From: an uncultured Candidatus Saccharibacteria bacterium
GTDB taxonomy: Bacteria > Patescibacteriota > Minisyncoccia > UBA6257 > JAUSGH01
Assembly: GCA_964360025.1 (NCBI GenBank)
Contig: CAYHUD010000001.1
Span: 3,922 to 67,921 of the forward strand
Length of the DNA stretch: 64,000 nt
Direction: 5' to 3'
Each line of letters begins with the position of its first letter. Positions within the stretch are counted from its first letter, which is position 1. Below the pieces are notes generated by a model. That model was not told the origin of the DNA. It made no database searches and saw nothing but the letters and a program-made list of their open reading frames with translations. This document shows, piece after piece, positions 1 to 64,000 of this stretch. The position numbers and the translations under genes are program-made.

Positions 1-1
1 C

Positions 2-78
2 GCTATCGCCGTTGGTCTTCTTGCCAAAGGACTTCCCTTGCTTGTGGACTCCATCATCGGCACAAATATATTAGGTTA
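2..78 (+). CDS. C-terminal fragment of an upstream ORF (hydrophobic tail ...AIAVGLLAKGLPLLVDSIIGTNILG*)
   Basis: open frame from window edge to TAA at 76-78, followed by hairpin+T-run. Confidence 0.25.
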
Positions 79-96
79 ATAGATTTCGTATTTACA

Positions 97-129
97 AAAA
101 AACGCTGCGGCTTTGCCTAGCGTTTTTTT
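97..129 (+). terminator. rho-independent terminator (aaacgctgcggctttgcctagcgttttttt)
   Basis: GC hairpin followed by T7 run after stop at 78. Confidence 0.55.
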
Positions 130-144
130 GTTTTACTTGTCATT

Positions 145-176
145 GTCCCCCTGCGGGGGATCACCCGTAGGGTGAC
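145..176 (+). repeat. family C twin-hairpin motif copy 1 (gtccccctgcgggggatcacccgtagggtgac)
   Basis: near-identical motif also at 4527-4559 and 20202-20233, always directly 3' of a terminator. Confidence 0.6.
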
Positions 177-305
177 GGGGTTTGAAGTCACCGCCTCCGG
201 CGGGACCCCGCCTTCCTTATCTAAAACTTGTGGCGGGGCAATCTTACTTTATATCTATTTATATTATTCCCGCCCTCGGCGGGCGTAATTATTTTATAAA
301 AAGAA

Positions 306-356
306 AGCCCCCGCGGTTCGCGCGCGTCACCTGACGCCGCGAACCGCGGGGGTCCA
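306..356 (-). terminator. hairpin terminator for minus-strand gene 359-946 (cccccgcggttcgcg...cgcgaaccgcggggg)
   Basis: 15-bp perfect inverted repeat immediately 3' of stop on minus strand. Confidence 0.55.
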
Positions 357-358
357 AA

Positions 359-946
359 CTACTTGTGGCACCTCCGGCATGGTGGCCACGACTTGATCGT
401 GACCGTCCCACTGCCGGACACCCGAAATCTAGGCACCGCCTCGGTGAACTCTAGATCGGGCAGCCGTCCGTCCACCGCGAGAGGATTTTCCATCCCCTCA
501 AAGTGGACGGCGACTATGCTTCCCGGTGGAATGCAAACCCGGAAGCACTCCCCGGGGAACTGGAACCAGTCGCCCGGACCATCCGGACCGACTGGGAGCG
601 ATCCCAGCGCGATCGTTTCCGATCGCACCGCGGGGCACGAGTGCCCCACCTGCGGCGCCGCGCCGACTTTTTTCTCTCCGCCTCCCCAGGAGACGGAGAG
701 AATAGCGAGCGAGATGAGCGCCAGCCCCACGATGAGGCCGACACTCGCCTGTTTGCGTGTGATCCAGCGTCCCGCCGGACCACCACGGAGATCCCGAGCG
801 GGGCTTTCGCCACCACCCGCTCCGCCGCCAGATCCTCCGCTCCGCCCCTGCGGAGCCGGTTGTTGCTGGCCACCACCCTGGTGGCCCTGACCCTGACCCG
901 CATCCCCGCTCTGCTGCTGGGAACGCGGTCCGTGTTCGCGAGCCAT
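359..946 (-). CDS. hypothetical Gly/Gln-rich protein with one TM helix; GC-rich ORF
   Basis: ATG preceded by GAAGGAGG RBS on minus strand, terminator hairpin downstream; TM segment ASVGLIVGLALISLAILSV; mirror ORFs on + strand considered artefacts of high GC. Confidence 0.55.
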   Translation of the reverse strand: MAREHGPRSQQQSGDAGQGQGHQGGGQQQPAPQGRSGGSGGGAGGGESPARDLRGGPAGRWITRKQASVGLIVGLALISLAILSVSWGGGEKKVGAAPQVGHSCPAVRSETIALGSLPVGPDGPGDWFQFPGECFRVCIPPGSIVAVHFEGMENPLAVDGRLPDLEFTEAVPRFRVSGSGTVTIKSWPPCRRCHK

Positions 947-958
947 GAAACCTCCTTC

Positions 959-996
959 TGTCCACTATCTCGTCCCATCGGACGAGATAGTGGACA
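959..996. repeat. family B 38-bp palindrome (tgtccactatctcgtcccatcggacgagatagtggaca)
   Basis: near-perfect inverted repeat; copies at 2841, 3495, 26754, 42775, variant 42893. Confidence 0.8.
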
Positions 997-1005
997 CCTG
1001 AAACT

Positions 1006-2058
1006 CTAGAAGATTCTAAACAAGCCACCTTCGGGTATCCCACGAACATCGTGGGTTGTAACCACCCGAGTGGCCTGTCCTACGCTCACTTGAGCATCAA
1101 TGAGGGCATCGCCAGACGACATACCTTGTATCTTACGCTTGGCGATAATTACGTCTTTTTCCTCTTCGCGCGACTCAACGGCTTTCATTTCGCCGTCGGC
1201 GCGCTGTTTCGCCCCCAACGCTTCCTGCGTCGTTTTGCTGAAGGCGATAGAAGCAAGTGAGAACTCTTCCACATCTACGCCATACGTAGTCTCGATGCGG
1301 GAGCGGTCGGCTACATTTTCTTTCTCACGGGCGAGGAGTAACCGAATCCTCGCCGTATTTTTTTCGTAGAAGGCGAGCCGCTTTCTCGGCTTGATCTCAT
1401 TGTGATCAAGCCCGACTACCGGCGGCTCCGCCGGTAGTCCCCCATTTAGAACACCCTCGGGGTCCAGATGGGGGGCGCGAGAGAGTCGGAGCGTGCATTC
1501 AACGAGAAGGAGAATTGCCTCTCGTTTCTCAATGAATGCGCCTCCCCCGTGAGCCCCAGCGATAATCCCCAACGACTCCTTGATGGAGTCGCGGAGACCA
1601 CCGCAAATGGAAACCGCCGGAACCTGCTTGAACTTGCGGATAAGCGCAAGATCAAACCGATACTGCGCGCTCCCCTTGACCCGAATCCCGAGGCGGTCCT
1701 TTGATAAGACCTCTACCTCGAGATTTGCGTCCACAAGCTCGTTTTTCACGAGCTCGTCCACGTTTTGGAAGAATGGCACGATGAAGTGCCACCCCTCCTC
1801 GAGAAGTGGGGGCGGGTTGCCGTCATCCGGCACCCGTTTCCCCCAAGTGAGAACCTCCGTGTAGTGGTCCTTAGGGACCACGACCACCGAGGCGATGACG
1901 ATGATGGCGATGAGGGTCAGAGCCCCTACCACCGCCCACAACGCCACGCTCCCCGAGAGGAGCACAACGCTGTAAAAGGCGACCAGCGCCCACTTTTCGT
2001 ATTTTTCCATGACATACCTTTCTGGGCTTTTTGAGCCCTTGTTTAAGTATCTTGGCAA
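1006..2058 (-). CDS. SPFH/band-7 (stomatin/HflC-like) membrane protein; true start probably internal Met (MEKYEKW..., ~2010)
   Basis: N-terminal TM helix followed by SPFH-like region and C-terminal charged coiled-coil tail. Confidence 0.65.
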   Translation of the reverse strand: MPRYLNKGSKSPERYVMEKYEKWALVAFYSVVLLSGSVALWAVVGALTLIAIIVIASVVVVPKDHYTEVLTWGKRVPDDGNPPPLLEEGWHFIVPFFQNVDELVKNELVDANLEVEVLSKDRLGIRVKGSAQYRFDLALIRKFKQVPAVSICGGLRDSIKESLGIIAGAHGGGAFIEKREAILLLVECTLRLSRAPHLDPEGVLNGGLPAEPPVVGLDHNEIKPRKRLAFYEKNTARIRLLLAREKENVADRSRIETTYGVDVEEFSLASIAFSKTTQEALGAKQRADGEMKAVESREEEKDVIIAKRKIQGMSSGDALIDAQVSVGQATRVVTTHDVRGIPEGGLFRIF

Positions 2059-2112
2059 AGACCAACAATTCTGTTATAATTATACCATTCTAGAACGATA
2101 AAGTCAATAGAA

Positions 2113-2197
2113 GCCCTCGTGGCGGAACTGGCATACGCGCATGGCTTAGGACCATGTCTCGCAAGAGTTAGAGGTTCAAATCCTCTCGAGGGCACCA
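2113..2197 (+). tRNA. tRNA-Leu (anticodon UAG), CCA encoded
   Basis: acceptor GCCCTCG/CGAGGGC, anticodon arm CATGG-CTTAGGA-CCATG, long variable arm, T-arm AGAGG-TTCAAAT-CCTCT. Confidence 0.8.
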
Positions 2198-2291
2198 ATA
2201 CATTGACGTAACAAAATAATATTGTTATATTATTGTCTGTCTTTGCTGTGTGTCGCGGCATAGAAATAGCTCTTTAGGAACAGGAGGTTGT

Positions 2292-2726
2292 ATGAAAAAC
2301 GAGCAAGAAGAAAGTGTTCTCAACAGCGCATATGGTAAAGTGTGGGATAGCCTGGCCATAATAAGACTTTTGAGAAGCAGGCCGTTGGAGCCCAACACCG
2401 ATCTGGGATTCGGCCAAGAGTTCATCTTCGCGACCGAAGATGGGGGGCGCACCATCGCCGGAACAATCATGGGGATGGAGAATACGCCCGACGGACTCCT
2501 GCTCTACGTTTCTGTTCCTCGCTTTCGCGGCAGAAAACTCATCGGACTGATACGCTCCAACGGAAAGTGGGGCGCGTATGTGGACGAGGACCCCTTCGAT
2601 ATGGATACGGCAAATCTCGCGATGGCGGTCGCGCGAGGGGAAATGTCCTCAGAGCAGGCAGATAATCTTATCAAAGCCGTGATCGCATCGCGGTTCGAGG
2701 GTGGTTACCTAAGGCTACTTAAGTAA
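2292..2726 (+). CDS. hypothetical protein
   Basis: AGGAGG RBS 5 nt upstream of ATG 2292 (six-frame ORF 2250-2726). Confidence 0.55.
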   Translation: MKNEQEESVLNSAYGKVWDSLAIIRLLRSRPLEPNTDLGFGQEFIFATEDGGRTIAGTIMGMENTPDGLLLYVSVPRFRGRKLIGLIRSNGKWGAYVDEDPFDMDTANLAMAVARGEMSSEQADNLIKAVIASRFEGGYLRLLK

Positions 2727-2840
2727 CTCTCTCTTCTACCTCTGTCACATAGCGGTCGGGAAACACTCCCGGGCCGCTTTTCTTTTTCCTGGAGAATACA
2801 GAATACTACCACCATACACAGACCTCAATCCCTCCCGCTT

Positions 2841-2878
2841 TGTCCACTATCTCGTCCCATGGGACGAGATAGTGGACA
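2841..2878. repeat. family B 38-bp perfect palindrome
   Basis: tgtccactatctcgtcccatgggacgagatagtggaca; flanks gene 2916-3491 on the 5' side. Confidence 0.85.
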
Positions 2879-2915
2879 AATATCAAAAAAATAATAAGCT
2901 GTGTAATATATCAAT

Positions 2916-3491
2916 ATGCGTGGAGATTTAATTCTATTCGTATTAAAAACGCTTCAAGTTGGCGCCCTATCCGTTACTGCGATCGCAGATTTACTGGATG
3001 AACACAGCATTCGCAATACCAATGCCTCTTTTTGGGGGCATCCTATAAAATCACCTCCGAAGCGCAGGATGATTTTTGAAGATAAAATAAATTCTCTCTC
3101 GCGGCAAAGGATGTTGGCTAAAATGGTATCAAAATTAAAATCTGAGGGGCTGGTGGTAAAAGACAAACAAGATATATGTGGGATAACAAAAAACGGCATA
3201 GTAAAATTGGGAAAATTATTAAATCTTAGAAGTCAGACGCCGAATTATGTCACCGAACAATCAAACGAGGTTAAAATAATCACCTTTGATATTCCGGAAT
3301 CAAAAAGGTCATCCCGTGTTTGGTTAAGACAAGCTTTAAAAAATCTCCGATTTAACTTTTTACAAAAAAGCGTCTGGGTGGGCAAAACTATAATCCCCCA
3401 CGAGTTCTTAAGCGATCTCCGCCAAAGAGAAATCTTTGATTTTGTAGAAATACTCGCAGTCACTAAAAAAGGCACGCTCCGTCAAATATAA
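2916..3491 (+). CDS. winged-helix DNA-binding protein with C-terminal Cas2/VapD-like domain (AT-rich gene)
   Basis: N-terminal wHTH-like segment; C-terminal 'KIITFDIPESKRSSRVWLRQALKNLRFNFLQKSVWVGK' matches Cas2 signature (YDI...KRR...L...G.R.Q.SVF); no cas1 or CRISPR array nearby. Confidence 0.5.
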   Translation: MRGDLILFVLKTLQVGALSVTAIADLLDEHSIRNTNASFWGHPIKSPPKRRMIFEDKINSLSRQRMLAKMVSKLKSEGLVVKDKQDICGITKNGIVKLGKLLNLRSQTPNYVTEQSNEVKIITFDIPESKRSSRVWLRQALKNLRFNFLQKSVWVGKTIIPHEFLSDLRQREIFDFVEILAVTKKGTLRQI

Positions 3492-3494
3492 AAA

Positions 3495-3531
3495 TCCCCT
3501 ATCTCGTCCCATGGGACGAGATGGGGGACAA
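3495..3531. repeat. family B palindrome (tcccctatctcgtcccatgggacgagatgggggaca)
   Basis: flanks gene 2916-3491 on the 3' side, 4 nt after stop. Confidence 0.8.
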
Positions 3532-3696
3532 GATAATACCCGAGAGAAGTAGCGCCCGGATAAAATAGTGCGGCAAGCCCCGAGTTTTAGCCCGTGACTT
3601 GCAACCAGGTTGGATCAGAATCACAATTTTGCTTTTTTATAATAAATGCTATTATAGCCGTTAGGTCATTGAAAAACCGCTTTGCGGGGGTGAAAT

Positions 3697-4476
3697 ATGT
3701 CACTCGTGACCACAAAGAAGAATCCGCAGGAAATACAAGAGAAATCCGGAAGAGAATGTGTCAAGTGGTCGGATGTTTATACCAGTATTCAAAGAAGAAA
3801 TCTTCTCGCGAAAACGAAAAGGGCTCTGCAGGACTTTCTCGCCTTCCTGTGTCATGTACCGCGGCTGACCGAAGAGGTGGAGATCGCCGGAGCTTACGGA
3901 CTTGTCCCCGACAAGCTGGTCGTAGTAGGGCACGCAAACCTGCCGCCCAATACGATCTGCGAAAGAACCTGGTCCTATGAAGCCGACGCGGAAGCAAAAC
4001 CGCCCAAACCGCAATATCTCTACCAGCCCGTGCTCTGGCGAGACGCCGATCGGATCATCCTGAATTATTCCCTGACTCCGGAAGACATTTGGGAAGCTCG
4101 GGACAAAATCCAGAAGCTAACATCTTTGAAACAAAATGCCATAGGTCAGTCACCGGACGAAACGAGCGCAATAGTCTCCGCGCTCTTGGCTTTGGCTGGT
4201 TCTCCGGCGGCGTGGCGACTCATACGGACCATCCGACTAGCGGTATCAAAAGAACCGTACACTTCTCAGTCCGGAGTTCCCGAGTTTGCATGTCTCATAA
4301 TGGATACGAACTGGGATACAGAAGATTGTGGTGGCCTTTGTCATCTTATGATGGGGGGTCTTAGGCGTTATTACGTCAATACCAACAACCCAAAAGAACT
4401 TACCGCCATAGCGGCAACATACGAACTCTCTGCAGAAAAATTGCGCCAAATCAAAGAAATGATTGAAGCAACTTAA
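3697..4476 (+). CDS. hypothetical protein (259 aa)
   Basis: long ORF, terminator follows; no recognisable motif. Confidence 0.5.
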   Translation: MSLVTTKKNPQEIQEKSGRECVKWSDVYTSIQRRNLLAKTKRALQDFLAFLCHVPRLTEEVEIAGAYGLVPDKLVVVGHANLPPNTICERTWSYEADAEAKPPKPQYLYQPVLWRDADRIILNYSLTPEDIWEARDKIQKLTSLKQNAIGQSPDETSAIVSALLALAGSPAAWRLIRTIRLAVSKEPYTSQSGVPEFACLIMDTNWDTEDCGGLCHLMMGGLRRYYVNTNNPKELTAIAATYELSAEKLRQIKEMIEAT

Positions 4477-4483
4477 ACCATGA

Positions 4484-4510
4484 AACCCTGCCCAGGCGGG
4501 GTGTTTTTTT
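4484..4510 (+). terminator. rho-independent terminator (ccctgcccaggcggggtgttttttt)
   Basis: GC hairpin + T7. Confidence 0.6.
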
Positions 4511-4526
4511 ATATTAAAGTAAGATT

Positions 4527-4559
4527 GTGTCCCTGCGGGACATCTCCCGAAGGGATGAC
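4527..4559 (+). repeat. family C twin-hairpin motif copy 2 (gtgtccctgcgggacatctcccgaagggatgac)
   Basis: same orientation and context (just after a terminator) as copies 1 and 3. Confidence 0.6.
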
Positions 4560-4562
4560 CAC

Positions 4563-4683
4563 GCTTCGCTCTCAATGACAACAGATGGAGATTCTTCGCG
4601 CAACGCTCAGAATGACAGAAAAACCGCTCTAGCGACGGCGGCCATCGGCTCGCCAAAGCTCTAGCGACGGCGGCCGTGAAATG
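4563..4683. repeat. family A fragment (gagattcttcgcgcaacgctcagaatgaca) plus 2x direct repeat 'ctctagcgacggcggcc'; overlaps 3' end of recombinase gene
   Basis: direct sequence match to family A modules; 17-bp exact duplication 40 bp apart. Confidence 0.6.
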
Positions 4684-5620
4684 TCTTATGAATATCCTTC
4701 AGTTCCTTATTAGTGATATGAGTATAGACCTGCGTTGTCGCAATATTGCTATGCCCCAAAAGCTCCTGTACAGCACGAAGGTCGGCGCCGTTCATCAGCA
4801 AATCGGTCGCGAAAAGATGGCGTAAACTGTGCGGCGTGAGCCGCTTTCCCGCTATCCCCGCCTTCGCCCCATAAAAATGAATAAGCCGCTGAATGGTGCG
4901 CGGCACGATGCGCCCAATCATTTTGGGATTCTTTGCTTTAGTAAAACTAACGAATAAAGCCTCGTCAGCATCGGTCCTCTTGTCCAAATAATTTTTAATA
5001 CTCGTCTTGGCTTTATCCGACAAAAATACAATGCGCAGCTTGTCGCCTTTGCCGCGGATGGTGAGCTCGCCTTTTTGTAAATCAAGATAACGATTCAGCT
5101 TGCAAAGCTCCGAAATACGAAGGCCTGTGGAAAAAAGTGTTTCTAGAATCGCCCTGTCGCGCAGGGTTTTAACTTCATCTCCCGCAGGCGCGGCTAAGAG
5201 ACGCACCAGCTCGGGGTATTCAATCACCTCAATTTGTCGCGAGACGGCCTTGGGAAGCTCTATTTTGTCGGGCGATAAAACATCGTAATCACGTTTGGTG
5301 AGATACTTCAAAAAATTACGGATGGCGATGACATAGTAGCTCTGCGTGGACTTTTTGAGCGGTTCGCCACTGCGCGTGCTTTCACGCGCTAAACTGATGC
5401 GAAAAGCCCGCACCGCCTCGGGAGTAATATCGGCTATGTTCTTAACTCCGGAACTACTGACGAATCGTGTTAAATACCGCTCGTAGTTTTCCCGCGTCTT
5501 CGGTGAGCGATTTTTTTCCACCTCCAAATAATCCAAATATTCTTTTAAAAGTTTGGCGATCACACTTCTATTATATAATATTTTGCGACAGTTGCCGCCT
5601 TGCTTTGCGACAAAGACCAT
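4661..5620 (-). CDS. xerD: tyrosine site-specific recombinase, XerC/XerD family
   Basis: C-terminal catalytic signature ...HSLRHLFATDLL...LLGHSNIATTQVYTHI; start may be internal GTG. Confidence 0.85.
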   Translation of the reverse strand: MVFVAKQGGNCRKILYNRSVIAKLLKEYLDYLEVEKNRSPKTRENYERYLTRFVSSSGVKNIADITPEAVRAFRISLARESTRSGEPLKKSTQSYYVIAIRNFLKYLTKRDYDVLSPDKIELPKAVSRQIEVIEYPELVRLLAAPAGDEVKTLRDRAILETLFSTGLRISELCKLNRYLDLQKGELTIRGKGDKLRIVFLSDKAKTSIKNYLDKRTDADEALFVSFTKAKNPKMIGRIVPRTIQRLIHFYGAKAGIAGKRLTPHSLRHLFATDLLMNGADLRAVQELLGHSNIATTQVYTHITNKELKDIHKTFHGRRR

Positions 5621-5643
5621 CTATACTCTATACTTAAATTACT

Positions 5644-7479
5644 ATGGACTCTCTATACAAAAATATATTTTGGGCAGTGATAACATTGATAGTTGTCGCG
5701 GTAACGTTTTCATTTCTTGTCGGCGACGGAGAAACGACAAAAAATCTTTCCATCAACCAACTGGTCGCGGAAATAAACGCGGGGAAGGTCGCTAAAATCG
5801 CCGTCTCCGGAAACAATCTGGAAATTGAGCTTAAAGATGGGGTGAAGGCAGTGGCTAGAAAAGAAAATGAGGCGGGGCTTACCGAAACATTAAAAAACTT
5901 TGGGCTGGACAGCCGACTTTTAGAAAATGTGGACATCCAAATCAAAGACGAGTCGGGTCTGCGCTTCTGGCTGGGCATTATCATCCCGACAGTTTTGCCG
6001 ATTATCGTCATCCTCATCATCTTCTGGTCTGTTTTCCGCCAAGCGAAAAGCGGGGCATCGCAGGCATTTACTTTCGGACGCGCCAACATCCGTCTTTTCT
6101 CGTCATATAAAAATCGTGTTTCATTTAAGGATGTCGCGGGACTGAAGGAAGCCAAACAGGAACTGGAGGAAGTGGTGGATTTCCTCCGCAATCCGAAAAA
6201 GTTTATGGATATCGGGGCGCGCATACCACGCGGAGTGTTACTTATGGGCGCGCCGGGCACGGGGAAGACGCTTCTGGCTCGCGCCGTAGCAGGGGAAAGC
6301 GGCGTGCCTTTTTTTCATATTTCGGCTTCGGAGTTTGTGGAAATGTTCGTAGGCGTGGGAGCGGCGAGAACCAGAGACGCTTTTGAAACGGCAAAAAAAG
6401 CCGCGCCCTCTATACTTTTCGTTGACGAGATAGACGCCGTGGGCCGCGAGCGCGGATCCGGTATAGGCGGCGGACATGACGAAAGAGAGCAGACTTTAAA
6501 CCAGATCCTTGTGGAGATGGACGGCTTTGAACGCGATACGCGCGTCATCGTCCTTGCCGCAACGAACCGCCCCGATGTTCTGGATCCGGCATTGCTCCGT
6601 CCCGGACGCTTTGACAGGAGAGTAGTGCTTGATCTCCCCGATATTACCGACAGGGAAGCCATACTTAAAATACACGCGCTCAATAAACCGCTAGATAAAG
6701 AAGTTGATCTGCGTAAGATCGCCGTACGCACTCCGGGATTTTCCGGCGCCGATTTAGCCAATCTTGTAAACGAGGCGGCAATCTCAACCGCGAGAAAAAA
6801 TAAAAGAATCATCGGCCAAAACGAGCTGTATAATTCTATAGAAAAAGTTTTGCTTGGTCCGGAACGGCGGAACAGAGTCATTTCACAGAAAGAACGCGAC
6901 ATCACCGCCTACCATGAAGCGGGACACGCCCTTGCCGCCGCCAGTTTAAAAAATTCCGATCCGGTGCATAAAGTTTCTATTGTGAGCAGGGGACAGGCGG
7001 GGGGCTATACGCTGAAATTGCCTCTGGAAGAAACCCGCCTGCATACCCGTTCGCAATTTTTAACCGACCTCGCGATGATGCTCGGCGGCTATGCGGCGGA
7101 AGAAAAAGTTTTCGGCGAGATGTCCACTGGCGCATCAAGCGATCTGCAAAAAGCTTCGGAGCTCGCCCGCCGGCTCGTAACCCAATACGGCATGAGCGAC
7201 AAACTGGGCCCGATGACTTTCGGCAAGACACAGGAGATGATATTTCTGGGACGCGAAATGACAACCGAAAAAAATTATTCTGAAGACGTCGCCAAGGCGA
7301 TTGACGGAGAGGTCCAAAAATTTATCGCCAACGCCCATAAAACAGCGCAGAAGATTATCCAGACGCGGCGCAAAGTGCTGGATGTGATTGCTAAAGTGCT
7401 TCTGGAAAAAGAAACGATTGAACAGGACGAATTTGCCGAGCTGATGAAGCAACACAATACGAAGCCGATTATTGCTTAA
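5644..7479 (+). CDS. ftsH: ATP-dependent zinc metalloprotease FtsH
   Basis: N-terminal TM, Walker [21 protein letters not shown] region, zinc motif HEAGHAL. Confidence 0.95.
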
Positions 7480-7563
7480 GTTTTAAAATCCCCGAACTGG
7501 GGGTTTTAATTTAAATACGGATTGATATTTTACCCGAATAAAGCTATTATATAGGGTAGCAAC

Positions 7564-7636
7564 GCGCGTGTAGCTCAACGGTTAGAGCATCGAGCTTATA
7601 CCTCGGGGGTTCATGGTTCGAATCCATGCACGCGCA
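7564..7636 (+). tRNA. tRNA-Ile, apparent anticodon UAU (loop CTTATAC); no CCA encoded
   Basis: cloverleaf: acceptor GCGCGTG/CACGCGC, D GCTC/GAGC, T-arm CATGG-TTCGAAT-CCATG. Confidence 0.65.
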
Positions 7637-7652
7637 CAAAATAGCAGGTTTT

Positions 7653-7724
7653 GCGCGCTTAGCTTAGTGGTAGAGCGACCCGTTTACACCGGGTAGGTCG
7701 GGGGTCCGATTCCCTCAGCGCGCA
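7653..7724 (+). tRNA. tRNA-Val (anticodon UAC)
   Basis: acceptor GCGCGCT/AGCGCGC, anticodon arm ACCCG-TTTACAC-CGGGT; slightly atypical T-loop. Confidence 0.65.
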
Positions 7725-7804
7725 CAAATAGAATTTGTGCCGCGAAGGAATCGGATCGGGAAAAGGGATTTTAGGCTAGTAAAATAGTGACTTGGTCGGG
7801 GATA

Positions 7805-7832
7805 TTGACAAATCCTGTGTATTTGCTATAAT
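7805..7832 (+). promoter_or_regulatory. sigma70-type promoter TTGACA-N16-TATAAT
   Basis: consensus hexamers read directly; upstream of ORF 7891. Confidence 0.5.
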
Positions 7833-7890
7833 AGATGATGTAGTAAATTGACATTGTGGTTTCGGTTTTTTTTCAATTGGAGGGCATAAC

Positions 7891-8112
7891 ATGCCCAGCC
7901 AACTCAAGCGCAAGTTCACGACCGACGAGGGGCCGCACGCGCGGTTCCTCGAGTCCTGCCGGCACGGTGCCGATGTGGCGCCGCCGCCGCAGAAACCGTG
8001 TTCCCGCAACGCGCGGGAGCACAACTTCGGGGACTTCCACTCCGCGCGGCAAATCGCCGCCGCGGAGCGGATGGAGCAAGAAGACGAAGCCAATCAGGGC
8101 CTCGTCAACTAG
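7891..8112 (+). CDS. small hypothetical protein (73 aa), GC-rich
   Basis: GGAGGG RBS 8 nt upstream; high GC3. Confidence 0.45.
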   Translation: MPSQLKRKFTTDEGPHARFLESCRHGADVAPPPQKPCSRNAREHNFGDFHSARQIAAAERMEQEDEANQGLVN

Positions 8113-8220
8113 CAGAAGCCGAGGGAGGGGGAGACTCATTCTACTCCCTCCCTCGGCTGGGTGAAAATCTCTGTGGTTGTCGGTTGTTCGGGGAAAAAAC
8201 TCAAGAACAAGGAGAAAGAA

Positions 8221-8430
8221 ATGTCCGCTCCAGCAGCAGCACCGCGAAAGCACCAAGACGCTTTCCGGGTGGCGAACCGCGCCGCCCGCCACGCCCAGTC
8301 GGCAGGACCCAGCGTCCCGCCGGAGGAGAACCTCCCCGTGGGGAACACCGCCACGGAAGAGGCCTTCTATGGCGGTGTCATGCGCGCGATGCGCAACACC
8401 GCCCACGCGCCTGCTCGCGGAGGCGAGTAG
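8221..8430 (+). CDS. small hypothetical protein (~69 aa), GC-rich
   Basis: AAGGAG RBS before ATG 8221 (six-frame ORF 8161-8430). Confidence 0.4.
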   Translation: MSAPAAAPRKHQDAFRVANRAARHAQSAGPSVPPEENLPVGNTATEEAFYGGVMRAMRNTAHAPARGGE

Positions 8431-8522
8431 ACGCACCGCCACCAGGAGGTGGCGGCAACGAGAACTCTCAAACCAAGACCCAGGGGGTCAGAGGTATGAG
8501 AGTTCTTTTTTTATTTAAAGAA

Positions 8523-8692
8523 AGAGAGATTCTTCGCGGGACGCCTGCCTGCCGGCAGGCAGGCTCAGAATGACGAAGGGGTTGTTACCCTCCTGGAATT
8601 AAATTCTGTCATCCTGAGGTTTACCGAAGGATCTCAAGTGAGATTCTTCGCGGGACGCCTGCCTGCCGGCAGGCAGGCTCAGAATGACGATC
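8523..8692. repeat. family A repeat array 1 (2 long units gagattcttcgcgggacgcctgcctgccggcaggcaggctcagaatgacga + 1 mirror unit tgtcatcctgag..gaaggatctc)
   Basis: exact 51-bp unit at 8525-8575 and 8639-8690. Confidence 0.85.
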
Positions 8693-8704
8693 AACCATAG
8701 AGAA

Positions 8705-8733
8705 TTTGACAAATGGGCGTAAAACCACTATAA
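8705..8733 (+). promoter_or_regulatory. sigma70-type promoter TTGACA-N17-TATAAA
   Basis: upstream of ORF 8780. Confidence 0.45.
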
Positions 8734-8779
8734 ATACTGAAGGCAGTCGTTCATATTCCCACCTCACTGGAGGGAGAAA

Positions 8780-8971
8780 ATGCCCACACCGGTAAAAGAA
8801 CCAACTCGACGCGGACAACTGGAAGCAGAATTTGCAGAGCATCGCTGGCGGCAAAAGAAGATGAATAAGTTGGAAGATGCGGCATTCCACCCTCTGTTGC
8901 CGAATCCGGATATGGCAAAAGTCGTTTGGCAACAGATGATCCAGGATCTTCAAATCCAAAATTCGCACTAA
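8780..8971 (+). CDS. small hypothetical protein (63 aa)
   Basis: GGAGGG RBS 6 nt upstream of ATG. Confidence 0.5.
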   Translation: MPTPVKEPTRRGQLEAEFAEHRWRQKKMNKLEDAAFHPLLPNPDMAKVVWQQMIQDLQIQNSH

Positions 8972-9105
8972 AAGTTAAGACGCGGAATCTCATTACTGCC
9001 CAGAAGGGGCAGTGGTGAGAATTTTTTTATTTATAATAAAACTTGCTTTTCACGACAATTTCTTTTATCATAGGTTTTAGTTTTATTGACAACGAAGGAG
9101 GTGCG

Positions 9106-9726
9106 ATGAAAGTCTTGATCGGGCTCATCGGGAAACCGCGCGTCGGCAAAGGAACTGTTGCCGGCATCATCACAAAACTTCTGGAGGAGAAAGGGATTAC
9201 AAGTAAAAACATGCGGTTCTCTGACCCGTTGAATGACATTCTCAAAATCCTCAATATTCCAAACTCCCGCACCAATCTGCAGAATCTTGCTCTCGTCTTA
9301 AGAAATGGGATCAGCGAAGATGTGCTTGCGCGTGCAATGGAACACAAAATCCTTCAAACAAAGGGGGATGTCATCATCCTGGATGGCATCCGGTGGATAC
9401 CGGATTTCGCGATGATAAAAAAGCTGGGCGGCATCACAATTTACATCAAGGCCAGTTTAGAAACCGCTTTCCGACGGACCCTGAGAAGTCAAGAAAAGGC
9501 AGGGGAATCCGAAACTACGCTGGATCAATTCCTCGCCCAACAAAAGGCAGAATCCGAAAAGTATATTGAGGCCATCGGCGAACATGCCGATTTCGTTTTG
9601 GAAAACGACGAGGACGACGATGCCTCTCCCTCGGCGCCAAAAGTTCTGACGCCGAGAGTGGAGATGATTATCGGGAATCTCGTAATCCCGATCCTGGAAA
9701 TCCCAACGGAGGAGGGGAAAGAATGA
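9106..9726 (+). CDS. P-loop NTPase, putative nucleotide/nucleoside kinase-like
   Basis: GGAGG RBS; P-loop GLIGKPRVGKGT near N-terminus; acidic C-terminal tail. Confidence 0.55.
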   Translation: MKVLIGLIGKPRVGKGTVAGIITKLLEEKGITSKNMRFSDPLNDILKILNIPNSRTNLQNLALVLRNGISEDVLARAMEHKILQTKGDVIILDGIRWIPDFAMIKKLGGITIYIKASLETAFRRTLRSQEKAGESETTLDQFLAQQKAESEKYIEAIGEHADFVLENDEDDDASPSAPKVLTPRVEMIIGNLVIPILEIPTEEGKE

Positions 9727-10199
9727 AAAGAATGTCCGTGATCGTTTTCGTTTCGCTGATTGCGATTACCCTCACTTACGTTTGGACGGGAAGTGTCGCC
9801 GCGCAGAACAAGCCGGTGGACGATCACCACAAGGCGAAGATTTTCAACTTCACGAATGTGAACGGCAGCGGCCGCGACAAGGCCGAGGCGGAAGTGAATG
9901 CGTGGCTTGCCGACAAGAACAACAAGGCGGCGGAGCCGATGGTGCTCTTCTGTTACAACGCACCGGCAGGAACCCTGCTTGTCACCGTCATCTGGAAGAA
10001 CGACGCGGTGACAAAGCCGTATCAGGTCAGGTTTTTTCCCATCACGGCCACAAACAGAGACAGCAAGAAAGAAAAGAACAAGAAGAAGAAGTCCCTGGAG
10101 GAAGAACTGAACGAGTTTTTCGCCGGAGTGACCCTGAAGCGGGTCTGGCAGGAGACCTCCGACGGAGTTGGAATGATCTTCGTCGTTTATCAGAAGTAA
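9723..10199 (+). CDS. secreted hypothetical protein (signal peptide MKRMSVIVFVSLIAITLTYVWTGSVAA)
   Basis: ATGA start/stop overlap with upstream gene; terminator follows. Confidence 0.55.
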   Translation: MKRMSVIVFVSLIAITLTYVWTGSVAAQNKPVDDHHKAKIFNFTNVNGSGRDKAEAEVNAWLADKNNKAAEPMVLFCYNAPAGTLLVTVIWKNDAVTKPYQVRFFPITATNRDSKKEKNKKKKSLEEELNEFFAGVTLKRVWQETSDGVGMIFVVYQK

Positions 10200-10205
10200 T
10201 CTCGT

Positions 10206-10250
10206 AACCCCATAGCTACAGCGTCAGGTGACGCACGCAGCTGTGGGGTG
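10206..10250 (+). terminator. rho-independent terminator (ccccatagctacagcg...cgcagctgtggggtgttttttt)
   Basis: long hairpin + T-run. Confidence 0.6.
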
Positions 10251-10259
10251 TTTTTTTAT

Positions 10260-10990
10260 TGAAAGTAGTTGGTAGTCCATAATTCATAATTCTTGATTCA
10301 TTATTCACTCCCTACCTCCCCCGCTCTCCCCTCCTGCTTGCCGCATTGCCTTATCCGGCAAGATATGGGGCTATAGTTGCCGATTGAAGAGTAGGGAAGC
10401 GGCAATCGGCAAATGTGGCAATTGCCGTGTAAAACAATGTGTTTTACATTTGTTTTACACTAATTTTAGAGCTTTTTAGAAGCCAATCGGTAGATAAAAC
10501 CTACATTATTTGAGTGTTTCGGGGTGTTTTACATAGTGTTTTCCATGGCCTACAAGCTCGGAAGCCGATCGTGCGATGAAACCTACATTATTTGCATTTT
10601 CGTGTTTTGGAGTGTTTGACGTTTTCCTTTTTTTACACACAATGGAAAACGTTAAACATCTTTTACCGGAAAAAAACTTTTTAAATTGCCGATTGAGGCA
10701 CATCAAGACGGCAATTCAATCGGCAAATGCGGCAATTTATGCGACTAATTGCCGCATCATACGGCAAAAAATGGTTGTAGTGTTTGACGTTAAACAAACA
10801 GTTAAAGTATGGCGAGATTGCCACGGGCCGACAACTGTCGGCCCTCGTAATGACAGATCGAGGAAAACGTCAAACATCGTTTTACACAGGAATTGGACAT
10901 GGATCATGAAACACGCATCATGGATCATGTGAGAACATGCGTCCCGTACTCCGTGTTATGTGTTATGTTAAACACACACGATGTTTCACG
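10260..10990. repeat. ~700-bp repeat-dense non-coding region (duplicated ~50-bp 'gccgattga.g...ggcaat.c..tcggcaaatg.ggcaatt' unit; 'aaacctacattatttg' x2; 'gtttgacgtt'/'aacgtcaaac'; 'gtgttttaca' motifs; family E copy at 10817-10855)
   Basis: direct reading; only short spurious ORFs. Confidence 0.6.
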
Positions 10991-10996
10991 TTTTCC

Positions 10997-11365
10997 ATGA
11001 CTAACCAAATTACGGGCAAAATAGGCGAAGATCTGGCGACCGACTATCTAACATCTCGCGGATATAAGCTAATTGAAAAAAACTACCGCCAGAAGTGGGG
11101 TGAGATTGACATAATAGTCAAATCATTGTCTGGTATTCTGGTCTTCGTTGAGGTTAAAACTCTTAACGGTATCCCCGACTCCGGCCTAACTCCCGAGGAT
11201 AACATCACCGCCTTTAAAATGCGGCAACTAAAAAAATGCGCTGAGTTTTACGCTGCAAAACATCCCGAGCTGATTAACGAAAAATCGGGGTGGCGAATTG
11301 ATGTTCTTGCTATAAATATTACCGAGGACTCGCCCGCCGATATCCGCCACTATGAAAATATCTAG
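10997..11365 (+). CDS. yraN: YraN/UPF0102-family endonuclease-like protein
   Basis: GEDLA.DYL...GY.LIEKNYRQKWGEIDII....GILVFVEVK signature; start at MTNQITGK. Confidence 0.7.
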   Translation: MTNQITGKIGEDLATDYLTSRGYKLIEKNYRQKWGEIDIIVKSLSGILVFVEVKTLNGIPDSGLTPEDNITAFKMRQLKKCAEFYAAKHPELINEKSGWRIDVLAINITEDSPADIRHYENI

Positions 11366-11386
11366 CCCCGCACTTTTACAATCTTT

Positions 11387-11429
11387 GGATACGCCACTTC
11401 CAAAGTAAAACTTTGGAAGTGGCGTATCC
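11387..11429 (+). terminator. perfect 19-bp stem hairpin (ggatacgccacttccaaag-taaaa-ctttggaagtggcgtatcc)
   Basis: follows yraN stop; weak T-run, so it may instead act as a regulatory hairpin. Confidence 0.45.
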
Positions 11430-11455
11430 ACGTTTGCATATTTGGATGCGGCGAA

Positions 11456-11483
11456 TTGACTTTCTGTAGGATGTTGCTATACT
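11456..11483 (+). promoter_or_regulatory. sigma70-type promoter TTGACT-N16-TATACT upstream of nusA
   Basis: hexamers read directly. Confidence 0.4.
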
Positions 11484-11551
11484 CATAATATGGATTAAAG
11501 GTCGCTCGCGAAGCGGCCTTTATTCTTGAATTACAAAATACAAAAAATAAT

Positions 11552-12751
11552 ATGATTGATTTAAAAAGTTTATCAAAAGCGGTGTCTCAGGTTGCAGAAG
11601 AAAAAGGTATTGATGCCAATCAGGTTTTGGACGCGATTGAGTCGTCTATCGCCGCGGCCTATAAAAAGGAGTATGAAAAGCGCGGTGAAATTATTAAATC
11701 CAAATTCAGTCTCAAAACCGGAGACATGAAGTTCTGGCAGGTGAAAGTCGTCGTGGACGAAACGACGGTTGATATGACCAAGCCCGAGGAAAACACGGAA
11801 GAAATAAATTCACAAAATGAGAGATCTGCCCCCGCCGAATTTACGACTGAAGGCGAAGACAAACTGCCGCGCTATAACTCCGACCGCCATATATTAATAG
11901 AAGAGGCGAAAAAAATTAAGGAAGATGTGAAGCTCGGAGAGGAAATGGAGTTCCCTCTGGAACCGCGGGAGGATTTCGGACGCATCGCCGCACAGACGGC
12001 AAAGCAGGTTATCTTACAGAAACTTCGCGAAGCGGAAAGAGAATCAATTCTTAAAGAATTCCACAATCGCGAAGGTGAAATCGTAAGCGGACTTGTGCAG
12101 AGAATTGAGCGCAATAATATCTATATTGATCTGGGACGCACCGTCGGCGTAATGTTTTTCAACGAATCAATTCCCAACGAACACTACCGTATCGGCGAAC
12201 GCCTGCGCTTCTTAATACTCGCCGTGCAAAATGACGCGAGACTGCCGGGAATTATTTTATCCCGCGCGCATCCGAAATTTATCAACAAATTATTCTCCAT
12301 TGAGGTGCCGGAAATTGCCGATGGCAGCGTGGAGATGAAGGCTATCGCCCGCGAACCCGGAAGCCGCACCAAAATCGCCGTCCACTCTAACGTCTCCGGT
12401 ATTGATCCCGTGGGATCCTGCGTGGGACAACGCGGCACGCGCGTGATGGCGCTTTCCAATGAGCTTGGACAGGAAAAACTGGATATCATTGAGTGGTCCG
12501 ATGACGCCGCGAAATTCATCGGCAATTCCCTCTCGCCCGCCAAGGTTTCCAAAGTGGAAGCCCTGCCGCACAACGAAGCCCGGGTTTATGTCCCCGAAGA
12601 TCAGCTAAGTCTCGCTATCGGACGTGGCGGACAAAATGTCCGTCTCGCGGCCAAACTCACCGGCTGGAAAATAGACGTGCGTTCCGAAACACGCCCCACG
12701 GAAGAACAAAACGGCGGGGTGGCGGACGCGGTTTCCGGCGCTAAAGAATAA
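11552..12751 (+). CDS. nusA: transcription termination/antitermination factor NusA
   Basis: N-terminal domain, S1 and two KH regions (…GSRTKIAVHSNVSGIDPVGSCVGQRGTRV…). Confidence 0.9.
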   Translation: MIDLKSLSKAVSQVAEEKGIDANQVLDAIESSIAAAYKKEYEKRGEIIKSKFSLKTGDMKFWQVKVVVDETTVDMTKPEENTEEINSQNERSAPAEFTTEGEDKLPRYNSDRHILIEEAKKIKEDVKLGEEMEFPLEPREDFGRIAAQTAKQVILQKLREAERESILKEFHNREGEIVSGLVQRIERNNIYIDLGRTVGVMFFNESIPNEHYRIGERLRFLILAVQNDARLPGIILSRAHPKFINKLFSIEVPEIADGSVEMKAIAREPGSRTKIAVHSNVSGIDPVGSCVGQRGTRVMALSNELGQEKLDIIEWSDDAAKFIGNSLSPAKVSKVEALPHNEARVYVPEDQLSLAIGRGGQNVRLAAKLTGWKIDVRSETRPTEEQNGGVADAVSGAKE

Positions 12752-12787
12752 AGTCGGATATTAAAAAATAAAAATTAAAAAAAATAA

Positions 12788-14755
12788 ATGTCATATTATT
12801 TCATATTCGTTCCCGTAGGCGTTGCACTTCTCTGGAGCGCGTACATCATGCTTTGGTTAATGAAGCAGAATAAAGGCAATGAAAAAATGCAGGAAATTTC
12901 CCGCGCCATTCAGGAGGGTTCCAGCGCGTATCTTAACAGGCAATATAAAGCCGTCTCCGTAGTCGCATTCATACTTCTGATAGTTTTATACTTCGCTCTC
13001 GGCGCCACGGCGGCTGTCGGATTTCTTATCGGGGCGGTCGCATCAGCTGTCGCCGGATATATCGGCATGAACATCGCGGTCCGCGCCAACGCGCGCACGG
13101 CGCAAGCGGCATCAGGAGGAATGATGAGCGCGCTCTCCCTGGCTTTTAAAGCAGGGTCTGTCACGGGATATCTCGTTGTGGCTCTGGGACTACTGGCTGT
13201 CGCCGGATTTTACTTCGCAACGGGAGATGCCAAGGCGCTTGTCGGACTTAGCTTTGGAGCCAGCTTGATTTCCATTTTTGCCCGACTGGGTGGAGGAATT
13301 TTTACAAAAGCGGCGGATGTCGGAACCGACCTCGTGGGAAAAGTTGAGGCGGGCATACCCGAAGACGATCCGCGTAATCCGGGCGTAATCGCCGACAATG
13401 TGGGTGACAATGTGGGTGACTGCGCAGGAATGGCCGCCGATCTTTTTGAAACATACGCCGTCACGCTTTCCGCCGCGATGCTCCTAGGATCGCTCACTCT
13501 TGGTGAAAACGCCGTTGTTTTCCCGCTAGTCCTGGGAGGCGCCGCGATCATTGCTTCCATCGTCGGAGGAATGTTTGTGCGGCTCGGCAAATCTACGATC
13601 ATGGGCGCCCTCTATAAAGGACTTGTGGCATCCATCGTCCTTTCCGCCGGAATGTTTTACTGGTTATCTAAGATTTATTTTGCCGACACCTATCTCCCGA
13701 TATTTTTGGCATCAGCCATTGGCCTCGCTGTCACGGCGCTGATGGTTGTCGTAACCGACTACTATACGGCAAAGAAATTCCGTCCGGTTAAGTCCATCGC
13801 CGAGGCCTCTCGCTCAGGACACGGCACTAATATCATCATGGGGCTTTCTGTGGGAATGGAGTCCACCGTTTTGCCGATTGCGATCATAGTCGCGGGCATC
13901 GGCGGAGCATATGCTCTCGCCGGACTCTACGGCATAGCTATCGCCGCGACCGCCATGCTTTCCGTCGCTGGGATAGTCGTTGCTATTGATTCCTTCGGGC
14001 CTATCACAGACAACGCCGGCGGTATCGCCGAGATGACGGGCGCTCCGGAAGAAATCAGAAACATAACCGACGCGTTGGACGCTGTCGGCAATACGACCAA
14101 AGCCGTGACCAAGGGCTATGCCATCGCTTCCGCGGGACTTGCCGCGCTCGTGCTTTTTGCCGGATACACGGAGGAACTGCTTGCTCTCGGAAAGGCAACC
14201 GTATTTGAACTGCAAGACCCGACGGTTGTCATCGGGCTTTTACTCGGAGCCGCCGTCCCCTATCTTTTCGCTTCCATTGCAATGAAAGCTGTGGGTGAAA
14301 CCGCGGGCGCGGTCGTAGAAGAAGTGCGCCGCCAGTTCCGTGAAATAAAAGGTATTATGGACGGCACGGCCAAACCGGAATACGGCAAAGCGGTGGATAT
14401 TGTTACCAAAGCCGCCCTCCGCAAAATGATCGTCCCCGCTATTATCCCGATTGCAAGCGTGCTTTTTGTGGGCCTGGTTCTAGGGAGCACGGCGCTCGGA
14501 GGATTTCTAATGGGCACTATTATTTCCGGGCTGTTTGTCGCGATCTCTATGACTTCCGGCGGAGCCGCCTGGGACAACGCCAAGAAATATATTGAAAGTG
14601 GTAACTTCGGAGGCAAAGGTTCCGACGCGCATAAAGCGGCGGTAACCGGAGACACGGTCGGCGATCCCTACAAAGACACCGCCGGACCAGCCGTGAATCC
14701 CCTGATCAAAGTCATAAATATTGTAGCTCTGCTTATCGTTCCATTTCTTAAATAG
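12788..14755 (+). CDS. hppA: K+-stimulated membrane pyrophosphatase (H+/Na+-translocating PPase)
   Basis: multi-TM; diagnostic motifs [41 protein letters not shown]. Confidence 0.95.
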
Positions 14756-14857
14756 GAAGCGCGCGCAATACCACAAAACCCCGCTCTGGCAAAGAACGGG
14801 GTTTTGTGGTTAAGATAACTTAGGATAAAAGCACTTTGAAAAATGCGGAGGCGATCC

Positions 14858-15436
14858 ATGAAAGTACGGCGCTTTATGACAGCGATTGACGGAACGTGCC
14901 CCGCGACGAACTGCAAGAAATTCGCCATTTTTTTGAAGCGACTAGCTAAGGTGAAGTTTCTGGGAAGCGACTTTGACGGAGTGATGACCGACGGCTTTGC
15001 CTATATAAGCGAAGACGGCAAGCAATCAGTAAGATGCAGCGAAAAAGACGCGATGGGAATACACATTATGAAACTGATTGGCATCGTTCCTTTCGTTATT
15101 TCCGGTAAACAGAACAAAATCGTCGCCGCAAGATGCAAGACTATCGGCATTGACTGCGTTTACGGTGCCATCGGAAGTCCCCGATGCAAAGAGGAAGCAC
15201 TACTTAAAAAGCTCGCTGAACTGGGCCTCTCTCCGGATCAAGCTTTGTTCATCGGAGATGATATCAACGACAAAGGGATTTTGGATAAAGTCGGAGTGGC
15301 TTTCGCCGTTCGCGACGCTCATCCCGAAATCCTCAAAATCGTGGACTACGTCACGGCGGCCAAAGGCGGCGAACATGCCGTGCGCGAGGTCTGCGATTTG
15401 ATACTCGGCGCCCTCGGACTCCAACCCGAAGTATAG
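14858..15436 (+). CDS. HAD-IIIA hydrolase, KdsC/YrbI-like (KDO 8-phosphate phosphatase family)
   Basis: motif GSDFDGVMTDG and IGDDINDKGILDKVGVAFAV; GGAGG RBS. Confidence 0.7.
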   Translation: MKVRRFMTAIDGTCPATNCKKFAIFLKRLAKVKFLGSDFDGVMTDGFAYISEDGKQSVRCSEKDAMGIHIMKLIGIVPFVISGKQNKIVAARCKTIGIDCVYGAIGSPRCKEEALLKKLAELGLSPDQALFIGDDINDKGILDKVGVAFAVRDAHPEILKIVDYVTAAKGGEHAVREVCDLILGALGLQPEV

Positions 15437-15446
15437 GGAGGAAGAA

Positions 15447-16208
15447 ATGAGAAACCTCCTCGGAATAGCCATGGCGATAACGACGATTTTCATCGGCTGC
15501 GCCTCGCCTCCTCCAACCGTTACACAAAAGCCCGTTGTCGCGGCAAAAAACGAACCGCCCCAAAATACCAAACCGGTAAAACCTCCCACGAATCCCCCAC
15601 CCGCAAAACCCAAAATACAGGATAATAAAAACAGTCGAGCGAAGATACCTCCCGACTTTCCGATACCGATATATAATGCCACGGAAAATGACTGGGAAAT
15701 CATCCGTGACACATTTGCCGACCAGGCACCCGAGCTCATTCGCTCAATCAAAAACATCACCATTTACGCGGACAATTCCACGCATCACTTTGAGGGGTCG
15801 CACGCGGCGCACACCGAACCCAACGGAAACGTTTGTTTTCTCCGGAAGTTCATGACGCCGAGCATTATCCGCCACGAAGCCGTCCACTCTCTGGAAAATA
15901 AACTTTCAAGCGAAGATATCCGGAAATGGATAAATATTACCGGCGAAGACGAATATATCCAACTTGCAAAACTGCCGGATAACGCCTTTCCGCTCTTGGG
16001 CATCATCATCAAACGCGGGGCGGATAATTATTCAGAAGATATGGGAGAGTGGGTGGAAGCGATCGTGCGCTGCAGCCAGGGCCTCACGCATCCGTTTCTC
16101 AAAATACAGAAAGCCGATCCCCGCTACCGCGAAAAACTCCGATTTTTCCGTGATCATAAAGCCATAAATAACAAGGAGTACGAAAAAATACTTTCTTACT
16201 TCCATTAG
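15447..16208 (+). CDS. putative lipoprotein with HExxH motif (HEAVH), Pro-rich linker
   Basis: signal peptide + lipobox-like IFIGCAS; paralogous to 16289-16951. Confidence 0.55.
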   Translation: MRNLLGIAMAITTIFIGCASPPPTVTQKPVVAAKNEPPQNTKPVKPPTNPPPAKPKIQDNKNSRAKIPPDFPIPIYNATENDWEIIRDTFADQAPELIRSIKNITIYADNSTHHFEGSHAAHTEPNGNVCFLRKFMTPSIIRHEAVHSLENKLSSEDIRKWINITGEDEYIQLAKLPDNAFPLLGIIIKRGADNYSEDMGEWVEAIVRCSQGLTHPFLKIQKADPRYREKLRFFRDHKAINNKEYEKILSYFH

Positions 16209-16288
16209 CCCTCGAGGGTCTCGGGGGTGTTTTTTTTAATCATTGATATATATTAAACAATAGCTCTTATCAAACGGAGGATGGGCAG

Positions 16289-16951
16289 ATGGAAAAACTG
16301 GGCGCGTCAAACAAACTCCTCATCCTGATTTTCATCCTGGGTTGCGGCGTCAATCACGAGAATCCGCAATCCAAATCCAAATTTCTTTACAGAGAACCGG
16401 CAAATAATGTCAAAATATCCGGCGCAATAAAAAAATACAGCGAGTATTTCATACGCGAAACGTTGGGAGCAATGACGAAGGAAACACAGGAAGCAGTGGG
16501 ACAAATAATTGTCTGTCCAAGTCGCGACGACTGTAAGGATTTTACAGAAAAAGAAGTCGGACACTGCCACTATCCGGAAATCAAGATATGCATTCTAGAA
16601 AGAAAGTTGTCCCGAGGCGCAGTGTGGCATGAAGCGGAGCATGCCGCCTATCATAAGCTGGGCGAAGAAACTTGGGCGGAGTGGAAAAAAATTGCCGGCG
16701 ATGTCTACGGCAAGGTCTCAAAAAAATACCCCAGAGAAGGCGTGCTGGACGACTATGCAGCCAAAGATCATTTTGAAGACGTGGCGATGTGGGTGGAATA
16801 TTGCTATTCATATTGCGATGGCCTCTGGACGCCATTTCCAAAAATCAAAGACAAAGACGATCCCCGCTACATTCAAAAACTAAGCTTCCTCCTGCAAAAG
16901 AAAAAGATCTCCCGGGAAATTTACGATAAGATCTTGCCGCTCCTAAAGTAG
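16289..16951 (+). CDS. putative lipoprotein with HExxH motif (HEAEH), paralogue of 15447-16208
   Basis: signal peptide ILGCGV; conserved C-terminal DPRY..KL.F tail shared with neighbour. Confidence 0.55.
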   Translation: MEKLGASNKLLILIFILGCGVNHENPQSKSKFLYREPANNVKISGAIKKYSEYFIRETLGAMTKETQEAVGQIIVCPSRDDCKDFTEKEVGHCHYPEIKICILERKLSRGAVWHEAEHAAYHKLGEETWAEWKKIAGDVYGKVSKKYPREGVLDDYAAKDHFEDVAMWVEYCYSYCDGLWTPFPKIKDKDDPRYIQKLSFLLQKKKISREIYDKILPLLK

Positions 16952-17034
16952 GGGCGGTTTTTCTTGACTACACCCTAACAACCTGTTAAATTAGGCCTAG
17001 TATCCGGTTCTTTGTTATAAAAGAAGGGGGTGAA

Positions 17035-18276
17035 ATGACCGAGGCAGGAACCCTCGACGTATTTACCGATTGGTATCTGAAACAGTTTCCGCCGCAACAA
17101 GAACTTGCAGAGCGGCGCGTTGCCATAAAAAAAGAATATCCGATTGTTGATGCCCAAACGTTCCGCGCCGCGGATGTACGCCTGATTTTCCCCCACTTGA
17201 CGCAAGCGGACTGGACGCCCATCTTAGACGAAAAAGGCAAAATTAAGTCCCTGACAAAAGACGGGGTTGAAATCACAACCGGCATCGGCTGGTGCACACT
17301 CCGGATCAGTATCCCATTTTCCACCCATCTCTTCATCGCGGCTAGGATGATAGAGGAAGTAGAAAATGAAGTCGCCGACCTATGTTGGGAAAAAAAGATG
17401 CGGGTTCTGGGATACGGTATTCAACCGCTCAGCTATCCGGACAGATATTTCTCCGTGCCGGAATATGGCACATCTCTATTCCAGAACAGGAGACTGCACC
17501 CCCATGTAGATCCGCTAACTATCGCCGCGAGGGATGTGGTGCTCGTAGAAATGAACCGCGAAGAGATCTCACAAGCGATAAACATTTTGAACGCACTAAG
17601 CGGGCCGATTATCTGGCTCTTCGCCAATTCCCCGGTGTGGAGGGGCGAAATGGACCCCCTCTCCAGAATGGCAGTGCGAGCGGACGCGGGAACCGCTATG
17701 ACCGAGAGTATGTTCGGCGGAACTCCGCCTATTATCTTTGGGAATAACAAGGACTTGATTTCGTACTTAACAAGCCATTTCTCCGAACGAAAACTGCTCC
17801 GGAGATTGCAATCCAAAGAACATGATTGGCGGGAAGACTGGACGGATTACGAAGAACACATATGGCTTGATGCCCGTCCGAGAACGAAATACAAAGCGCT
17901 GGAAATCATCGTGCCCTGCTCGCAAAAAACAGGGGAAAACAGACACCTTATGGCGCTCATCCTCGGTCTCATGGAAAATCTGAACGGAGCCAGTAAGCTT
18001 TTGGATGATTTCCTCATGAGAAACAGAGTGAATCTTCGCAGATTCGCAATTTGCAATCCTCCTTCGGACGCCATGAGTGGTCTGATAGAAAAAATGCTAA
18101 GCGTCTCCCGTGAAGGACTGAAAAAAAGGGGGTATGAGGAAGAAATATTCCTCACCCATCTTCGGACACGGCTTAGAGAATGCAAAAATCCGGCAACAGA
18201 AGCATTGAAGATTTTCAAGCAGAGAAACGGCATGCCCCGACTCATTGACTCCGTTGATGTGCGAAACGTGCCCTAA
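17035..18276 (+). CDS. carboxylate-amine ligase, glutamate-cysteine ligase family 2 (YbdK-like)
   Basis: segments LFANSPVWRGEMDP and RPRTKYKALEIIVPCS parallel YbdK LSAASPYMQGTDT / RP..VEVRVMD. Confidence 0.5.
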   Translation: MTEAGTLDVFTDWYLKQFPPQQELAERRVAIKKEYPIVDAQTFRAADVRLIFPHLTQADWTPILDEKGKIKSLTKDGVEITTGIGWCTLRISIPFSTHLFIAARMIEEVENEVADLCWEKKMRVLGYGIQPLSYPDRYFSVPEYGTSLFQNRRLHPHVDPLTIAARDVVLVEMNREEISQAINILNALSGPIIWLFANSPVWRGEMDPLSRMAVRADAGTAMTESMFGGTPPIIFGNNKDLISYLTSHFSERKLLRRLQSKEHDWREDWTDYEEHIWLDARPRTKYKALEIIVPCSQKTGENRHLMALILGLMENLNGASKLLDDFLMRNRVNLRRFAICNPPSDAMSGLIEKMLSVSREGLKKRGYEEEIFLTHLRTRLRECKNPATEALKIFKQRNGMPRLIDSVDVRNVP

Positions 18277-18360
18277 CATTGGGGGACCAAATAACGGTTC
18301 CCCTCTTTTTTTATTAAAATTCTTGATTAAACATGGTATTTTTGTTATAATAAGCACACT

Positions 18361-19572
18361 ATGAAATCAACATTTAAAAAACTTAAAGGATCTAAAATCG
18401 CGCTGGAAGTGACCGTGGAACCGCAGGATTTTCAAAAATACTGGGACTCGGCCTACGAAAGGGCGGTTTCCAATGTCTCTATCAAAGGATTTCGTCCGGG
18501 CGCTGCTCCCAAGGAACTCGCCGACAATGCCATCAACAAAGCTCTGGTTATGGAAAATGCTGTAAACGACGCCGTGCGTTTCACTCTTAATAAAATTACC
18601 GATGAAAACTCCTGGACCATGATTGACAAGCCTAAAGTTGAAGTCGTCTCCGAAAACAGTCCGCTGGAAAAAAGCGGCTTCAAATACACCGCCGAGCTCG
18701 TGCTATATCCGGAAATAACTCTCCCCGATTATAAAAAGATTGCGGCGAAGATCCGCGAGGAGAAACATGAGGTTGCCGTCACTGCGGAAGAAATCAGCCA
18801 GTCTTTGGAATGGCTCCGCAAATCGCGCGCGCCCCTCGTACTCGTAGCTCGTCCCGCTCGGAAAGGCGATGTGGTGGAAGTTGATTTTGAAGCCGATGGC
18901 AAACCGGCAACGGATAAATTTGAGCTGGGTGAGGGGAAATTCATCCCGGGCTTTGAAGAAAATATAGAAAACAAAAAGGGCGGCGATGAATTTTCTTTTA
19001 CCATCAAAGCGCCAAATGATTATTGGAAAGAAGAAATGCGCGGCAAAGATATTGCCTTCAAAGTGAAGCTGAAAAGCGTCTTTGAGATGAACGCCCCTGA
19101 AGCAAATGACGAATTCGCGAAGACGCTCGGCAAATTTGAAAACTTGGAAGATCTGAAGAAGAATATCAACGAGGGGCTAAAAGCCGAGAAAGAAAATAAA
19201 GAAGCGGACCGCATCAAAGTGAAAATACTGGAGGGAATCTGCGAGGGAACCAAAGCGGATTTGCCCGAAATCTTTATAGAAAAAACGCTGGACGGACTGG
19301 TAGAGGAACTGCGGAAAACGATTGAAGGCGCGGGCAAGAAGGCCGAGGATGCGCGAGGAGACCTGCGGAAAGCTGCGGAGCGGAGAGTGCTCGCCAATAT
19401 CGTCATCCATGAGATAGCAAAGCAGGAACATCTGGAGCCGTCCAAAGAAGAAGTGGAAGAGGAGTCCAAATTTCACGCCGGAGAGACCAAAGGACTTGAC
19501 GTTTCCAGATTTTATGATTACATTTACGGTATCTTAATCAATAAAAAAGTCTTTGAATTATTGCAGAAATAA
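18361..19572 (+). CDS. tig: trigger factor
   Basis: GFRPG motif near N-terminus, size, classical position immediately upstream of clpP. Confidence 0.7.
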
Positions 19573-19573
19573 C

Positions 19574-20182
19574 ATGAAAAATAAATCCGTAACAAACGAA
19601 TATCTGATTCCCACAGTCATAGAGAAATCAATGCACGGCGAACGGGCGTATGACATCTACTCTCGCCTGCTCAAAGAACGCATCGTATTTTTAAGCGGAC
19701 AAATCAACGACGGCCTGGCGAATACCGTCATCGCCCAGCTTTTGTTTTTAGAGCACGAAGACCCGAAAAAAGATATTCAGCTCTATATCAATAGCCCTGG
19801 CGGTTCAGTTTCCGCCGGTCTCGCCATTTATGACACGATCCAATACATCAAACCCGATGTTTCCACGATCTGCGTCGGCATGGCTGCCTCTATGGGCGCG
19901 GTACTACTCGGCGCCGGGAAAAAAGGCAAAAGATTTGCCCTCCCGAATGCCGAAATAATGCTCCATCAGGTGATGGGCGGAGCGGAAGGACAAGCGGTGG
20001 ACGTGGAAATTTCCGCAAAACACATCATTAAGATAAAAGAGAAATTAAATCAGATTCTTGCCAAGCATACCGGCCAACCGATTTCTAAAATTGATAAAGA
20101 CACCGATCGCGACTACTATATGTCGGCCGGCGAGGCGAAAGAATACGGACTGATTGATGAAATGGTGAAAAATAAGAGGTAG
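19574..20182 (+). CDS. clpP: ATP-dependent Clp protease proteolytic subunit
   Basis: catalytic region ...[39 protein letters not shown]...MLHQ. Confidence 0.95.
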
Positions 20183-20201
20183 GATTGCTTCGGAAGAGCT
20201 C

Positions 20202-20233
20202 GTCCCCCTGCGGGGGATCTCCCAAAGGGAGAC
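20202..20233 (+). repeat. family C twin-hairpin motif copy 3 (gtccccctgcgggggatctcccaaagggagac)
   Basis: directly after clpP. Confidence 0.6.
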
Positions 20234-20246
20234 AATGACAAAAACC

Positions 20247-20275
20247 TTGACAATGTTGGGGTTTTTTGTTATAAT
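20247..20275 (+). promoter_or_regulatory. sigma70-type promoter TTGACA-N17-TATAAT
   Basis: perfect consensus hexamers upstream of ORF 20344. Confidence 0.5.
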
Positions 20276-20343
20276 GTACATTGTGTGTTCGTTGAGATTC
20301 GGCGCTTAAAAAGCGCCAAAACCCCAAGATAGGAGGTCCATCT

Positions 20344-21129
20344 GTGATCATCGAAAGAGCGGATTTCGTACCACTCAAAGAAGTAAGGAAACTTCTCTGG
20401 GAGAAGTTCGCGGAAAGAGATTTTGAGAATCTCCTCGCCGCGATGAAACGGCACCCGGAGATTATCAAAATCTACGGTCCCGATGGTTATCGTAAGCTAA
20501 ATAAGCTTGCGAATCTCGCCGTGAAAAAACAGATTCAAGTCGGGGAAATCCCGGCCGAGGATCTTGTCTGGCATCTCAATATTATCTTTGGGATGCCAGC
20601 TTCGACGGGGAGGATTATTGGACATAAGCACTCCCATGTCGACCGCGTTCACCTGATGAAACTCATCGGGCGAGCGCGACGCGAGCTCCTCGGTCTGGCC
20701 GAGGAGAGAGACCCCGCCGCTTCGCCGCCACAAATGGCACGGCCGGTGGCGGCGGTCGCCGCTCCATTCCAGCCGACCCAGCTCGTCCATGAAAAGCTGG
20801 GCGTGGTGCGCGTGACGCGTCACGCGTATGAACAGTTCGTGGAGAGATTTTACCAGGAACACAAGAAGTTTCTGGGTGATCTCTCTGACTTCTGGACTGT
20901 CCAGACACGGATGCAATTCGTGTTTGGACACACAGAAGAAGTTAAGCTTTCGCCCGAGGCACGGGTGATAAAGCTCATCATCCACCGGGAGCGGGCAAGC
21001 TTCTGGGACAACAAGGCGTATAACATGCGCTTTGTCGTCGCGGAGACTCCGGATGGTCCGGAGCTCCGCACGGCGGAGATCCCCGAGCCCTGGCGGCCGC
21101 GAAAGCCGCCAACCAGAGCCCGCCGCTAA
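20344..21129 (+). CDS. hypothetical protein (GTG start, AGGAGG RBS)
   Basis: ORF + RBS + downstream terminator. Confidence 0.5.
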   Translation: MIIERADFVPLKEVRKLLWEKFAERDFENLLAAMKRHPEIIKIYGPDGYRKLNKLANLAVKKQIQVGEIPAEDLVWHLNIIFGMPASTGRIIGHKHSHVDRVHLMKLIGRARRELLGLAEERDPAASPPQMARPVAAVAAPFQPTQLVHEKLGVVRVTRHAYEQFVERFYQEHKKFLGDLSDFWTVQTRMQFVFGHTEEVKLSPEARVIKLIIHRERASFWDNKAYNMRFVVAETPDGPELRTAEIPEPWRPRKPPTRARR

Positions 21130-21156
21130 CGCTAAGCGGCGAACGCGAAACTACGA

Positions 21157-21192
21157 CAGCCGCATCCGGGAGGATGCGGCTGTTTTCTTTTT
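21157..21192 (+). terminator. rho-independent terminator (cagccgcatccgggaggatgcggctgttttctttttt)
   Basis: hairpin + T-run. Confidence 0.7.
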
Positions 21193-21256
21193 TATAAAAT
21201 TATGGTAAATTAGTAGCAGTTCCTGTTTGTTGTTGTTTTCTTGAGAGGAGAAGGCT

Positions 21257-21667
21257 GTGGCAAAGACAGAATCTTCCCCGATGTTGGTTCTTGTGTGGAT
21301 CATGGCATCTGCCATCGTAATTCTCGGCGCACTGCTCGCCAACAGCTGGGCCAAAAAAGACCATGACACCCAAGAAGTAATCGGCCGACTGTATGGATTC
21401 AGCAAGACGGGCTCCGAAGACCGAGGGTGGCGGGAATTCAGGATAGACTTCTATACGGGAATAGGGACGAATCGTGAGACCTACCTAATGTTTGCCTCAA
21501 AGAAAGATTACGATCGTGCATGGGAGTGGATGGAATCCAATCGACGCCCAATAATGGTCAGGGTCCGGTTTGTGCAAAGCGTAGAAGACGTGGTCTGGAC
21601 AAATGAGGCGCCCGCTGATTACATCTTCGGTCACGCCAAAACCATTGAACTTCTGGACGAAGAATAA
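21257..21667 (+). CDS. hypothetical membrane-anchored protein (GTG start)
   Basis: GAGGAG RBS; N-terminal TM; terminator follows. Confidence 0.5.
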   Translation: MAKTESSPMLVLVWIMASAIVILGALLANSWAKKDHDTQEVIGRLYGFSKTGSEDRGWREFRIDFYTGIGTNRETYLMFASKKDYDRAWEWMESNRRPIMVRVRFVQSVEDVVWTNEAPADYIFGHAKTIELLDEE

Positions 21668-21699
21668 CTCATACCCACCCGAGCCACAAACTTAGCCCC

Positions 21700-21733
21700 A
21701 CAGGCAACCACGCGTTGCCTGTTTTCTTTTTTT
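21700..21733 (+). terminator. rho-independent terminator (caggcaaccacgcgttgcctgttttctttttt)
   Basis: hairpin + T-run. Confidence 0.7.
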
Positions 21734-21779
21734 GGAATAAGATTTATAAATATAGTAATGTAAAATTGCCGCGTCGCTG

Positions 21780-21855
21780 CGCTCCTCGCAATGACGGGGA
21801 AGACGCGACACAAGCTTGCCACGGGTCCAACAATTGTCGGACCCTCGCAATGACA
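21780..21855. repeat. family F (ctcctcgcaatgacggggaag, also at 44324-44345) + family E hairpin (ttgccacgggtccaacaattgtcggaccctcgcaatgaca, also at 10817-10855); overlaps tyrS start codon
   Basis: direct sequence matches between loci. Confidence 0.6.
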
Positions 21856-23010
21856 AAATATATGAAACCAGATATCAAAACACTACTCGGGGATGGGGTG
21901 GCCGAGGTGATCGTTAAAAAACACCTGGAGGAAGCGCTTCAGTCCGGCAAAAAATTACGGATCAAGTTTGGCGCCGATCCGACATCGTCCGATCTCCACC
22001 TGGGACACGCCGTCGCGCTCATTAAACTACGCGAGTTTCAAGACGCCGGACACCAGATCGTATTTATAATAGGCGACTATACCGCACGGATCGGCGACCC
22101 CACGGGGAGGTCAAAAGCGCGGCCGCAATTAAGCGAAAAGGAAATTGAACGAAACGCTGAAACATATTTTGCCCAAGTCAGTAAAATACTGGATGTTAAA
22201 AAAATTGAGATAAGGTACAACAGCGAGTGGTTTGGTAAAGAGCCGGAGTGGGCTCTGCAACTCACGCGGCTTTTCACCGCCCAGCGTATTCTAGAGCGAG
22301 ACGATTTCACAAAACGAATAAAAGAGGGCACGGAGGTATTTGTAAATGAGATGCTTTATCCAATAATGCAGGCCTATGATTCCGTAAAAGTTTCCGCCGA
22401 TGTGGAACTGGGCGGCACTGATCAAAAGTTTAATATGCTGACTGGACGCGATATCCAGCGCCATATGAACTTGCCGGAACAAGACGTCATCACCGTGCCG
22501 CTCTTAGTTGGTCTCGATGGTATCCATAAGATGTCTAAATCTTTAGGAAACTATATCGGCCTTACCGAGGAGCCGAACTCAATGTTTGGGAAGATAATGT
22601 CCCTGCCCGATGCTTTGATTGATTCCTACTATGAACTGCTCGTTGGCGGTAAAAGCGCGGCTAAAGACCCGCGCGATTCTAAACTGCAACTCGGCCAACT
22701 TATCGTGGATATGTTTCACGGCAAGGGATCAGGACGTAAAGCGCAGGACGAGTTTATTGGGATATTCTCCAAGAAAGAAAAGCCAAAAGATATTCCGGAG
22801 ATTGCAATAGGGAAAGACAGCTTGACGCTTAGCGAGTTATTGATAACGACAGACCTCGCTAAAAGCAAAAGCGAAGCGCGTCGGCTGATAGAGCAGGGGG
22901 GCGTGAAGGTGGACGATGAGAAGCAGAGCGATCCCGCGGCAATGATAAATCTGAAAGAATCAAAACTGCTACAGGTAGGGCCGAAAAAGTTTTTGAAAGT
23001 AGTGAAATAA
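21850..23010 (+). CDS. tyrS: tyrosyl-tRNA synthetase
   Basis: HIGH-type motif HLGHAVAL and KMSKS (KMSKSLGN); C-terminal S4-like domain. Confidence 0.9.
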   Translation: MTKYMKPDIKTLLGDGVAEVIVKKHLEEALQSGKKLRIKFGADPTSSDLHLGHAVALIKLREFQDAGHQIVFIIGDYTARIGDPTGRSKARPQLSEKEIERNAETYFAQVSKILDVKKIEIRYNSEWFGKEPEWALQLTRLFTAQRILERDDFTKRIKEGTEVFVNEMLYPIMQAYDSVKVSADVELGGTDQKFNMLTGRDIQRHMNLPEQDVITVPLLVGLDGIHKMSKSLGNYIGLTEEPNSMFGKIMSLPDALIDSYYELLVGGKSAAKDPRDSKLQLGQLIVDMFHGKGSGRKAQDEFIGIFSKKEKPKDIPEIAIGKDSLTLSELLITTDLAKSKSEARRLIEQGGVKVDDEKQSDPAAMINLKESKLLQVGPKKFLKVVK

Positions 23011-23103
23011 AATATAAAATCCCCTTTTAGGGGATTTTATATTGGAGCGGGCCGCTCATTTTAAAAAATGAGCGAGCCTCGCTCAAAATCGTGTATGATT
23101 TTG

Positions 23104-23175
23104 AGCGGGTAACGGGAGTCGAACCCGTATTTTTACCTTGGCAAGGTAATGTAATTGCCGCTATACGATACCCGC
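23104..23175 (-). tRNA. tRNA-Gly (anticodon GCC)
   Basis: rc: acceptor GCGGGTA/TACCCGC, anticodon arm TTACC-TTGCCAA-GGTAA, T-arm ACGGG-TTCGACT-CCCGT. Confidence 0.75.
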
Positions 23176-23259
23176 GACATTCATTATCTTACGGTATTTT
23201 ACCTAATAAATCAATCATTAAAAAAAACCGCGCATAAGCTATCTTGCGCGGAATAAGCT

Positions 23260-23865
23260 CTATCCTCCCCTTCCAAGCTCTTGGCTGATAGGAACTCCGG
23301 CTTTGCAGAGCGGACAATGCTTTGCCTCCCAAGATTTCAGATCCTGATTGATAAGCGAAACGAGGGGAACGCCACCCACATCTTTGGCAGTCACCTTGCC
23401 GCGGTTGAAAAGGGCTCCCACAGCCACTACTTCCCCGCCGCATTTCTGTACGGCCTTTACAACTCCCCGCGCCGATTTACCGGTCGTAAGCACATCCTCC
23501 ACGACCGCTACGCGCCCATCACGGAGATACGCGCCGAATCCGCGCTTGAAGATGAATTCCTCGCCGTCTTTTTCGGCATAGACACTTATGATGTCCGACC
23601 ATTCCTGAAAATGCCCATAATGGAAGGCAACGCGATTTCCCAAAACGATGCCACCAAGGGCCGGAGCGGCAACGACGTCACACCACCCTCCCGTATTTTC
23701 AAGAAGCAAGCGCGCAAGATTCATTGCCAATTCATCCAATCGCCACGGGTAAAGCGACAGCGCATCCTTATTGATATAGACCCGACTATGCCGCCAGGAG
23801 GTAAGGATAAAATGTCCATCAACAAAAGCTCTTACAGCAAGGGAAATAATATCCTGCTCGTTCAT
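23260..23865 (-). CDS. type I phosphoribosyltransferase (orotate phosphoribosyltransferase-like)
   Basis: PRPP-binding motif VVEDVLTTGKSA. Confidence 0.6.
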   Translation of the reverse strand: MNEQDIISLAVRAFVDGHFILTSWRHSRVYINKDALSLYPWRLDELAMNLARLLLENTGGWCDVVAAPALGGIVLGNRVAFHYGHFQEWSDIISVYAEKDGEEFIFKRGFGAYLRDGRVAVVEDVLTTGKSARGVVKAVQKCGGEVVAVGALFNRGKVTAKDVGGVPLVSLINQDLKSWEAKHCPLCKAGVPISQELGRGG

Positions 23866-23959
23866 CGTTGCACCCTCCTTAAGACAAAGAACCAGCTCAA
23901 AGCTTAACTAAAAAATTGCCGCGCGGCAAATTGGTTCCGAAGATCGAAAAATTTGATAT

Positions 23960-24043
23960 TGGTGCCCGGGGCCGGACTCGAACCGGCATGCCTCTCGGCG
24001 CATCCTCTTAAGGGATGTGCGTCTGCCATTTCGCCACCCGGGC
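23960..24043 (-). tRNA. tRNA-Leu (anticodon UAA), CCA encoded
   Basis: rc: acceptor GCCCGGG/CCCGGGC, anticodon arm CATCC-CTTAAGA-GGATG, long variable arm. Confidence 0.75.
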
Positions 24044-24139
24044 ATATTACTAATGAAAAATTCAAAAATCAAAATGGAAAATTAAAGTTTAGTTCATCGC
24101 TATTTATAATTTTGAGATTTACATTTTCAATTTACTATG

Positions 24140-24212
24140 AGGCCTGGGCGAGAATCGAACTCGCGCAATATCTCTTTTGCAGAGAGACGCCTTTCCACTT
24201 GGCTACCAGGCC
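24140..24212 (-). tRNA. tRNA-Cys (anticodon GCA)
   Basis: rc: acceptor GGCCTGG/CCAGGCC, anticodon arm TCTCT-CTGCAAA-AGAGA, T-arm GCGAG-TTCGATT-CTCGC. Confidence 0.7.
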
Positions 24213-24224
24213 GACAGCCTTATT

Positions 24225-24572
24225 TTAACTGTTTTCTTCTGTCTTTTCAATCTCCAGCAAATCCTTCTCAATCATCGCCGCCTTTTCCGGACCATGATCC
24301 AGAAAGAACAAAATACGCGGAGTGGGCCGCAAATTAAGCTTATGATTCAACTCGTGTTGAAGCCGTCCCGTAAACTTTTTTAAAACTTCCGCTACGCGCT
24401 CTTCCTTATCATGAGGGATAACGCTAAAACCGACATTGGCGTGCTCTACGTCTTTTGACACCTCTACATTAGTGATAGTGACTAGAGCGCCGTCAAACTC
24501 CAGCTCGCGAATGATTAGCTCCGCAAGAGTTTCCCTGATTAATTCACTCATTCTTTCCGGACGATGCTTCAT
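24225..24572 (-). CDS. rbfA: ribosome-binding factor A
   Basis: size/sequence pattern (R.R...L..E......TITNVEVS.D...A.V) and position directly downstream of infB. Confidence 0.75.
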   Translation of the reverse strand: MKHRPERMSELIRETLAELIIRELEFDGALVTITNVEVSKDVEHANVGFSVIPHDKEERVAEVLKKFTGRLQHELNHKLNLRPTPRILFFLDHGPEKAAMIEKDLLEIEKTEENS

Positions 24573-24580
24573 GTTAATAG

Positions 24581-26026
24581 TTATTGCCTAAAAACCAAAT
24601 GGTCGCCGACGCGGGGCTCGGTATCGGACTCAAATAACATCCCACACTCCGCGCCAGAGGCAACCACCGCCACATCTTTCTTCTGGCTTTGCAGATTGAT
24701 GATCCGGCCCTTGCCTAAAATCTCGCCGCGCCGCTCCATCTCCAAAACAAAACTATTTTTTATTTCACCTGCGACAACTTTCCCGCCCAACACCTGTTTT
24801 TTCCCGGAGCGCTTTCCAAAAAGCGCCAGAATCTCCAAATCGCCCACAATCTTCAGAGTCGTGCCTGTTTTAATCATCTCCTCCACCACCTTAACCAAAT
24901 CATAAATAATTTCCGACTGAATAATTTTCACACTACTGGCTAAAGCTAACGCCGCAGCGGCTTTTGTCGGCTTTACTCTGAAAGCAATGATCGCCGATTT
25001 ATTAGCAAGAGCCGATTTCACATCGCCGTCAGTGATTTCACCCACGCCCTCGCCGATTATTTCTACATGAACGCTTTCGGGGCGCGGCAGGCTCTTAATG
25101 ATGCCTGAGAGCGCCTCCAGTGATCCGGAAACATCACCCTTAAGAACGAAATTTAAAATCGTGAGGCCCTCTGCGGGAGCGACGGCCTTAGTTTTCGCAG
25201 TTGTCGCGGAAGCAATATCTTTTAGTTCAATATTTCCGGCAATAAATTTATCACCCACCGCCGGCAGGATTTCAAAGCCAAAAATAGAAGCGGGACTGGA
25301 CGGTATCAACATACTTTCTTTTTTACCCAGAAAATTTTCCAGCACTTTCACCCTGCCTCTCGCCGCTCCGGCTTGGATATTGTCGCCCGTTCGCAAAGTC
25401 CCATTTTTCAAAATGACATTGGCGATATTTCCCTTGCGCGTATCAAGACGGCTTTCCAGAATAAAACCCTCGGCATCTGTCTCCGGATCATAAGTCAGGC
25501 CCTCCACATCAGCGGCAAGAAGTATCAAGTCCAGAAGCTCGGGGATGCCCGCGCCTGTTTTCGCGGAGACACCTTGATAGCTAGTCGCGCCGCCGAATCC
25601 TTCCAGAAAAACTTCCTCCGAGAGAAGCTGGTTTTTAACATTTTGGATATCCGCATCGCTGGCTTTATCAATTTTATTGATCGCCACAACAAACGGTGTT
25701 TCAGTTTGTTTAAGGACCTTAATCGCTTCTTTGGTTTGATTTTGCACGCCATCAGTTGCCGCGACGAGCAAAATAGCGACGTCGGCAATGTTTGCTCCGC
25801 GGGCGCGCATCTTAGAAAATGCTTCGTGGCCCGGAGTATCAATAAAGGTAATACGCTCGCCATTATGAGCAACTTCATAGGCGCCGGTCCCCTGCGTAAT
25901 ACCGCCGGCTTCCTTCCCGGCAACATTGGCCTTCCTAATATAATCCAGCAAACTGGTTTTACCGTGGTCAACGTGGCCCATAACGACCACGACCGGCGGT
26001 CTCTTTTTCATTTCAGACATAGCCAT
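24581..26026 (-). CDS. infB: translation initiation factor IF-2 (short form); six-frame ORF extends to 26413 but N-terminal 129 codons look spurious
   Basis: G-domain [25 protein letters not shown]; start assigned at MAMSEMKK. Confidence 0.9.
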
Positions 26027-26115
26027 ATTATACGCTATTTCTATATCCCTAGTCAATTTAAGCTGTGTTTTCGTGGTTACTTTTTCACTTATTCCTATTT
26101 TGTTATAATTACAAT

Positions 26116-26610
26116 ATGCCAAAAAGAAAAATAGAAAACTTAAAAGATCCGGCGCTCGCAGAAATGAAGGAATCAACCAAGGCGCTTTTTGAAGACAGGG
26201 AGGAAGGAAAAGAAGTCGCGGGGCGGCTTTTGGAAGAAGAAAAAGAAAAGATATTAGCCGAGGAAGAGGCGGCCGAGGAAGCAACCAGGAAAGAATTCCG
26301 TGAAATGGCGGAGATGACCGAGGCGCTCCATGAAGCCAAAGAACCATTAAGAGAAGAAACCCCTCTGGATACGCTGGAGCCCAAAAGAAAAGAGGCGGTG
26401 CTCCGCTGGGCAAAAATAGCTGAAAAAAATCCGGAATTAAAGGATATGTTTAAGGCCTTTTTGTATGAGGAGGTTTTGAAAGCGCAGAAAAGAAAAAAAG
26501 AAGAAGAAACGAGGAAGGCAGAAAGGCAGAGAAAAGCGGGGACGATGCGCGCTCTTCCGCCGAAAAAACGCGGCTTTTGGGACAGGGTCAGCGGGTGGTT
26601 AAACTGGTAA
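26116..26610 (+). CDS. Lys/Glu-rich coiled-coil protein with Trp-rich C-terminal tail (…GFWDRVSGWLNW)
   Basis: paralogous in composition and tail to 28755-29423. Confidence 0.5.
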   Translation: MPKRKIENLKDPALAEMKESTKALFEDREEGKEVAGRLLEEEKEKILAEEEAAEEATRKEFREMAEMTEALHEAKEPLREETPLDTLEPKRKEAVLRWAKIAEKNPELKDMFKAFLYEEVLKAQKRKKEEETRKAERQRKAGTMRALPPKKRGFWDRVSGWLNW

Positions 26611-26753
26611 CCGGGAAGTAGAAACTCAGCTGATGAAACTAAGCGTGGGCTGAGTTTGCACTTCCTGGTAAAAATTGAGGGGTAAAAAAGCCACGCTGCC
26701 GGCGTGGCTGGGTATCATCCGAGGAAACTACTCTCCGTCTATCTTTATTCAGT

Positions 26754-26791
26754 TGTCCACTATCTCGTCCCATGGGACGAGATAGTGGACA
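26754..26791. repeat. family B 38-bp perfect palindrome
   Basis: tgtccactatctcgtcccatgggacgagatagtggaca. Confidence 0.85.
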
Positions 26792-26868
26792 ATCTACGCG
26801 GTATCAGAGGCGGGAAACTTGCCGATTAACATATAAAAGTGTATCTTATAGACAGCATCGCGCGATAT

Positions 26869-26958
26869 GGAGGCGTGGCCGAGCGGCTTAAGGCAGCATC
26901 CTGCTAAGATGTTGTCCGCGAAAGCGGACCGGAGGTTCGAATCCTCCCGCCTCCGCCA
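26869..26958 (+). tRNA. tRNA-Ser (anticodon GCU), CCA encoded
   Basis: acceptor GGAGGCG/CGCCTCC, anticodon loop CTGCTAA, long variable hairpin GTCCGC-GAAA-GCGGAC, T-loop GGTTCGAATCC. Confidence 0.8.
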
Positions 26959-27020
26959 GTAAATTTAGGCATAAATACAACAAATTTTCATCAATACCCG
27001 GAAGGGATTCGAACCAAATT

Positions 27021-27575
27021 ATGGCTATTAAGTACAAACAAAAACATCCTGAAACTTGTTTAGCAAAATGCCTTATGATTTTGTTAGAAAAGAAAGAGGG
27101 TAAAAAAATCGCTGATAAATATGAGATGGATTTACTCAATTATTCTTTTAGACATGAAAGGGAGAATATAGCTCGCGGTCACCTTGAGAAGGTCATAAAA
27201 GATTTTAGTATTTCTGTTAATTGGTTTGTTGATTCAAAAATATTTTTTGACTTTATTAAGGAAAAAAATATGAAAAAGAAAATAAAACTGGTTAACCAGA
27301 AAGTTAACTTGAAATTTATTGATAAAATTTTAGATAACCCGATTATCGTCTATTTGGATAGATTTTTTCTTTGGGATAAAAGTCACAGTTTGTATTACAA
27401 ATATCATTATCCCCATTTTATAATAATCAATAAAAAGATAGGTAATGATTATGAAATTATTGATCCAGATGACGGTAAAGTAAAAATAATTCCCAACAAA
27501 ACTTTATCAAAGGCTATTATTTCGCTAAGAAATTATTTATGGATCAGTCCACACATTATCAATATTAACCGCTAA
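27021..27575 (+). CDS. papain-like cysteine peptidase, C39-like domain (stand-alone); strongly AT-rich gene
   Basis: Q-x5-C (KQKHPETCLAKC), later HFIII and IIDPDDG resembling C39 Cys/His/Asp arrangement. Confidence 0.5.
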   Translation: MAIKYKQKHPETCLAKCLMILLEKKEGKKIADKYEMDLLNYSFRHERENIARGHLEKVIKDFSISVNWFVDSKIFFDFIKEKNMKKKIKLVNQKVNLKFIDKILDNPIIVYLDRFFLWDKSHSLYYKYHYPHFIIINKKIGNDYEIIDPDDGKVKIIPNKTLSKAIISLRNYLWISPHIININR

Positions 27576-27689
27576 TATGGATATAGCGGATTACAACAGA
27601 TTATAGCGGCAAAATTTAGTAAATCTTTTGAGCAAACTCCGGAACATCAAAATAGTTCGGACTTTCCATGTAAAGTTTCCTTAATTGTC

Positions 27690-27920
27690 GTATAATTGAA
27701 TCGATCTTCCGAATATTTAGCCGATTTATCGGTTCAAAGTTCCGGAAATCGCCACCGCCTTCGTCACGACGTAGCTTTAGCGAAGTCGGAATTCACTAAA
27801 GCTACGTCGGACTACGGCGTGATGAAATCCGCCAAGACGAGCGAAAGCGGGAAGCGGTTCGCCAAAGCGAACCTACGGCGTGATACAGTCCGCCAAGTTT
27901 TACATTCAGCGAAATCAAAT
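27690..27920. repeat. non-coding region with inverted repeat (gacgtagctttag...ctaaagctacgtc) and direct repeats (acggcgtgat.a.a.tccgccaag x2)
   Basis: direct reading. Confidence 0.5.
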
Positions 27921-27993
27921 CGACTACATCTCTTTTCTCTGTAATAATTGTTGAGGTGGTTGTATGTCACAGCCCCATTCAAGGAGGAAATCC

Positions 27994-28581
27994 ATGGCCG
28001 AGTCATATGTTCTCATGGTGTCTTTGAGGCACCAGATATCCTTGATGCGGGAGCGCATCCGGTGGCATCGCGACCAAAAAGGTGATGACCGCTGCTGGCT
28101 GGATGACTACGAAGTTTGGGCATTGCTACCCGATTCACCGCCCGAGCCCAGAACGCCACCGACCTTTGAAGAGGGAATGCGCCGTTGCCGGGAATTCTGG
28201 ACATATCGCCGCGCCGAATATCCCGATCCCGCGCCGCCAAATGCCGCGCTTGACCGCAATTGTTGGGACGACGACCTTTCGGAAATGTCCGTGGAAGAAT
28301 TGGCCCGAGAGTTCCTTCGCATCGGCGGCGCCATTCGCGCCCATCGTGGTGTGACGGGTCGTCCACGGTATCTCCCCGATGACCGCGCTCTCTACGCCGT
28401 CTTGCCGGAGAAAATTCCGGCCGACTTCCGCCTGCCGCCTAAAGAAGAATTCTTGGGCGAAGCAAAAGCTCCCAATGCCGGATGTCCCGCCTTTTGGCGA
28501 AGCCACTCCCGATGCACCGCGTGCAACCTCCACCAGTGGGGGCCGTGCCGATTGACACCCCGACTTGCTCTAAATCATTAA
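27994..28581 (+). CDS. hypothetical Cys/Trp-rich protein, GC-rich gene (C-terminal CPAFWRSHSRCTACNLHQWGPC)
   Basis: AAGGAGG RBS before ATG 27994; GC3-rich. Confidence 0.5.
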   Translation: MAESYVLMVSLRHQISLMRERIRWHRDQKGDDRCWLDDYEVWALLPDSPPEPRTPPTFEEGMRRCREFWTYRRAEYPDPAPPNAALDRNCWDDDLSEMSVEELAREFLRIGGAIRAHRGVTGRPRYLPDDRALYAVLPEKIPADFRLPPKEEFLGEAKAPNAGCPAFWRSHSRCTACNLHQWGPCRLTPRLALNH

Positions 28582-28754
28582 TTTAGATGAGCTTGAAAAG
28601 ATTTCTGTTTTTGTTTGACTAATAGCTAAATTTGTGTAAGAATCGCTGTTCGTCCGGAGCCTTGGAGTTACACTCCTCGGCCTTTTTCTTTTTTTATGAG
28701 ATATACTTTGTTATAATAAAATCTAGTTATAAACTCTTAAATTAAATTTTATTT

Positions 28755-29423
28755 ATGGCGAGAAAAAAGCTAGAAGAATTTGTCGTAGGGGGAACAGCTC
28801 CGGTTAGCGAAAAAAGATTGAAGAGTATGAAAAAGAGCCTGGGTAAAACCCTGGAAAAAGTTCTTGCTCAAAAACCGGAACCAGTGGAAGAAAAACCGGT
28901 TGATGAAAGACCCACGGCAAAGTCCGCAGCTGAAGTGATTATGGAAAAAGCGGCTAAAAAGAGAGATGAAGCGAAGGCAGAAGCTGCAAAAACAGAACAA
29001 GAACTTAATACTTATGAAAAAAGGCGGAGTGATTTAGAGGAAGCCGGCAAAGAAGCCATAGCGCAATCAATGGAGGAGAAAAAAACACGGGAAAGAAAAG
29101 CGCGGCGTGAAAACATACGCAAAGAAATGGCGGGGATAAAGGAAAAGATAAAAATAGAAGGACCGTTGTCGCCAACCACTAAAGAAAAGGAGCAAAAGGC
29201 GGAAGAACTGGCCCGCCAGCTGGCTCATAAGGGGTGGGAAGAAGCTCAAAAAAAAGACGCGGAGAAGGTGGCGATGGAACTAAGGGAGGCAGAGACCGAG
29301 AAAACCAGTATGCAGGCCGGAGAAATAGGGACAGCCCCCGCAGAGATGACATTGCCGGCTAAACTATGGGGCAAGGCCAAACAATACGGATGGAAGGCCT
29401 GGGGTTGGCTTAGAAGTTTGTAA
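28755..29423 (+). CDS. Lys/Glu-rich coiled-coil protein with Trp-rich C-terminal tail (…LWGKAKQYGWKAWGWLRSL)
   Basis: paralogue-like of 26116-26610. Confidence 0.5.
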   Translation: MARKKLEEFVVGGTAPVSEKRLKSMKKSLGKTLEKVLAQKPEPVEEKPVDERPTAKSAAEVIMEKAAKKRDEAKAEAAKTEQELNTYEKRRSDLEEAGKEAIAQSMEEKKTRERKARRENIRKEMAGIKEKIKIEGPLSPTTKEKEQKAEELARQLAHKGWEEAQKKDAEKVAMELREAETEKTSMQAGEIGTAPAEMTLPAKLWGKAKQYGWKAWGWLRSL

Positions 29424-29436
29424 CGGTTAGATTTTA

Positions 29437-30330
29437 ATGAAAAAAATACGCGTAGCAGTCCTCATGGGCGGCCCGTCCGCGGAGCACGAAATATCGCTCC
29501 GGACGGGCCGTATGGTTTTAGAACACCTTGATAAAAATAAATATCAGGCGCGAGGTATTGTTATTTCTGAATCCGGACATTGGCCGACCTCTATCGCCAG
29601 TATAAAAAGAAGCTTTGATCTGGCTTTCATCGCTATGCACGGAGAATATGGCGAGGACGGGCAGGTGCAGGAGCTATTGGAAAGGGCGGGTATTAAATTC
29701 ACGGGCTCCGGAGCCGCGGCAAGCAGACTGGGGATGGATAAAGCCGCCTCCGGCGCTTTATTTCAAAATGCGGGGCTAAAAATACCGCCACGAGCGGATA
29801 AAGTCCCTTTGGTTATCAAGCCATCCGATCGCGGATCAAGCGTAGGCGTGAGTATTGTAAAAAAGAATTACGAAATCGCTCCAGCCGTGCTTCTCGCGGC
29901 AAAATATTCCGCGAACATAATCTGTCAGAAATACATTCAGGGACGCGAGTTCACCTGTGGCATCTTGGAAACAAACAGCAAAGCAAAAGCTTTGCCGCCA
30001 ACGGAAATAATCCCTAAGACCAACTTTTTTGACTATAAAGCGAAGTATACCAGCGGAGCGTCGCGAGAAATAACGCCTCCGGAATTGTCCGTTTCTAAAA
30101 TTAAAGAAATTCAAAGAACCGCGCTTGCGGCGCATCGCGCCATCGGCGCGCGGGGACTATCACGGACCGATGTTATCATGGATAAAAAGGGCGTTTTTTA
30201 TGTATTGGAAATAAACACCCTGCCGGGACTGACAAAAACCAGCTTATTACCGCAAGAAGCGGCGGCTCTGGGCATAGAGTTCCCGCGTCTCTTGGAGATT
30301 ATTATTGAAAATGCTCTGCGTAGGGTATAG
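29437..30330 (+). CDS. ddl: D-alanine--D-alanine ligase
   Basis: N-terminal RVAVLMGGPSAEHEISL, ATP-grasp C-terminal half. Confidence 0.85.
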   Translation: MKKIRVAVLMGGPSAEHEISLRTGRMVLEHLDKNKYQARGIVISESGHWPTSIASIKRSFDLAFIAMHGEYGEDGQVQELLERAGIKFTGSGAAASRLGMDKAASGALFQNAGLKIPPRADKVPLVIKPSDRGSSVGVSIVKKNYEIAPAVLLAAKYSANIICQKYIQGREFTCGILETNSKAKALPPTEIIPKTNFFDYKAKYTSGASREITPPELSVSKIKEIQRTALAAHRAIGARGLSRTDVIMDKKGVFYVLEINTLPGLTKTSLLPQEAAALGIEFPRLLEIIIENALRRV

Positions 30331-30401
30331 AGACTAGGGTATAGCCAATAGGAAGATGCAGATACTAGCCACTAGGGTATGGGGTGTAGTAAAATAGGAG
30401 T

Positions 30402-30869
30402 ATGGAAATAAAATGGGAAGCTCCGGAGTTTGACGATCATAAAAGAGGGGCAATCTGGTACTATAGTGTCGTTGTGGTTTCTGTGGCATTAATTATGCTT
30501 TCCGCATGGCGAGGAAATTTTCTCTTTTCCATTTTTGTTATTATCGCCGCCGCGCTTATCATCGCCTGGAGTTTTGAAAAATCTCCCATCCATCTTTTCT
30601 CCGTATCTGAAAAAGAAATACACCTCGGCACGGCCAAAACATACCGCCTGTCGGAGCTGGAAAGCTTCTCTCTCGCCGGAGCTGGACAAGACGACGCAAA
30701 ATGGGGTAAATTAGTCCTGCGGCCAAAAGGACGTTTTCACATGGATATTATTCTCAATATACCGGGTGAAAACGTAGAAAGCGTGAGAAATCTGCTCGCA
30801 AAAATATTGCCGCAATTCGCGCACCAGGATTCTCTGATGGAGGAGATAATCAGGGCGTTAAGACTTTAA
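30402..30869 (+). CDS. hypothetical membrane protein (2 TM + soluble domain)
   Basis: ORF with hydrophobic N-terminus. Confidence 0.45.
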   Translation: MEIKWEAPEFDDHKRGAIWYYSVVVVSVALIMLSAWRGNFLFSIFVIIAAALIIAWSFEKSPIHLFSVSEKEIHLGTAKTYRLSELESFSLAGAGQDDAKWGKLVLRPKGRFHMDIILNIPGENVESVRNLLAKILPQFAHQDSLMEEIIRALRL

Positions 30870-30883
30870 AAAAGCCCTCATCG

Positions 30884-30955
30884 TTCAACGGATAGGACGC
30901 AAGATTGCGGATCTTGCAATTGAGGTTCGATTCCTCATGAGGGCACAATTCATAA
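30884..30955 (+). tRNA. tRNA-Arg (apparent anticodon GCG; loop TTGCGGA)
   Basis: acceptor GCCCTCA/TGAGGGC, T-arm TGAGG-TTCGATT-CCTCA; paralogous to tRNA-Arg at 42362. Confidence 0.65.
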
Positions 30956-30997
30956 CTTGGTCGGTATTTTGTTGATAAACGGGGTCCTACAGGCGCC

Positions 30998-33613
30998 ATG
31001 ATTCAGAAGAAGTTACAAAATGAAATACAAAGAAGCCCTTTTTGGGCATTATCCGTGTTCGAAGTTGTTAAGCTATTGCAAACGAACGGCCAAAACGGAA
31101 TTTCAAAGGAGGAAGCGGATGAGCGATTAAAAATTTTTGGTCTAAATGTTATAGAAAAATCGCGGCAAGCCCCTGGTTTTTTTATTCTTTTGGATCAATT
31201 TAAAAGTCCGCTGATCTTGATTTTATTGTTTGCGGGAATCGTGACGCTTTTTCTCGCTCATTACCGTGATGCATCTTTTATTTTTGCCGCTTTGATAGCC
31301 AATGCCACGCTAGGTTTTTATCAAGAATATAAGGCCGAGAGGGCTTTGGCGGAGCTTAAAACATATCTTAAACAGCGGTCACGAGTTATTCGCGGCGGTG
31401 TTGAGCGAGAAATAGATGCCGCAAATTTAGTGCCGGGAGATGTTATTCGTCTTACTCAAGGAGATCGTGTTCCTGCGGACGCACGGCTTCTCTACATCAA
31501 TGATTTCCAAATAGACGAGGCCATTCTTACCGGTGAGTCCTTGCCTGTATCAAAGCGGGTTGATCCGGTAAGTAGTGATGCCGTACTGGGTGATCAACTT
31601 TCCATGGTTTTTGCGGGGACGCTTGTCACTCAAGGTCTTGCCACTGCGCTGGTTTGCCGCACTGATTTTTCTACCGAACTGGGTAAAATTGCGTCCTTGG
31701 TCGCCGAGTCGCGCAGAGAAGAAACTCCTTTACAAGTAGCGATCAAGCGTTTCAGTATACAGGCCGGATTCTTTCTGGGGATCCTTACGTCGGCCATCTT
31801 TGTTATTGGCATTATTTTGGGATATTCGCGAGTAGAAATGTTTCTAACATCCGTGGCTATTGCCGTTGCGGCGGTTCCGGAGGGTCTGCCTATTGCGATG
31901 ACGGTGATTTTAGCAATAGGAGTCCAACGTATGGCAAAGCGCAAGGGTGTTATCAGAAAACTAGTCGCCGCCGAAGCACTCGGTAGCACCACCATAATTT
32001 TGACTGATAAAACGGGGACTTTGACGATGGCAAAAATGGAGCTAAGCAAAATTTTGCCGGCGCGAGACACAGAGGAGAATAAATTACTTGAACTGGCGCT
32101 TCTTAATACGAATGTCCTCATAGAAAACCGCGACAAAGAGCCATCAGAGTGGCGTATCAACGGTAAAGTAATTGAAGCGGCATTAGTGCGTTCTGCCGCG
32201 CTTCGGGGCGTCACGGCTGAAGAAGTAAAAAATAAGGTTTCAGTTTTGAATTCTTTACCGTTTAACGCGGTCAATAAATTTTCCGTCTCGCTCGTGCATG
32301 ATCACGGGAAACACCGGCTTATATTTCTTGGCGCGCCGGATATTTTTATCCGTCATTCCACGCTTAGTTCCGAAGAGCAAAAAGATGCCCTGGAAAGAAT
32401 TGATTCATTGGCCGAATCCGGCGAACTGGTTATTGGCGTGGCAACAAAGGAGATCAGCGTAAAAGAAGATTTTTCCTTTTCAAAAGATATGCAATTTAAT
32501 CATCTTTCTTTTGAGGGACTGATTACGCTGCATGACCCGGTACGGCCAAATATCAAGGAAGCAATTCGCAGAGTGGAATCGGCGGGAATAAAGACAGTAA
32601 TAATGACCGGCGACCATCGCGGCACGGCGACTGCTGTCGCCAGAGAAGTTGGTGTGATAATTGACGGTGGCAATGTTCTTGACGCCACAGAGCTCCGCAC
32701 ATTATCGGATGATGATTTAAAAAAACGGCTACCCGGGTTGCGCGTCATTTCACGCGTGTCTCCTCTTGATAAAATGAGGATTGTAAAGGCGTTTCAAGAG
32801 TTGGGAGAAGTGGTGGCAATGACCGGCGACGGGGTGAATGACGCGCCGAGCATCAAGCAGGCAAATATCGCCATCGCGATGGGTTCAGGAACTGAAGTTG
32901 CCCGAGATGTTGCGGACTTGGTGCTACTGGATGATAATTTTGAGACAATTGCCGCATCCGTGGAAGAGGGCCGCCAGATATTAAATAATATCCGCAAGGT
33001 GCTTGTATATCTTCTTTCTTCCGTGACAGACGAGCTCCTGTTAATCGGCGGGGCTCTCATGACCGGCTTAGCTTTGCCGCTTAACGCGCTTCAGATACTT
33101 TGGGTAAATTTTTTTACAGACAGCTTCCCAGCCGTCGCATTCGCATTTGAAAAAGACATTGACGGACTAGTCCGCCGTTCCCGAGGCGTTAAGTCCGGAC
33201 TATTTGATCCTTTGATGAAGTTCTTGATCTTGTTTGTCGGTCTTTCCACAAGCGCTCTTTTATTTATCTTATACTGGCTATTGTTGCGAACCGGTTTTCC
33301 GGAAGAAATTGTAAGAACATTTATTTTCGCCAGTTTCGGAAGTTATACGCTATTTTTAACGCTTTCCATCAGAAGTTTGGAGAAAAGTATTTTTGAATAC
33401 CCTCTATTTTCTAATCGTTACCTAGTCATGGGAATAGGTGTCGGAATTATCATGATGGGCGCGGCTATTTATATTCCCTTTTTACAAGCCTTGTTCGGTA
33501 CCGTTTCATTACCGTTCTACTGGATACTCGGCGTTGTATTGATCGGGATATTAAATATTGCCGCGGTAGAACTCGGGAAAATGATTTTTCGTCGCAGGCA
33601 GTCAATAGCTTGA
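30998..33613 (+). CDS. cation-transporting P-type ATPase (type II, Ca2+/Mg2+-like)
   Basis: TGES, DKTGTLT phosphorylation site, MTGDGVNDAPSIKQANIAIAMG hinge; 10 TM. Confidence 0.9.
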   Translation: MIQKKLQNEIQRSPFWALSVFEVVKLLQTNGQNGISKEEADERLKIFGLNVIEKSRQAPGFFILLDQFKSPLILILLFAGIVTLFLAHYRDASFIFAALIANATLGFYQEYKAERALAELKTYLKQRSRVIRGGVEREIDAANLVPGDVIRLTQGDRVPADARLLYINDFQIDEAILTGESLPVSKRVDPVSSDAVLGDQLSMVFAGTLVTQGLATALVCRTDFSTELGKIASLVAESRREETPLQVAIKRFSIQAGFFLGILTSAIFVIGIILGYSRVEMFLTSVAIAVAAVPEGLPIAMTVILAIGVQRMAKRKGVIRKLVAAEALGSTTIILTDKTGTLTMAKMELSKILPARDTEENKLLELALLNTNVLIENRDKEPSEWRINGKVIEAALVRSAALRGVTAEEVKNKVSVLNSLPFNAVNKFSVSLVHDHGKHRLIFLGAPDIFIRHSTLSSEEQKDALERIDSLAESGELVIGVATKEISVKEDFSFSKDMQFNHLSFEGLITLHDPVRPNIKEAIRRVESAGIKTVIMTGDHRGTATAVAREVGVIIDGGNVLDATELRTLSDDDLKKRLPGLRVISRVSPLDKMRIVKAFQELGEVVAMTGDGVNDAPSIKQANIAIAMGSGTEVARDVADLVLLDDNFETIAASVEEGRQILNNIRKVLVYLLSSVTDELLLIGGALMTGLALPLNALQILWVNFFTDSFPAVAFAFEKDIDGLVRRSRGVKSGLFDPLMKFLILFVGLSTSALLFILYWLLLRTGFPEEIVRTFIFASFGSYTLFLTLSIRSLEKSIFEYPLFSNRYLVMGIGVGIIMMGAAIYIPFLQALFGTVSLPFYWILGVVLIGILNIAAVELGKMIFRRRQSIA

Positions 33614-33645
33614 GGTGAATATTTAAGCTAAACTCCGAACAAAAA

Positions 33646-33672
33646 ACGGCCGAGTAGCCGTATTTTCGGTTT
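33646..33672 (+). terminator. rho-independent terminator (acggccgagtagccgtattttcggttt)
   Basis: hairpin + T-rich tail after ATPase stop. Confidence 0.55.
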
Positions 33673-33729
33673 GCAATACTTAATCCTTTATTGCTAATAT
33701 GCTTTATGTTCTTTAACGGAGGTGTGGCG

Positions 33730-34134
33730 ATGAAATACCGAGACAACTCCCGATTGGATCTGGCAAATCAAGCAAGGGCTCTTTGGCATAAAGTAATGAA
33801 TGAGTCATATACGGCAAAAGAGGTCTGTAAAATGCTTCGGATTTCCCGGAAGCGCTTGGCGTGTCTGCGGCAAAATCACTTTTTGCTTTTTGATAAAAGA
33901 AATGATGACCGAGGGTTGCGATATCCCAAATTCCAATTTGAACGCAAAATCCGACCTTACCTTTGGCGAGTCCTATACTATCTCGGCCGAAATACGCTAG
34001 ACGGGTATCTTGACACGCTTCATTATCGGAAAGCCGATGCTGTCGGCACAAGCTATATGGACTTAATTCTCGCCGGAAAAGGCGAACGGGCAATAGCCCA
34101 AGCCAGATCCGTCAGGGAATATAATAGGAAATGA
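33730..34134 (+). CDS. hypothetical small protein with putative HTH (AKEVCKMLRISRKRLACLRQ)
   Basis: GGAGG RBS before ATG 33730. Confidence 0.45.
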   Translation: MKYRDNSRLDLANQARALWHKVMNESYTAKEVCKMLRISRKRLACLRQNHFLLFDKRNDDRGLRYPKFQFERKIRPYLWRVLYYLGRNTLDGYLDTLHYRKADAVGTSYMDLILAGKGERAIAQARSVREYNRK

Positions 34135-34169
34135 AGACCGGCCCCTTTCGGGGGCACGGTCTTTTTTCT

Positions 34170-34670
34170 TTAGAGCACTACGATCTCCGCAGTGCGCTTG
34201 CCGAACTTCAAGGCAGTGGAACGGTCAGCAAACCAGATATCCATACGATCACTGAAACGCCTATTCATGCGGTCTTTTACCACAAACACCTTATCACCGA
34301 AAAGCTTCGGTATCTGGACTTTGGTGTTAAACGGCAAGAAATTCGCGGCGACAATACCATCCTCCACATGCGCTCCGGAAGCGGTGATAAACGGCGTATC
34401 GTCGGTCTGATCGGGCGTGGAAGAATAACCGGTAATTACAACTACCATTTTCTTCTTAACCCTTTCACCTCCCGAAATATCCACTAAAGATGTCTCTGCA
34501 ATAGCGGACTCCAGGTCGTGAGCCACAGCGGGAGCCGTAATAGGCATAACAGAGGCGGAGGCAATATTAAACGCCAAAAGCAAAGCAAAGCCATTGAAAT
34601 AGTGATTTTTAGCGTATTCCCGCAAAGCTTTGATAGCGCGGAAAACCAGGTTTTTAGCTTGTTTTTTCAT
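34170..34670 (-). CDS. secreted 3D-domain (MltA-like) protein
   Basis: signal peptide; C-terminal 3D-like region DDTPFITASG...DRMDIWF. Confidence 0.5.
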   Translation of the reverse strand: MKKQAKNLVFRAIKALREYAKNHYFNGFALLLAFNIASASVMPITAPAVAHDLESAIAETSLVDISGGERVKKKMVVVITGYSSTPDQTDDTPFITASGAHVEDGIVAANFLPFNTKVQIPKLFGDKVFVVKDRMNRRFSDRMDIWFADRSTALKFGKRTAEIVVL

Positions 34671-34719
34671 ATTATTGGCAATATTAAAACCCCTTACGGG
34701 GTCTTAACATTGTTAGGTG

Positions 34720-34748
34720 TTATTATAGCACACTATCTACCCGCTTGT
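34720..34748 (-). promoter_or_regulatory. sigma70-type promoter on minus strand (TTGACA-N17-TATAAT) for 34170-34670; spacer contains family B half-site 'cactatct'
   Basis: reverse complement of 34715-34752 reads ttgacaagcgggtagatagtgtgctataat. Confidence 0.45.
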
Positions 34749-34769
34749 CAAGCTAGCCGATTCGTGGCT

Positions 34770-35477
34770 TTATAGGGTCTTCGTCGGGGGCTCGGTATCG
34801 TATTTTTTCAATATTTCAAAGTCGTTAAGCAGGAAAAAGGCGGCTGCCACAAGCAGGGCAGTGGCCACAAGCGACTCCGGACCGTAGACGATAATAAGAT
34901 GGTTGAAGATGGCATGGAGAAGCGTAGCAACTCCAATGCCCTCAATGATCATCAGTTTAAAACCGCTCTTTTGAAGCATTGCCAGACCCCAATAATAGCC
35001 GACGAAGGCGGAGCTGACGCTGTGAAGCAGGGTGGCGCCGATAAATCTTAAAGAAAGCAAAGAGATACCCATAGCCGAAATCGTGCTTCCGTTTTCACCG
35101 TTTAAAATAGACGCGACATTCTCCACAGCGGCGAAACCCAGGGCAACGACGATCATATAGATCATGGCATCCAGCGGCTCATCAAAATCACGGGTGCGTG
35201 AGACCAGAAAATAAACAGCTAAGAATTTAAAGACTTCTTCCACTAAACTTAAGACAAAAAGCGGAACAAAACCATACTGCGTAGTGCCAAAGTCGGCAAA
35301 AAAATTACTAAGAAACATTTGCGGCCCCAAAACAAAAAAAGTAACCAGCGCTCCGGCGATGAAAGTATAGATAATCAGACTTTTCGGCTCCGGGTGCGCC
35401 TCATCTTCACGGATAAAAAAGTATAGCCAGATGAAGCTGGGAATGAAACCTAACAAAAGGGCGGGGATTAATGACAT
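34770..35477 (-). CDS. PrsW-family intramembrane protease-like protein
   Basis: multi-TM; EExxK (VEEVFKF) and His-containing TM motifs. Confidence 0.45.
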   Translation of the reverse strand: MSLIPALLLGFIPSFIWLYFFIREDEAHPEPKSLIIYTFIAGALVTFFVLGPQMFLSNFFADFGTTQYGFVPLFVLSLVEEVFKFLAVYFLVSRTRDFDEPLDAMIYMIVVALGFAAVENVASILNGENGSTISAMGISLLSLRFIGATLLHSVSSAFVGYYWGLAMLQKSGFKLMIIEGIGVATLLHAIFNHLIIVYGPESLVATALLVAAAFFLLNDFEILKKYDTEPPTKTL

Positions 35478-35532
35478 CTGACTTAATTATAGACCTGGTG
35501 ATAAAACACGGCAAACAAATATCTGGCGCGCA

Positions 35533-35671
35533 GATAAACTATCTTTCGGACACGGCGTTCTTCGCCCCGGCCGGCGAAGCCGCCTCGCTCTCGGCGAACT
35601 ATCGCTCGAAACTAAAACGAGCGAACCGTGCTAGCTCGCCTTCGAGATGTTCCTTAAGATAGTTTATCCTC
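35533..35671. repeat. inverted-repeat-bounded element (gataaactatct ... agatagtttatc, ~115 bp internal with nested hairpins)
   Basis: 12-bp perfect terminal inverted repeats; shares ACTATCT/AGATAGT core with family B. Confidence 0.5.
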
Positions 35672-35697
35672 GCGCTCGTGGTTCACCCCCACACAAA

Positions 35698-37920
35698 CTA
35701 CCACTTCTCAACAATCAGCCAGGACTTATTTTCCACGGGAAGTTTCTGATAAATTTCTTCGGTCAAATGAGGCATAAAGAGGTGTAGGATCTTTAATGAC
35801 TCAAGGAGAATATAGCCCAGAACGGCATTCGTATTTTCATCAATCTGCTTTTTGGACTCCTCAAGATAGATATCGCAGAAATCATGCCAGAAAAAATCAT
35901 AAACCTCATGGAGCGCCGCACCCATATTATATTTTTTAATGCCGGCCTCCACGGATTTTTTGACTGATTTGAGTCGCGCGATGATTTTTTTATCAGCGGC
36001 GGTTTTTGGCTTTACGCTTTGCTCTTTGCCCTTTGCGCTTCGCGCCAGAACAAACCGCGCCGCATTCCAAATTTTATTGGCGAACTTTTTACCGGCCATA
36101 ACTGCCGCCTCATCCCAACGGACGTCCTGTCCGCCCATCGCCTGCCAGATGATGCCAAACCTAGTGGCATCGGCGCCGTATTTTGAAACGAGCTCAAGAG
36201 GATCCACGCCCGTGCCCAGTGACTTAGACATTCTCCGGCCATCTTTTGCGAGCACGGTCGCGTGAATGAGCGCCGTCTTAAAAGGCGTTTTCCCACCCAT
36301 AAATTCCAGGCCGGAAAAAATCATGCGACCAACCCAGAGATTGATAATATCACGGGCGGTAATCAGGACATCTGAGGGATAAAATAATTGCAAATCGGTT
36401 TGAGAAAGTCCTGCAAACGGCCACAAAGCTGAAGAGAACCATGTATCCAGGACATCCTCTGACTGAACAAACTCCGCATCGCAAAATTCGCACCCAGGTT
36501 TTGCAAGAGATACAATCATATCTTTGCACTTTACTATTTCGTCTTCGTGGCCGGACTTGGGCACGCACTTCGGCTCGTGGAACCAAACAGGAAGACGATG
36601 CCCCCACCAAATCTGGCGGGAAATGCACCAGTCCTTAATATTTTTTAGCCAGTCAAAAAACGGTTTTTCAAAATTTTTGGGAACAATCTTTGTTTTACCG
36701 GATTTAACAGTTTTTGCCGTCGCTTTTGCCAGTTTATCCATATCCATAAACCATTGATTGGAAAGAATAGGTTCCAGAGTGCTGTCACAACGGTAGCACT
36801 TTGCCACATTGTGTTTGTAGTCCTCTATTTTTTCCATTAAGTTTTGGCTCTCCAGCTCCGCTATGACTTTCTCGCGACATTCGGAAATTTTCAAGCCATC
36901 GCACACCGCTCCGACATTTTTCATACGGCCGCGTTCGCTGATAATTTCATAACTCGGCAAATCATGGCGTCCGGCAATTTCGTTATCCAGCAAATCATGC
37001 GCCGGAGTTACTTTTACCATTCCGGTGCCAAAGGTTATATCAATAGCATCGTCGCCAATTATGGGAATCTCCCGATTAACTATCGGCAAGACAGCTTTTT
37101 TTCCGATCAAATTTTTATACCGCTTATCTTTTGGGTTCACTGCCACAGCCGCATCGCCCAACATTGTTTCCGGGCGGGTAGTCGCGACAACGATAAAATC
37201 TTTAGTATTGTCATTCTGAGGCGAAGCCGAAGAATCTTTTTGAGATCCTTCGGGTGCACTCAGGATGACAGAATCTGGAGTAGTACTTAAGAGGGGATAT
37301 TTAATAAAATAAAGCTTGCCCGTCTCTTCTTTGTGTTCAATTTCCAGATCGGAAAGAGAAGTGCCGCAACGAACGCACCACGAAACCATTCTTTTGCCGC
37401 GATAAATGAAACCTTTTTCGTAATAATGCACGAATACCTTAAGCACTTCCTCGCTATAAGACGGGTCCATGGTAAAACGCGTACGGCTCCAGTCGGCAGA
37501 AGCCCCGAGGCGTTTTAGCTGGTCAAGAATGATATTGCCGTATTTGGCTTTCCATTCCCAAACTTTTTCCACAAACTTCTCGCGGCCGAGATCAAAGCGA
37601 CTGATATTTTCTTTACGCAAGTTTTTTTCCACCACATTTTGCGCGGCGATACCGGCATGGTCTATGCCCGGGAGCCAGGCGGTTTTAAAACCCTTCATCC
37701 GATGATAACGAATCAAAATATCCGTCGTTGTGGCATTTAAGGCGTGACCCATGTGCAATGACCCTGTTATATTCGGCGGCGGAAGGAGGACGGTGTAGGA
37801 TTTTTTACCTTTTCCCGGAGCAAAAAAACCGCGCGAGAGCCACTCTCCGTAAATGCGGGTTTCCACTGACTTGGGATCGTAAGCTGATGACGCTTCCTGC
37901 TTTTTATTTAGGTCTTCCAT
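35698..37920 (-). CDS. valS: valyl-tRNA synthetase (compact form)
   Basis: HIGH (PPNITGSLHMGHAL), TTRPETMLGD, KMSKS (RMSKSLGT). Confidence 0.9.
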   Translation of the reverse strand: MEDLNKKQEASSAYDPKSVETRIYGEWLSRGFFAPGKGKKSYTVLLPPPNITGSLHMGHALNATTTDILIRYHRMKGFKTAWLPGIDHAGIAAQNVVEKNLRKENISRFDLGREKFVEKVWEWKAKYGNIILDQLKRLGASADWSRTRFTMDPSYSEEVLKVFVHYYEKGFIYRGKRMVSWCVRCGTSLSDLEIEHKEETGKLYFIKYPLLSTTPDSVILSAPEGSQKDSSASPQNDNTKDFIVVATTRPETMLGDAAVAVNPKDKRYKNLIGKKAVLPIVNREIPIIGDDAIDITFGTGMVKVTPAHDLLDNEIAGRHDLPSYEIISERGRMKNVGAVCDGLKISECREKVIAELESQNLMEKIEDYKHNVAKCYRCDSTLEPILSNQWFMDMDKLAKATAKTVKSGKTKIVPKNFEKPFFDWLKNIKDWCISRQIWWGHRLPVWFHEPKCVPKSGHEDEIVKCKDMIVSLAKPGCEFCDAEFVQSEDVLDTWFSSALWPFAGLSQTDLQLFYPSDVLITARDIINLWVGRMIFSGLEFMGGKTPFKTALIHATVLAKDGRRMSKSLGTGVDPLELVSKYGADATRFGIIWQAMGGQDVRWDEAAVMAGKKFANKIWNAARFVLARSAKGKEQSVKPKTAADKKIIARLKSVKKSVEAGIKKYNMGAALHEVYDFFWHDFCDIYLEESKKQIDENTNAVLGYILLESLKILHLFMPHLTEEIYQKLPVENKSWLIVEKW
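37208..37270. repeat. family A palindromic element inserted in frame within valS (tgtcattctgaggcgaagccgaagaatctttttgagatccttcgggtgcactcaggatgaca)
   Basis: encodes ValRS segment ...ILSAPEGSQKDSSASPQNDNT... Confidence 0.75.
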
Positions 37921-37957
37921 GGGATTATTTAATCATAAAAACTGGCTTTTTTATAGA

Positions 37958-37986
37958 TTGACAGGAGTCTTTCTGTATGGTATAAT
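37958..37986 (+). promoter_or_regulatory. sigma70-type promoter TTGACA-N17-TATAAT
   Basis: perfect hexamers upstream of ORF 38057. Confidence 0.5.
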
Positions 37987-38056
37987 GTTGAGGTTCTTTG
38001 CTGGGGAAGATAAAAATCGTGGGGTTGAATGGTAGATACAAGAATAAGGAGGCGAA

Positions 38057-38332
38057 ATGATACCAGGAATGAAGCTGACGGCGGCGGAAGAAGACCAACT
38101 TCTTTGCGCCTTTGCGAGTCTGGGACAGGAACTCGCGGAAAGATGCGAAGAGGAAATACTCCGCGAGTTGGAACAAACGAAAGAGGAGCTGGAGGCACAA
38201 GAAGGTGTCCTCTTCGCGCAAAGGTGCGCGAGCCAGATCATCGAGGGAGTTTTATGCGCGCAAAAGTGCGCGGACGAAATCGTCGAAAAGGCACCCGCGC
38301 CGCGCGGGGAAGCAACTGAACATGGGGTATAG
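38057..38332 (+). CDS. small acidic Cys-containing hypothetical protein (91 aa)
   Basis: AGGAGG RBS; perfect promoter upstream. Confidence 0.5.
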   Translation: MIPGMKLTAAEEDQLLCAFASLGQELAERCEEEILRELEQTKEELEAQEGVLFAQRCASQIIEGVLCAQKCADEIVEKAPAPRGEATEHGV

Positions 38333-38385
38333 TCACGGAGCGGATCAGGGATGACCCGCTCTTTCTTTTTTTAAAGCGTCAAATT

Positions 38386-39630
38386 TTAAAGCGTCAAACC
38401 GGAGTCCGCAACAAGCGGATATTTTTTTCTGCGGGACTTTTGTTGTAGATAAGCGGCAACGGCAATCATTGCGGCGTTATCAGTGTTGTATTCAAAATCC
38501 GGAGCGAAGAACTCCGCCCCCGCCGCATTCGCGGCTTTTTTCAATTCTTTACGCAAAGTTTTGTTAGCCGCCACGCCGCCGCATAAAAATACCGACTTCG
38601 CGCCGAACTCGCGCACGGCGCGAATAGTTTTTGCAGTTAAAACATCAATCACGGCGAACTGGAAACTCGCCGAGACATCGGACAGCTGCTCTGCCGTCAT
38701 TCTGAAGTCCGACAATTGCCGGACTGAAGAATCTACTGAAGATTCTTCACGAGATCCTTCGCTCCGCTCAGGATGACTTACTAAACTTTTCAAGTAATAC
38801 AAAACCGATGTTTTGAGGCCGGAGAAACTGAATTCGTAATTTTTCTCCCGCATCATCGGGCGCGGGAAGGCGATCGCCTTGCCATTTCCCTTTTTTGCCA
38901 GCTTTTCAATCAGAGGACCGCCGGGGTAGGGCAGGCTCATCATTTTTGCGACTTTATCATACGCCTCGCCGGCGGCATCGTCGCGCGTTTCGCCTATTTT
39001 TTTCCATGTCTTCAAATTTTTCATCACTACAAGAATCGTGTGGCCGCCGGAGACAAGCAGCGCTACTGCCGGAAATTCCAATTTCCAATTTCCAATTTCC
39101 AATTTTGGTAACTCCTCGACAAGCTTGAGGGGTAATTTTTTATTTTTGGGTATTAGATATTGGATATTGGTAATTACAGTTTTTTGCGGCAGTAAAAAAC
39201 TGTACAGATGCCCCTCCAGGTGATTTACGCCTACGAGCGGGATTTTTAATTCTGCAGAAAGTTTTTTTGCGAACTCCACGCCGGTCCAGAGAGAGGGCTC
39301 AAGACCGGGGCCGACGGTGACGGCGAGCAGATCGGGAATAACGAATTTTGAATTATGAATCATGGACTTTTTATTCTTTATTCTTAATTCTTTATTCATA
39401 ATTCGTTTCCAAAGAATCGGCAGATTCTTCAAGTGCTCACGCTTGGCAAGGTTGGGCACCACTCCGCCCCAATGGCTATGGATTTTTGTCTGCGAGGAAA
39501 CCAGATTTTTTAGAACTTTAAAATGCGGGACTAAAACGCTTGGCGTTCGCCCAAGATTCTTCGGCTCCGTAACCTCCACAATGGCCATGGAAGTATCGTC
39601 GCAACTGGTTTCAATAGAGAGAATGCGCAT
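38386..39630 (-). CDS. tsaD: tRNA N6-adenosine threonylcarbamoyltransferase TsaD (Kae1/Gcp family)
   Basis: N-terminal MRILSIETSCDDTSMAIV; contains in-frame family A insertion and a 7-nt x4 tandem repeat. Confidence 0.85.
   Translation of the reverse strand: MRILSIETSCDDTSMAIVEVTEPKNLGRTPSVLVPHFKVLKNLVSSQTKIHSHWGGVVPNLAKREHLKNLPILWKRIMNKELRIKNKKSMIHNSKFVIPDLLAVTVGPGLEPSLWTGVEFAKKLSAELKIPLVGVNHLEGHLYSFLLPQKTVITNIQYLIPKNKKLPLKLVEELPKLEIGNWKLEFPAVALLVSGGHTILVVMKNLKTWKKIGETRDDAAGEAYDKVAKMMSLPYPGGPLIEKLAKKGNGKAIAFPRPMMREKNYEFSFSGLKTSVLYYLKSLVSHPERSEGSREESSVDSSVRQLSDFRMTAEQLSDVSASFQFAVIDVLTAKTIRAVREFGAKSVFLCGGVAANKTLRKELKKAANAAGAEFFAPDFEYNTDNAAMIAVAAYLQQKSRRKKYPLVADSGLTL
38695..38778. repeat. family A palindromic element inserted in frame within tsaD (gtcattctgaag...gaagattcttcacgagatccttcgctccgctcaggatgac)
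   Basis: encodes extra segment SHPERSEGSREESSVDSSVRQLSDFRMTAE. Confidence 0.7.
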
Positions 39631-39632
39631 TG

Positions 39633-39707
39633 TAGTCCCAACGAGATTCGAACTCGTGTTTCTTCCGTGAAAGGGAAGCGTCCTAGACCAGGCTAGACGA
39701 TAGGACC
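39633..39707 (-). tRNA. tRNA-Glu (anticodon UUC)
   Basis: rc: anticodon arm CTTCC-CTTTCAC-GGAAG, T-arm ACGAG-TTCGAAT-CTCGT. Confidence 0.7.
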
Positions 39708-39816
39708 GTCTTTCTCACTATATTAAACTATTTTCCGATATTTTTCAAATAAATCCGTCGTGATCTGATATAATAAAATTATGTTAACTAATCTATATTT
39801 ATACGGGGGGATAGCG

Positions 39817-40173
39817 ATGCTGGCTTTGCGTTTGGTGATGGGGCTGATTTTCATCGTGCACGGCGCGCCGAAATTACGAAATCTGAAGGAAACCGGTATC
39901 TGGCTGGGGAGCGAGGGATTCCGCCCGGGAATTTTCTGGGCGCTAATGCTGGGACTCCTGGAGGTTTTCGGCGGACTGGCTCTGATCATCGGGTTTACCA
40001 CCGAACTTTTCGGACTGCTATTTACCGTGGAGATGATTATCGCCGCCCTCTGGAAAATGAAAAAGAAAATGGGGCTCGTCATGGGCTATGAACTGGATCT
40101 AGCGCTCGCCGCCGCCGCTTTCGTTATCGCCACGCTCGGTCCGGGCATCTACAGTGTTGCCGCTTATCTCTAA
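39817..40173 (+). CDS. DoxX-family membrane protein
   Basis: MLALRLVMGLIFIVHGAPKL N-terminus; 4 TM. Confidence 0.6.
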   Translation: MLALRLVMGLIFIVHGAPKLRNLKETGIWLGSEGFRPGIFWALMLGLLEVFGGLALIIGFTTELFGLLFTVEMIIAALWKMKKKMGLVMGYELDLALAAAAFVIATLGPGIYSVAAYL

Positions 40174-40231
40174 ATTTGTTTTCTGTAAAAAATCTCCGAG
40201 CGCAAAGCCGGAGATTTTTTATTTATAAGAT

Positions 40232-42352
40232 TTATTCCAAATGAATCTTCTTCTGGAAAAGATCAAAACGGTTTTTGAGGGCCGGGAAAGCGCCAAGGGT
40301 CAGATCACGCTTCACAATCATCGCTGCCGCATCGCGGGCGGATTTCACAAGTTCCAGATTATTTAGCCCCTGCATCGCCGCATCGGGAATACCTGTCTGG
40401 CTCTGTCCTAAAAACTCACCCGGTCCGCGAATGGCTAAATCTTTTTCGGCAAGCTCAAAACCATTACGCGCGTCAATCAAGGACTTTAGACGCCGCTCCA
40501 CGCCATCGCTTCCGGAATCGGTGAAAAGCAAACAATATGACTGATGCTCCCTGCGGCCCACGCGCCCGCGAAACTGGTAAAGCTGGGCGAGACCGAAACG
40601 GTCCGCGCCTTCAATCAGCATAATCGTCGCGTTCGGCACATCCACGCCGACCTCAATTACAGAGGTGGAAACAAGAATGTCGGTATTTTTTGCGGCGAAT
40701 TCCGTCATCACCGCCGATTTTTCCTTCGGCTTCATACGGCCGTGAAGCATCGCTAACTTAAACTCGGGGAAGATCTTAATGGAAAGTTTTTCAAACTCTT
40801 CTTTCAACGCCTTGGCCTCGTTCCACTTAAGATGAAGCTCTGTTGTAGAGCCTTCTTTTTCTTCGGCTTTTTCAATTCGCGGATAAATCACAAATGCCTG
40901 CCGGCCTTTTTTAATTTCTGCGCGGATAAAGTCATACGCCTTGGCGCGATTCTCCGGAGCGACGACTTTAGTAATCACGGATTTGCGCCCCTTGGGAAGC
41001 TCCGTAATCGTAGAAAGATCTAGGTCGCCGAAAATGGTGAGTGTCAGCGTGCGCGGGATGGGCGTGGCGCTCATAGAAAGAAAATGGGGGATAAACGACT
41101 GCTTATTTTTTAAAAGCGCGGCGCGCTGAGCGACGCCGAAACGGTGCTGTTCGTCCACGATCGCCAGAGCCAACGACTTCCAATCCACCGATTTTTGGAT
41201 AATGGAGTGCGTGCCGATGACGATTTTAATTTCACCGCTTTTCACCTTTGCCAAAAAATCGGATTTTTTTATTTCGCTTTCCAAACCCTCTTCAAAGAAA
41301 ACTTTGGCTCCGGCTCCGGTCAGGATACCGATCGGTGTTTTCAAATGTCCGAAGGTTCTGATCAAAGTTTTATAATGCTGGCCGGCCAGAACTTCCGTCG
41401 GGGCCATAAACGCCGCCTGGTAACCGGCGCGGGCCGCGACAAAAGCCGCCATGGCGGCGATAACCGTTTTTCCCGAACCGACATCACCCTGAAGCAAGCG
41501 GTTCATCGGGCGCGCTCTCCCGATATCTTCCAGGATTTCCCGCAGACTTTGTTTCTGGGAGGCGGTAAGTTCAAAAGGCAGGCGGCCGACGGTCGCGTCA
41601 ATAAACGCGGCGTCGGCAAGAAGCGCCGGCGCTTTTTCTTTAGCCAATGCCAAACGGAGCTTGATGTTATTTAACTGGAGCAAAAACAAATCTTCAAAGG
41701 CGAATCTTTTCCTCGCCGCGGCGGCGTCTTCGAGACGCTTCGGAAAGTGAATCTCCTGAATGGCGGCGTTGATTTCAGGAAAATCATTTTTTTCCAGAAC
41801 TTCGCGCGGAAGAAAATCGGCGAGCGGCTCAATGTTAGCAAGAATCGGCTTAATCAAATAACGCAGACCTTTGGATGTAAGGCCTTTCGTCTCGGGGTAA
41901 ATAGGGATAAGACCGGCGGTGTGCTTGGTTTCCGAAGAAAAACTGCCGATGACTTCGTAAGAGGGGTTAGAGAGATACATGCCGTCATCGCCGAAAGAAA
42001 CTTTTCCGGCAAAGCTCGCCATGCGTCCCGGGCGGAGAGTTTTTGCGATATACGGCTGGTTAAACCAGACGGCATTCATCGCGCCCGTCTCGTCCTCTAT
42101 CGTCGCCTCCACAATAACCATATGCTTTCTGAAAGTGCGGCGGATACCCACGTGCCTCACGGCGCCCTGAATTGTGGCGTTTTCATTACCCTCCAGATCG
42201 GCGATTTTCGCGACAGTCGTGAAGTCCTCGTAACGCGAGGGAAAGTGCCATAAAAGATCGCGGACGGTTTTGATGCCCAGTTTGCCGATTTTTTGCAAAA
42301 ATCTCGGGGGGAGCCCTTTGATTTTCGCGATTTCAGTGTTGATGGATAACAT
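40232..42352 (-). CDS. recG: ATP-dependent DNA helicase RecG
   Basis: Walker A GDVGSGKT, DEQHRFG, helicase C motifs, N-terminal wedge domain. Confidence 0.9.
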   Translation of the reverse strand: MLSINTEIAKIKGLPPRFLQKIGKLGIKTVRDLLWHFPSRYEDFTTVAKIADLEGNENATIQGAVRHVGIRRTFRKHMVIVEATIEDETGAMNAVWFNQPYIAKTLRPGRMASFAGKVSFGDDGMYLSNPSYEVIGSFSSETKHTAGLIPIYPETKGLTSKGLRYLIKPILANIEPLADFLPREVLEKNDFPEINAAIQEIHFPKRLEDAAAARKRFAFEDLFLLQLNNIKLRLALAKEKAPALLADAAFIDATVGRLPFELTASQKQSLREILEDIGRARPMNRLLQGDVGSGKTVIAAMAAFVAARAGYQAAFMAPTEVLAGQHYKTLIRTFGHLKTPIGILTGAGAKVFFEEGLESEIKKSDFLAKVKSGEIKIVIGTHSIIQKSVDWKSLALAIVDEQHRFGVAQRAALLKNKQSFIPHFLSMSATPIPRTLTLTIFGDLDLSTITELPKGRKSVITKVVAPENRAKAYDFIRAEIKKGRQAFVIYPRIEKAEEKEGSTTELHLKWNEAKALKEEFEKLSIKIFPEFKLAMLHGRMKPKEKSAVMTEFAAKNTDILVSTSVIEVGVDVPNATIMLIEGADRFGLAQLYQFRGRVGRREHQSYCLLFTDSGSDGVERRLKSLIDARNGFELAEKDLAIRGPGEFLGQSQTGIPDAAMQGLNNLELVKSARDAAAMIVKRDLTLGAFPALKNRFDLFQKKIHLE

Positions 42353-42361
42353 TTTAAATAG

Positions 42362-42433
42362 TGCCCTCGTGAGGAATCGAACCTCAATCTGCTGGTTCGA
42401 AGCCAGCCATTCTATCCGTTGAACTACGAGGGC
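42362..42433 (-). tRNA. tRNA-Arg (anticodon UCG)
   Basis: rc: acceptor GCCCTCG/CGAGGGC, anticodon arm GCTGG-CTTCGAA-CCAGC. Confidence 0.7.
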
Positions 42434-42671
42434 AAATGAGGAGAATGTGAAAATGTCTTCATTTATATAAACTCCCTATGCCGCACCCGCAAGCTATGCT
42501 TACGAGGGCAATTTTTACTCCTATATTTTACCACATTTATAATTTGTCTCAAAATTCGGTGCGCAATCATCAAATATGCCCAAAATTATATTTTATTTTT
42601 AGATTAAAAGCAATACTTCACAAATAAGCTTTTTTGTATTATTGTTTGGAGGAAAGAAAATAAGATGGCAA

Positions 42672-42742
42672 GCCCCCATAGCTTAGTGGTAAAGCAGTTG
42701 ACTCTTAATCAATTGACCTTGGTTCGATTCCAAGTGGGGGCA
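42672..42742 (+). tRNA. tRNA-Lys (anticodon CUU)
   Basis: acceptor GCCCCCA/TGGGGGC, anticodon loop CTCTTAA, T-arm CTTGG-TTCGATT-CCAAG. Confidence 0.75.
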
Positions 42743-42774
42743 CAAAAATAATTTAGTTTTACGATAAATGATTT

Positions 42775-42812
42775 TGTCCCCTATCTCGTCCCATGGGACG
42801 AGATAGGGGACA
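42775..42812. repeat. family B palindrome (tgtcccctatctcgtcccatgggacgagataggggaca)
   Basis: direct reading. Confidence 0.85.
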
Positions 42813-42892
42813 AAATAAAAAACACCTCGGCTACAAAGACACTCTTAACAGGAGTGGTTTTGTTTTGAACGTCTTTGTTCCTGAATCCGAAA

Positions 42893-42930
42893 TGTCTACT
42901 ATCTCAAACGATCGTTTGAGATAGTAGACA
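42893..42930. repeat. family B variant palindrome with different centre (tgtctactatctcaaacgatcgtttgagatagtagaca)
   Basis: conserved outer arms ACTATCTC/GAGATAGT, centre replaced by aaacgatcgttt. Confidence 0.8.
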
Positions 42931-42988
42931 TTTGAAAATTAAAATTATCTGATGATTGGAACCGGCAAACGGGCTTGCTTTTTGTCTA

Positions 42989-43017
42989 TTGACATTTTGG
43001 GGATATGGTGCTATAAT
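42989..43017 (+). promoter_or_regulatory. sigma70-type promoter TTGACA-N17-TATAAT (distal of two tandem perfect promoters)
   Basis: direct reading. Confidence 0.5.
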
Positions 43018-43153
43018 ATATATAGCTTTATGACAACAGCGGTTGTGCCGCGCTTCTAGGGGAAGCGTAAGAACTGGCAAAAATTGAGTGTACTTTCAAT
43101 ATTCCTCACTTGCCTGCACCTTATCATCCCCTAAAAGCGCGGATTACGGAGTC

Positions 43154-43182
43154 TTGACACATAACCGCGCGTTTGCTATAAT
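43154..43182 (+). promoter_or_regulatory. sigma70-type promoter TTGACA-N17-TATAAT (proximal; ~100-nt leader to ATG 43292)
   Basis: direct reading. Confidence 0.5.
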
Positions 43183-43291
43183 GGGTAAAGTTTAACTAGT
43201 CGTACTTTGAACTATCAATCTTGGGTTTTTACGGGGCGTGCGCTCCGGAATCTAAGATTGTGAACATAGAAGTGGTTTCGAGGGTACAAAG

Positions 43292-44248
43292 ATGAACCAG
43301 CAGGACGAGACCTTTTTCTGGGGTCGCTTCATCAAGCTGGTGAAGGCGGCCTACGAGCACTTCGTCATCTCGATGACCGCCAAGGAGGCGGTCAGCAAGA
43401 TGGCGGACGAGGCCAAGAAGAGCCTCGATGCGGCCTACCGCCTCAGCGATGACGACCCCACGAGAGGGGAAGCCATCGCCGCGGGGCGGGAGCTCCGCTC
43501 CGCCGCATTCTCCGGGAAGGCGGAGGCGGAAAAGAGCCGCGCTCTGGCGCAGAAGTGCCAGAAGGAAGCGGCGAAAGAAATGCAGAGCGTCATCGCGGAC
43601 GCTCTGCACACCGATTCTGCTCTGCAGGACGCGGAGCGGGGGGCTTGCAACGGCGCGCTCGGCACCCTACAGGCGGCGGTGGCGGGGGGTTCGCTCCCGC
43701 CCGGCGGTCTCAAGACCGCAGAGCTCGTGACCCGACAGGCAGGATATCCCCGCCTCGCCGGGAACATCGCGAAGACCATGGCGGTCTTCGCGATGATCGC
43801 CACCAGAGAAAGCGATCTAGCGGCTGTCTTCCCCGGGTGGTCTGCCGGGTATTACCGGGGAGTCAGGGGGCTCCTCGGTGCTCTCCGGGACCTGGACTGG
43901 AAAATCAAGGTCACGGATCAGCGGGTCCAGGACCTGCGTAAGCAGGACCCGCGGGAAGAACTTCTGGCTGCCGAACGGCGGCTGAAGGAGCTCCAGCGGG
44001 CCGCGTCCGTGAAGGATGCGGTGCTCGCGGAGCTCCGGGTCTCCGTCCCGGAGACCTGGTTCGCCGAGGGCCCCCGGAAGCAGGGCGCTTCCGAGGCCTC
44101 CGCCCCGATCCTCCTCCACCCCGCCACGGAGGTCATCCAGATGGAGACCTCGGTGGCGAAGGATGCCGAGCGCGACGCCCGTAAGGGCAAGCGCGACGCC
44201 GAAAAGGCAGCGAAGGCGGCCAAGCGGACCAACGTCCGCGAGGCCTAG
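43292..44248 (+). CDS. hypothetical alpha-helical protein (318 aa), strongly GC-rich gene
   Basis: long ORF with GC3-rich codons; no recognisable motif. Confidence 0.55.
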   Translation: MNQQDETFFWGRFIKLVKAAYEHFVISMTAKEAVSKMADEAKKSLDAAYRLSDDDPTRGEAIAAGRELRSAAFSGKAEAEKSRALAQKCQKEAAKEMQSVIADALHTDSALQDAERGACNGALGTLQAAVAGGSLPPGGLKTAELVTRQAGYPRLAGNIAKTMAVFAMIATRESDLAAVFPGWSAGYYRGVRGLLGALRDLDWKIKVTDQRVQDLRKQDPREELLAAERRLKELQRAASVKDAVLAELRVSVPETWFAEGPRKQGASEASAPILLHPATEVIQMETSVAKDAERDARKGKRDAEKAAKAAKRTNVREA

Positions 44249-44398
44249 CCACCGACCCGTTATTGCGAGGAACTTCTTCAAGGCAATCACTCAGAAAATC
44301 AACGAGATTGCTTTGTCGAGGACTCCTCGCAATGACGGGGAAGGAAACCGCCGACCCGGGCAAGTCCACTCGACGAGCCCGGGGAACCACACCAGTAA

Positions 44399-44456
44399 CG
44401 AGCCCACCCACACACGAACGAAAACGCGTTCTGTGAGTGGGTGGGCTCAATTTTTT
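44399..44456 (+). terminator. rho-independent terminator (gagcccacccacacacgaacgaaaacgcgttctgtgagtgggtgggctc + T6)
   Basis: long hairpin + T-run. Confidence 0.65.
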
Positions 44457-44477
44457 AAGGATACATATTTGGGGATT

Positions 44478-44610
44478 AGAGATCCTTCGCAAAGCTCAGA
44501 ATGACAAAAATTGTCATCCTGAGTGTTGCACGAAGGATCTCGAAAAAGAGATTCTTCGCAAAGCTCAGAATGACAGAGCTCTGCGTTCAGAATGACGAAA
44601 TAAATAATCT
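44478..44610. repeat. family A repeat array 2
   Basis: units agagatccttcgcaaagctcagaatgaca / tgtcatcctgag..gaaggatctc / gagattcttcgcaaagctcagaatgaca / ttcagaatgacga. Confidence 0.8.
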
Positions 44611-44663
44611 TCAAATATGTGCTCTTAAACAACAAAAAATGGCCCCGGTAAAAGAGGTGAGTT

Positions 44664-45398
44664 ATGGACATCAAGGGAATCCTCAACCAGGCGTTGGAAG
44701 TCGCTGACGTGGTCTATGTCGGCGATGATCGTGAAGTTTCGGTTTTCGCTTTTTTGGAGGAACAAAAGCGACAAGTAGGCCCGGCCTACCAGGCCGCAAA
44801 TGATGTGCGTCATCACTCCAAAATCGGAATGGTGGCGCTGAAGGAGAGTAACTACGCCCTGCTCGCCCTGTGCGCTCAGCGCATCGGAGAGAACATGGCC
44901 ACTCTCCGAAGATTGAACCTCCCCGCCGATCTGCTGTGGCAGCATATCGGCGAGGCTGGGCAGGAAGCCGGGGAGTTCATGCTGGTGCGTGAGCTCCACG
45001 AACTTCTCTTCCCCCGAGGCATGGTGCCCTCGGGATCCGAGCCGTTTGAGGGGGGGATGAATATCCCCTCAGCGACCGATCTCTGCCTCGAGCCGCAGGC
45101 GTGGCTCGCGGCATTGATCGACGCCACGAGCGAGCTGGGCAAGCTCGCCGTGGAACGGATGTGCCGCGGGGACATGACCCGCGCACAACATGTGGCGACG
45201 CTCCGGAGAATGCTGGAGATTGCCCGTACGGTGTACGGCTACCTTCAGAAATTTGAAGGGGCGGTTCCCATGATCATCAACAACAGCCGTCGCAGGGGGT
45301 ATGGAAATACCTTCCGCGGCGCGATGTACCGCATCGAGCGGCTGATTGAGAACAACGAGCTCGCCCTGCTCCGGATGGTGCAGGACGACTCCAAGTAA
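44664..45398 (+). CDS. hypothetical protein (244 aa), strongly GC-rich gene
   Basis: GAGGTG RBS; terminator follows. Confidence 0.55.
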   Translation: MDIKGILNQALEVADVVYVGDDREVSVFAFLEEQKRQVGPAYQAANDVRHHSKIGMVALKESNYALLALCAQRIGENMATLRRLNLPADLLWQHIGEAGQEAGEFMLVRELHELLFPRGMVPSGSEPFEGGMNIPSATDLCLEPQAWLAALIDATSELGKLAVERMCRGDMTRAQHVATLRRMLEIARTVYGYLQKFEGAVPMIINNSRRRGYGNTFRGAMYRIERLIENNELALLRMVQDDSK

Positions 45399-45423
45399 TA
45401 ATCGCCTGCTCGCAGTTTCAGGA

Positions 45424-45452
45424 CCCCCCACGGGATGTGGGGGGTTTTCATT
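45424..45452 (+). terminator. rho-independent terminator (ccccccacgggatgtggggggttttcattttt)
   Basis: hairpin + T-run. Confidence 0.7.
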
Positions 45453-45472
45453 TTTATGGGGAGAGGATCAAG

Positions 45473-45730
45473 TAGAGATTCTTCGCGCGACGCCTGCCTG
45501 CCGGCAGGCAGGCTCAGAATGACAAGGTGTAAAGCTCAGAAAGACAGGAGGAAAACGCGAATCAGGATGACCAAATGCGACGTTTAAGATGACAGAGGGG
45601 AACCGTGTCATCCTGAGGTCTACCGAAGGATCTCGGGATTGAGATTCTTCGCAAGGCCTGCCGGCAGGCAGGCAGGCTCAGAATGACAACGTGTTGCGCT
45701 TAGAACGACAGGGCTCTGCGCTCAGAATGA
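45473..45730. repeat. family A repeat array 3
   Basis: multiple gagattcttcgc..ctcagaatgaca, tgtcatcctgag..gaaggatctc and gcctgcctgccggcaggcaggc modules. Confidence 0.85.
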
Positions 45731-45752
45731 CGAAAAAGTAATAAGATAATTA

Positions 45753-46040
45753 TCAAAGATCCAATGATAAGTCCCTGAAATCAGGATTGTTTTCTTTAAT
45801 AAGAACTTCCTTTTTAATACGCGTCCAGCCTTTTATTTTCTTCTCCGCTAGAATAGCAAACTCTGGAGAATTAAATACTTCGTAGAATATCAGCTTGTTA
45901 AGATTGTATCTCTTTGTAAACCCATCAACTAATTTTTCTTTATGTTCCTGCATCCGACGACGAAGATTGTTGGTCATACCTGTGTATAAAACAGTGTGTA
46001 TTTTATTCGTAATTATATAGACAAAATAATTTTGGTTCAT
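45753..46040 (-). CDS. GIY-YIG nuclease family protein (small, ~96 aa)
   Basis: YFVYIITNKIHTVLYTGMTNNLRRRMQEH; six-frame N-terminal extension is repeat-derived. Confidence 0.75.
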   Translation of the reverse strand: MNQNYFVYIITNKIHTVLYTGMTNNLRRRMQEHKEKLVDGFTKRYNLNKLIFYEVFNSPEFAILAEKKIKGWTRIKKEVLIKENNPDFRDLSLDL

Positions 46041-46047
46041 AAAATTT

Positions 46048-46332
46048 AGAGATTCTTCGCGCGACGCCTGCCTGCCGGCAGGCAGGCTCAGAATGACGGA
46101 GAGTGGTGTCGGCGTCCTGGAATTAAATTCTGTCATCCTGAGCGAAGCGAAGGATCTCGGAATTGAGATTCTTCGCGAAGCTCAGAATGACTAGTGAATG
46201 TTTGTCATCCTGAGACTAGTTTCTGTCATCCTGAGGTTTGACGAAGGATCTCGGAAAAGAGATTCTTCGCGAAGCTCAGAATGACAAGGTGCAAAGCTCA
46301 GAATGACAAAGTGTTGCGCTCAGAATGACAAA
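46048..46332. repeat. family A repeat array 4
   Basis: five or more modules, begins 8 nt upstream of GIY-YIG start. Confidence 0.85.
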
Positions 46333-46340
46333 AATAAAAA

Positions 46341-47396
46341 TTACTTAGCAAAAGGATTCCTTGCACCAATCACTTCAAAGTGCAAATGGCAGCCCGTCGG
46401 GCCGTGGACATTGCCGGTGTTGCCGATATAGGCGATGGTGTCGCCTTGTAAAACATAGTCGCCTACCGAAACGACATTTTTAGAATTATGCGAGTAGCGG
46501 GTTTTCGTATTATTGGGGTGTTCAATCACAATGTAACCGCCATAGCCTTCGTTCCAGCCTCCGCTTTTTGACTCCGCGACCAGCCCCTCCGCCGCCGCGT
46601 AAATAGCCGTGCCGCAGGCGTTCGCGATATCCACGGCATTAAAATTATGCAGCTTGCCCCAGTTCCAGCCGGTAGTCGGAATGGCGTAATACCCCGGAAA
46701 GTTGGGTAACTTAGATGCTGTGGCTACAGTTGCCGGCGGTTTGACATCGGGAATAATTAAATTAACCCCTGCGTAAAGACCCTGGCTCAAAACTCTGGGA
46801 TTATATTTTAAAATACGCGACTCCGGTATGGAAAAAGACGCCGCAATGCTATCCAGCGTCTCACCGCTAGCCACTTGGTAAATAATGCCGGACACGGGCA
46901 AAATAGTAATCTCCTGGCCGATTTTAAGCGACGAACCTTTTACGCTTTTATTCGCCCAATAAATAGTATTTAAAGAGATGCCAAAGTTAGCGGCGATCTT
47001 AGAAAGGGTGTCGCCTTTCTGGATTTTATAAATAATAAGCCCATCGCGATGCACCAGCACGCTACTTTGCGGATTGCCGGTATTCAGGAAAGCCGAGTCG
47101 TCAATAATAAAAGAGCCGGGATCGTCATCGTCGCTCAAAATCATAATGCTATCATCGTCGGGCGCGCCGGATGCGCCCAGAGTGGCATCACTGCCCACAA
47201 AACCCAGCGAAGTTCCGTCACCCGGCCCTCCGCCGTTTCCGCCTTCCGCCGAAAAGGCCGTGCTGACCTCGTTCTGTAAAGAAATATTGATAAAAACGGT
47301 GATAATAAGCAAAACAACCGGTATGGCGACGGTTGCTCGGTGAATATGCTCCCGCAAGTGCTTTATTAACTTAGAAAACTTGTGTATATTTCCCAT
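46341..47396 (-). CDS. LysM-domain M23 family metallopeptidase
   Basis: two LysM-like segments (DTLSKIAANFGI, ETLDSIAASFSI) and M23 C-terminus (…IAYIGNTGNVHGPTGCHLHFEV). Confidence 0.8.
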   Translation of the reverse strand: MGNIHKFSKLIKHLREHIHRATVAIPVVLLIITVFINISLQNEVSTAFSAEGGNGGGPGDGTSLGFVGSDATLGASGAPDDDSIMILSDDDDPGSFIIDDSAFLNTGNPQSSVLVHRDGLIIYKIQKGDTLSKIAANFGISLNTIYWANKSVKGSSLKIGQEITILPVSGIIYQVASGETLDSIAASFSIPESRILKYNPRVLSQGLYAGVNLIIPDVKPPATVATASKLPNFPGYYAIPTTGWNWGKLHNFNAVDIANACGTAIYAAAEGLVAESKSGGWNEGYGGYIVIEHPNNTKTRYSHNSKNVVSVGDYVLQGDTIAYIGNTGNVHGPTGCHLHFEVIGARNPFAK

Positions 47397-47488
47397 TAGG
47401 CGTGATACTTATTTAAAGAAAAATCTACGGAAACGCAGGGTTCACGCTTTCTAAATATAGCATTTATGCGCCTTTTATTCAACCCCGT

Positions 47489-47540
47489 TAGAAGCCGCGA
47501 GGGCACACAGCGCGCCCCCTGCTTCTAACGGGGTCAACCC
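47489..47540. repeat. family D palindrome (ccccgttagaagccgcgagggcacacagcgcgccccctgcttctaacgggg)
   Basis: 12-bp terminal inverted repeats; second copy inside rsmA. Confidence 0.75.
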
Positions 47541-47563
47541 AACACTACCGAGACTCTAAAATA

Positions 47564-49432
47564 ATGGACGACCTTAATCCTCAGCAAAAACTAGCCGTCA
47601 ACCACCCCGGAGGACCGCTTTTAATCATCGCCGGAGCCGGATCGGGGAAAACAAAAACCCTGACTTCGCGTATCGTCCGCCTCGTAGAGTCCGGCGTCCC
47701 CGCCGCGGCTATTTTAGCCATCACCTTCACCAACAAAGCGGCTGAAGAAATGCGAAACAGAATAATGCGACAAGGGACAGGAGACAAACAAATCACCGCG
47801 GCGTTCATCGGCACATTCCACTCCTGGGGCGCGCGGGTTTTGAAACAGGAGGCGCGATTTTTCGGACGGACGGAAAACTTTTCCATCTTTGACGAGGACG
47901 ACAGCCTGCGGACGGTAAAAGCAATCGTCAAAGAAATGAATTTGGATAAAGAAAAATTTAATCCGGCGGGATTTCGCGCCAAAATCGGCGATATAAAAAA
48001 CGAACTTTTGTCTTCAGAGGATCTGCACGCTGAAGGAAGCGTCCGCGAAAAACTTGCCGCCGACATTTACGAAAAATATGAAGAGGCGCTCAAAAAAAAT
48101 AATGCTTTTGACTTTGACGACCTCATCACAAAAGTCGTTGTCCTTTTTATGCGGCATCCGGAGGTTCTGGAAAAATATAGAAATAAATATCAACAAATAC
48201 TCGTCGACGAGTATCAGGATGTGAACACCTCGCAATACCGATTGGTAAAACTTCTCGCGGAAAAACATAAAAACATAACCGTGGTCGGAGACGACGCGCA
48301 GGCGATTTACGCTTTCCGCGGATCGGACTTCCGCATCTTTTTAAACTTTGACCGCGACTGGCCAGATGCCACAATCATCAAGCTGGAAGAAAACTACCGC
48401 TCTACGGCGAACATCATTTCCGCCGCTTCAAACCTCATCAAAAATAATGTCCTGCAGAAACCGAAGTCGCTCTGGACGCAAAACGAAAACGGAGAAAAAA
48501 TCTCTATTGACGGCTTCGCGACCGAAGACGATGAGTCGTATTTTTTAACGACGCGCATTTTGGAAATAGTCCGCCGGACAAAAAATAATTCTTTACTAAG
48601 GATGGATCGCGATCCCCAGATCGCGATACTCTATCGGACGAATGCCCAATCACGCGCGATAGAACAAGCGCTCCTCCAAAACGGAATTCCTTACCGTATT
48701 TACGGCGGACTGAAATTTTATGACCGCATGGAAATCAAAGATATTGTTTCCGCGCTCGTCTCTGCTTCCAATCCCGAAAACGAGATGGCCCAAGAACGCA
48801 TCAGAAAAAATTTCGGGAAAAAAGAAGCTGCGCGTCTCATGGGTGAGATGCCGCGCCTCGCCCAAAAGTTACAACCCGCGGAACTCATCGGTTTTTTTCT
48901 GGAAGAAACAAGATATCTGGAATATTTGGAAAATAATTATAAAAATTATGCCGAACGGATTGAAAACGTCAACGAACTCATTTCTTTCGCCGGAACTTTT
49001 TCTCCAGATAATAAAACCCCCTCCGAAAAAGGAACAGGGCTTGCCGCTTTTTTGGAACAGATCAGCCTTGTGTCTTCGCTTGACACCCCAAACGGCAAAA
49101 TCAATAGCTGCTCCGGAAGGACGACGATCACCCTCATGACGATTCACGCTTCAAAGGGACTGGAGTTCAGTCATGTTTTTGTGGCGGGAGCGGCGGAGGG
49201 ATTTTTACCCCATGAAAGATCAATCACTGAAGAAAACGGACTGGAAGAAGAAAGGCGGCTGATGTATGTGGCAATGACGCGCGCCAAAGAACGGTTATTC
49301 CTCACTTTTTACGGCATTCCTTCGCGATTTCTCTACGAAATACCGCAAGAATTGACCGATTTTAAGGATCATGTAGCGACAAAACGGCGCCTAGCGTCGT
49401 TTGAGGACGAGGATTATATAAGTTATGATTAA
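47564..49432 (+). CDS. UvrD/PcrA/Rep-family ATP-dependent DNA helicase
   Basis: Walker A AGAGSGKTKTLTSRI, motif II VDEYQD, later helicase motifs. Confidence 0.9.
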   Translation: MDDLNPQQKLAVNHPGGPLLIIAGAGSGKTKTLTSRIVRLVESGVPAAAILAITFTNKAAEEMRNRIMRQGTGDKQITAAFIGTFHSWGARVLKQEARFFGRTENFSIFDEDDSLRTVKAIVKEMNLDKEKFNPAGFRAKIGDIKNELLSSEDLHAEGSVREKLAADIYEKYEEALKKNNAFDFDDLITKVVVLFMRHPEVLEKYRNKYQQILVDEYQDVNTSQYRLVKLLAEKHKNITVVGDDAQAIYAFRGSDFRIFLNFDRDWPDATIIKLEENYRSTANIISAASNLIKNNVLQKPKSLWTQNENGEKISIDGFATEDDESYFLTTRILEIVRRTKNNSLLRMDRDPQIAILYRTNAQSRAIEQALLQNGIPYRIYGGLKFYDRMEIKDIVSALVSASNPENEMAQERIRKNFGKKEAARLMGEMPRLAQKLQPAELIGFFLEETRYLEYLENNYKNYAERIENVNELISFAGTFSPDNKTPSEKGTGLAAFLEQISLVSSLDTPNGKINSCSGRTTITLMTIHASKGLEFSHVFVAGAAEGFLPHERSITEENGLEEERRLMYVAMTRAKERLFLTFYGIPSRFLYEIPQELTDFKDHVATKRRLASFEDEDYISYD

Positions 49433-49509
49433 ACATCGTTCAAAGAACGATGTTTAATGTGTGGGGGTGGGCGTGAAACACGGGGATTTAGAGACTAAGT
49501 ACAAATTCT

Positions 49510-50391
49510 ATGCACCAACGACTCGGACAACACTTTTTAATCAATAAATCGGCTATTGCGGAAACAATTGCCGCATTGACATTGGAGGAAAATGATTTAG
49601 TTGTGGAGATCGGGCCCGGGCATGGAGCTCTTACGCTACCCCTAGCTCAAAAATGTGTAGGTTTTAACTGCAAAATCATGGCTATTGAGAAAGACGCCGC
49701 GCTTGTGGATAACCTGTCAGAAACGATGCGGAAATACGGCAATATGGTGCAAATTATTGCCGGGGATGCGCTCGAAGAACTGCCTAAACTCGCAAAGCGC
49801 GAATCGCTGGGCGATGAAGACGGAAAAGGGTGGAAACTGGTGGGAAATATACCCTATTACATCACCGGAAAATTGCTAAGAATCATCGGGGAGCTAGAAA
49901 ATAAGCCCCACATTACGGTTTTGATGGTCCAAAAAGAAGTCGCGGAAAGGATAACAGCCACTCCAAAAGGGGGAATGAATCCCGTTAGAAGTAGCCCGCC
50001 CATAGGCCCTTCGGGCGCGCTTCGCGCGGGCGCGACTTCTAACGGGATGAATCTGCTTGCCGCCGCAACTCAATTCTGGAGCGATATTTCCATCATAAAA
50101 CGCTTAAAACCTAGCGATTTTGATCCGCCGCCAGAGGTGGACTCGGCAATAATTAAATTAAAGATCAAAGATCAAAGATCAAAAAGACGGGAGGCTGAGG
50201 GTTATTATAAATTGATCAAAATTGCCTTTAAACAACCAAGAAAGACGCTTTTGAATAACCTTGTAGATGGTCTTGATGATAAAAAAGAGGTGATTTTACA
50301 GAAAATCGCCGATTTGGGCTTTAACGAAAAAACTCGGGGGCAAGAATTGAGCGTGGAACAGCTTTTGGTTTTGGCGAGATCCTTCGGCTAA
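49510..50391 (+). CDS. rsmA: 16S rRNA (adenine1518/1519-N6)-dimethyltransferase RsmA/KsgA
   Basis: LGQHFL, VEIGPGHGALT, GNIPYYITGKLL; contains in-frame family D insertion; 3' end lies in repeat. Confidence 0.85.
   Translation: MHQRLGQHFLINKSAIAETIAALTLEENDLVVEIGPGHGALTLPLAQKCVGFNCKIMAIEKDAALVDNLSETMRKYGNMVQIIAGDALEELPKLAKRESLGDEDGKGWKLVGNIPYYITGKLLRIIGELENKPHITVLMVQKEVAERITATPKGGMNPVRSSPPIGPSGALRAGATSNGMNLLAAATQFWSDISIIKRLKPSDFDPPPEVDSAIIKLKIKDQRSKRREAEGYYKLIKIAFKQPRKTLLNNLVDGLDDKKEVILQKIADLGFNEKTRGQELSVEQLLVLARSFG
49979..50048. repeat. family D palindromic element inserted in frame in rsmA, flanked by ATGAAT direct duplication
   Basis: cccgttagaagt...acttctaacggg; encodes extra NPVRSSPPIGPSGALRAGATSNG between duplicated GMN codons. 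Confidence 0.7.
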
Positions 50392-50745
50392 CACCTCAGG
50401 ATGATAAAGAATAACCTCGGGACAACAAACACAACCCTGTCATTCTGAGCCTGCCTGCCCGCTTCGCCCGCCTAGACTCGGCGAGGCCTGGCCGTGGCTT
50501 CAGCGAGGCGAGCCGGCAGGCAGGCGTTGCGCGAAGAATCTCGAGATCCTTCGCTTCGCTCAGGATGACAAAAATTAGCCTCGGGATGGTCAACTAAGTA
50601 ACGAGATCCTTCGGCTAACACCTCGGGATGATAAAGAATAACCTCGGGACAACAAACACAACCCTGTCATTCTGAGCGTTGCGCGAAGAATCTCGAGATC
50701 CTTCGCTTCGCTCAGGATGACAAAAATTGGTTTCGGGATGGTTCG
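50380..50745. repeat. family A repeat array 5, includes ~225-bp tandem duplication (50386-50610 / 50611-50745) and nested long palindrome 50449-50526
   Basis: 'gagatccttcggctaacacctc.ggatgataaagaataacctcgggacaacaaacacaaccctgtcattctgagc' present twice. Confidence 0.85.
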
Positions 50746-50806
50746 CTAAGTGGTGCGAACCACTTATTCACATCTTGTTCACATCGGAGAATGATATAAT
50801 AAAGTA

Positions 50807-51583
50807 ATGCGAAAGCTTTTAACGCTCGGTTTCGTCGCAGTAATTTTGATTTTCTCCGCGCTTATAACTCTCGGCAACTGGAGTTTGAATGACGACAAAA
50901 AACAGGCGGCTGACGACTCTGCCAAAAATCCCGGCGTCTCTATTTCTTTTCCTCAGATTGAAGAGCAAAAAATAGCCGAGGCGTTGCTCCAAAAAACCCT
51001 CTCGCAGACCACAAAAATTCTGGGTGAAAATGCCACGAAAAAATTAGCCGACGATCTCTCCAAAGAAATAGTTGAAAAAAATCCTAACGGACCGGGACCT
51101 CTGGGAAGCCAAAAAATCAGCGTGCCGCAAGCAGAGGAAATAGTCGCCGATTTTTTGCAAAAGGGCGTGGATAATTTTAATTATGAAGAACTGAAGCCCG
51201 CGATTGCCGACTCCGATTTGAATATTGTTGGCGATGATCCCGCCGCGCTTGCCCGATATTATAAAAACTTTTTTGAAATCCTGAGCGGAAATTTTAATCT
51301 CGGCCCCGCCGAATCCGATCCGCAGAATTCTTTGGACATTCTGGTTTCCGTCTATGAGAACTACATTAAGAAATTTTATTTGTTGGAAACTCCTGAGAAA
51401 TTCGCCGACATACAGAAACAACAGATCTCGCTTCTCGCCGCTCAGAGAAATATTTACCGCCTGATGAGGGACTATGAAAATGATCCGCTTAAAGCCGTGC
51501 TGGCGATGAAGGCGCTTGACACGGTAAAACAAGAAACCGCCGATCTCTATACCAAGCTGGCGAAGACGGTGGCGAAAATTTAA
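50807..51583 (+). CDS. hypothetical membrane-anchored protein (first gene of T4SS-like cluster)
   Basis: N-terminal TM; co-directional cluster. Confidence 0.5.
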   Translation: MRKLLTLGFVAVILIFSALITLGNWSLNDDKKQAADDSAKNPGVSISFPQIEEQKIAEALLQKTLSQTTKILGENATKKLADDLSKEIVEKNPNGPGPLGSQKISVPQAEEIVADFLQKGVDNFNYEELKPAIADSDLNIVGDDPAALARYYKNFFEILSGNFNLGPAESDPQNSLDILVSVYENYIKKFYLLETPEKFADIQKQQISLLAAQRNIYRLMRDYENDPLKAVLAMKALDTVKQETADLYTKLAKTVAKI

Positions 51584-51625
51584 TAAGCGGTAATCAACAC
51601 GCAGAAAAGAAGAGCGAAAACTTAA

Positions 51626-53272
51626 ATGAAATTTTTAAAAAAAATAATTTTGGCGGGACTGCTGGCGGCGATGATTCTGCCGTATATGGGCGCGCCCCTC
51701 AAAGCGCAGGCGCAAGATGCCGCTTCAATATCCCGCGCCGCCACAAGAGCCGCCAGAATAGTAGCGGCGGAAGCGTGGGTCGCGGCGGCGACCGCAAGAT
51801 TTGAAGCGGCAACCTTGGCAGCCAGTTTCGTGCCTCCGTTTAATCCCTATTTGATAGTCCCCGGGGGACCTCTGATCGTGGCCGATTTCGGAGTCAGAAC
51901 CCAAGAGGCGGCGGCGGCGGCCGAAGAACTCGCCCGCGCCAGTAAAGCTCTGGCCGATGCCATAGCTGAAACGGAGGACAGTATTTTAGATATCTTGGAA
52001 AAAGTTCTTTTTGAAAGTTTGAAGAAAAAGATTTTGGATATGATGGTGGACCAGATCATCGGCTATATTCAGGGAGAGGGTGCGCCGCGTTTCATCACCG
52101 ACTGGGAGGGATTTTTCGGAGAAATCGCCCAGGGCGCCGTGGGCGATCTCGCGCAGGCACTCGGGGCCGGATTTCTCTGCTCGCCATTTAGTTTAAAAAT
52201 AAAATTAAGCTTACTCTTGCCGCCTGTTGAGAGATTTAAAACAAACTTCACTTGCACGCTGGACCAAATCGTCGGCAACATAGAAAATTTTTATACTGAT
52301 TTCCGAAACGGCGGGTGGATCGCCTATGAGGCGGCGTGGTCCCCGCAAAATAATTACTATGGCGCGGTCTGGCTCGCCTGGGACGCGAAACAGAACACGA
52401 TCGCCAGCAAACTTTTTGCCTCGGCAAATGAAGCGGTCGCGAACGCCGGATTTCTGGGTGTAAAACAATGCGATGAAAATGGCGAGAATTGCCGCACGGT
52501 CACTCCCGGAAAAGTTTTGGGTGATCTTGTCGGCAAAGCTGTCGGCTCCGACATTGACTTCCTCGTGAACGCCGAGGACTTGAGCACTTATGTCGCCGCT
52601 ATCGCGAACGCGCTCATCAATCGTATCGTCCGCGAAGGCGTGGGACTCGCCGGGGTATCGCTCCCCTCGCAACCGCAAAAAGTGCGGACGCGCCAGGAAA
52701 TTAATGGCGTGGTTTATGGTCCCGCGAATATCGCTCCCGACATAAGAAACACAATCAACCAATACACAACTTCAATCAACGACCAGACGGGACAAAGCTC
52801 CGGCGGAGCTCAAATCGCGGCGACTTCAAAAACGGATTTTATAGAGCAGTTAAGTGTAATCCGCGACATCAGGACGGAAGCTCAATCATTCCTCACACAA
52901 CGGCTGGATTTGGAAAAAATACTCTTAACCAAGATCCAAGCCCTGGCGGCTTGCCTGAAAAATAAAGAGGGTCTTGCCAATGCGGCGGCGGAAGCAAAAG
53001 TTGCGGCGCAGCAAAAGATTGTTAATGATGCCAGTAAGCAAGTAGGCGACAATCTAGCTGTTATCAATAACCTTAATAATGTAATCAATCAAATTTCTCA
53101 GTTAACCGAAGCTCAATTTGCAGGGCTGGGGTCTACACTGTCCATTTCCGCGGTTGCCGAAGCTATCTCGTTTAGAACTAACGCCAAAAATCAGAGGGAC
53201 ACGGCTCTGGCGAATGTTCCGGCCCAAGTCACGAACGCAGACAACGATCTCGTGGCATGTAACGCACTTTAA
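51626..53272 (+). CDS. secreted Ala-rich hypothetical protein (548 aa)
   Basis: signal peptide MKFLKKIILAGLLAAMILPYMGAPLKA. Confidence 0.5.
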   Translation: MKFLKKIILAGLLAAMILPYMGAPLKAQAQDAASISRAATRAARIVAAEAWVAAATARFEAATLAASFVPPFNPYLIVPGGPLIVADFGVRTQEAAAAAEELARASKALADAIAETEDSILDILEKVLFESLKKKILDMMVDQIIGYIQGEGAPRFITDWEGFFGEIAQGAVGDLAQALGAGFLCSPFSLKIKLSLLLPPVERFKTNFTCTLDQIVGNIENFYTDFRNGGWIAYEAAWSPQNNYYGAVWLAWDAKQNTIASKLFASANEAVANAGFLGVKQCDENGENCRTVTPGKVLGDLVGKAVGSDIDFLVNAEDLSTYVAAIANALINRIVREGVGLAGVSLPSQPQKVRTRQEINGVVYGPANIAPDIRNTINQYTTSINDQTGQSSGGAQIAATSKTDFIEQLSVIRDIRTEAQSFLTQRLDLEKILLTKIQALAACLKNKEGLANAAAEAKVAAQQKIVNDASKQVGDNLAVINNLNNVINQISQLTEAQFAGLGSTLSISAVAEAISFRTNAKNQRDTALANVPAQVTNADNDLVACNAL

Positions 53273-53344
53273 GGATTCGTCTCGGCTTGCCGGAAGAGCG
53301 CGGTAGTAATAACGCTCTCCTCAGGCAAGCGGAGAAAACAAAAA

Positions 53345-55366
53345 ATGTCCGGATTTATTAAAAAACACTATAAGACAATTATTTTGGCATCGCTTTTCGC
53401 GGTTCTAGTTTTGGGCGGCTTGGGAATAGGCACCGAAAATACCTTTGCCGCAGGAGATGACGCCGCTAAAGGAGGCGAGTCTCAAAAGGAAAGCGGGTGG
53501 ACAGCCGGATTCAAAGCCGCGATCGGCGCCCTCGTTATACCGATAATTTATAAAATACTTTACATTATCAGCTATATAGCCGCGATTATTTTCAAATTCG
53601 GCGGCTACCTCATAGACGCCGTCATCTCTCTCAATACGCAGATTCTGGGAAGCTCTATGGTAACCACCGGCTGGACGATCACGCGCGATTTTGCGAACCT
53701 TGGCTTCGTTCTCGCCATCATTTATATCGCCTTCGCCACGATGCTCCGCGTATCGTCTTTTGAGTTAAAAAAGTTCCTGCTCCGCCTCGTGATTATGGCT
53801 CTGCTTATCAACTTCAGCCTGACAATAGCGGGTGTGTTTATCAAGGCCTCCGATAAAGTCTCCGCTTTCTTTATTGAAAAAATAAGCGGCGAGGGCAGTC
53901 TTGCCGATTTCGCGCAAGTTCTTGCGGGACCCACCATTAAAGAAATTGCCGCTGGAGAGAAAACAGAAAAAGAGGAAGAATCCGGAATTATCTCTGCCGT
54001 AAAAACCGGCGCCCGCGTCGGGCTTGGAGTAACGACCTTTGGAATGTCTGAAATAGTCGGGGAGGCTCTTGATGCTTATAAATTATTAAGCGCCAAGAAT
54101 ACGGACGGCAATCTGGATCTTGGGGAATCGGCGCTCGTTATGGTAGGCAAGGTATTCTTCCTTACGGCGTTTACGGTGATGTCGGCGATTATCTTCTTTG
54201 CCATTGGCGTCATGGTTCTCGTCCGCTGGCTGTGGCTGGTCGTACTTCTGATTCTCGCGCCTTTCGCCTGGCTAGCCTTTGCCGTCCCGCAACTCACTAA
54301 ATACTTTGAACTCTGGTGGGATAAATTCTGGAAATGGACGCTCTATCTTCCTGTGGTTTTATTCTTTTTATACCTTGCCATGACGGCCACTCTCTCACCC
54401 AATATCAATTCCCCAACCACACCGTTCTTTTCCACCGCCAATCTCCCCGGATACCAAACAACGCCTATCGGCAATGATTTCGGTTCTTACGGTAAAATCA
54501 TCATCGCCATCGGCCTCATGGTCGCCGGACTGATCGTCGGAGAGAAAATGAGCATTGCCGGAGCGAAGACAGGACTTGCCGCGGCAAAAACCACGAGAGA
54601 CTGGGCGATAGGCAAAGTGAAGGGCGTTGCCACGGGTGTCGCCATGGGTGCTGCCGGATATGCTTTGAGAAATACCCTTGCGGGACACCAGGATAAAGAA
54701 GGAAGGACCCTGGGACAGCGCATCGCCGCCGGAATTTCCACCGTGCCTCTCCTTGGCACTGCGGCCGCGCGCGGACTGGACAGTATCTCCACGCGCCGCC
54801 CGCAGGAAGTTGATAATTCGCAGAAACAATATGCTAATATGAGCGACGCTCTCCTCATGTCCAGCGCTGAACAGGGCCTGTGGAGGTTCAGTGATCCGGA
54901 GACCGCTGCCGTTGTGCGGGAACTTGCTAAACGCAAAAAACTCGGTAAGCTGCCAACCGACCGACTAATGGAACTTGCCAAGAAAGGAAAAACCTATGGC
55001 GCGGAAAAGGAGGTTTATAAAGCCAGACCGGATCTCGCTGATAATCCGCTGGAGATATTCAAAGGCCTTAGCCCCGGACAAAAAGCCGAGCTGGCTCCGG
55101 ACGTTTACTATGAATCTAAGAAATCCAATGATCCTAAGAAGCGGGCGTTGGTACTTAGCTTGAAAGAAAAAGATTTGAGAGAAATCGCGGCCAAAGGATC
55201 GGACGAGGTTATTGATGCCATCACCGCAACCCTTAAAGAAGCCATAACGATGCATGCCGCCGGAGTAGGCGCGGGCGCGTTTACCCCGGCCGAAGAAGCC
55301 TCTTTAAAGGGGGTGCTGAAAGCTATAGATGACAATATCGGACTAAAATCAACGTTTATTTTCTAA
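53345..55366 (+). CDS. polytopic membrane protein, VirB6/TrbL-like candidate
   Basis: many TM helices, size and cluster context with VirB4. Confidence 0.4.
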   Translation: MSGFIKKHYKTIILASLFAVLVLGGLGIGTENTFAAGDDAAKGGESQKESGWTAGFKAAIGALVIPIIYKILYIISYIAAIIFKFGGYLIDAVISLNTQILGSSMVTTGWTITRDFANLGFVLAIIYIAFATMLRVSSFELKKFLLRLVIMALLINFSLTIAGVFIKASDKVSAFFIEKISGEGSLADFAQVLAGPTIKEIAAGEKTEKEEESGIISAVKTGARVGLGVTTFGMSEIVGEALDAYKLLSAKNTDGNLDLGESALVMVGKVFFLTAFTVMSAIIFFAIGVMVLVRWLWLVVLLILAPFAWLAFAVPQLTKYFELWWDKFWKWTLYLPVVLFFLYLAMTATLSPNINSPTTPFFSTANLPGYQTTPIGNDFGSYGKIIIAIGLMVAGLIVGEKMSIAGAKTGLAAAKTTRDWAIGKVKGVATGVAMGAAGYALRNTLAGHQDKEGRTLGQRIAAGISTVPLLGTAAARGLDSISTRRPQEVDNSQKQYANMSDALLMSSAEQGLWRFSDPETAAVVRELAKRKKLGKLPTDRLMELAKKGKTYGAEKEVYKARPDLADNPLEIFKGLSPGQKAELAPDVYYESKKSNDPKKRALVLSLKEKDLREIAAKGSDEVIDAITATLKEAITMHAAGVGAGAFTPAEEASLKGVLKAIDDNIGLKSTFIF

Positions 55367-55378
55367 CTTGTAAAAACG

Positions 55379-56515
55379 ATGGACAACAAAACCCTACGCA
55401 CAACTTTCCGTGCACTGCCAAGCGACATCAAAGACTGGCTTTTTTCCGAAAAAGTAACCTATTCGGTAGCAGAGTTAAATACCCGCCTTAATATAAAAGG
55501 CGAGCGTGCAGGTGTTGTTGCTAAACTGGTAGCGCGGCTTGTCGTCCAGGATTTGGATACTCGCGATTTCGTGAACGAATTGGCGATAGAGTTAAATGTC
55601 AGCAATTCCGCCGCTAAGGCCATCACTAAAGAAGTTGAGGAAAAGGTTCTACACCCGATAGAAGCATCGCTTCGCGCCAATCTGGGAATTGATGTGGCTA
55701 TGCTCCATATGGGAAACGAGGTTTCCCTGTCATCGATTACGCCCCTACCGGATGAAGCCGAAAAAACTCCGGCGCCGCGTACGCCTTTTTCCGTGCCTGA
55801 CGCCGCTAAAAGCGAAGCCACCCCACATATCTTCGCTCCGATGGCGCCTAAAGTTTCCGACACAAAAACCCCCTCCGGTCCTTTTATACTACACACCGAA
55901 CAAGAACCGGCGAAACCCATCGCGCCGCCCATAAACGCCCCGCAAAGACCCACTTTCTCTATAAAAATTCCTCTGGCGCAAAAGAAATACGGCGCTCCTC
56001 CCGTAACAGCTCGCATTGAAACCGGCGCACCCGAAACCAGAACTCCCGAGACGCAAAAGACATCCGAATTCCAGGGCTCACGGATCATTCCGGTACCGCC
56101 CTTGCGCCAGAGCCTCACCATACAGCCCCCGCGCCGTCCGGTTTCATTTGAACCAATACAACCAAGTACAGCCAATCAGGCTCCCTTGAAAATAACACCT
56201 CCGCCACTCCGCCGCCTGCCCCCACTTCCGCCTCTTATAAAACCACAAAACCAACAAATCACTACCGCGCCGTCAGCGGCTCCCAAACAAGAGATTTCCA
56301 TTCTACCCATAAATCCCGCCCTTCCTGTAAAACCAAGCGTCCCCGCTCCGATTCCGGCCAGACCGGCGGCGCCGCCTTTAACATTGCCGCCCAAAGTTTC
56401 TTCGCCCGCCGCGCCGAAACCACCCATGCCCCAGATTCCGCTAAAAACACCGACAAATACGGTGAACATCCAAAAAGTAGTCCACTATTCCGACTTTTTC
56501 ACAAAGTTACAATAA
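55379..56515 (+). CDS. Pro-rich hypothetical protein
   Basis: PPxP-rich low-complexity C-terminal half. Confidence 0.45.
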   Translation: MDNKTLRTTFRALPSDIKDWLFSEKVTYSVAELNTRLNIKGERAGVVAKLVARLVVQDLDTRDFVNELAIELNVSNSAAKAITKEVEEKVLHPIEASLRANLGIDVAMLHMGNEVSLSSITPLPDEAEKTPAPRTPFSVPDAAKSEATPHIFAPMAPKVSDTKTPSGPFILHTEQEPAKPIAPPINAPQRPTFSIKIPLAQKKYGAPPVTARIETGAPETRTPETQKTSEFQGSRIIPVPPLRQSLTIQPPRRPVSFEPIQPSTANQAPLKITPPPLRRLPPLPPLIKPQNQQITTAPSAAPKQEISILPINPALPVKPSVPAPIPARPAAPPLTLPPKVSSPAAPKPPMPQIPLKTPTNTVNIQKVVHYSDFFTKLQ

Positions 56516-56516
56516 A

Positions 56517-56990
56517 ATGCAATTTCAAGTCCCACAATTTATAGAAACGGAGGACACCATCATCGGCTCCATTACGATCAGGCAATTTGTCTATATGGGC
56601 ATTGCCGGACTCATCAGTTTCGTGTCTTTCTTTTTTTTAAACACTACTTTGTGGCTGATATTTACCGGCTTTGTAGGCACGATCGCCGGAGCTCTGGCTT
56701 TCATTAAATATAACGGCAGGCCGTTATCTAAAATCATCCTCGCCATGTTCAACTATCTCTGGAAGCCGAAAATGTTTTTATGGAGGAGAAAAGAAGAGTT
56801 GGAAGCCCTGCGCGCCGAGGAGGCAGCCAAAAGAGGATCTCTGCTCCAGAACTTGTGGCTGCGCGTCACTGCCGGGAAAGAAGCCATACCCAAACGCGCT
56901 GATGCGCCCAAGTCTCTTGAAGAACGCTATCAAGTGGTGGAGAAGATTAGTGGGGAGAGGGATATGGCAAAGAGGGTGGACTATCGGTAA
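56517..56990 (+). CDS. PrgI/VirB3-like small membrane protein
   Basis: MQFQVPQFIETEDTIIGSITIRQFVYMGIAG... typical PrgI-type N-terminus + 2 TM. Confidence 0.5.
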   Translation: MQFQVPQFIETEDTIIGSITIRQFVYMGIAGLISFVSFFFLNTTLWLIFTGFVGTIAGALAFIKYNGRPLSKIILAMFNYLWKPKMFLWRRKEELEALRAEEAAKRGSLLQNLWLRVTAGKEAIPKRADAPKSLEERYQVVEKISGERDMAKRVDYR

Positions 56991-57206
56991 ATCATGAATC
57001 GACTTAAATCCCTCCCTCAACCCGCTGCGCTCGCCCAGCCGCTCGCTTGCTTGTCCTCGCCGCTCGCCCGCCGTGCGCTACGCGCCTAAAACGGCGGACC
57101 GTGCTCTCACGGCTCCGGGGGTTTCGGAGAGGAATTTAAGCCGATTCATTAATAGTCAATCCCCGCGCAATTCCTGAATTAAGAATTTGTTTGTATAATA
57201 AAGTAT

Positions 57207-57866
57207 ATGCCACAACAAAAAGAAGCTCGGCCGACGCAAGAATTTGTAGAAATTGATCGCGCGGAACAAGGTGTGCTTGTTTTAAAAAACGGCTCTTTGC
57301 GCCAAATACTTTTAGTATCCGGGGTTAATTTTGATCTGAAATCCGAGGAAGAACAGCAGATGATTATTTCCTCGTATCAGGCGATGCTTAATTCCCTGCG
57401 CTTTTCCCTGCAAATTTTCGTCCATTCCCGAAAAATCAACATAGAATCGTATTTGGCAAAATTGGAAGCGCGCCTCGCGGAAGAAACGAGCGAGCTTCTA
57501 AAAAACCAGATTACGGAATATATGGAGTTTATCCGCTCTTTCGTAGGACAAAATCCCATCATGACGAAGTCGTTTTTCGTAGTTGTGCCCTTTGATCCCA
57601 TCGTCATACCTGGATCAGAAACAAAAACCGGAAAAAGATTATTTGGTCTTTTTAGAAAATCCTCCGCAGAGGGAAATACCGAAGCAAAACAGCATGAACT
57701 CCAGGAAAATATGCGCCAGCTTTCGCAAAGAGTGTCGCAAGTCGTTGCCGCGATATCGCAAATCGGCCTGCGGGCCGTCCCCCTGCAGAACGAAGAGGTG
57801 ATTGAGCTGTTTTATAATCTTTACAATCCCGAAGCGCAGGAGAAAAAAAGTCTGCCAACCGCATAA
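57207..57866 (+). CDS. VirB4-family N-terminal domain encoded as a separate ORF
   Basis: LVLKNGSLRQILLVSGVNFDLKSEEEQQMIISSYQAMLNSLRFSLQIFV parallels VirB4 N-termini. Confidence 0.5.
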   Translation: MPQQKEARPTQEFVEIDRAEQGVLVLKNGSLRQILLVSGVNFDLKSEEEQQMIISSYQAMLNSLRFSLQIFVHSRKINIESYLAKLEARLAEETSELLKNQITEYMEFIRSFVGQNPIMTKSFFVVVPFDPIVIPGSETKTGKRLFGLFRKSSAEGNTEAKQHELQENMRQLSQRVSQVVAAISQIGLRAVPLQNEEVIELFYNLYNPEAQEKKSLPTA

Positions 57867-57873
57867 TAATAAA

Positions 57874-59589
57874 ATGGAAAAAGAACTGGAAAATTTAATA
57901 GCGCCTCCGGCCGTAGAAATCAATTCTGACTATTTGAAAGTCGGTAATAAATTTACGCGTTCTTTATTCCTTTTCACCTATCCGCGCTATCTTTCAACCG
58001 GCTGGTTTTCTCCCGTGATCAATATGCCCGAGCTTTTGGATATCTCCATCTTTATCCACCCCGTTGATACCGCTCTGGCGCTTAAGAATTTGAGAAAGAA
58101 GGTAACGCAACTGCAGTCGCAGATCAATGAATCCGCTGAAAAGGGTCTGGTCCGGAATCCCGTTTTAGAAACCGCCTTTCAGGACATTGAAAAACTCCGC
58201 GATGATCTCCAAAGATCGCAGGAAAACCTTTTCAATGTTGGTGTCTACATGACCCTTTACGCCGACTCCGTGGACGAACTGAATAAACTTGCCTCCAAGA
58301 TTACAAACTTTCTTGAAGGACGCCTTGTCTATACGAAACCGGCGGCTTTCCAACAGGTAGAGGGTTGGTCTTCCACGCTCCCTATCGGTACGGACAAGCT
58401 TACCATCCAGACTCCGCTCAATACTTCCCCCATCTCCTCGTTTTTCCCGTTCATTTCAGCAAATCTTACCTCGGAAGAAGGTATTCTATACGGCATCAAT
58501 ACGGCTAATAACACCTTAATCATTTTTGACCGCTTCTCGCTGGAGAATGCCAATATGGTCGTTTTCGCTAAATCCGGCGCGGGAAAATCATATTTTACCA
58601 AGCTGGAGGCCCTGCGACTTTTAATGTTGGGGACTGATGTGATGATTATTGACCCGGAAAACGAATATGAGAATCTTGCGAATACTGTGGGCGGCAGTTT
58701 CTTTAAGATCTCTCTGGCATCAGAGCATCGCATCAACCCGATGGATATTCCGGTTATTCCCCAAGACGAAGACCCGTCTGATGCCTTAAAATCGCATTTC
58801 GCTAATCTTTCCGGACTGCTGAAGCTGATGATGGGCGGATCTGACCCGCAGAAAGGCGGGATCACACCGGAAGAAGACGCTATTCTAGACCGAGCCATCT
58901 CGGAAACATACGCCGCGCGCGACATTTTGCCCGGCAAAGACTTCTCGGGCATAGAAGCGCCTCTACTTGAAGATTTGGAAGTGGTTCTGCGGGGGATTGA
59001 AGGGGGAACAGGACTTGCGGAACGGCTCTACAAATTTACTAAAGGCAACTATTCCGGTTTTACCAACCAGAAGACAAACGTAGATGTTAAAAATCGTCTT
59101 TTGGTTTTCTCTATCCGCGATCTGGAAGAAGAACTGCGCCCGATAGCCATTTATATAATTTTAAACTTCATCTGGAACATTATCAGGGCGGAGTTAAAAC
59201 GGCGCGTCGTGATGATTGACGAGGCCTGGTGGATGATGAAAAATCCCGACAGCGCCCTTTTCCTTTTCGGACTTGTCAAACGCGCCCGCAAATACTATCT
59301 GGGAGTTACAACCATCACACAGGACGTAGAGGACTTCCTGCTCTCGCCCTACGGACGACCGATTATTACCAATTCGTCCCTGCAACTACTCCTAAAACAA
59401 GCTCCGGCAATGATTGACCTCATCACCAAAACCTTTAACCTCTCCGAAGGCGAGAAAAATTATCTTCTGGAGGTTCCTGTGGGGCAAGGACTTTTCATTG
59501 CCGGCCTCCAACATGCCGCTATTCAAATAGTAGCTTCATATCTTGAGGATCAGATTGTGACCACGAAGCCGCAGGAGATAGCAGGATAG
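57874..59589 (+). CDS. VirB4/TrbE-family type IV secretion ATPase (ATPase portion)
   Basis: Walker A AKSGAGKSYF, Walker B VVMIDEAWWMM. Confidence 0.8.
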   Translation: MEKELENLIAPPAVEINSDYLKVGNKFTRSLFLFTYPRYLSTGWFSPVINMPELLDISIFIHPVDTALALKNLRKKVTQLQSQINESAEKGLVRNPVLETAFQDIEKLRDDLQRSQENLFNVGVYMTLYADSVDELNKLASKITNFLEGRLVYTKPAAFQQVEGWSSTLPIGTDKLTIQTPLNTSPISSFFPFISANLTSEEGILYGINTANNTLIIFDRFSLENANMVVFAKSGAGKSYFTKLEALRLLMLGTDVMIIDPENEYENLANTVGGSFFKISLASEHRINPMDIPVIPQDEDPSDALKSHFANLSGLLKLMMGGSDPQKGGITPEEDAILDRAISETYAARDILPGKDFSGIEAPLLEDLEVVLRGIEGGTGLAERLYKFTKGNYSGFTNQKTNVDVKNRLLVFSIRDLEEELRPIAIYIILNFIWNIIRAELKRRVVMIDEAWWMMKNPDSALFLFGLVKRARKYYLGVTTITQDVEDFLLSPYGRPIITNSSLQLLLKQAPAMIDLITKTFNLSEGEKNYLLEVPVGQGLFIAGLQHAAIQIVASYLEDQIVTTKPQEIAG

Positions 59590-59618
59590 GGTTTAGAAGA
59601 TAGGTTATCATCTTATTT

Positions 59619-60026
59619 ATGGAAAATGGGCCGAAAATTACTGGCGTAGAGGCGTTTCTGCTCCTCGTTTTTGTGGGTTTTTTGGATTTAATAGGAGTTT
59701 TGTTATTGCTTATAGGTCTGGACGACTTCTTTCTTCTGGATTCCGGAACAGCCGCGACTCAGTTTTATCTCCGCCGCAAGGGGGTAAAAGCGACCTATGA
59801 CCTCGCCATGGGGCTCGTAGAAATGATTCCCTATGTCGGCGCGCTTCCGCTTAAAACTATTGGTGTTATTATGGTTATATGGGCCGATTGGCGGGGGAGT
59901 GAATCGCGGGCTGAATCAGCCGCGGAAGAACTGCAATACATAACGAAGCCGGAGACGGCACTGACATCGTTTGAATATACGCCACGTGGGTCCGGGAAGA
60001 TTGATAACAGCAAAAAAGCGGCTTAA
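59619..60026 (+). CDS. small membrane protein (2 TM)
   Basis: ORF in cluster. Confidence 0.45.
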   Translation: MENGPKITGVEAFLLLVFVGFLDLIGVLLLLIGLDDFFLLDSGTAATQFYLRRKGVKATYDLAMGLVEMIPYVGALPLKTIGVIMVIWADWRGSESRAESAAEELQYITKPETALTSFEYTPRGSGKIDNSKKAA

Positions 60027-60031
60027 GCTAT

Positions 60032-60715
60032 ATGAAAAATTATTTTTTAAAATTAAGTTTGTTTATAACGCTTTTTTCGCTTTTGACAACCGTCGTCGTC
60101 CACGCCCAGGCAAACGGGGCCAAATTCTTTGTTTCCTGGCGTTCAGAAAACTATGTTCCCGGATGGTATGCCGGGAAAATACTGCCATCTCCGGGCAGTT
60201 CGGTGATAATCGGTTTTGAATTGATTGAGGGGGACAAGGCGGTAAATATCACACAAAACGAGATACGATGGTTCGCAAACGATGTCCTATTCCAGAAAGG
60301 GTTCGGTCTAAAAACAGTGAAATACGCCATCCCCACCACGCGCACATCTAACTCCCAAAAGATAAAGATAGTCGTCGGCGGCTATAAGGGCGCTGATATT
60401 TCCAAATTTATTGATATTCCGGTTGCCAGTGCGGAGGTAGTCGTGCCGGTTCCCTATGTGGGCGGCGCCCTCTCTCCCGGAAAACACACCCTGAGTTCAC
60501 TGCTCTACTTCTGGAATATAAGGGAGTTATTCGCAACTTTGCTAGAATGGTCTTATAACGGCACAGAAATCTCTTCCGCGGGAAATAATAATTCTCTGGA
60601 AATAGAAGTTCCTGCCACGGCGAGCGGTGGCACCCTGCGATTAAGCGTCCAAGCGACAAAAATAGGGGACGAAGCAACTTTTGCCAAAAATAACGCGGTG
60701 TTATTGATTAAATAA
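60032..60715 (+). CDS. secreted hypothetical protein
   Basis: signal peptide MKNYFLKLSLFITLFSLLTTVVVHA. Confidence 0.5.
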   Translation: MKNYFLKLSLFITLFSLLTTVVVHAQANGAKFFVSWRSENYVPGWYAGKILPSPGSSVIIGFELIEGDKAVNITQNEIRWFANDVLFQKGFGLKTVKYAIPTTRTSNSQKIKIVVGGYKGADISKFIDIPVASAEVVVPVPYVGGALSPGKHTLSSLLYFWNIRELFATLLEWSYNGTEISSAGNNNSLEIEVPATASGGTLRLSVQATKIGDEATFAKNNAVLLIK

Positions 60716-60717
60716 TT

Positions 60718-61341
60718 ATGCAGAATTTATTTTCTAACATACTACCTATAGCGCGCGCTCAAGTCTCTACCGAGCTGGTCCGGGGGGTAAATACTTTTTA
60801 TGAATGGAGTATTATGATCGCGGGAATCCTCGCCTTCGGGCTAATTGTCGTCGGCGGAATACAATATATCGTAAGCGCCGGTAATCCCGGATCGCAATCT
60901 GATGCCAAAGACCGCATTATCCAAGCTGTTACCGGCCTCGTCCTGCTCCTATCCGGAGTTTTTATACTTTCCACGGTTAACCCGCGGCTGACTAATATTC
61001 CCACCATCAGTTCATCTCCGCAACAAGAACCCCAAAAAATATTAAACCCTCTGGATGCTAATCAAGAAGAAAGGGAGGCGTTTTATAGAGAAAAAATTAA
61101 AAACAATGAGACCTACAGAGCCAGTTTAAGATTTACCATCAAAGATAAAATCATGAAGCTTGCGCCAAGCGAGAAAACCGCCGTTTTAAACGCCTATCAG
61201 ACGCTTGTGGAGGATGCAATCAGCGATACACAGATAAAATCTTTTTTAATGAGATCTCCTCTTAATTTCAGAGAGGATGAGGTGGTTTATTTTATGGGTT
61301 TATCGTCTAAAGAAAGATTTGAATTATTACAAGGAAAATGA
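60718..61341 (+). CDS. VirB2/TrbC pilin-like membrane protein candidate
   Basis: N-terminal leader, two hydrophobic helices separated by short polar loop. Confidence 0.35.
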   Translation: MQNLFSNILPIARAQVSTELVRGVNTFYEWSIMIAGILAFGLIVVGGIQYIVSAGNPGSQSDAKDRIIQAVTGLVLLLSGVFILSTVNPRLTNIPTISSSPQQEPQKILNPLDANQEEREAFYREKIKNNETYRASLRFTIKDKIMKLAPSEKTAVLNAYQTLVEDAISDTQIKSFLMRSPLNFREDEVVYFMGLSSKERFELLQGK

Positions 61342-62441
61342 AAAGTATCTTGAAAATTTTAGGCGTCCTATCGGTCTTAGCTATTATAGGCGCGAGCGGT
61401 TATTTTATCTACAAGGCATTTTTTACAGCTCCGGCGACTACTACCATAGCAAAACCCGAAACCATAGACCAAAAAAAAGCTGAGTTGGGGGTTAGATCGC
61501 CCGATCTAAACGTCTTCAGTAAAAACAAAGCCCTATCCTACTGGATTGACGAAAAGACGGGCGCCATTTACTACGCCGATCCTACGGGAACAATCTTTAA
61601 ACTATTCGGCGCCGAAAGAGAAGAGGAGATTAGCACGCAAAGCCTGCCCGACTTCCACTCCCTGACACCTTCGCCTGACGGCACTAAGGCGCTTGCCGAA
61701 TTTGGTTATCCTTTTGAACCGGTTTTTGCCGTATTTAACACTGAAAATAATAGCTGGGAAAGATTGCCGCAGGGGACGATTGCTGCCGATTTTGACCCAA
61801 CATCAAAACAAATAGCTTTTGTCACGAACGGAACGTCAGGATCACTCAAAATATTAAACCTTGCTGATAAAAAATCAGTAACTATCACCGCCGTCCCCGC
61901 GGGAGATCTGATTCTATCTTGGATAAAGAGCGATAAAATATACCTGCAGTCAAAACCGACATCTGCCTCCTCTCTAGAGACGTGGTCCGCTGACCCTGTC
62001 AAAAAAACTTTAAAGAAATTGGATATTTTGGGGTCTGCTTTGGATACGATTATGCTTAGGTGGTTCAAAAAATCGGGATTAGGATTAAGATTAAGCGCGC
62101 CTACGGTCAACACAACCAATCTTTCCCTGGTTCATGTGGCTGGAGCAGAGCTCTTAGGCCTCCCATTTAAAACACTCCCCGATAAATGCGCTTTCGCCAA
62201 TGCTGATCTGCTTTATTGCGCCGTTCCCAACAATCTCCCTGCGCGCGCCAACCTGCCCGACGATTATTTCCAGAAAAAGATTTTTACCACCGACTCCATA
62301 ATTTCATATAATTTGGAGACTCTGGAAGAAAGGGTGTTGTTTAGCGGAGAAGTGGACGCCACAGAGCTTAATATTCTCGGCAATCAGTTATTTTTCATCA
62401 ATAGATATGATGAAAAAATATATTCGCTAAAAATAAATTAG
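61338..62441 (+). CDS. membrane-anchored hypothetical protein with periplasmic beta-rich domain
   Basis: ATGA overlap with upstream gene; N-terminal TM. Confidence 0.5.
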   Translation: MKSILKILGVLSVLAIIGASGYFIYKAFFTAPATTTIAKPETIDQKKAELGVRSPDLNVFSKNKALSYWIDEKTGAIYYADPTGTIFKLFGAEREEEISTQSLPDFHSLTPSPDGTKALAEFGYPFEPVFAVFNTENNSWERLPQGTIAADFDPTSKQIAFVTNGTSGSLKILNLADKKSVTITAVPAGDLILSWIKSDKIYLQSKPTSASSLETWSADPVKKTLKKLDILGSALDTIMLRWFKKSGLGLRLSAPTVNTTNLSLVHVAGAELLGLPFKTLPDKCAFANADLLYCAVPNNLPARANLPDDYFQKKIFTTDSIISYNLETLEERVLFSGEVDATELNILGNQLFFINRYDEKIYSLKIN

Positions 62442-62454
62442 TGAGATGGGGATA

Positions 62455-62490
62455 AAAAAATCACTCCGATGACTGTCGGAGTGGTTTTTT
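62455..62490 (+). terminator. bidirectional rho-independent terminator (cactccgatgactgtcggagtggttttttt)
   Basis: hairpin + T-run between convergent genes. Confidence 0.7.
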
Positions 62491-62495
62491 TATGT

Positions 62496-62975
62496 TTAAA
62501 TGGGCTTTACGATGACGTAACGCGTGGGTCCTGATCCAACACTCTCCGTCTTAACATCGGGCCGCGTAGAGAGTTCTGTGTGCACCAAACGCCTTTCATA
62601 AGCATTCATCGCCGGCAAAGACACCTCTGCTTTACTTAAAAGCGCTTTTTTAGCGGCGGCTTTGGCGATTTCCACAATAAGGCGCTCTCTTTCTTTCCGA
62701 TAATTGTTAACATCAACAAAAATGTATTCGGCGCCCTCTTTTCTGGACGATAAGCGTAAAATTACCTCTAGATCAGAAACGATTTTGGGCACCCAGGGCT
62801 TAATCCATTCGTCTTCGTTGATGAAAATCCTAATCCGACGGCCTTCGGGCTCGGCCTCAACACTCACGTCGGAAAAACCCATCAATTCCAGCATTTTTTT
62901 AGTTGTTTCAATGATTTTCTCCATCCCGTTAGAGATGTCTGCCGCATTAATAGTTTGCTTTGCTATGTTTTCCAT
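62496..62975 (-). CDS. jag: Jag/KhpB-like RNA-binding protein (KH + R3H)
   Basis: C-terminal R3H (ERRLVHTELS) and position downstream of yidC. Confidence 0.7.
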   Translation of the reverse strand: MENIAKQTINAADISNGMEKIIETTKKMLELMGFSDVSVEAEPEGRRIRIFINEDEWIKPWVPKIVSDLEVILRLSSRKEGAEYIFVDVNNYRKERERLIVEIAKAAAKKALLSKAEVSLPAMNAYERRLVHTELSTRPDVKTESVGSGPTRYVIVKPI

Positions 62976-63010
62976 ATTTTTAATATTTAGAATTTGTTTG
63001 ATAGATATCT

Positions 63011-63718
63011 CTAACGGGATCCATTAGTGTTGGGTAAATTTAACTGCTTATTAATAATCCTCTGCTGTAATACGGAAAACGCAGACGATGTCATCCAATA
63101 AACACCTACCGCCGCCGGCAAACTCCATAAAATAACCAGGGTAAGGACGGGGCCGATATAAGACATCTTCTTTGCGATACGGGACTGATCTGTCTCCTCG
63201 CCGGGAAGCGTATGCGGAAGACTTAAGACGCTTTGATAGTACTGAAAAAGGGCTGCTAAAACCACAATCACTATACTCTTTTCCTGGAGATCAATCAAGC
63301 CCAGGGAGATTGTATTTAAATGTCCCGGATTGGAGATAAATGAATAAAGAACGTCCAGAGTGCCATCCGTAAATCCGCTCATAAATACTTTATAGAGGGC
63401 GATAAGTATCGGCAATTGGACCAGAATCAATAAAAATCCGGAAAACGGATTAACTTTATGGTTTTTATAGAGCTCCATCAAAGCGTGGGCCTGTTTTTCT
63501 TTGTCATCTTTATGAACATGTTGGATTCTTGCCACCTCCGGCTGTATTTTTTGCATAATGGTCTGCTGTTTGAAGCTTTTATAGAAAAGCGGGTAAAAAA
63601 TCAGACGAATAACTATGGTCAATAAAACAATGGCGATGCCGAGGTCGCTAAAAGTAACCGTGTTATATAAAGAGATAAGGATATTGAATAAGGGAATATA
63701 AAGCAGTGTTTGGAACAT
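63011..63718 (-). CDS. yidC: YidC/Oxa1-family membrane protein insertase (short form)
   Basis: 5 TM pattern, rnpA-yidC-jag order. Confidence 0.8.
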   Translation of the reverse strand: MFQTLLYIPLFNILISLYNTVTFSDLGIAIVLLTIVIRLIFYPLFYKSFKQQTIMQKIQPEVARIQHVHKDDKEKQAHALMELYKNHKVNPFSGFLLILVQLPILIALYKVFMSGFTDGTLDVLYSFISNPGHLNTISLGLIDLQEKSIVIVVLAALFQYYQSVLSLPHTLPGEETDQSRIAKKMSYIGPVLTLVILWSLPAAVGVYWMTSSAFSVLQQRIINKQLNLPNTNGSR

Positions 63719-63727
63719 AAATGGGGT

Positions 63728-63970
63728 TTAAGGTTTGGGGTTTAAAAAGGTAATTTCAAGCTCGCGCAGTAACTGCTCCTTGTCGATTTTGGCAGCAGCG
63801 GGATAAACAATAAAAATATAATCATAAAGGGGTATTTCCGTCAGTTTTGCGCTTAAAAATCCAAAAATGATCCTTTTTATGTGATTTCTGACCACAGAAC
63901 GCTTATCTACTTTTGTAGATACTATAACACTAAAACGAGGATTGGTCCCTGTGGATGTGAAAATTTTCAA
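63728..63970 (-). CDS. rnpA: ribonuclease P protein component (may extend beyond listed start)
   Basis: FSVIVSTKVDKRSVVRNHIKRI motif; adjacent to yidC. Confidence 0.7.
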   Translation of the reverse strand: MKIFTSTGTNPRFSVIVSTKVDKRSVVRNHIKRIIFGFLSAKLTEIPLYDYIFIVYPAAAKIDKEQLLRELEITFLNPKP

Positions 63971-64000
63971 GGAAAAATAAGCGTTTTTAACGTTTTTAAC

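Follow-up and report, generated by a model that had tools for sequence, protein, structure and literature searches.

The DNA that follows the tRNA-Ser(GCU) gene of this ultra-small groundwater bacterium is best read, at a probability that we put at roughly two in three, as a short stack of segments, acquired independently of one another through site-specific insertion at the tRNA 3' end. Within the window (the whole 64,000-nt stretch of DNA that was analysed), positions 26959-27759 are a discrete insert at that end, bracketed by CGCCTCCGCC and CGCCACCGCC, in which a single gene is followed by a 144-nt end module. In other Patescibacteria the same module closes units whose cargo varies, at several tRNA-Ser genes, and it also ends full-length phage-like relatives.

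The first-pass annotation had placed the tRNA-Ser(GCU) gene at 26869-26958 and had described a sharp change of composition after it; ARAGORN and Rfam (tRNA family, 55 bits) confirm the gene, and a GC profile bears out the change. GC content falls to 0.23-0.29 across 27000-27600 and then climbs to 0.61 across 28100-28500, against a window mean, representing the host background, of 0.48. The insert as a whole (801 nt, about 0.8 kb) has a GC content of 30%; at its borders the value jumps, to 0.64 in the tRNA and to 0.54 in the segment beyond 27759. The gene within it (27021-27575) has a GC content of 27% and a GC3 of 28%, the GC-rich gene further downstream (27994-28581) has values of 59% and 62%, and neighbouring genes have a GC3 of 0.44-0.51. 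As GC3 is deviant in both genes, the shift in composition is more than an amino-acid effect. The junctions are identical in three independent assemblies of replicate samples, which rules out an assembly chimera. Relatives keep the order tRNA-Leu, tRNA-Cys, rbfA, infB (IF2) ... tRNA-Ser(GCU) ... ddl, orf155, tRNA-Arg, with differing cargo in between, and the check for presence in related genomes that the annotation had proposed found both genes missing from the syntenic relatives L012, L014, L018 and L019. This absence, the deviant GC3 and the patchy distribution of both protein families across Patescibacteria and DPANN archaea mark both genes as foreign.

The features of the region are collected in Table 1. 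Its only open reading frames between 26116 and 29423 are those for KE-rich protein 1 (KE1), the C39-like protein, the GC-rich gene product and KE-rich protein 2 (KE2), so that an integrase is absent; gene lists likewise contained no integrase or recombinase in or beside the block or in any module-locus stretch examined. No significant match to defence or phage protein families was obtained, no relatives of either foreign protein were found on viral contigs, and the window holds no phage structural or lysis genes. The KE1 gene is host-like (GC 0.47) and belongs to no Pfam or NCBIfam family. The palindrome reported at 26754 as a member of a dispersed family is indeed one of about five sites (958, 2840, about 3495-3531, 26753 and 42774), with 0.01 chance matches expected for its 20-nt half-site.

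Table 1. Features of the tRNA-Ser(GCU) region, in window coordinates.
Feature	Position	Strand	Description
KE-rich protein 1	26116..26610	+	164 aa; Trp-rich tail ...RGFWDRVSGWLNW; neighbour, outside the insert
40-nt perfect palindrome	26753..26792	.	dispersed-family member (repeat I1)
tRNA-Ser(GCU)	26869..26958	+	last bases CGCCTCCGCC at 26948-26957, putative attL-side core
Insert left end	26959..27020	+	62 nt, GC 0.32; AAGGGATTCGAAC at 27003-27015
Cargo gene	27021..27575	+	184-aa papain/C39-clan protein, GC 0.27
End module	27616..27759	-	144 nt: 47 codons (GGGDFRNFEP...FAQKIY) plus stop, without start codon; 5' end CGCCACCGCC (+ strand, 27750-27759), putative attR-side core
Junction or 'trailer' segment	27760..27900	+	TTCG, hairpin, two CTACGGCGTGAnnAnnTCCGCCAAG units around a second hairpin; GC 0.54
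GC-rich gene	27994..28581	+	195-aa Cys/His/Asp-rich protein, GC 0.59; AAGGAGG 7 nt upstream of ATG
Promoter block and terminator hairpin block	28592..28693	+	28592-28643 and 28659-28693, 15 nt between
KE-rich protein 2	28755..29423	+	222 aa; tail ...LWGKAKQYGWKAWGWLRSL; GC host-like

The insert starts directly at the tRNA-Ser 3' end, which supports the earlier proposal of this end as the insertion point. The core in the tRNA and its counterpart at 27750-27759 match at 9 of 10 positions; the match is short and imperfect, its identical part is CCGCC, and upstream of the cores stand GGTTCGAAT at the tRNA and GGTTCAAAG in the module. With an identical part this short, chance could account for the match if the window is taken alone. 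The same core borders every module, and the same sequences are found after both module cores and tRNA ends. The left end recurs as well. Its 13-mer AAGGGATTCGAAC is matched at 13 of 13 positions at an equal offset after a tRNA-Ser(CGA) gene in locus L143, and 26 of 30 positions are identical to the sequence after the tRNA-Ser(GCU) gene of locus L150. In all three loci the left end measures 62 nt, an ATG follows directly at the same offset, and the single cargo genes differ; in L150 the annotated cargo gene begins about 270 nt beyond the shared ATG offset. The T-loop-like fragment that had been noticed at this boundary is an inverted 11-mer (27005-27015) just before the cargo ATG. The window contains no second full copy of the tRNA 3' end (at up to 3 mismatches over 28 nt), and the repeat of it that had been expected near 28600-28750 is not there, that interval being occupied by promoter and terminator blocks; a candidate degenerate core at 28639 gained no support. 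Neither an empty site nor a circular junction was observed, the closest available relative standing at 64% Ddl identity.

In six of nine other Patescibacteria loci the module closes cargo downstream of a tRNA-Ser gene, and at these tRNA-linked loci the cargo lies in the orientation of the tRNA. Inserts begin directly at the tRNA end in L143, L149, L150 and L152, as they do in the window. The order is tRNA-Ser(CGA), NUDIX, module in L143; tRNA-Ser(UGA), deacetylase, module, NUDIX, module in L149; tRNA-Ser(GCU), a deacetylase 64% identical to that of L149, module in L150; and tRNA-Ser(CGA), glyoxalase, module in L152, a locus that was fetched as a prospective test. L004 has three modules, with a tRNA-Ser(UGA) gene 2.7 kb upstream of them; one module follows directly on a C39-like gene 75% identical to that of the window. 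Arrays of two or three module-ended units occur. The 0.8-2.6 kb of sequence on the side where a tRNA-Ser gene is expected contains none in L145, L151 and L154. Similarity between tRNA ends and module cores crosses loci: the L004 tRNA end and the L150 module core are identical at 24 of 26 positions, and the L151 core with its flank matches the L152 tRNA end with its flank collinearly at 67 of 92. A search of five related loci returned no Rfam families besides tRNAs.

The module terminates a phage-like element in L151, L154 and L155, the last of these an IMG/VR viral contig (UViG_3300025154_002045, 55.9 kb in full). The three have phage-like genes in common at 79-99% identity, namely those for a 938-aa protein, a holin-like protein, an Amidase_2 protein and a 71-aa protein, and their similarity extends to the module and ends exactly at GGCGGTG.

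The module has 205 matches and 66 representatives; in all 66 representatives, and in all 120 of the 205 matches that were listed, it is the C-terminal end of a short open reading frame, and the N-termini of these frames are unrelated. No Pfam or PDB relative was found for it. Variability among copies by codon position is 0.25, 0.22 and 0.42, and synonymous differences number 153 in the module frame; the two remaining forward frames give 56-59, and one of the reverse-complement frames gives 140. The module is under protein-level selection, even though it has neither a start codon nor a parent gene. This coding signature is unaccounted for by the insertion model and was counted against it. Several other readings of the module were rejected. 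The C-terminus of a longer protein is contradicted by the short frames of the representatives and listed matches; a tRNA fragment receives no call from ARAGORN or Infernal, its T-arm lacks pairing, and the tRNA-like part does not fold as a true T-arm; and a reading frame restored on excision, with an ATG from the left end, is in frame at only 3 of 15 junctions. Degenerate copies include one with a deletion (L004b), one with an internal stop (L004c) and the window copy, which lacks a start.

Under our preferred reading the first piece (26959-27759) would be a miniature integrative element, composed of the 62-nt left end, one cargo gene and the 144-nt right-end module, whose outer edge would mimic a tRNA-Ser 3' end (GGTTCAAAG...CGCCACCGCC). 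Recombination between the tRNA end (...CTCCGCC/, the slash marking the putative crossover) and the element core (...CACCGCC/) would leave the element between the tRNA and the former downstream sequence, and new arrivals would push older elements outward. The recombinase would presumably act in trans, from the full-length phage-like relatives that end in the same module. The predicted empty site is CTCCGCC/TTCGTCACG, i.e. ...CCCGCCTCCGCC/TTCGTCACGACGTAGC, and the predicted circle junction of the 0.8-kb unit is CACCGCC/AGTAAATTTAGG, i.e. ...GGAAATCGCCACCGCC/AGTAAATTTAGGCATAAA.

The main competitor holds that a full-length phage integrated at tRNA-Ser and that internal deletions then left moron-like cargo beside attR, the short units being products of decay. 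Such a history would agree with the phage-like elements that the module ends in L151, L154 and L155, with the absence of a recombinase and with the degenerate state of several modules (L004b, L004c and the window copy). It is nevertheless unlikely, because the window, L143 and L150 share the left end, the ATG offset and an intact right end around different single cargo genes, a regularity that is not expected from random deletions, and because units occur in arrays.

The cargo gene of the insert encodes a papain/C39-clan protein, and the earlier peptidase call is correct at the clan level. The Q-x5-C...H...D arrangement on which that call was based is real: across 60 homologues C13, H132 and D148 are invariant and Q7 nearly so (at least 90%). 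The resemblance to C39 holds for clan and fold and falls short at the level of the Pfam family, since the protein scores 16.3 bits against PF03412, below the curated cut-off of 22 (E=0.0086); a few of the 77 homologues found carry a precomputed PF03412 match. A PDB profile search matched BtrH_N/CtaG (E=0.012), and the AlphaFold model (pLDDT 93) matched CtaG, ComA PEP, PCAT1, LahT and PeiR in Foldseek, with TM scores of 0.5-0.58 against ComA PEP, PCAT1 and LahT150, so that the predicted model has a papain-like fold. With Peptidase C39 and BtrH_N (CtaG) the protein shares the fold and the canonical order of Gln, Cys, His and Asp; the histidine of its PHF motif and the aspartate of its IIDP motif correspond in the alignment to the positions changed in the CtaG structures H128A and D144N. 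Unlike Peptidase C39, it stands alone, at 184 aa with an extra helical insert, and has no ABC transporter or exporter and no double-glycine peptide gene nearby. In the best explanation the cargo is a predicted cytoplasmic papain/C39-clan cysteine enzyme. Across 34 loci no neighbour of the gene is conserved, and of 33 metagenome loci only one has a tRNA-Ser gene next to it. The family occurs mostly in AT-rich genomes. The module as a double-glycine substrate of the enzyme was considered and rejected, as the two co-occur only in the window and in L004/L005.

Between the C39-like gene and the GC-rich gene lies a spacer in which inverted and direct repeats had been described correctly, although its length is 388-418 nt and not 230. 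An inverted repeat (27767-27809, 21-nt arms) forms a 20-bp hairpin, and a direct repeat of CTACGGCGTGAnnAnnTCCGCCAAG (27812-27836 and 27873-27897) flanks a second hairpin (27856-27873); the folding z-scores of the junction segment hairpins are -4.4 and -5.0. This segment is identical at 37 of 40 positions to the flank of the tRNA-Ser(CGA) gene in L152, and it shares 36 of 42 with the sequence that follows the L151 module core. Judged by these sequence matches, the spacer appears to be junction sequence of the kind that follows tRNA-Ser ends or module cores elsewhere, in which case the GC-rich gene probably came in earlier, as a separate insert. The second piece would then be the next unit, made up of a junction-type left end (27760-27900) and the GC-rich gene, which has no recognisable right end, that end having presumably eroded. 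In L152 the junction-type segment is proximal to the cargo and not distal, which defeats the simplest reading of it as a native trailer and leaves the sequence of events uncertain. The spacer contains no known RNA families at E <=1, and remnants of neighbouring genes from related loci were rejected as its source after zero tblastn matches.

The 195-aa protein encoded by the GC-rich gene is a member of a large family without a fold relative among PDB or predicted viral (BFVD) structures. Its cysteine cluster is present much as first described, as C164-x9-C174-x2-C177-x7-C185; C164, C174, C185 and also H171 are invariant in the family and C177 is variable. Downstream, a promoter scan located TTGACT-17-AAGAAT within 28592-28643. 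The promoter block is 92% identical to positions 4067-4016 of L010 and the terminator block 91% identical to positions 3328-3294, and in L010 the matching blocks bracket a 223-aa gene; from this resemblance the two blocks at 28592-28693 look like an empty expression shell.

The first-pass annotation had instead seen one classical island, in which the two genes and the spacer came to the tRNA as one unit and the flanking KE-rich gene was duplicated in the process. In its favour, the composition of both genes is foreign and their place is between tRNA-Ser and the conserved ddl block, and homologues of the GC-rich gene occur near tRNA-Ser genes in L086 and L087, yet a joint arrival is improbable on several counts. 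The GC3 values deviate in opposite directions (0.28 and 0.62), a boundary with an att-like core (27759/27760) separates the genes, and the two families never occur together (34 C39-like loci, 3 loci of the GC-rich gene family). The right-hand repeat of such an island is missing from 28600-28750. The supposed duplication fares no better: paralogy of KE1 and KE2 was rejected (BLASTP E=1.4), a short Trp-rich tail motif being their sole common part. L006, the closest relative, has a KE-rich protein of 320 aa, also ending in a Trp-rich tail, immediately upstream of ddl, the position of KE2, which is probably a core gene there; similarity of the L006 protein to the window proteins is not significant (E=0.14 for KE2 and 0.32). 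That no insertion took place, the genes being vertical with amino-acid-driven composition or an assembly artefact, is very hard to credit: K, I, N, Y and F abound in the C39-like family and R, P, A and D in the other, with homologues that deviate mildly from their own flanks (-2 to -10 and about +3 points GC), but the GC3 offsets here (-20 points for 27021-27575 and +13 for 27994-28581) lie far beyond those of homologues in their own genomes, both genes are missing from all syntenic relatives, and the three assemblies agree.

The closest analogue of stacked insertion appears to be the serial integration at tRNA genes seen in tycheposon islands, of which the present units would be a miniature variant without an integrase. 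Tycheposons of Prochlorococcus integrate 3' of specific tRNA genes, including tRNA-Ser(UGA), and successive integrations push older ones outward, with partial tRNA copies separating the units (bioRxiv 10.1101/2020.12.28.424599). Variable cargo, accumulating degenerate remnants and some phage-like relatives are common to both. Unlike tycheposons, the units here carry no tyrosine recombinase or replication module, measure 0.8-1.5 kb with a single gene, have their distal repeat inside a conserved 144-nt module that bears a protein-coding signature, and use tRNA-Ser GCU, UGA and CGA alike in Patescibacteria hosts. Integron cassettes are similar in being single-gene units without a promoter-bearing mobility gene, with a conserved recombination-type end and arrays beside a fixed site; here, however, there is no IntI and no attI, the tRNA gene is the anchor, R' and R'' boxes were not found, and the module shows conservation of its sequence, which can be read as codons, where attC is conserved only in its folded hairpin. 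In the archaeal gene capture of She et al., the SSV-type attP reportedly lies inside the integrase gene, which is split on integration. The module resembles this in that its frame starts exactly at the tRNA-like att core and lacks a 5' part when integrated, but the frame has 48 codons and is not an integrase, and an N-terminal partner was not found at the other junction (ATG in frame in 3 of 15). Group I tRNA introns of Patescibacteria (PMC13011429) are not relevant to the locus.

Gene exchange in the tiny genomes of Patescibacteria is poorly understood. It is possible, if on balance doubtful, that the units form a previously undescribed cassette system of these bacteria that lacks its own integrase. 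Each unit would bring one gene between a left end of 62 nt (or about 20 nt) and the 144-nt module and would be stacked 3' of any tRNA-Ser by a phage recombinase in trans. The 48-codon frame would be translated to a peptide with a junction-dependent N-terminus, one that might control recombination directionality or act as a regulator; such a system would move genes, the C39-like enzyme gene among them, between Patescibacteria lineages and draw on a DPANN pool. The tRNA-Ser hot spot of one-gene units with conserved ends would offer a concrete and testable route of gene gain, tied to a phage-like element, and the analysis flags two protein families: a stand-alone papain-like enzyme, and a highly conserved Cys/His/Asp-rich protein common to Patescibacteria and DPANN archaea.

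The block following tRNA-Ser(GCU) is not one island. The first-pass annotation had described a single compositional island, linked to tRNA-Ser and flanked by a duplicated pair of genes; this was largely right as to composition and the tRNA-Ser link, wrong as to the single island and unsupported as to the duplication. The window belongs to a Patescibacteria (CPR) genome recovered from groundwater at Hainich, and replicate assemblies show the same locus on three contigs. At species level the closest genomes, with 52-64% Ddl identity, are Paceibacteria-like MAGs. Mean GC of the window is 48%, falling to 23-29% at 27000-27600 and rising to 61% at 28100-28500. The AT-rich gene (27021-27575) has a GC of 0.27 and a GC3 of 0.28, and the GC-rich gene (27994-28581) 0.59 and 0.62, as compared to a GC3 of 0.44-0.51 in neighbouring genes. 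GC profile and GC3 thus bear out the sharp shift at tRNA-Ser, and because GC3 is deviant in both genes the shift is not merely an amino-acid effect. The order tRNA-Leu(UAA), tRNA-Cys, rbfA, infB ... ddl, orf155, tRNA-Arg(GCG) is kept in four relatives (L012, L014, L018 and L019; window equivalents 24139-26050 and 29437-30946). Between these two conserved blocks, relatives carry tRNA-Ser(GCU) in one orientation or the other, implying that inversions have taken place at this hot spot. The cargo between the blocks differs in each relative's genome, and neither the AT-rich nor the GC-rich gene is present in the syntenic relatives compared.

Features of the window and gene order at related tRNA-Ser loci
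Feature or locus	Position	Strand	Description
tRNA-Ser(GCU)	26869-26958		
End module	27616-27759	-	directly after C39-like gene; reads GGGDFRNFEPINRLNIRKIDSIIRQLRKLYMESPNYFDVPEFAQKIY-stop
Spacer segment	27760-27900		TTCG, hairpins, two CTACGGCGTGA..TCCGCC units
Promoter block	28592-28643		92% identical to L010 block
Terminator block	28659-28693		91% identical to L010 block
Palindrome copies	958-997, 2840-2879, 3495-3531, 26753-26792, 42774-42813		
Window			tRNA-Ser(GCU), C39-like gene, module
L004			tRNA-Ser(UGA), three modules
L143			tRNA-Ser(CGA), NUDIX, module
L149			tRNA-Ser(UGA), deacetylase, module, NUDIX, module
L150			tRNA-Ser(GCU), deacetylase 64% identical to that of L149, module
L152			tRNA-Ser(CGA), glyoxalase, module; prospective test locus

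The AT-rich gene product has 77 homologues in Patescibacteria and DPANN archaea (Nanoarchaeota, Woesearchaeota), in which C13, H132 and D148 are invariant and Q7 nearly so (at least 90%). Its Pfam C39 match is under the family cut-off and its family profile weakly matches BtrH_N/CtaG structures; its AlphaFold model (pLDDT 93) matches CtaG, the ComA and PCAT1 peptidase domains, LahT150 and PeiR. The product is a stand-alone protein and a predicted papain/C39-clan enzyme. No conserved neighbours were found across 34 loci. The family occurs mainly in AT-rich genomes (flank GC 25-42%), and its genes lie 2-10 points below their own flanks in homologue loci versus 21 points in the window.

Directly after this gene lies a conserved 144-nt end module. 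L004 and L005 also have it after their C39-like gene, which is 75% identical to that of the window, and L004 has two further copies. The module matched 66 representative proteins in an exhaustive search and 205 in a profile search, forming the C-terminus of short ORFs with unrelated N-termini in all matches inspected; neither a conserved start codon nor a longer parent gene was found among the copies and matches examined. In six copies, each exactly 144 nt, variability was 0.42 at third codon positions as compared to 0.25 at first and 0.22 at second positions, and synonymous differences numbered 153 in the reading frame, against 56-59 for the two alternative forward frames; one frame of the reverse complement gave 140. 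Judged by these measures, the module is under protein-level selection. Read in tRNA orientation, it ends in ...GGTTCAAAGTTCCGGAAATCGCCACCGCC, resembling the tRNA-Ser end ...GGTTCGAATCCTCCCGCCTCCGCC.

A tRNA-Ser lies upstream in six of nine independent module loci (window included), with the cargo in the same orientation and, at the distal end, the module in antisense; the chance expectation of a module within 3 kb of a tRNA-Ser is ~3% (genome ~1 Mb, ~5 tRNA-Ser genes). The proposed association of the block with tRNA-Ser is right, on better grounds than those first offered. The remaining three loci that end in the module (L151, L154 and L155, a viral contig) represent a phage-like element and have in common a 938-aa protein, a holin-like protein, Amidase_2 and a 71-aa protein (79-99% identity). 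Their similarity extends right to the module and past GGCGGTG they are completely different, so the module edge is a mobile-element boundary. Elsewhere, L149 carries two identical tRNA-Ser(UGA) genes 2.5 kb apart (5897-5986 and 8430-8517) around a methyltransferase and an M16 peptidase, an arrangement resembling a further footprint of integration at tRNA-Ser. L004, the locus of the closest C39-like homologue, is a compositional mosaic at 7000-12000, with GC of ~0.40 up to 7 kb and then ~0.60 over a block that contains DEAD/Helicase_C genes and encodes two unknown proteins.

The same sequences are found after tRNA-Ser ends and after module cores, the cores being the outer-edge bases that resemble the tRNA-Ser 3' end. 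The L004 tRNA end matches the L150 module core at 24/26 positions (CCGCCAGATTGGCAACTTTGAAC), and the L151 core plus flank is collinear with the L152 tRNA end plus flank (67/92). The window left end (26959-27020) matches the sequence following tRNA-Ser in L150 at 26/30 positions and has AAGGGATTCGAAC in common with L143, at the same offset immediately before the cargo ATG. The T-loop-like fragment noted at this boundary is accordingly a real, recurrent left-end feature of the window and L143; its motif is inverted relative to GGTTCAAAG in the module. From left end to module (26959-27759) GC is 0.30, versus 0.64 in the tRNA on one side and 0.54 in the following segment.

That following segment, 27760-27900, matches the sequence directly 3' of tRNA-Ser(CGA) in L152 (37/40) and that directly after the L151 module core (36/42), and no segment of its type follows tRNA-Ser(GCU) in the closest relatives. 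Given this distribution, it would be no native trailer but the left end of another, older unit with the GC-rich gene as its cargo. A small GIY-YIG gene follows this segment type in L086 and L151. The encoded proteins are 77-78 aa (L086 5569-5805, after tRNA-Ser(GGA) and a hairpin segment; L151 5773-6006, after a module core and a hairpin segment), and may be nuclease partners of the junctions.

More than 250 proteins, 50-60% identical and spread over Patescibacteria, DPANN and a small number of other MAGs, make up the family of the GC-rich gene. Its invariant residues include the DDRCWxDD motif, several further Asp residues, C34, C65, C164, H171, C174 and C185, and no sequence match was found in Pfam, NCBIfam, PHROG, PADLOC or PDB. 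The gene exceeds its flanks in GC by 11 points in the window versus only ~3 in homologues. A Peptidase_C39_2/C70-like gene occurs in L087 (8029-8754), 1.5 kb downstream from a homologue of the GC-rich gene. NUDIX genes turn up repeatedly close to tRNA-Ser and to modules (L086, L087, L143, L149), possibly by coincidence.

The two flanking KE-rich, Trp-tailed proteins, KE1 (26116-26610) and KE2, show no significant similarity in sequence comparison, leaving a duplication that accompanied the insertion unsupported. By its position KE2 resembles a core gene: in L006, the closest relative, the protein encoded immediately upstream of ddl is likewise KE-rich and Trp-tailed; the similarity between these two is not significant (E=0.14). 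In the replicate assembly L001, the KE2 gene aligns as two pieces with a ~10-nt gap (3261-3927, equivalent to window 28755-29423) and its call is shorter (179 aa), pointing to an indel, or to variation within the population, in this low-complexity gene.

Downstream of the GC-rich gene, promoter and terminator blocks lie 15 nt apart as an empty expression shell (28592-28693). Their counterparts in L010 (3294-4067) enclose a gene for a 223-aa protein, located on the same side of tRNA-Ser. Despite the close identity of the blocks, window and L010 Ddl proteins are only 55% identical, and the pair suggests that the two genomes share a mobile expression shell or that a deletion took place recently. 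Near-identical 40-nt perfect palindromes (TTGTCCACTATCTCGTCCCA plus its reverse complement) form a dispersed family in the window. Two of them are close to tRNA genes, within ~30-80 nt of tRNA-Lys and of tRNA-Ser, and the L001 copy is partly deleted; they may act as terminators, binding sites or REP-like elements.

Within partial literature coverage, no account of such elements in Patescibacteria was found. The closest described analogue is the serial integration at tRNA genes of tycheposon islands (bioRxiv 10.1101/2020.12.28.424599). In contrast to those islands, the units here are tiny and a recombinase is absent, several tRNA-Ser isoacceptors are used, and a coding-type module forms the distal end.

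Follow-up and report, generated by a model that had tools for sequence, protein, structure and literature searches.

Described palindromic repeats and their partner enzymes

REPIN/RAYT systems combine doublets of GTAG-tagged REPs with a domesticated Y1 (HUH tyrosine) transposase, and MITEs, which are derived from insertion sequences with a transposase, carry terminal inverted repeats and a target-site duplication. The CGTC REPs are defined by a CGTC tag (variants TGTC and CCTC), a stem of 8-9 bp that begins A-T, T-A, a 4-5 nt loop and a short, mostly CCA tail, and they commonly form inverted dimers with spacers of 20-100 bp (Di Nocera, De Gregorio and Rocco 2013, PMC3733652). In the same survey, CGTC-1 is equated with the Neisseria dRS3 and with RPE-6 of R. 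conorii, and CGTC-4 with RPE-4. In-frame CGTC dimers of 20-30 aa are also listed, including those in isoleucyl- (IleRS) and glycyl-tRNA synthetase (GlyRS) genes (PMC3733652, Additional file 3), and the peptide ends encoded in R. conorii are VIPAKAGI and ...DSRFRGND (PMC3733652). Among the Rickettsia palindromic elements, RPE-1 is about 150 bp in length and encodes a conserved peptide of 30-50 aa (Ogata et al. 2000, as summarised in PMC10969869).

The Neisseria protein SsnA is a GIY-YIG single-stranded DNA nuclease that binds hairpins and nicks beside the NTS/dRS3 repeat; its cleavage is site-specific on single-stranded DNA, with none on double-stranded DNA or RNA (Chenal 2025, PMC11893778). 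The system has an NTS-ssnA-NTS architecture around a gene of ~94 aa assigned to cd10448 (GIY-YIG_unchar_3), and an effect of SsnA on transformation, not on transposition, has been demonstrated (PMC11893778).

Family A arms in the window

The window (the whole 64-kb stretch of DNA analysed) belongs to a groundwater bacterium of the candidate phyla radiation (CPR). Elements within its valS and tsaD genes have in common an inverted pair of arms, GTCAYYCTGAG...GAAGRRTC, designated family A. The full-arm pattern occurs 23 times in the window; 100 sequences simulated from a first-order Markov model had 0.14 on average and never more than 2. The terminal 11-mer CTCAGGATGAC occurs 28 times with at most one mismatch against 0.44 expected. 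Both counts place the predicted family match well beyond chance. Outside valS and tsaD, the arms are located as follows.

4590..4616, minus strand: solitary family A arm
8528..8688: intergenic group of family A arms; in two of them a GC-rich apical hairpin, CCTGCCTGCCGGCAGGCAGG, is nested
44481..44596: family A dimer and an additional arm, all intergenic
45477..45731: family A arm cluster on the 3' side of a GIY-YIG gene
46051..46329: family A arm cluster immediately 5' of the GIY-YIG gene, with 11 nt between the end of its first arm and the ATG
50375..50721: intergenic family A arms

The first arm of the last group provides the final codons and the stop of an rRNA adenine dimethylase gene (49510-50391).

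Each arm is composed of a tag, (T/C)GTC, a stem of A-N-N-C-T paired with A-G-N'-N'-T, an apex of GC/GAA/GC or a longer apical stem, and a CTC tail. Of 178 arms drawn from many genomes, 145 have T and 24 have C immediately before GTC; in the window, 14 of 16 arms have T there. Stem positions 2-3 covary as Watson-Crick pairs (TT/AA 98, TC/GA 71, TG/CA 7, CC/GG 7, CT/AG 1; non-pair 1). The predicted arm fold is shaped like the NTS hairpin; the predicted folding of single arms is weak, at -1.9 to -2.7 kcal/mol with z about 0, so it is the covariation that carries the case for a hairpin. The usual dimer is an ATTCT/AGAAT arm and an inverted ATCCT/AGGAT arm within 60-150 nt. In genomes of many phyla, 37 convergent arm pairs with spacers of 12-98 nt were found, and the exact 27-mer of this TGTC/CGTC-tagged hairpin is present in more than ten phyla.

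Family A shares with the CGTC REPs the unpaired (C/T)GTC tag, a stem of nine positions that begins A-T, T-A (ATTCTGAGC/GCGAAGAAT), a short tail, and an organization in inverted dimers that are often heterodimers and have spacers of variable length. Common to both are occasional in-frame intragenic dimers of 20-30 aa, class I tRNA synthetase genes among their hosts, and the end peptides are alike (VIPAKAGI.../...DSRFRGND for CGTC, VILSAPEGS.../...DSSASPQND for valS). Unlike the CGTC REPs, family A has only 5+2 (seven) Watson-Crick pairs, interrupted by a tandem G.A at positions 6-7 (G.A/A.G), and its consensus loop has 3 nt, GAA, and gives way to long apical hairpins in some copies. Its tail is CTC rather than CCA, TC(TC) being present in 173 of 194 arms, and the tags face outward in valS, in tsaD and around the nuclease gene. 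Its CPR host belongs to a group outside the CGTC survey, and valS and tsaD are absent from the list of in-frame dimers in that survey (PMC3733652).

Insertions within valS and tsaD

The two host genes encode conserved enzymes that are normally essential.

35698..37920, minus strand: valS (valine--tRNA ligase, ValRS, 740 aa), host of the first insertion
37210..37269, minus strand: family A dimer in valS, 60 nt, two inverted arms
38386..39630, minus strand: tsaD (t6A transferase subunit, TsaD, 414 aa), host of the second insertion
38696..38777, minus strand: composite family A dimer in tsaD, 82 nt, consensus arm at 38753-38777, other arm at 38696-38733

The valS ORF matched the NCBIfam equivalogs NF004349 (950 bits) and TIGR00422 (882 bits), and its HIGH-type motif (HMGH) and RMSKS are in invariant columns of the alignment. 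Its match to Thermus thermophilus ValRS (1GAX, E=8.6e-193) is broken in two stretches around the insert. The tsaD ORF matched TIGR03723 (338 bits), and its match to Thermotoga maritima TsaD (6NAK, E=1.3e-67) consists of three stretches with lineage-specific inserts between them. The original prediction that palindromic elements lie in frame within both genes is borne out by the arms, ORFs and profile matches, and the peptides it quoted are present in the translations (...DSVILSAPEGSQKDSSASPQNDNTKDF... in ValRS and ...VSHPERSEGSREESSVDSSVRQLSDFRMTAEQ... in TsaD). Both elements were located, but their cores of 60 and 82 nt end 1-2 nt inside the limits originally given. The reading frame used runs through both elements without a stop.

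The arms of the valS element are 37210-37236 (+), GTCATTCTGAGGCGAAGCCGAAGAATC, and 37244-37269 (-), GTCATCCTGAGTGCACCCGAAGGATC. In the mRNA sense the element reads GTCATCCTGAGTGCACCCGAAGGATC-TCAAAAA-GATTCTTCGGCTTCGCCTCAGAATGAC and encodes VILSAPEGSQKDSSASPQND, about residues 218-237 of ValRS, directly ahead of the ATTRPET editing motif. As single-stranded DNA its hairpin has predicted folding energies of -15.7 and -18.2 kcal/mol (z -4.8 and -6.5). Nothing in 1GAX (residues 203-208) corresponds to ValRS residues 210-240, and residues 214-239 have a pLDDT <50 and are flanked by strands 194-210 and 242-247. In the syntenic sister genome L001 the valS site is empty, and removal of the 60 nt leaves a loop of 12 aa, which is the loop length in that genome.

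The tsaD element is less simple. Its arms are 38696-38733 (+), GTCATTCTGAAG[TCCGACAATTGCCGGA]CTGAAGAATC, with an extra apical stem-loop, and 38753-38777 (-), GTCATCCTGAGCGGAGCGAAGGATC, and there is also an inner palindrome, GAAGAATCT/AGATTCTTC. The core of 82 nt is not a multiple of 3, so the exact inserted unit and its original boundaries are uncertain. The element encodes about SHPERSEGSREESSVDSSVRQLSDFRMT, TsaD residues 285-312, and its single-stranded DNA fold is predicted at -17.6 and -16.9 kcal/mol (z -3.6 and -3.8). The insert lies in the C-terminal half of the protein between helices 270-285 and 313-342; residues 287-306 have a pLDDT <50, and residues 282-314 are without a counterpart in 6NAK (residues 221-227).

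Across the 30 nearest relatives of each protein, the length of both sites is variable and the segment is missing in most. Together with the structural homologues, the low-confidence loops and the empty sister site, these alignments identify the segments as lineage-specific and uphold the proposed RPE-like behaviour: both elements lie in frame in conserved protein genes at fold-compatible sites. RPE-1 is likewise palindromic and in frame in unrelated housekeeping genes, at positions judged to suit the fold (PMC10969869); the window elements are shorter (60-82 nt) and come from a different lineage. No RPE domain was recognisable in the encoded peptides with the NCBIfam models, five insert peptides giving no match up to an E-value of 10 in a library whose RPE models may not cover RPE-4 and RPE-6. 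The likeness to RPEs is probably homology at the superfamily level, since CGTC-1 and CGTC-4 equate to RPE-6 and RPE-4 (PMC3733652). Of the original assignment to a different lineage and repeat family, the lineage stands, but the repeats are of the same kind, TGTC/CGTC-tagged and flanking an SsnA-like gene.

The window comes from a genome of metagenome type, and misassembly classically occurs at repeats, which raises the question of whether the insertions are artefacts or the two genes inactivated pseudogenes. Either is extremely unlikely. The independent assemblies Hain_H52 R1 and R2 have the same insertions, and contigs of ERZ1292616 and ERZ1292618 carry exact copies of the 180-190 nt segments, with cross-assembly mismatches of 0 over 1245 nt for tsaD and 1 over 2223 nt for valS. 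The two ORFs are uninterrupted, their catalytic columns are conserved, and each element is flanked on both sides by the continuation of one gene. Both genes are expected to remain functional with their inserts; further intact copies of valS or tsaD may lie outside the window.

Arm-derived sequence also occurs in TsaD of other Parcubacteria, in the same loop in L001, L203 and L204, while L205 and L204 have it in a different loop. Four or more lineages of Parcubacteria have arm-derived sequence in the same TsaD loop, and these arms are near consensus though the host proteins are ~57-63% identical. This recurrence, and the argument of Di Nocera et al. (PMC3733652) that many REPs work at the RNA level, would fit a co-opted function, either an RNA or DNA hairpin that regulates valS or tsaD or a loop that serves as a new interaction surface. 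Such co-option is nevertheless improbable: the closest relatives have unrelated sequence or nothing at the two sites, the peptide frame differs between the genes (VILS... in valS, HPER... in tsaD), and both inserts are in regions of pLDDT <50. The sister genome has a run of CCCTATA heptamers in place of half the tsaD element, which resembles decay rather than conservation.

The arm-flanked GIY-YIG gene

Family A arms are associated with a homologue of SsnA.

45753..46040, minus strand: single-domain GIY-YIG gene, 95 aa, SsnA homologue and candidate partner enzyme

The gene product matched Pfam PF01541 alone (E=2.9e-16), with nothing over the cut-offs in NCBIfam. By tblastn it is 42.7% identical over 94% coverage to an N. 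gonorrhoeae locus (E=4e-17), within the homologue threshold of Chenal et al. (E < 1e-10, PMC11893778), and the matching gonococcal ssnA locus has six regex-positive NTS and one more directly downstream. As in the SsnA/NTS system, a single-domain GIY-YIG gene of 94-95 aa lies between GTCAT...hairpin...ATC repeats on its 5' and 3' sides, and many copies are dispersed elsewhere. The published SRM motif, HGTCWYN(0-2)YYVSBRHN(0-5)WNVSBRGN(0-2)RNCYNB, matches NTS but neither consensus arm, and its one match in the window is an unrelated sequence. Family A was therefore probably left uncounted in the census of Chenal et al., the main text of which makes no mention of coding-sequence insertions or CPR bacteria (PMC11893778).

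In related metagenome loci, an arm was found within 300 nt of a GIY-YIG relative in 65 of 80 loci, with 2.17 arms per kb near the gene vs ~0.08 per kb past 500 nt. Upstream (55 cases), the forward arm begins 24-60 nt before the ATG in most, and downstream (58 cases) the reverse arm ends 19-40 nt past the stop in about half. Conversely, 1 of 120 genomic arm loci picked at random had a GIY-YIG gene within 8 kb; a one-gene-to-many-repeats arrangement predicts as much, so this count is not positive evidence.

One gene for many hairpin doublets, a gene between its own repeats and hairpins recognised as single-stranded DNA are also features of REPIN/RAYT systems. REPINs are lineage-specific, whereas the family A arm is nearly identical across phyla, and identity with REPIN/RAYT was rejected on the (T/C)GTC rather than GTAG tag and on the arm-flanked gene, which among the ten ORFs examined is GIY-YIG and not an HUH transposase. 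The comparison with MITEs is mixed: inverted terminal arms are present, no target-site duplication or flanking direct repeat is visible in the sequence flanking either insertion, and the gene-bearing unit encodes a nuclease, not an established transposase.

Origin and implications of the insertions

Family A is most likely a CGTC/TGTC-tagged REP, an Ssn-related hairpin variant, whose gene-less dimers spread, two of them settling in valS and tsaD as passengers. Dimers lacking the nuclease gene would have spread across the genome and two copies would have landed in these genes, where they persisted because they are in frame, have no stop in the frame used and occupy permissive loops. The inserts are predicted to be translated as hydrophilic, disordered loop extensions of 20-28 residues and appear to be tolerated, most likely as neutral or nearly neutral passengers.

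The spread itself may be ascribed to an SsnA-like enzyme. Recombination, gene conversion or replication template switching might instead have placed the repeats with no dedicated enzyme, the nuclease being otherwise employed, for example in transformation or recombination as in Neisseria; this is possible, if rather doubtful. GIY-YIG enzymes cut and do not join, the demonstrated effect of SsnA is on transformation (PMC11893778), and a target-site duplication was seen at neither site. The composite tsaD element with its partial inner arms is what slippage or repeat recombination would be expected to leave, and the native GATTCT immediately 5' of the valS insertion resembles the arm tail GAGATTCTTC, a possible microhomology. 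On the other hand, valS holds a cleanly bounded dimer of 60 nt that has consensus ends and leaves the loop length otherwise unchanged, and the arms that closely frame the nuclease gene in 65 of 80 loci make it resemble a unit of the insertion-sequence type. To our knowledge, mobility of this repeat class has never been demonstrated, and we know of no strand-transfer activity in GIY-YIG nucleases, so a mobilising role of SsnA is hypothetical, and Chenal et al. 2025 present it as such (PMC11893778).

The insertion of gene-less dimers into valS and tsaD is a known kind of event, and a real one, in a new lineage. Its novelty is smaller than the original prediction implied and family A is no private family, as in-frame CGTC dimers in tRNA synthetase genes were already listed (PMC3733652). 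What is new is the CPR host, the pan-bacterial arm variant missed by the published motif, and the repeated colonisation of the same TsaD loop. Beyond this, it is conceivable, and we put it forward tentatively, that SsnA-like GIY-YIG nucleases mobilise TGTC-tagged dimers via single-stranded DNA and that in CPR bacteria the dimers return repeatedly to the same permissive loops in essential enzymes, with at least four lineages in one TsaD loop and nested insertions. If so, the filled and empty valS pair would be direct evidence of de novo insertion, and the near-invariant 27-nt arm in more than ten phyla would reflect horizontal spread of the nuclease or tight co-evolution. Dimers of this kind would then contribute significantly to the lineage-specific insertions that typify the proteins of small CPR genomes.

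In-frame palindromic elements in valS and tsaD

The valS and tsaD genes each hold an in-frame, CGTC/TGTC-tagged hairpin dimer of the palindromic repeat family A, located in a poorly ordered, length-tolerant loop of the encoded enzyme. The valS element spans 37210-37269 (60 nt) and the tsaD element spans 38696-38777 (82 nt).

Host genes and element arms
35698-37920, minus strand, valS ORF, 740 aa; valine--tRNA ligase (NCBIfam NF004349, 950 bits; TIGR00422, 882 bits)
37210-37236 (+) and 37244-37269 (-), arms of the valS element, inverted pair GTCAYYCTGAG...GAAGRRTC
38386-39630, minus strand, tsaD ORF, 414 aa; TsaD (NCBIfam TIGR03723, 338 bits)
38696-38733 (+) and 38753-38777 (-), arms of the tsaD element, inverted pair GTCAYYCTGAG...GAAGRRTC

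The left arm of the tsaD element contains an extra apical stem-loop (GTCCG-ACAATTGC-CGGAC), and a short inner palindrome (GAAGAATCT/AGATTCTTC) is located between the two arms. The peptides quoted in the original prediction are found in the ValRS and TsaD translations; the predicted ValRS peptide across the element junction is DSSASPQNDNTK, and EESSVDSSVR is a segment of the TsaD insert. Folded as ssDNA, the valS element is predicted to form a long hairpin of -15.7 to -18.2 kcal/mol (z -4.8 to -6.5) and the tsaD element one of -16.9 to -17.6 kcal/mol (z -3.6 to -3.8). The assignment of both segments to family A is borne out at the DNA level by these inverted arm pairs, which stand far above chance counts. 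The terminal 11-mer, with up to one mismatch, is present in 28 copies in the 64 kb against 0.44 expected. The whole-arm pattern has 23 copies against a mean of 0.14 and a maximum of 2 in 100 first-order Markov simulations, and chance resemblance is rejected.

Alignment of ValRS with the Thermus thermophilus structure 1GAX is interrupted at query residues 209/241 (chain residues 203/208), and that of TsaD with Thermotoga maritima 6NAK at query residues 281/315 (chain residues 221/227). Both sites vary in length among the 30 nearest homologues of ValRS and of TsaD, which all come from Parcubacteria/Patescibacteria metagenomes, and the segment is missing in most; both segments are lineage-specific. 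AlphaFold2 models built with homologue alignments as input place ValRS 214-239 in a low-confidence loop between strands 194-210 and 242-247, and TsaD 287-306 in a low-confidence loop between helices 270-285 and 313-342, so both segments are predicted to map between confidently modelled elements. The syntenic sister contig L001 has the gene order recG ... tsaD ... valS - prsW and its valS lacks the element. The L001 loop between YP and (F/I)IVVATTRP is 12 residues long, which is exactly the length of the window ValRS loop once the 60-nt element is subtracted. The proposal of in-frame insertion in both genes is thus upheld by the structure breaks, the variable loops and the empty valS site of L001.

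Contigs of two further assemblies (ERZ1292616 and ERZ1292618), which sample the same Hainich H52 groundwater, carry identical segments at both genes, with 0 mismatches over 1245 nt of tsaD and 1 over 2223 nt of valS, and a one-off assembly artefact is therefore ruled out. A pseudogene reading is rejected for both genes, as the ORFs are intact and the catalytic motifs of ValRS and TsaD occupy invariant alignment columns.

Arm structure and distribution

Family A arms are also found outside the two genes.

Other family A arms in the window
4590-4616
8528-8688
44481-44596
45477-45731
46051-46329
50375-50721

The rRNA adenine dimethylase gene (49510-50391, ...LARSFG*) runs into the arm at 50375-50405: its final five codons and its TAA stop are arm sequence, so the repeat provides the 3' end of this gene. 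In the arms at 8528-8574, 8642-8688, 45477-45523 and 46051-46097, a nested GC-rich palindrome (CCTGCCTGCCGGCAGGCAGG) replaces the apical loop; since the tsaD arm has a different apical hairpin, the apical part of the arm appears to be a variable module. Rfam searches of the whole window at gathering thresholds returned tRNAs and chance microRNA-type matches only, and a search of 44400-46400 with E up to 10 had the same outcome, with no RNA family for the arms. A separate 40-nt perfect palindrome (TTGTCCACTATCTCGTCCCATGGGACGAGATAGTGGACAA), terminator-like in appearance and unrelated to family A, is present in six copies, some near tRNA genes.

Copies of the 40-nt palindrome
958-997
2840-2879
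3492-3531
26753-26792
42774-42813
42892-42931

The two variable positions after GTCA pair across the arm with the two before TC: TT/AA (98) and TC/GA (71) predominate, TG/CA (7), CC/GG (7) and CT/AG (1) are rarer, and there is a single non-pair. An arm is thus a small hairpin (A-NN-CT/AG-N'N'-T) with GC-GAA-GC at its apex. Of 178 arms, 169 have a T or a C ahead of the GTC.

At least 120 genome contigs contain an exact copy of the 27-mer GTCATYCTGAGCGAAGCGAAGRATCTC. More than 10 phyla are represented among the matches listed, where the hosts include Acidobacteriota, Nitrospirota, Chloroflexota, Bacteroidales, Clostridia, Cyanobacteria, Verrucomicrobiota, Planctomycetota, several Proteobacteria, Saccharibacteria and a Helicobacter. 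In these genomes, too, the arms pair convergently, and 12-98 nt separate the two arms of a pair. Conservation of an exact 27-mer across phyla is unusual for a non-coding repeat, and horizontal spread and constraint by a nuclease are both possible.

An SsnA-like gene bracketed by family A arms

A Pfam scan of the ORFs beside the repeat clusters identified a GIY-YIG domain (E=2.9e-16) in the ORF 45753-46136, 6-8 kb from the valS and tsaD insertions.

45753-46040, minus strand, GIY-YIG gene; real product of 95 aa; between the arm clusters 45477-45731 and 46051-46329

NCBIfam provided sub-threshold matches only for this protein, and a PDB sequence search gave only a weak match to the UPF0213 protein 1ZG2. 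The protein matches a Neisseria gonorrhoeae locus (E=4e-17, 42.7% identity, 94% coverage) that has six regex-positive copies of the Neisseria SsnA hairpin repeat (NTS) around it and one more directly downstream, which identifies it as an SsnA homologue. SsnA of Neisseria is a 94-aa GIY-YIG protein that binds the NTS hairpin CGTCATTCCCGCGMAVGCGGGAATCYRG only as ssDNA and cuts beside it; the NTS contains dRS3, and the ssnA gene has NTS copies on its flanks (Chenal et al. 2025, PMC11893778).

Family A arms mirror this NTS-ssnA-NTS architecture, both in the window and at metagenome loci. GIY-YIG proteins with 55-69% identity are encoded at 80 metagenome loci, and in 65 of these the terminal 11-mer lies at most 300 nt from the gene. 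Across the 80 loci, arm density is 2.17 per kb close to the gene and drops to approximately 0.08 per kb past 500 nt. The upstream arm (55 cases) is forward and in most cases starts 24-60 nt before the ATG, and the downstream arm (58 cases) is reverse and in about half ends 19-40 nt past the stop codon. With the arms bracketing the gene this tightly, the gene-less dimers seem to derive from an arm-gene-arm unit of approximately 350-400 bp. The informative test of association was the one that started from the GIY-YIG gene outward rather than from randomly found arms; around arbitrary genomic arm copies, such a gene is found at 1 of 120 loci (8 kb each). On a plasmid of Planktothrix agardhii (NZ_LR882964.1, 18250-19722), family A-type arms flank a GIY-YIG gene of 55% identity on either side, and the neighbouring genes encode an MmeI-type restriction-modification protein and the DISARM helicase DrmA, a defence-island context.

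Relationship to known repeat systems

SsnA homologues and "Ssn-related motifs" (SRM) are known from many phyla, and genomes with more than 300 motifs include Rickettsia, Wolbachia and Neisseria (PMC11893778). The degenerate SRM pattern of that study matches the NTS but not the family A arm, although the window partner protein is an SsnA homologue; the published SRM counts therefore probably miss the widespread family A variant.

Di Nocera et al. 2013 (PMC3733652) defined the CGTC-tagged REP superfamily by its tag (CGTC, TGTC or CCTC), its 8-9 bp stem that opens with A-T, T-A, its 4-5 nt loop and its short tail; such repeats often occur as dimers and heterodimers. Within it, CGTC-1 corresponds to both Neisseria dRS3 and R. 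conorii RPE-6, and CGTC-4 to RPE-4. Intragenic copies are often dimers encoding 20-30 aa, and their hosts include tRNA synthetase genes. Additional file 3 of that study lists, among others, the insert VTPAEAGVSPGHEQIPASAGMT in the E. litoralis isoleucyl-tRNA synthetase, the R. conorii dimers SFLRKQES...LDSRFRGND and the single arms VIPAKAGI. The valS insert VILSAPEGS...DSSASPQND shares the encoded ends, the GTC-AT... start and the ...AAT-GAC finish of these elements. The likeness to Rickettsia palindromic elements noted in the original prediction is right and, given the published equivalences of CGTC-1 and CGTC-4 with RPEs, probably reflects homology at the superfamily level.

In-frame palindromic insertions in housekeeping genes date from Rickettsia work of 2000, as summarised in PMC10969869, and a 2013 catalogue already included REP dimers within tRNA synthetase genes, so the basic phenomenon is not new. 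In-frame elements are already on record, class I synthetases included (PMC3733652). An NCBIfam search with the insert peptides gave zero matches, literature searches with the family A 11-mers and encoded peptides returned primers or nothing, and one combining CPR and palindromic elements returned nothing relevant.

Recurrence and other inserts in TsaD and ValRS

Full-dimer peptide patterns match only the window's own proteins among 240 homologues. Looser single-arm patterns identified arm-derived peptides in five other TsaD homologues, and the DNA was examined for four. At the loop that holds the window element, tsaD of L001 has one consensus arm (GTCATTCTGAGCGAAGCGAAGAATC) and, after it, four CCCTATA heptamers, and tsaD of locus L203 contains a complete but degenerate dimer. 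In locus L204 (TsaD P0013, 1501-2736) this loop holds a family A arm nested in a different CGTC-type dimer, GTCATCGCGAG...CTTCGCAATGAC (GTCATCGCGAGG...GGCTTCGCAATGAC), and an additional family A arm is located in another loop at 1903-1927. The tsaD of locus L205 has a complete dimer in a loop other than that of the window. The host TsaD proteins are approximately 57-63% identical, and the arms are nonetheless near consensus; either the loop has been struck repeatedly or old copies have been kept homogeneous.

Further repeat-like segments are present in both proteins. Four tandem AAATTGG heptamers at 39076-39105 (TsaD 176-185) are translated in frame as KLEIGNWKLE and belong to a 32-aa insert (residues 148-179) missing from T. 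maritima TsaD. The sequence PKLEIGNCKLEFP is common to the window and sister tsaD, and the sister CCCTATA heptamers lie in another TsaD loop. An AT-rich segment of tsaD at 39337-39393 (residues 80-98; ATGATTCATAATTCAAAATTCGTTATTC) encodes SMIHNSKFVIP and is 85% complementary to intergenic 10274-10306. Peptides resembling IHNS.F.I are found in other loops of several TsaD homologues, which suggests from sequence that a second repeat family may also enter coding loops. A lineage-specific insert at 39526-39573 (residues 20-35) contains CCGAAGAATCT, identical to the tail of the family A arm, and the homologue P0057 has NHPELVEGS at this site; the insert may be a decayed family A arm. Several inserts of low complexity other than family A occur in the sister ValRS (P0127, L001 9010-11331), among them HPKPHTLNPKPF, NKNKQEFEIKNQKSKIKNEEFF and a serine-rich stretch close to the C-terminus. 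The essential proteins of this clade seem to be generally littered with repeat-like insertions.

Proposed mechanism and significance

Copies of the element would arise via ssDNA intermediates recognised by an SsnA-like nuclease. Those surviving in essential genes would be only the insertions that keep the frame, are free of stop codons and fall in tolerant loops, and the inserted segment is presumably translated into a disordered extension rich in serine, glutamate and proline. Among 46 mostly intergenic dimers, length modulo 3 is unbiased (13/20/13) and typically one or two of the six frames are stop-free, so approximately 1 in 10 random insertions would qualify. Three points count against an enzyme-driven model: GIY-YIG nucleases are not known to join DNA, neither the valS nor the tsaD element shows a target duplication, and the 82-nt tsaD core is compatible with the frame only with one or two additional bases or after a later indel.

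The elements are ordinary in kind, being members of the CGTC-REP/Ssn-motif class in a new host group, and the system is now extended to bacteria of the candidate phyla radiation. One notable feature is the exact 27-mer arm variant, which occurs across many phyla and falls outside the published SRM pattern. Also of note are the clean filled and empty valS pair and the recurrent TsaD-loop copies, which bear on whether and how such repeats move, and on whether SsnA mobilises them.

Follow-up and report, generated by a model that had tools for sequence, protein, structure and literature searches.

Two adjacent GC-rich genes, ORF1 and ORF2, lie among family A repeats in a 64,000-nucleotide stretch of DNA from an uncultured Candidatus Saccharibacteria bacterium (hereafter the window), and the question is where this pair comes from and what maintains its deviant composition. 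In the initial annotation, it was taken for a horizontally acquired island, possibly a toxin/defence module or host-derived cargo, that had been mobilised together with the repeats and a GIY-YIG nuclease gene. According to our analysis, the region is probably an ancient two-gene unit, passed on vertically and widespread among Patescibacteria (CPR bacteria), whose high GC content appears to be selected at the RNA level. The idea of a two-gene module was supported by the anomalous composition, by promoters and terminators of its own, and by one nuclease product; the idea of a horizontally acquired island was not. Indeed, GC content and the proportion of G/C-ending codons are as high as initially annotated, with a GC3 of 0.85 in ORF1 (total GC 0.67) and 0.75 in ORF2 (total GC 0.60), compared to approximately 0.52 for the window and mostly 0.45–0.58 in the other ~50 long ORFs. 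The features of the region are listed in Table 1.

Table 1. Features of the two-gene unit and its surroundings (positions within the window)
Feature	Position	Strand	Remarks
tRNA-Lys(CUU)	42672..42743	+	directly 5' of the module; context only; gene 1 of L005 also has a tRNA gene upstream
20-bp perfect palindrome, REP-like family	42772..42815	.	second copy at 959-996
Promoter P1	42989..43017	+	perfect TTGACA-N17-TATAAT with extended TG
Promoter P2	43154..43182	+	perfect TTGACA-N17-TATAAT with extended TG; ends 110 nt 5' of the start codon of ORF1
ORF1 5' leader	43183..43291	+	Shine-Dalgarno GAGGG at 43280-43284
ORF1 (gene 1 of the module)	43292..44248	+	318 aa, helical throughout, pI 9.2, positively charged C-terminal tail
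Long hairpin in the ORF1 3' UTR	44256..44339	+	retained in L002 via compensatory changes
ORF1 intrinsic terminator	44400..44456	+	hairpin 44400-44448 with 16-bp arms, followed by a T-run
TRAX leader hairpin	44451..44632	+	arms 44451-44478 and 44605-44632
Family A array in the apical loop of the leader hairpin	44479..44604	+	motifs 44479-44596; absent from L002
ORF2 (TRAX/C3PO-like translin-fold nuclease, predicted)	44664..45398	+	244 aa; Shine-Dalgarno AGAGG at 44653-44657
Predicted catalytic residues of ORF2	E101, E104 (44964-44975); D153, E157 (45120-45134)		ExxE…DxxxE tetrad
ORF2 intrinsic terminator	45420..45455	+	hairpin 45420-45448
Family A array	45473..45731	+	motifs 45475-45731; outside the module
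Stand-alone GIY-YIG nuclease gene	45753..46046	-	97 aa; PF01541, E=1.4e-16; outside the module
Family A array beside the GIY-YIG gene	46048..46332	+	motifs 46049-46329; outside the module

The palindrome downstream of the tRNA gene probably terminates transcription in both directions and thereby shields the tRNA from the module. The tandem perfect promoters described earlier were found again in front of ORF1; since no terminator separates P1 from P2, both can serve this gene. Perfect TTGACA-N17-TATAAT sites occur six times in the whole window, with 0.03 expected by chance. Judged from their sequence, these consensus promoters argue for a very high expression of ORF1.

Neither protein had shown a recognisable motif at first. 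This remains true for ORF1, for which no homologues were detectable in sequence searches, but not for ORF2, which carries the tetrad of TRAX/C3PO nucleases. A profile built from ORF2 and its homologues matched AfTRAX (3zc1) with E=3.3e-5, and the motifs QExVE and DAxxEL were aligned. The AlphaFold2 model of ORF2 (pLDDT 84) was compared with the PDB using Foldseek, and the top 26 matches were all C3PO, translin or TRAX structures. The four residues match the catalytic tetrad reported in PMC5100593; in a set of 23 sequences, D153 and E157 never vary, and conservation of E101 and E104 reaches at least 90%. The Pfam Translin model scored 15.8 bits, which is under its curated cut-off of 25.9, and some family members carry the JGI label "predicted translin family RNA/ssDNA-binding protein". 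Sequence profile and structure model thus identify ORF2 as a TRAX/C3PO-type translin-fold nuclease, predicted to depend on divalent metal ions.

In both sequence and fold, ORF2 is matched best by the archaeal C3PO proteins, TRAX-like homo-octamers represented by AfC3PO (PDB 3ZC0, 3ZC1) and NeC3PO (PDB 5JR9, 5JRC, 5JRE). Like them, ORF2 stems from a single prokaryotic gene of the translin superfamily and has the ExxE…DxxxE acidic metal-binding tetrad; by analogy, it would most likely assemble into a homo-oligomeric barrel. Unlike them, it resides in Patescibacteria, has an N-terminal extension with a small beta-hairpin and a longer inter-helix loop at residues 116–143, and shares just 16–19% identity with AfC3PO and 10–11% with NeC3PO. 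In PMC5100593, the prokaryotic carriers given are archaea and Chloroflexi only, and the archaeal C3PO genes are described with neither a partner gene nor a leader hairpin nor an anomalous composition. With eukaryotic C3PO (translin6:TRAX2), ORF2 shares the fold and the catalytic residues of TRAX, and both are part of a system with two components; in contrast to the eukaryotic complex, no RNAi pathway is present in the context of the module. The upstream partner showed no translin homology (hhalign, probability 0.5%) and no sequence match in the PDB, indicating that the pair is not a translin and TRAX couple.

The strong terminator initially assigned to each gene is present in both cases. The hairpin of the ORF1 terminator is identical in 49 of 49 nt to that of the closely related locus L002, and the 3' UTR of ORF1 is strongly structured (z=-10.2). 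Directly behind it lies a further hairpin, AAAGAAUUUAU…AUAAGUUCUUU, which was found upstream of the TRAX gene (ORF2 or its homologue) in 15 lineages with strong covariation: both sides have changed at 11 of 14 pairs, and 14 of the 15 lineages have kept a U·G pair. Pairing was seen in 92.9% of cells in these lineages compared to 67% in shuffles, the former value being inflated by the choice of 5' arms for complementarity. RNAalifold recovered the hairpin independently from an unconstrained alignment, and the 11-mer ATAAGTTCTTT occurs in one copy per locus, solely at the position of the hairpin. In the window, a family A repeat array takes the place of the apical part. No family in Rfam matched the leader hairpin, which is a new RNA element. 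The conservation of its base in sequence, including the U·G pair, suggests a specific reader.

The same layout of near-consensus promoter, GC-rich gene 1, terminator, leader hairpin and TRAX gene was found in at least 13 lineages of Patescibacteria, and the unit is present in loci L002–L032, which belong to Harrisonbacteria, Wolfebacteria, Saccharibacteria and other Patescibacteria. A promoter scoring 10–12 out of 12 is located 70–200 nt 5' of gene 1, and a strong terminator just 3' of it, in all 13 loci examined. M23 peptidase, UvrD and KsgA usually follow, and the order gene 1, TRAX, M23, UvrD, KsgA is kept in distant Patescibacteria. L002 comes from a close relative, whose M23 and UvrD proteins are 85–86% identical to those of the window, and contains the ORF1 tail, the same terminator, the leader hairpin and an ORF2 homologue in the same place. 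TRAX identity correlates pairwise with UvrD identity (Spearman 0.50, p=0.002). In L013–L015 and L025, TRAX occurs without the GC-rich gene 1, and in L007 and L008 it has a separate consensus promoter.

ORF1 itself is a lineage-specific orphan that occupies the position of the GC-rich gene 1 found elsewhere; because it has no detectable homologue, statements on it rest on its positional equivalents. The gene-1 proteins fall into at least five families without recognisable relationship to one another. All of them are basic (pI 8.1–9.8) with a C-terminal tail charge of +2 to +7. Common ancestry is plausible, and the position may also be a slot filled by unrelated genes. To judge from the sequences, gene 1 is a fast-evolving gene for a basic protein, and ORF1 would have diverged beyond recognition in the lineage of the window.

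Two small co-oriented genes, the second encoding a nuclease and the first evolving quickly and presumably producing the more abundant protein, resemble type II toxin-antitoxin or nuclease-inhibitor pairs. Accordingly, one could envisage a conflict system, in which the TRAX-like protein is a toxin or defence effector and the hypervariable, over-expressed gene-1 protein confers immunity or acts as antitoxin or sensor, with an arms race and occasional cassette swaps between Patescibacteria. The far stronger promoter on the upstream gene and the rapid evolution or outright replacement of gene 1 fit this explanation. So does the divergence of TRAX, with just 58% identity between the window and L002 compared to 85% for the neighbouring genes, and a dN/dS of 0.23 versus 0.07 for these neighbours; allele replacement rather than fast evolution could also account for the low identity. 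NeC3PO cleaves ssRNA, ssDNA and short duplexes and is therefore potentially toxic (PMC5100593). However, a search with the PADLOC models gave no match to known defence families, and the module as a whole matches no known family of such pairs. It lies among core genes (ComM, DksA-like, M23, UvrD, KsgA, MetK) rather than in a defence island, its inheritance is largely vertical, each gene has a terminator of its own, and some lineages carry TRAX without gene 1. A conserved leader hairpin and a GC-rich, highly folded mRNA are foreign to known toxin-antitoxin systems. We therefore consider a conflict system unlikely, although it is the strongest of the alternatives.

The vertically inherited unit leaves its composition to be explained. 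The Lys codons AAG and AAA are used 23 and 2 times in ORF1 compared to 79 and 229 times in housekeeping genes. The GC3 of gene 1 is always 0.75–0.87 in hosts of 37–55% GC; in L029, host genes have a GC3 of 0.19–0.23, gene 1 of 0.78 and TRAX of 0.61. One possibility is a neutral or translational origin, either by GC-biased gene conversion at a recombination hot spot or by codon selection resulting from extreme expression, with folding as a by-product. The consensus promoters, the GC richness of the other consensus-promoter genes of the window, and the fact that hypervariable loci are often recombination hot spots are in line with it. However, the enrichment ends at the borders of the coding sequences, leaders and intergenic spacers being AT-rich, and the 85–370-nt spacer between the two genes has only 21–47% GC, unlike a conversion tract. 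G- and C-ending codons are both enriched in all codon boxes and not in NNY boxes alone, while trigger factor, ClpP, NusA and FtsH, well-expressed housekeeping genes of the window, have an ordinary GC3. Synonymous divergence is lowered and not raised: in one close pair, L007 and L008, the proportion of synonymous differences is 0.45 in gene 1, 0.59 in TRAX and 0.73 in UvrD.

Shuffles with the same codon usage and amino acid sequence fold much worse than the native mRNAs, indicating that folding exceeds the effect of composition. Compared to synonymous shuffles, which do not preserve the dinucleotides spanning codon boundaries, z was -6.4 for ORF1 and -7.6 for ORF2; block-local shuffles gave -5.7 and -6.6, respectively. 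Gene 1 of eight lineages had a mean z of -4.3 versus -0.97 in 15 housekeeping controls (Mann-Whitney p=4e-5), a few of which also reached approximately -3 to -4. Over-folding of the TRAX mRNA is strong in the window and not general (p=0.066). A neutral or translational origin is unlikely, slightly more so than a conflict system. Instead of being a remnant of gene transfer, the high GC seems to be maintained through selection on mRNA folding.

Such folding, together with the structured 3' UTR, would also be expected if ORF1 were primarily a structured non-coding or dual-function RNA with an incidental or weakly constrained reading frame. ORF1 has no protein homologue, its structure model is of low confidence, and a sub-threshold match to the Rfam gyrA-RNA lies within it (43725–43815). 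However, no Rfam family reached its threshold in the ORF1 region, and the codon periodicity is clear (GC1/GC2/GC3 of 0.69/0.48/0.85). The Shine-Dalgarno sequence is correctly spaced from the start codon, and a stop-free run of at least 318 codons was obtained in only 12 of 2000 shuffles of the GC-rich stretch (0.6%). Its positional equivalents are alike as proteins, and their dN/dS of 0.12–0.23 (L007/L008 pair) reveals purifying selection and indicates that gene 1 is protein-coding. A primarily non-coding ORF1 is therefore very improbable.

The family A arrays do bound and split the region, and the small gene within them does encode a GIY-YIG nuclease, as first annotated. Further copies of the repeat are located at approximately 4588, 8526, 38751 and 50439 in the window. 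Embedded in dispersed arrays, the gene resembles other stand-alone GIY-YIG genes (PF01541) associated with dispersed MITE-like repeats. Of the 32 loci, L001 alone, identical to the window, contains the repeats and the GIY-YIG gene; both are missing at the syntenic position in the nearest relative (L002), indicating separate, later insertions. They are an unrelated, lineage-specific selfish element that arrived later and not part of the module. A recent foreign island at tRNA-Lys, possibly host-derived cargo mobilised with this element, is close to refuted: the deviant composition and codon usage, the tRNA gene directly 5', the flanking and splitting repeats and the orphan ORF1 speak for it, but the module is syntenic in repeat-free L002 and in distant Patescibacteria, TRAX divergence follows that of UvrD, ORF2 has remote homologues, no integrase is present at the tRNA-adjacent locus, no phage, plasmid or viral-contig matches to the module were found, GC enrichment stops at the coding-sequence borders, and the composition is deviant in every lineage, even in hosts with a GC3 of 0.2, which recent transfer does not explain.

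For the vertically inherited unit, the layout suggests the following scheme. P1 and P2 would be used by sigma-70 to drive the ~110-nt leader and ORF1, whose message would end with the structured 3' UTR and the strong intrinsic terminator, followed directly by the conserved hairpin and ORF2. ORF2 may be transcribed mostly by polymerases that read through the terminator of ORF1, so that ORF1 would be in large excess over ORF2. In E. coli, the ribonuclease genes of rpsO-pnp, rnc and rne are self-controlled at a leader hairpin. Similarly, the nuclease gene of the module lies behind a strongly expressed gene and a terminator and has a long conserved 5' UTR hairpin; unlike in E. coli, where the proteins and RNA are unrelated to those of the module, cleavage or binding at this hairpin is a conjecture. 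By analogy, it could be the place at which the nuclease or RNase III exerts feedback or processes the transcript, and one family A array would have landed in an insertion-tolerant loop of it. As to the function of the ORF1/ORF2 pair and the reason for its GC-rich mRNAs, we can only infer that the ORF1 protein most likely binds nucleic acids and acts with the nuclease as its partner or regulator, and that folding may keep the message of a very highly expressed protein long-lived or resistant to nucleases.

The identity of ORF2, the second of the two GC-rich genes, was assessed by structure prediction and profile comparison. Its AlphaFold2 model (pLDDT 84, pTM 0.78) adopts the all-alpha fold of translin, and the best 26 matches of this model in a Foldseek search of the PDB were all C3PO, translin or TRAX (probability 1.00), with target-length-normalised TM-scores of up to 0.75. 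A family profile (A1), built from ORF2 and seven homologues, matched AfTRAX, the TRAX-like C3PO subunit of Archaeoglobus (3zc1), at E = 3.3e-5 and NEQ131 at E = 0.09; the aligned motifs are QExVE and DAxxEL, which correspond to QELVEA and DAVGEL in AfTRAX. The catalytic tetrad was described as E123, E126, D193 and E197 in HsTrax and as E82, E85, D117 and E121 in NeC3PO (PMC5100593). In ORF2, these positions are taken by E101, E104, D153 and E157, which form a tetrad of the type Glu-x-x-Glu … Asp-x-x-x-Glu. Among 23 family sequences, D153 and E157 show no variation, and conservation of E101 and E104 is 90% or higher. Some family members carry the JGI pipeline label 'predicted translin family RNA/ssDNA-binding protein'. 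The profile match, the model fold, the conserved tetrad and this label identify ORF2 as a divergent predicted nuclease of the TRAX/C3PO type.

NCBIfam PRK14562 gave weak matches to the ORF2 family, and the Pfam model PF01997 (Translin) matched ORF2 with 15.8 bits (E = 0.014) over residues 137-181 only, below its cut-off of 25.9. As judged from its sequence, ORF2 is a divergent member of Translin/TRAX (PF01997, COG2178) that the curated Pfam model misses. A literature search on translin in CPR bacteria or Patescibacteria, or on COG2178, returned nothing relevant. The initial annotation had recognised no motif in either protein; this view has to be given up for ORF2, with its TRAX tetrad and fold, and stands for ORF1, the upstream gene, for which no match was found.

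Scans with the ORF2 family yielded about 30 loci in Harrisonbacteria, Wolfebacteria, Saccharibacteria and other Patescibacteria; the same groundwater site is the source of many. Locus L002 is the closest relative of the window: the two share 86% protein identity in the M23 peptidase, 85% in UvrD and 58% in TRAX. At the same position as in the window, L002 has the ORF1 tail, a hairpin in the 3' UTR that is maintained through compensatory changes, the terminator hairpin, and then the ORF2 homologue. Distant lineages have, whole or in part, the order ComM, DksA-like, gene 1, TRAX, M23, UvrD, KsgA, in which gene 1 is the positional equivalent of ORF1. The pairwise identities of TRAX and UvrD are correlated (Spearman 0.50, p = 0.002). 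A tRNA-Lys gene lies directly upstream of the module, i.e. ORF1 and ORF2.

The two genes had been read as a horizontally acquired island, and their composition, which deviates from that of the host genome, fits this view. However, neither patchy presence nor an empty site was found, the module being syntenic in L002 and in many distant lineages, and TRAX tracks UvrD. There is no integrase, and neither mobility genes or boundary repeats shared with the module nor matches to mobile elements were found; viral contigs, phages and plasmids contained no similar sequence. Searches of PADLOC, Pfam and PHROGs returned no defence or toxin-antitoxin family for ORF1 or ORF2. Synteny in relatives, the correlation with UvrD and the lack of mobile-element matches indicate that the module is an old, mostly vertically inherited unit.

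The family A repeats (arrays in and around the module, with further copies elsewhere in the window) and the GIY-YIG gene were found where they had been located before, and the GIY-YIG domain was confirmed (PF01541, E = 1.4e-16, 61 bits against a cut-off of 22.6). Joint mobilisation of the gene pair with these elements was not borne out: L002 has the module and neither element, and among 32 loci L001 alone carries them, a locus with the same sequence as the window. On this comparative evidence, the GIY-YIG gene and the repeats were gained later in this lineage, as an insertion of their own. The window also contains a second dispersed repeat family, separate from family A, which consists of REP-like perfect palindromes (TGTCC[A/C]CTATCTCGTCC … GGACGAGATAG[T/G]GGACA). 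A different context for the same nuclease was seen in L013 (3700-3913), L014 and L015, which have no GC-rich gene 1: a small zinc-ribbon-like gene, whose product has paired Cys-x-x-Cys motifs (…KCADCGKDAQVPFEPRGDRPVYCRDCF…), precedes TRAX, and SecD and SecF genes lie downstream.

ORF1 encodes a protein of 318 aa. No homologue was found by word-indexed search or by a full HMMER scan of 1.84 billion representatives, nor in PDB sequences, Pfam, PADLOC, PHROGs or NCBIfam. The representative of its cluster (90% identity, in a collection of 15 billion proteins) is an unrelated 53-aa peptide present on 401 contigs. This clustering artefact explains why the self-hit of ORF1 was missing, and it makes ORF1 invisible to representative-only searches. 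The GC content at codon positions 1, 2 and 3 (0.69, 0.48 and 0.85), a Shine-Dalgarno sequence at the correct distance from the start codon, and an open frame of 318 codons, a length reached by 0.6% of shuffles, argue that ORF1 is protein-coding. A single-sequence AlphaFold2 model was all-helical and of low confidence (pLDDT 60). A sub-threshold match to the gyrA RNA motif of Rfam within ORF1 (33.5 bits, gathering score 45, E = 6e-6) spans a 16-bp, GC-rich hairpin in the coding sequence and is probably generic.

At least five families were distinguished among the gene-1 proteins, without recognisable kinship in hmmsearch, and ORF1 is the sole member of one of them. For ORF1, hmmsearch thus gave no match to the other families, and hhalign against the TRAX profile gave no sign that gene 1 is a translin paralogue; a gene-1 family profile had no match in the PDB. 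Matches of gene 1 to ProQ (L008, E = 3e-4) and to bAvd (L021, E = 0.04) lie in low-complexity basic regions and were not relied on, and an apparent 549-aa domain fusion in L028, of a kind that might point to the partner, is a T2SS ATPase with a spurious match in an overlapping frame. All gene-1 proteins are basic, their pI being 8.1-9.8, and carry a cationic tail at the C terminus; dN/dS values of 0.12-0.23 in close pairs indicate purifying selection.

Upstream of ORF1, the two perfect consensus promoters (TTGACA-N17-TATAAT) were confirmed; the window contains six such sites, compared to 0.03 expected. In 13 of 13 loci examined, a 10-12/12 consensus promoter lies 70-200 nt 5' of gene 1, and a strong terminator follows the gene closely. 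The strong terminators assigned to the two ORFs were also found, each as a hairpin followed by a T-run. The ORF1 terminator hairpin is identical at 49 of 49 nt between the window and L002 (151-199), next to TRAX genes with 58% protein identity; judged from this pair, it is more conserved than a generic terminator needs.

Features of the window, with coordinates and associated elements
Feature	Position	Associated elements
ORF1-like class	359-2107 (-)	11/12 promoter 2107 (-); SPFH gene 1006-2058; G/Q-rich ORF 359-946
REP-like perfect palindromes	959-996; 42772-42815; 42890-42931	at gene ends
tRNA-Ile (anticodon UAU)	7564-7637	
ORF1-like orphans	7805-8500	promoter 7805; small ORFs 7892-8113 and 8222-8431
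ORF1-like orphan	20247-21184	promoter 20247; ORF 20344-21129
GC-poor ORF	27021-27575	
ORF1-like orphan	37958-38375	promoter 37958; small ORF 38058-38330
Perfect consensus promoters of ORF1	42989; 43154	
ORF1	43292-44248 (+)	
gyrA RNA motif match in ORF1	43725-43815	16-bp hairpin 43762-43798
ORF1 terminator hairpin	44400-44448	
Leader hairpin of the TRAX gene	arms 44451-44478 and 44605-44632	family A array 44479-44604 in apical loop
ORF2	44664-45398 (+)	
GIY-YIG gene	45753-46046 (-)	

Between the gene-1 terminator and the ribosome-binding site of the TRAX gene, 15 lineages share an RNA hairpin, which we refer to as the leader hairpin. Sequence conservation is seen at its base (5'-AAAGAAUUUAU … AUAAGUUCUUU-3'). 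The sequence of the upper stem is wholly different among lineages with complementarity maintained, and loop lengths lie between about 10 and over 200 nt. In a trimmed alignment, in which the 5' arms had been picked by complementarity, 92.9% of cells were paired, compared to 67% in shuffles and 27-55% in slid controls. Both-sided changes were observed in 11 of 14 pairs, i.e. the hairpin shows the compensatory base pairing characteristic of a conserved structured RNA. One U·G pair is present in 14 of the 15 lineages, which argues for a structure in the sense-strand RNA. RNAalifold recovered the same helix from an unconstrained alignment of nine short versions. The 11-mer ATAAGTTCTTT occurs once per locus, at the position of the hairpin alone. 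In the window, the apical loop carries a family A array; the hairpin of L002 is uninterrupted. At the gathering threshold of Rfam 15, only tRNAs matched, and neither the leader hairpin nor the ORF1 UTRs did; relaxed E-values gave just far sub-threshold matches of these elements to generic hairpins. We propose the leader hairpin as a new RNA motif, a candidate for a cis-regulatory role. In one clade (L007, 5340-5886; L008, 4298-4612; L023, 3649-3976), gene 1 and TRAX are separated by a long spacer of 315-547 nt, which contains a large separate stem and a consensus promoter (TTGACA…TATAAT) of TRAX itself, which replace the AAGUUCUUU hairpin.

The high GC content and the G/C-ending codons ascribed to both ORFs were confirmed. 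ORF1 has a GC content of 0.67 and a GC3 of 0.85, and ORF2 (244 aa) 0.60 and 0.75, compared to a GC3 of mostly 0.45-0.58 for the other long ORFs of the window (48% GC). G- and C-ending codons are both shifted; the lysine codons AAG/AAA are used 23/2 times in ORF1 and 79/229 times in housekeeping genes. With few exceptions (L013-L015, L025), the gene directly upstream of TRAX is GC-rich at every locus that has one, and gene 1 has a GC3 of 0.75-0.87 in hosts whose GC content is 37-55%. The contrast is most extreme at the Wolfebacteria locus L029, in which the GC3 is 0.78 for gene 1 and 0.61 for TRAX, against 0.19-0.23 for the flanking genes. The enrichment is confined to the coding sequence: GC amounts to 33-50% in leaders and to 21-47% in the spacer that separates gene 1 from TRAX. 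Between L007 and L008, pS is 0.45 for gene 1, 0.59 for TRAX and 0.73 for UvrD. Well-expressed housekeeping genes have an ordinary GC3.

For mRNA folding, the native energy was compared with that of synonymous-codon shuffles, in which protein sequence and codon usage stay unchanged. In this test, in which dinucleotides across codon boundaries are not preserved, z was -6.4 for ORF1 and -7.6 for ORF2 (-5.7 and -6.6 with block-local shuffles), compared to +1 to -3.5 for housekeeping genes of the window. Gene 1 in eight lineages had a mean z of -4.3, compared to -0.97 in 15 controls (Mann-Whitney p = 4e-5), a few of which reached about -3 to -4. Folding of the TRAX mRNA was variable (mean z -2.3, p = 0.066). 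No long inverted repeats were found behind these z-scores. RNAalifold on the window and L002 alone was uninformative on the conservation of mRNA structure, as compatible pairs are selected with two sequences. The excess folding, the GC enrichment within coding sequence alone, the slow change at synonymous sites and the ordinary GC3 of well-expressed housekeeping genes jointly point to selection on the mRNA. Recent transfer, gene conversion and ordinary codon adaptation were considered as causes of the GC-richness; the same four observations, taken together, argue against them. Stability of the GC-rich folded messages, or their resistance to an ssRNA nuclease, would be obvious candidate purposes.

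The window also contains a class of ORF1-like orphans, in each of which a GC-rich coding region stands behind a promoter of consensus or near-consensus sequence and is followed by a hairpin terminator of its own. Extreme excess mRNA folding was found for the orphan behind promoter 20247 (z = -13.3), the G/Q-rich ORF (-10.5) and the SPFH gene (-9.3). This set of features may be genome-wide. A GC-poor ORF (GC 0.27, GC3 0.28, no Pfam match) in this genome of 48% GC is a better candidate for a recent foreign gene than the GC-rich pair. One tRNA-Ile of the window has the anticodon UAU, an uncommon means of reading AUA codons in bacteria.

As no promoter was detected between the ORF1 terminator and the leader hairpin, where there is no room for one, ORF2 is probably expressed by read-through of the terminator. 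Read-through from the very strong ORF1 promoters would result in a high ratio of ORF1 to ORF2. Given the sequence conservation at its base, the hairpin probably has a conserved reader, for which the ORF2 nuclease or RNase III would be the most economical candidates, acting in feedback or processing. In E. coli, pnp, rnc and rne are subject to feedback or processing control at their own leaders. For the basic gene-1 protein, the probable role is that of a partner or regulator which binds nucleic acids. AfC3PO was reported to prefer dsRNA (PMC5100593).

A broader proposal, which we consider improbable as a whole, is that composition and RNA folding serve as an RNA-turnover code in Patescibacteria. 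The C3PO-like enzyme would then be a general endonuclease acting on unstructured AU-rich RNA, cellular or viral. A few GC-rich, heavily paired messages, including those of its own operon and of the GC-rich orphan genes with consensus promoters in the window, would escape the enzyme or be specifically licensed by it. The leader hairpin would be its recognition and feedback site, and the hypervariable basic gene-1 protein a lineage-specific RNA-binding adaptor or inhibitor.

Overall, comparative analysis places a predicted nuclease of the C3PO type in a conserved, previously undescribed bacterial operon, which also has a new RNA motif and a remarkable, persistent compositional signature. A GC3 near 0.8 under vertical inheritance, despite a host GC3 of 0.2, means that atypical composition does not always reflect horizontal transfer, and gene 1 offers an unusually clean, testable case of synonymous-site selection for mRNA structure. 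To our knowledge, structures of prokaryotic C3PO exist, and no biological role is known. Its presence in a conserved operon provides handles on function, namely candidates for a partner, an RNA ligand and a feedback loop. Prokaryotic translins were listed solely for archaea and Chloroflexi (PMC5100593); the range of the superfamily now takes in Patescibacteria.
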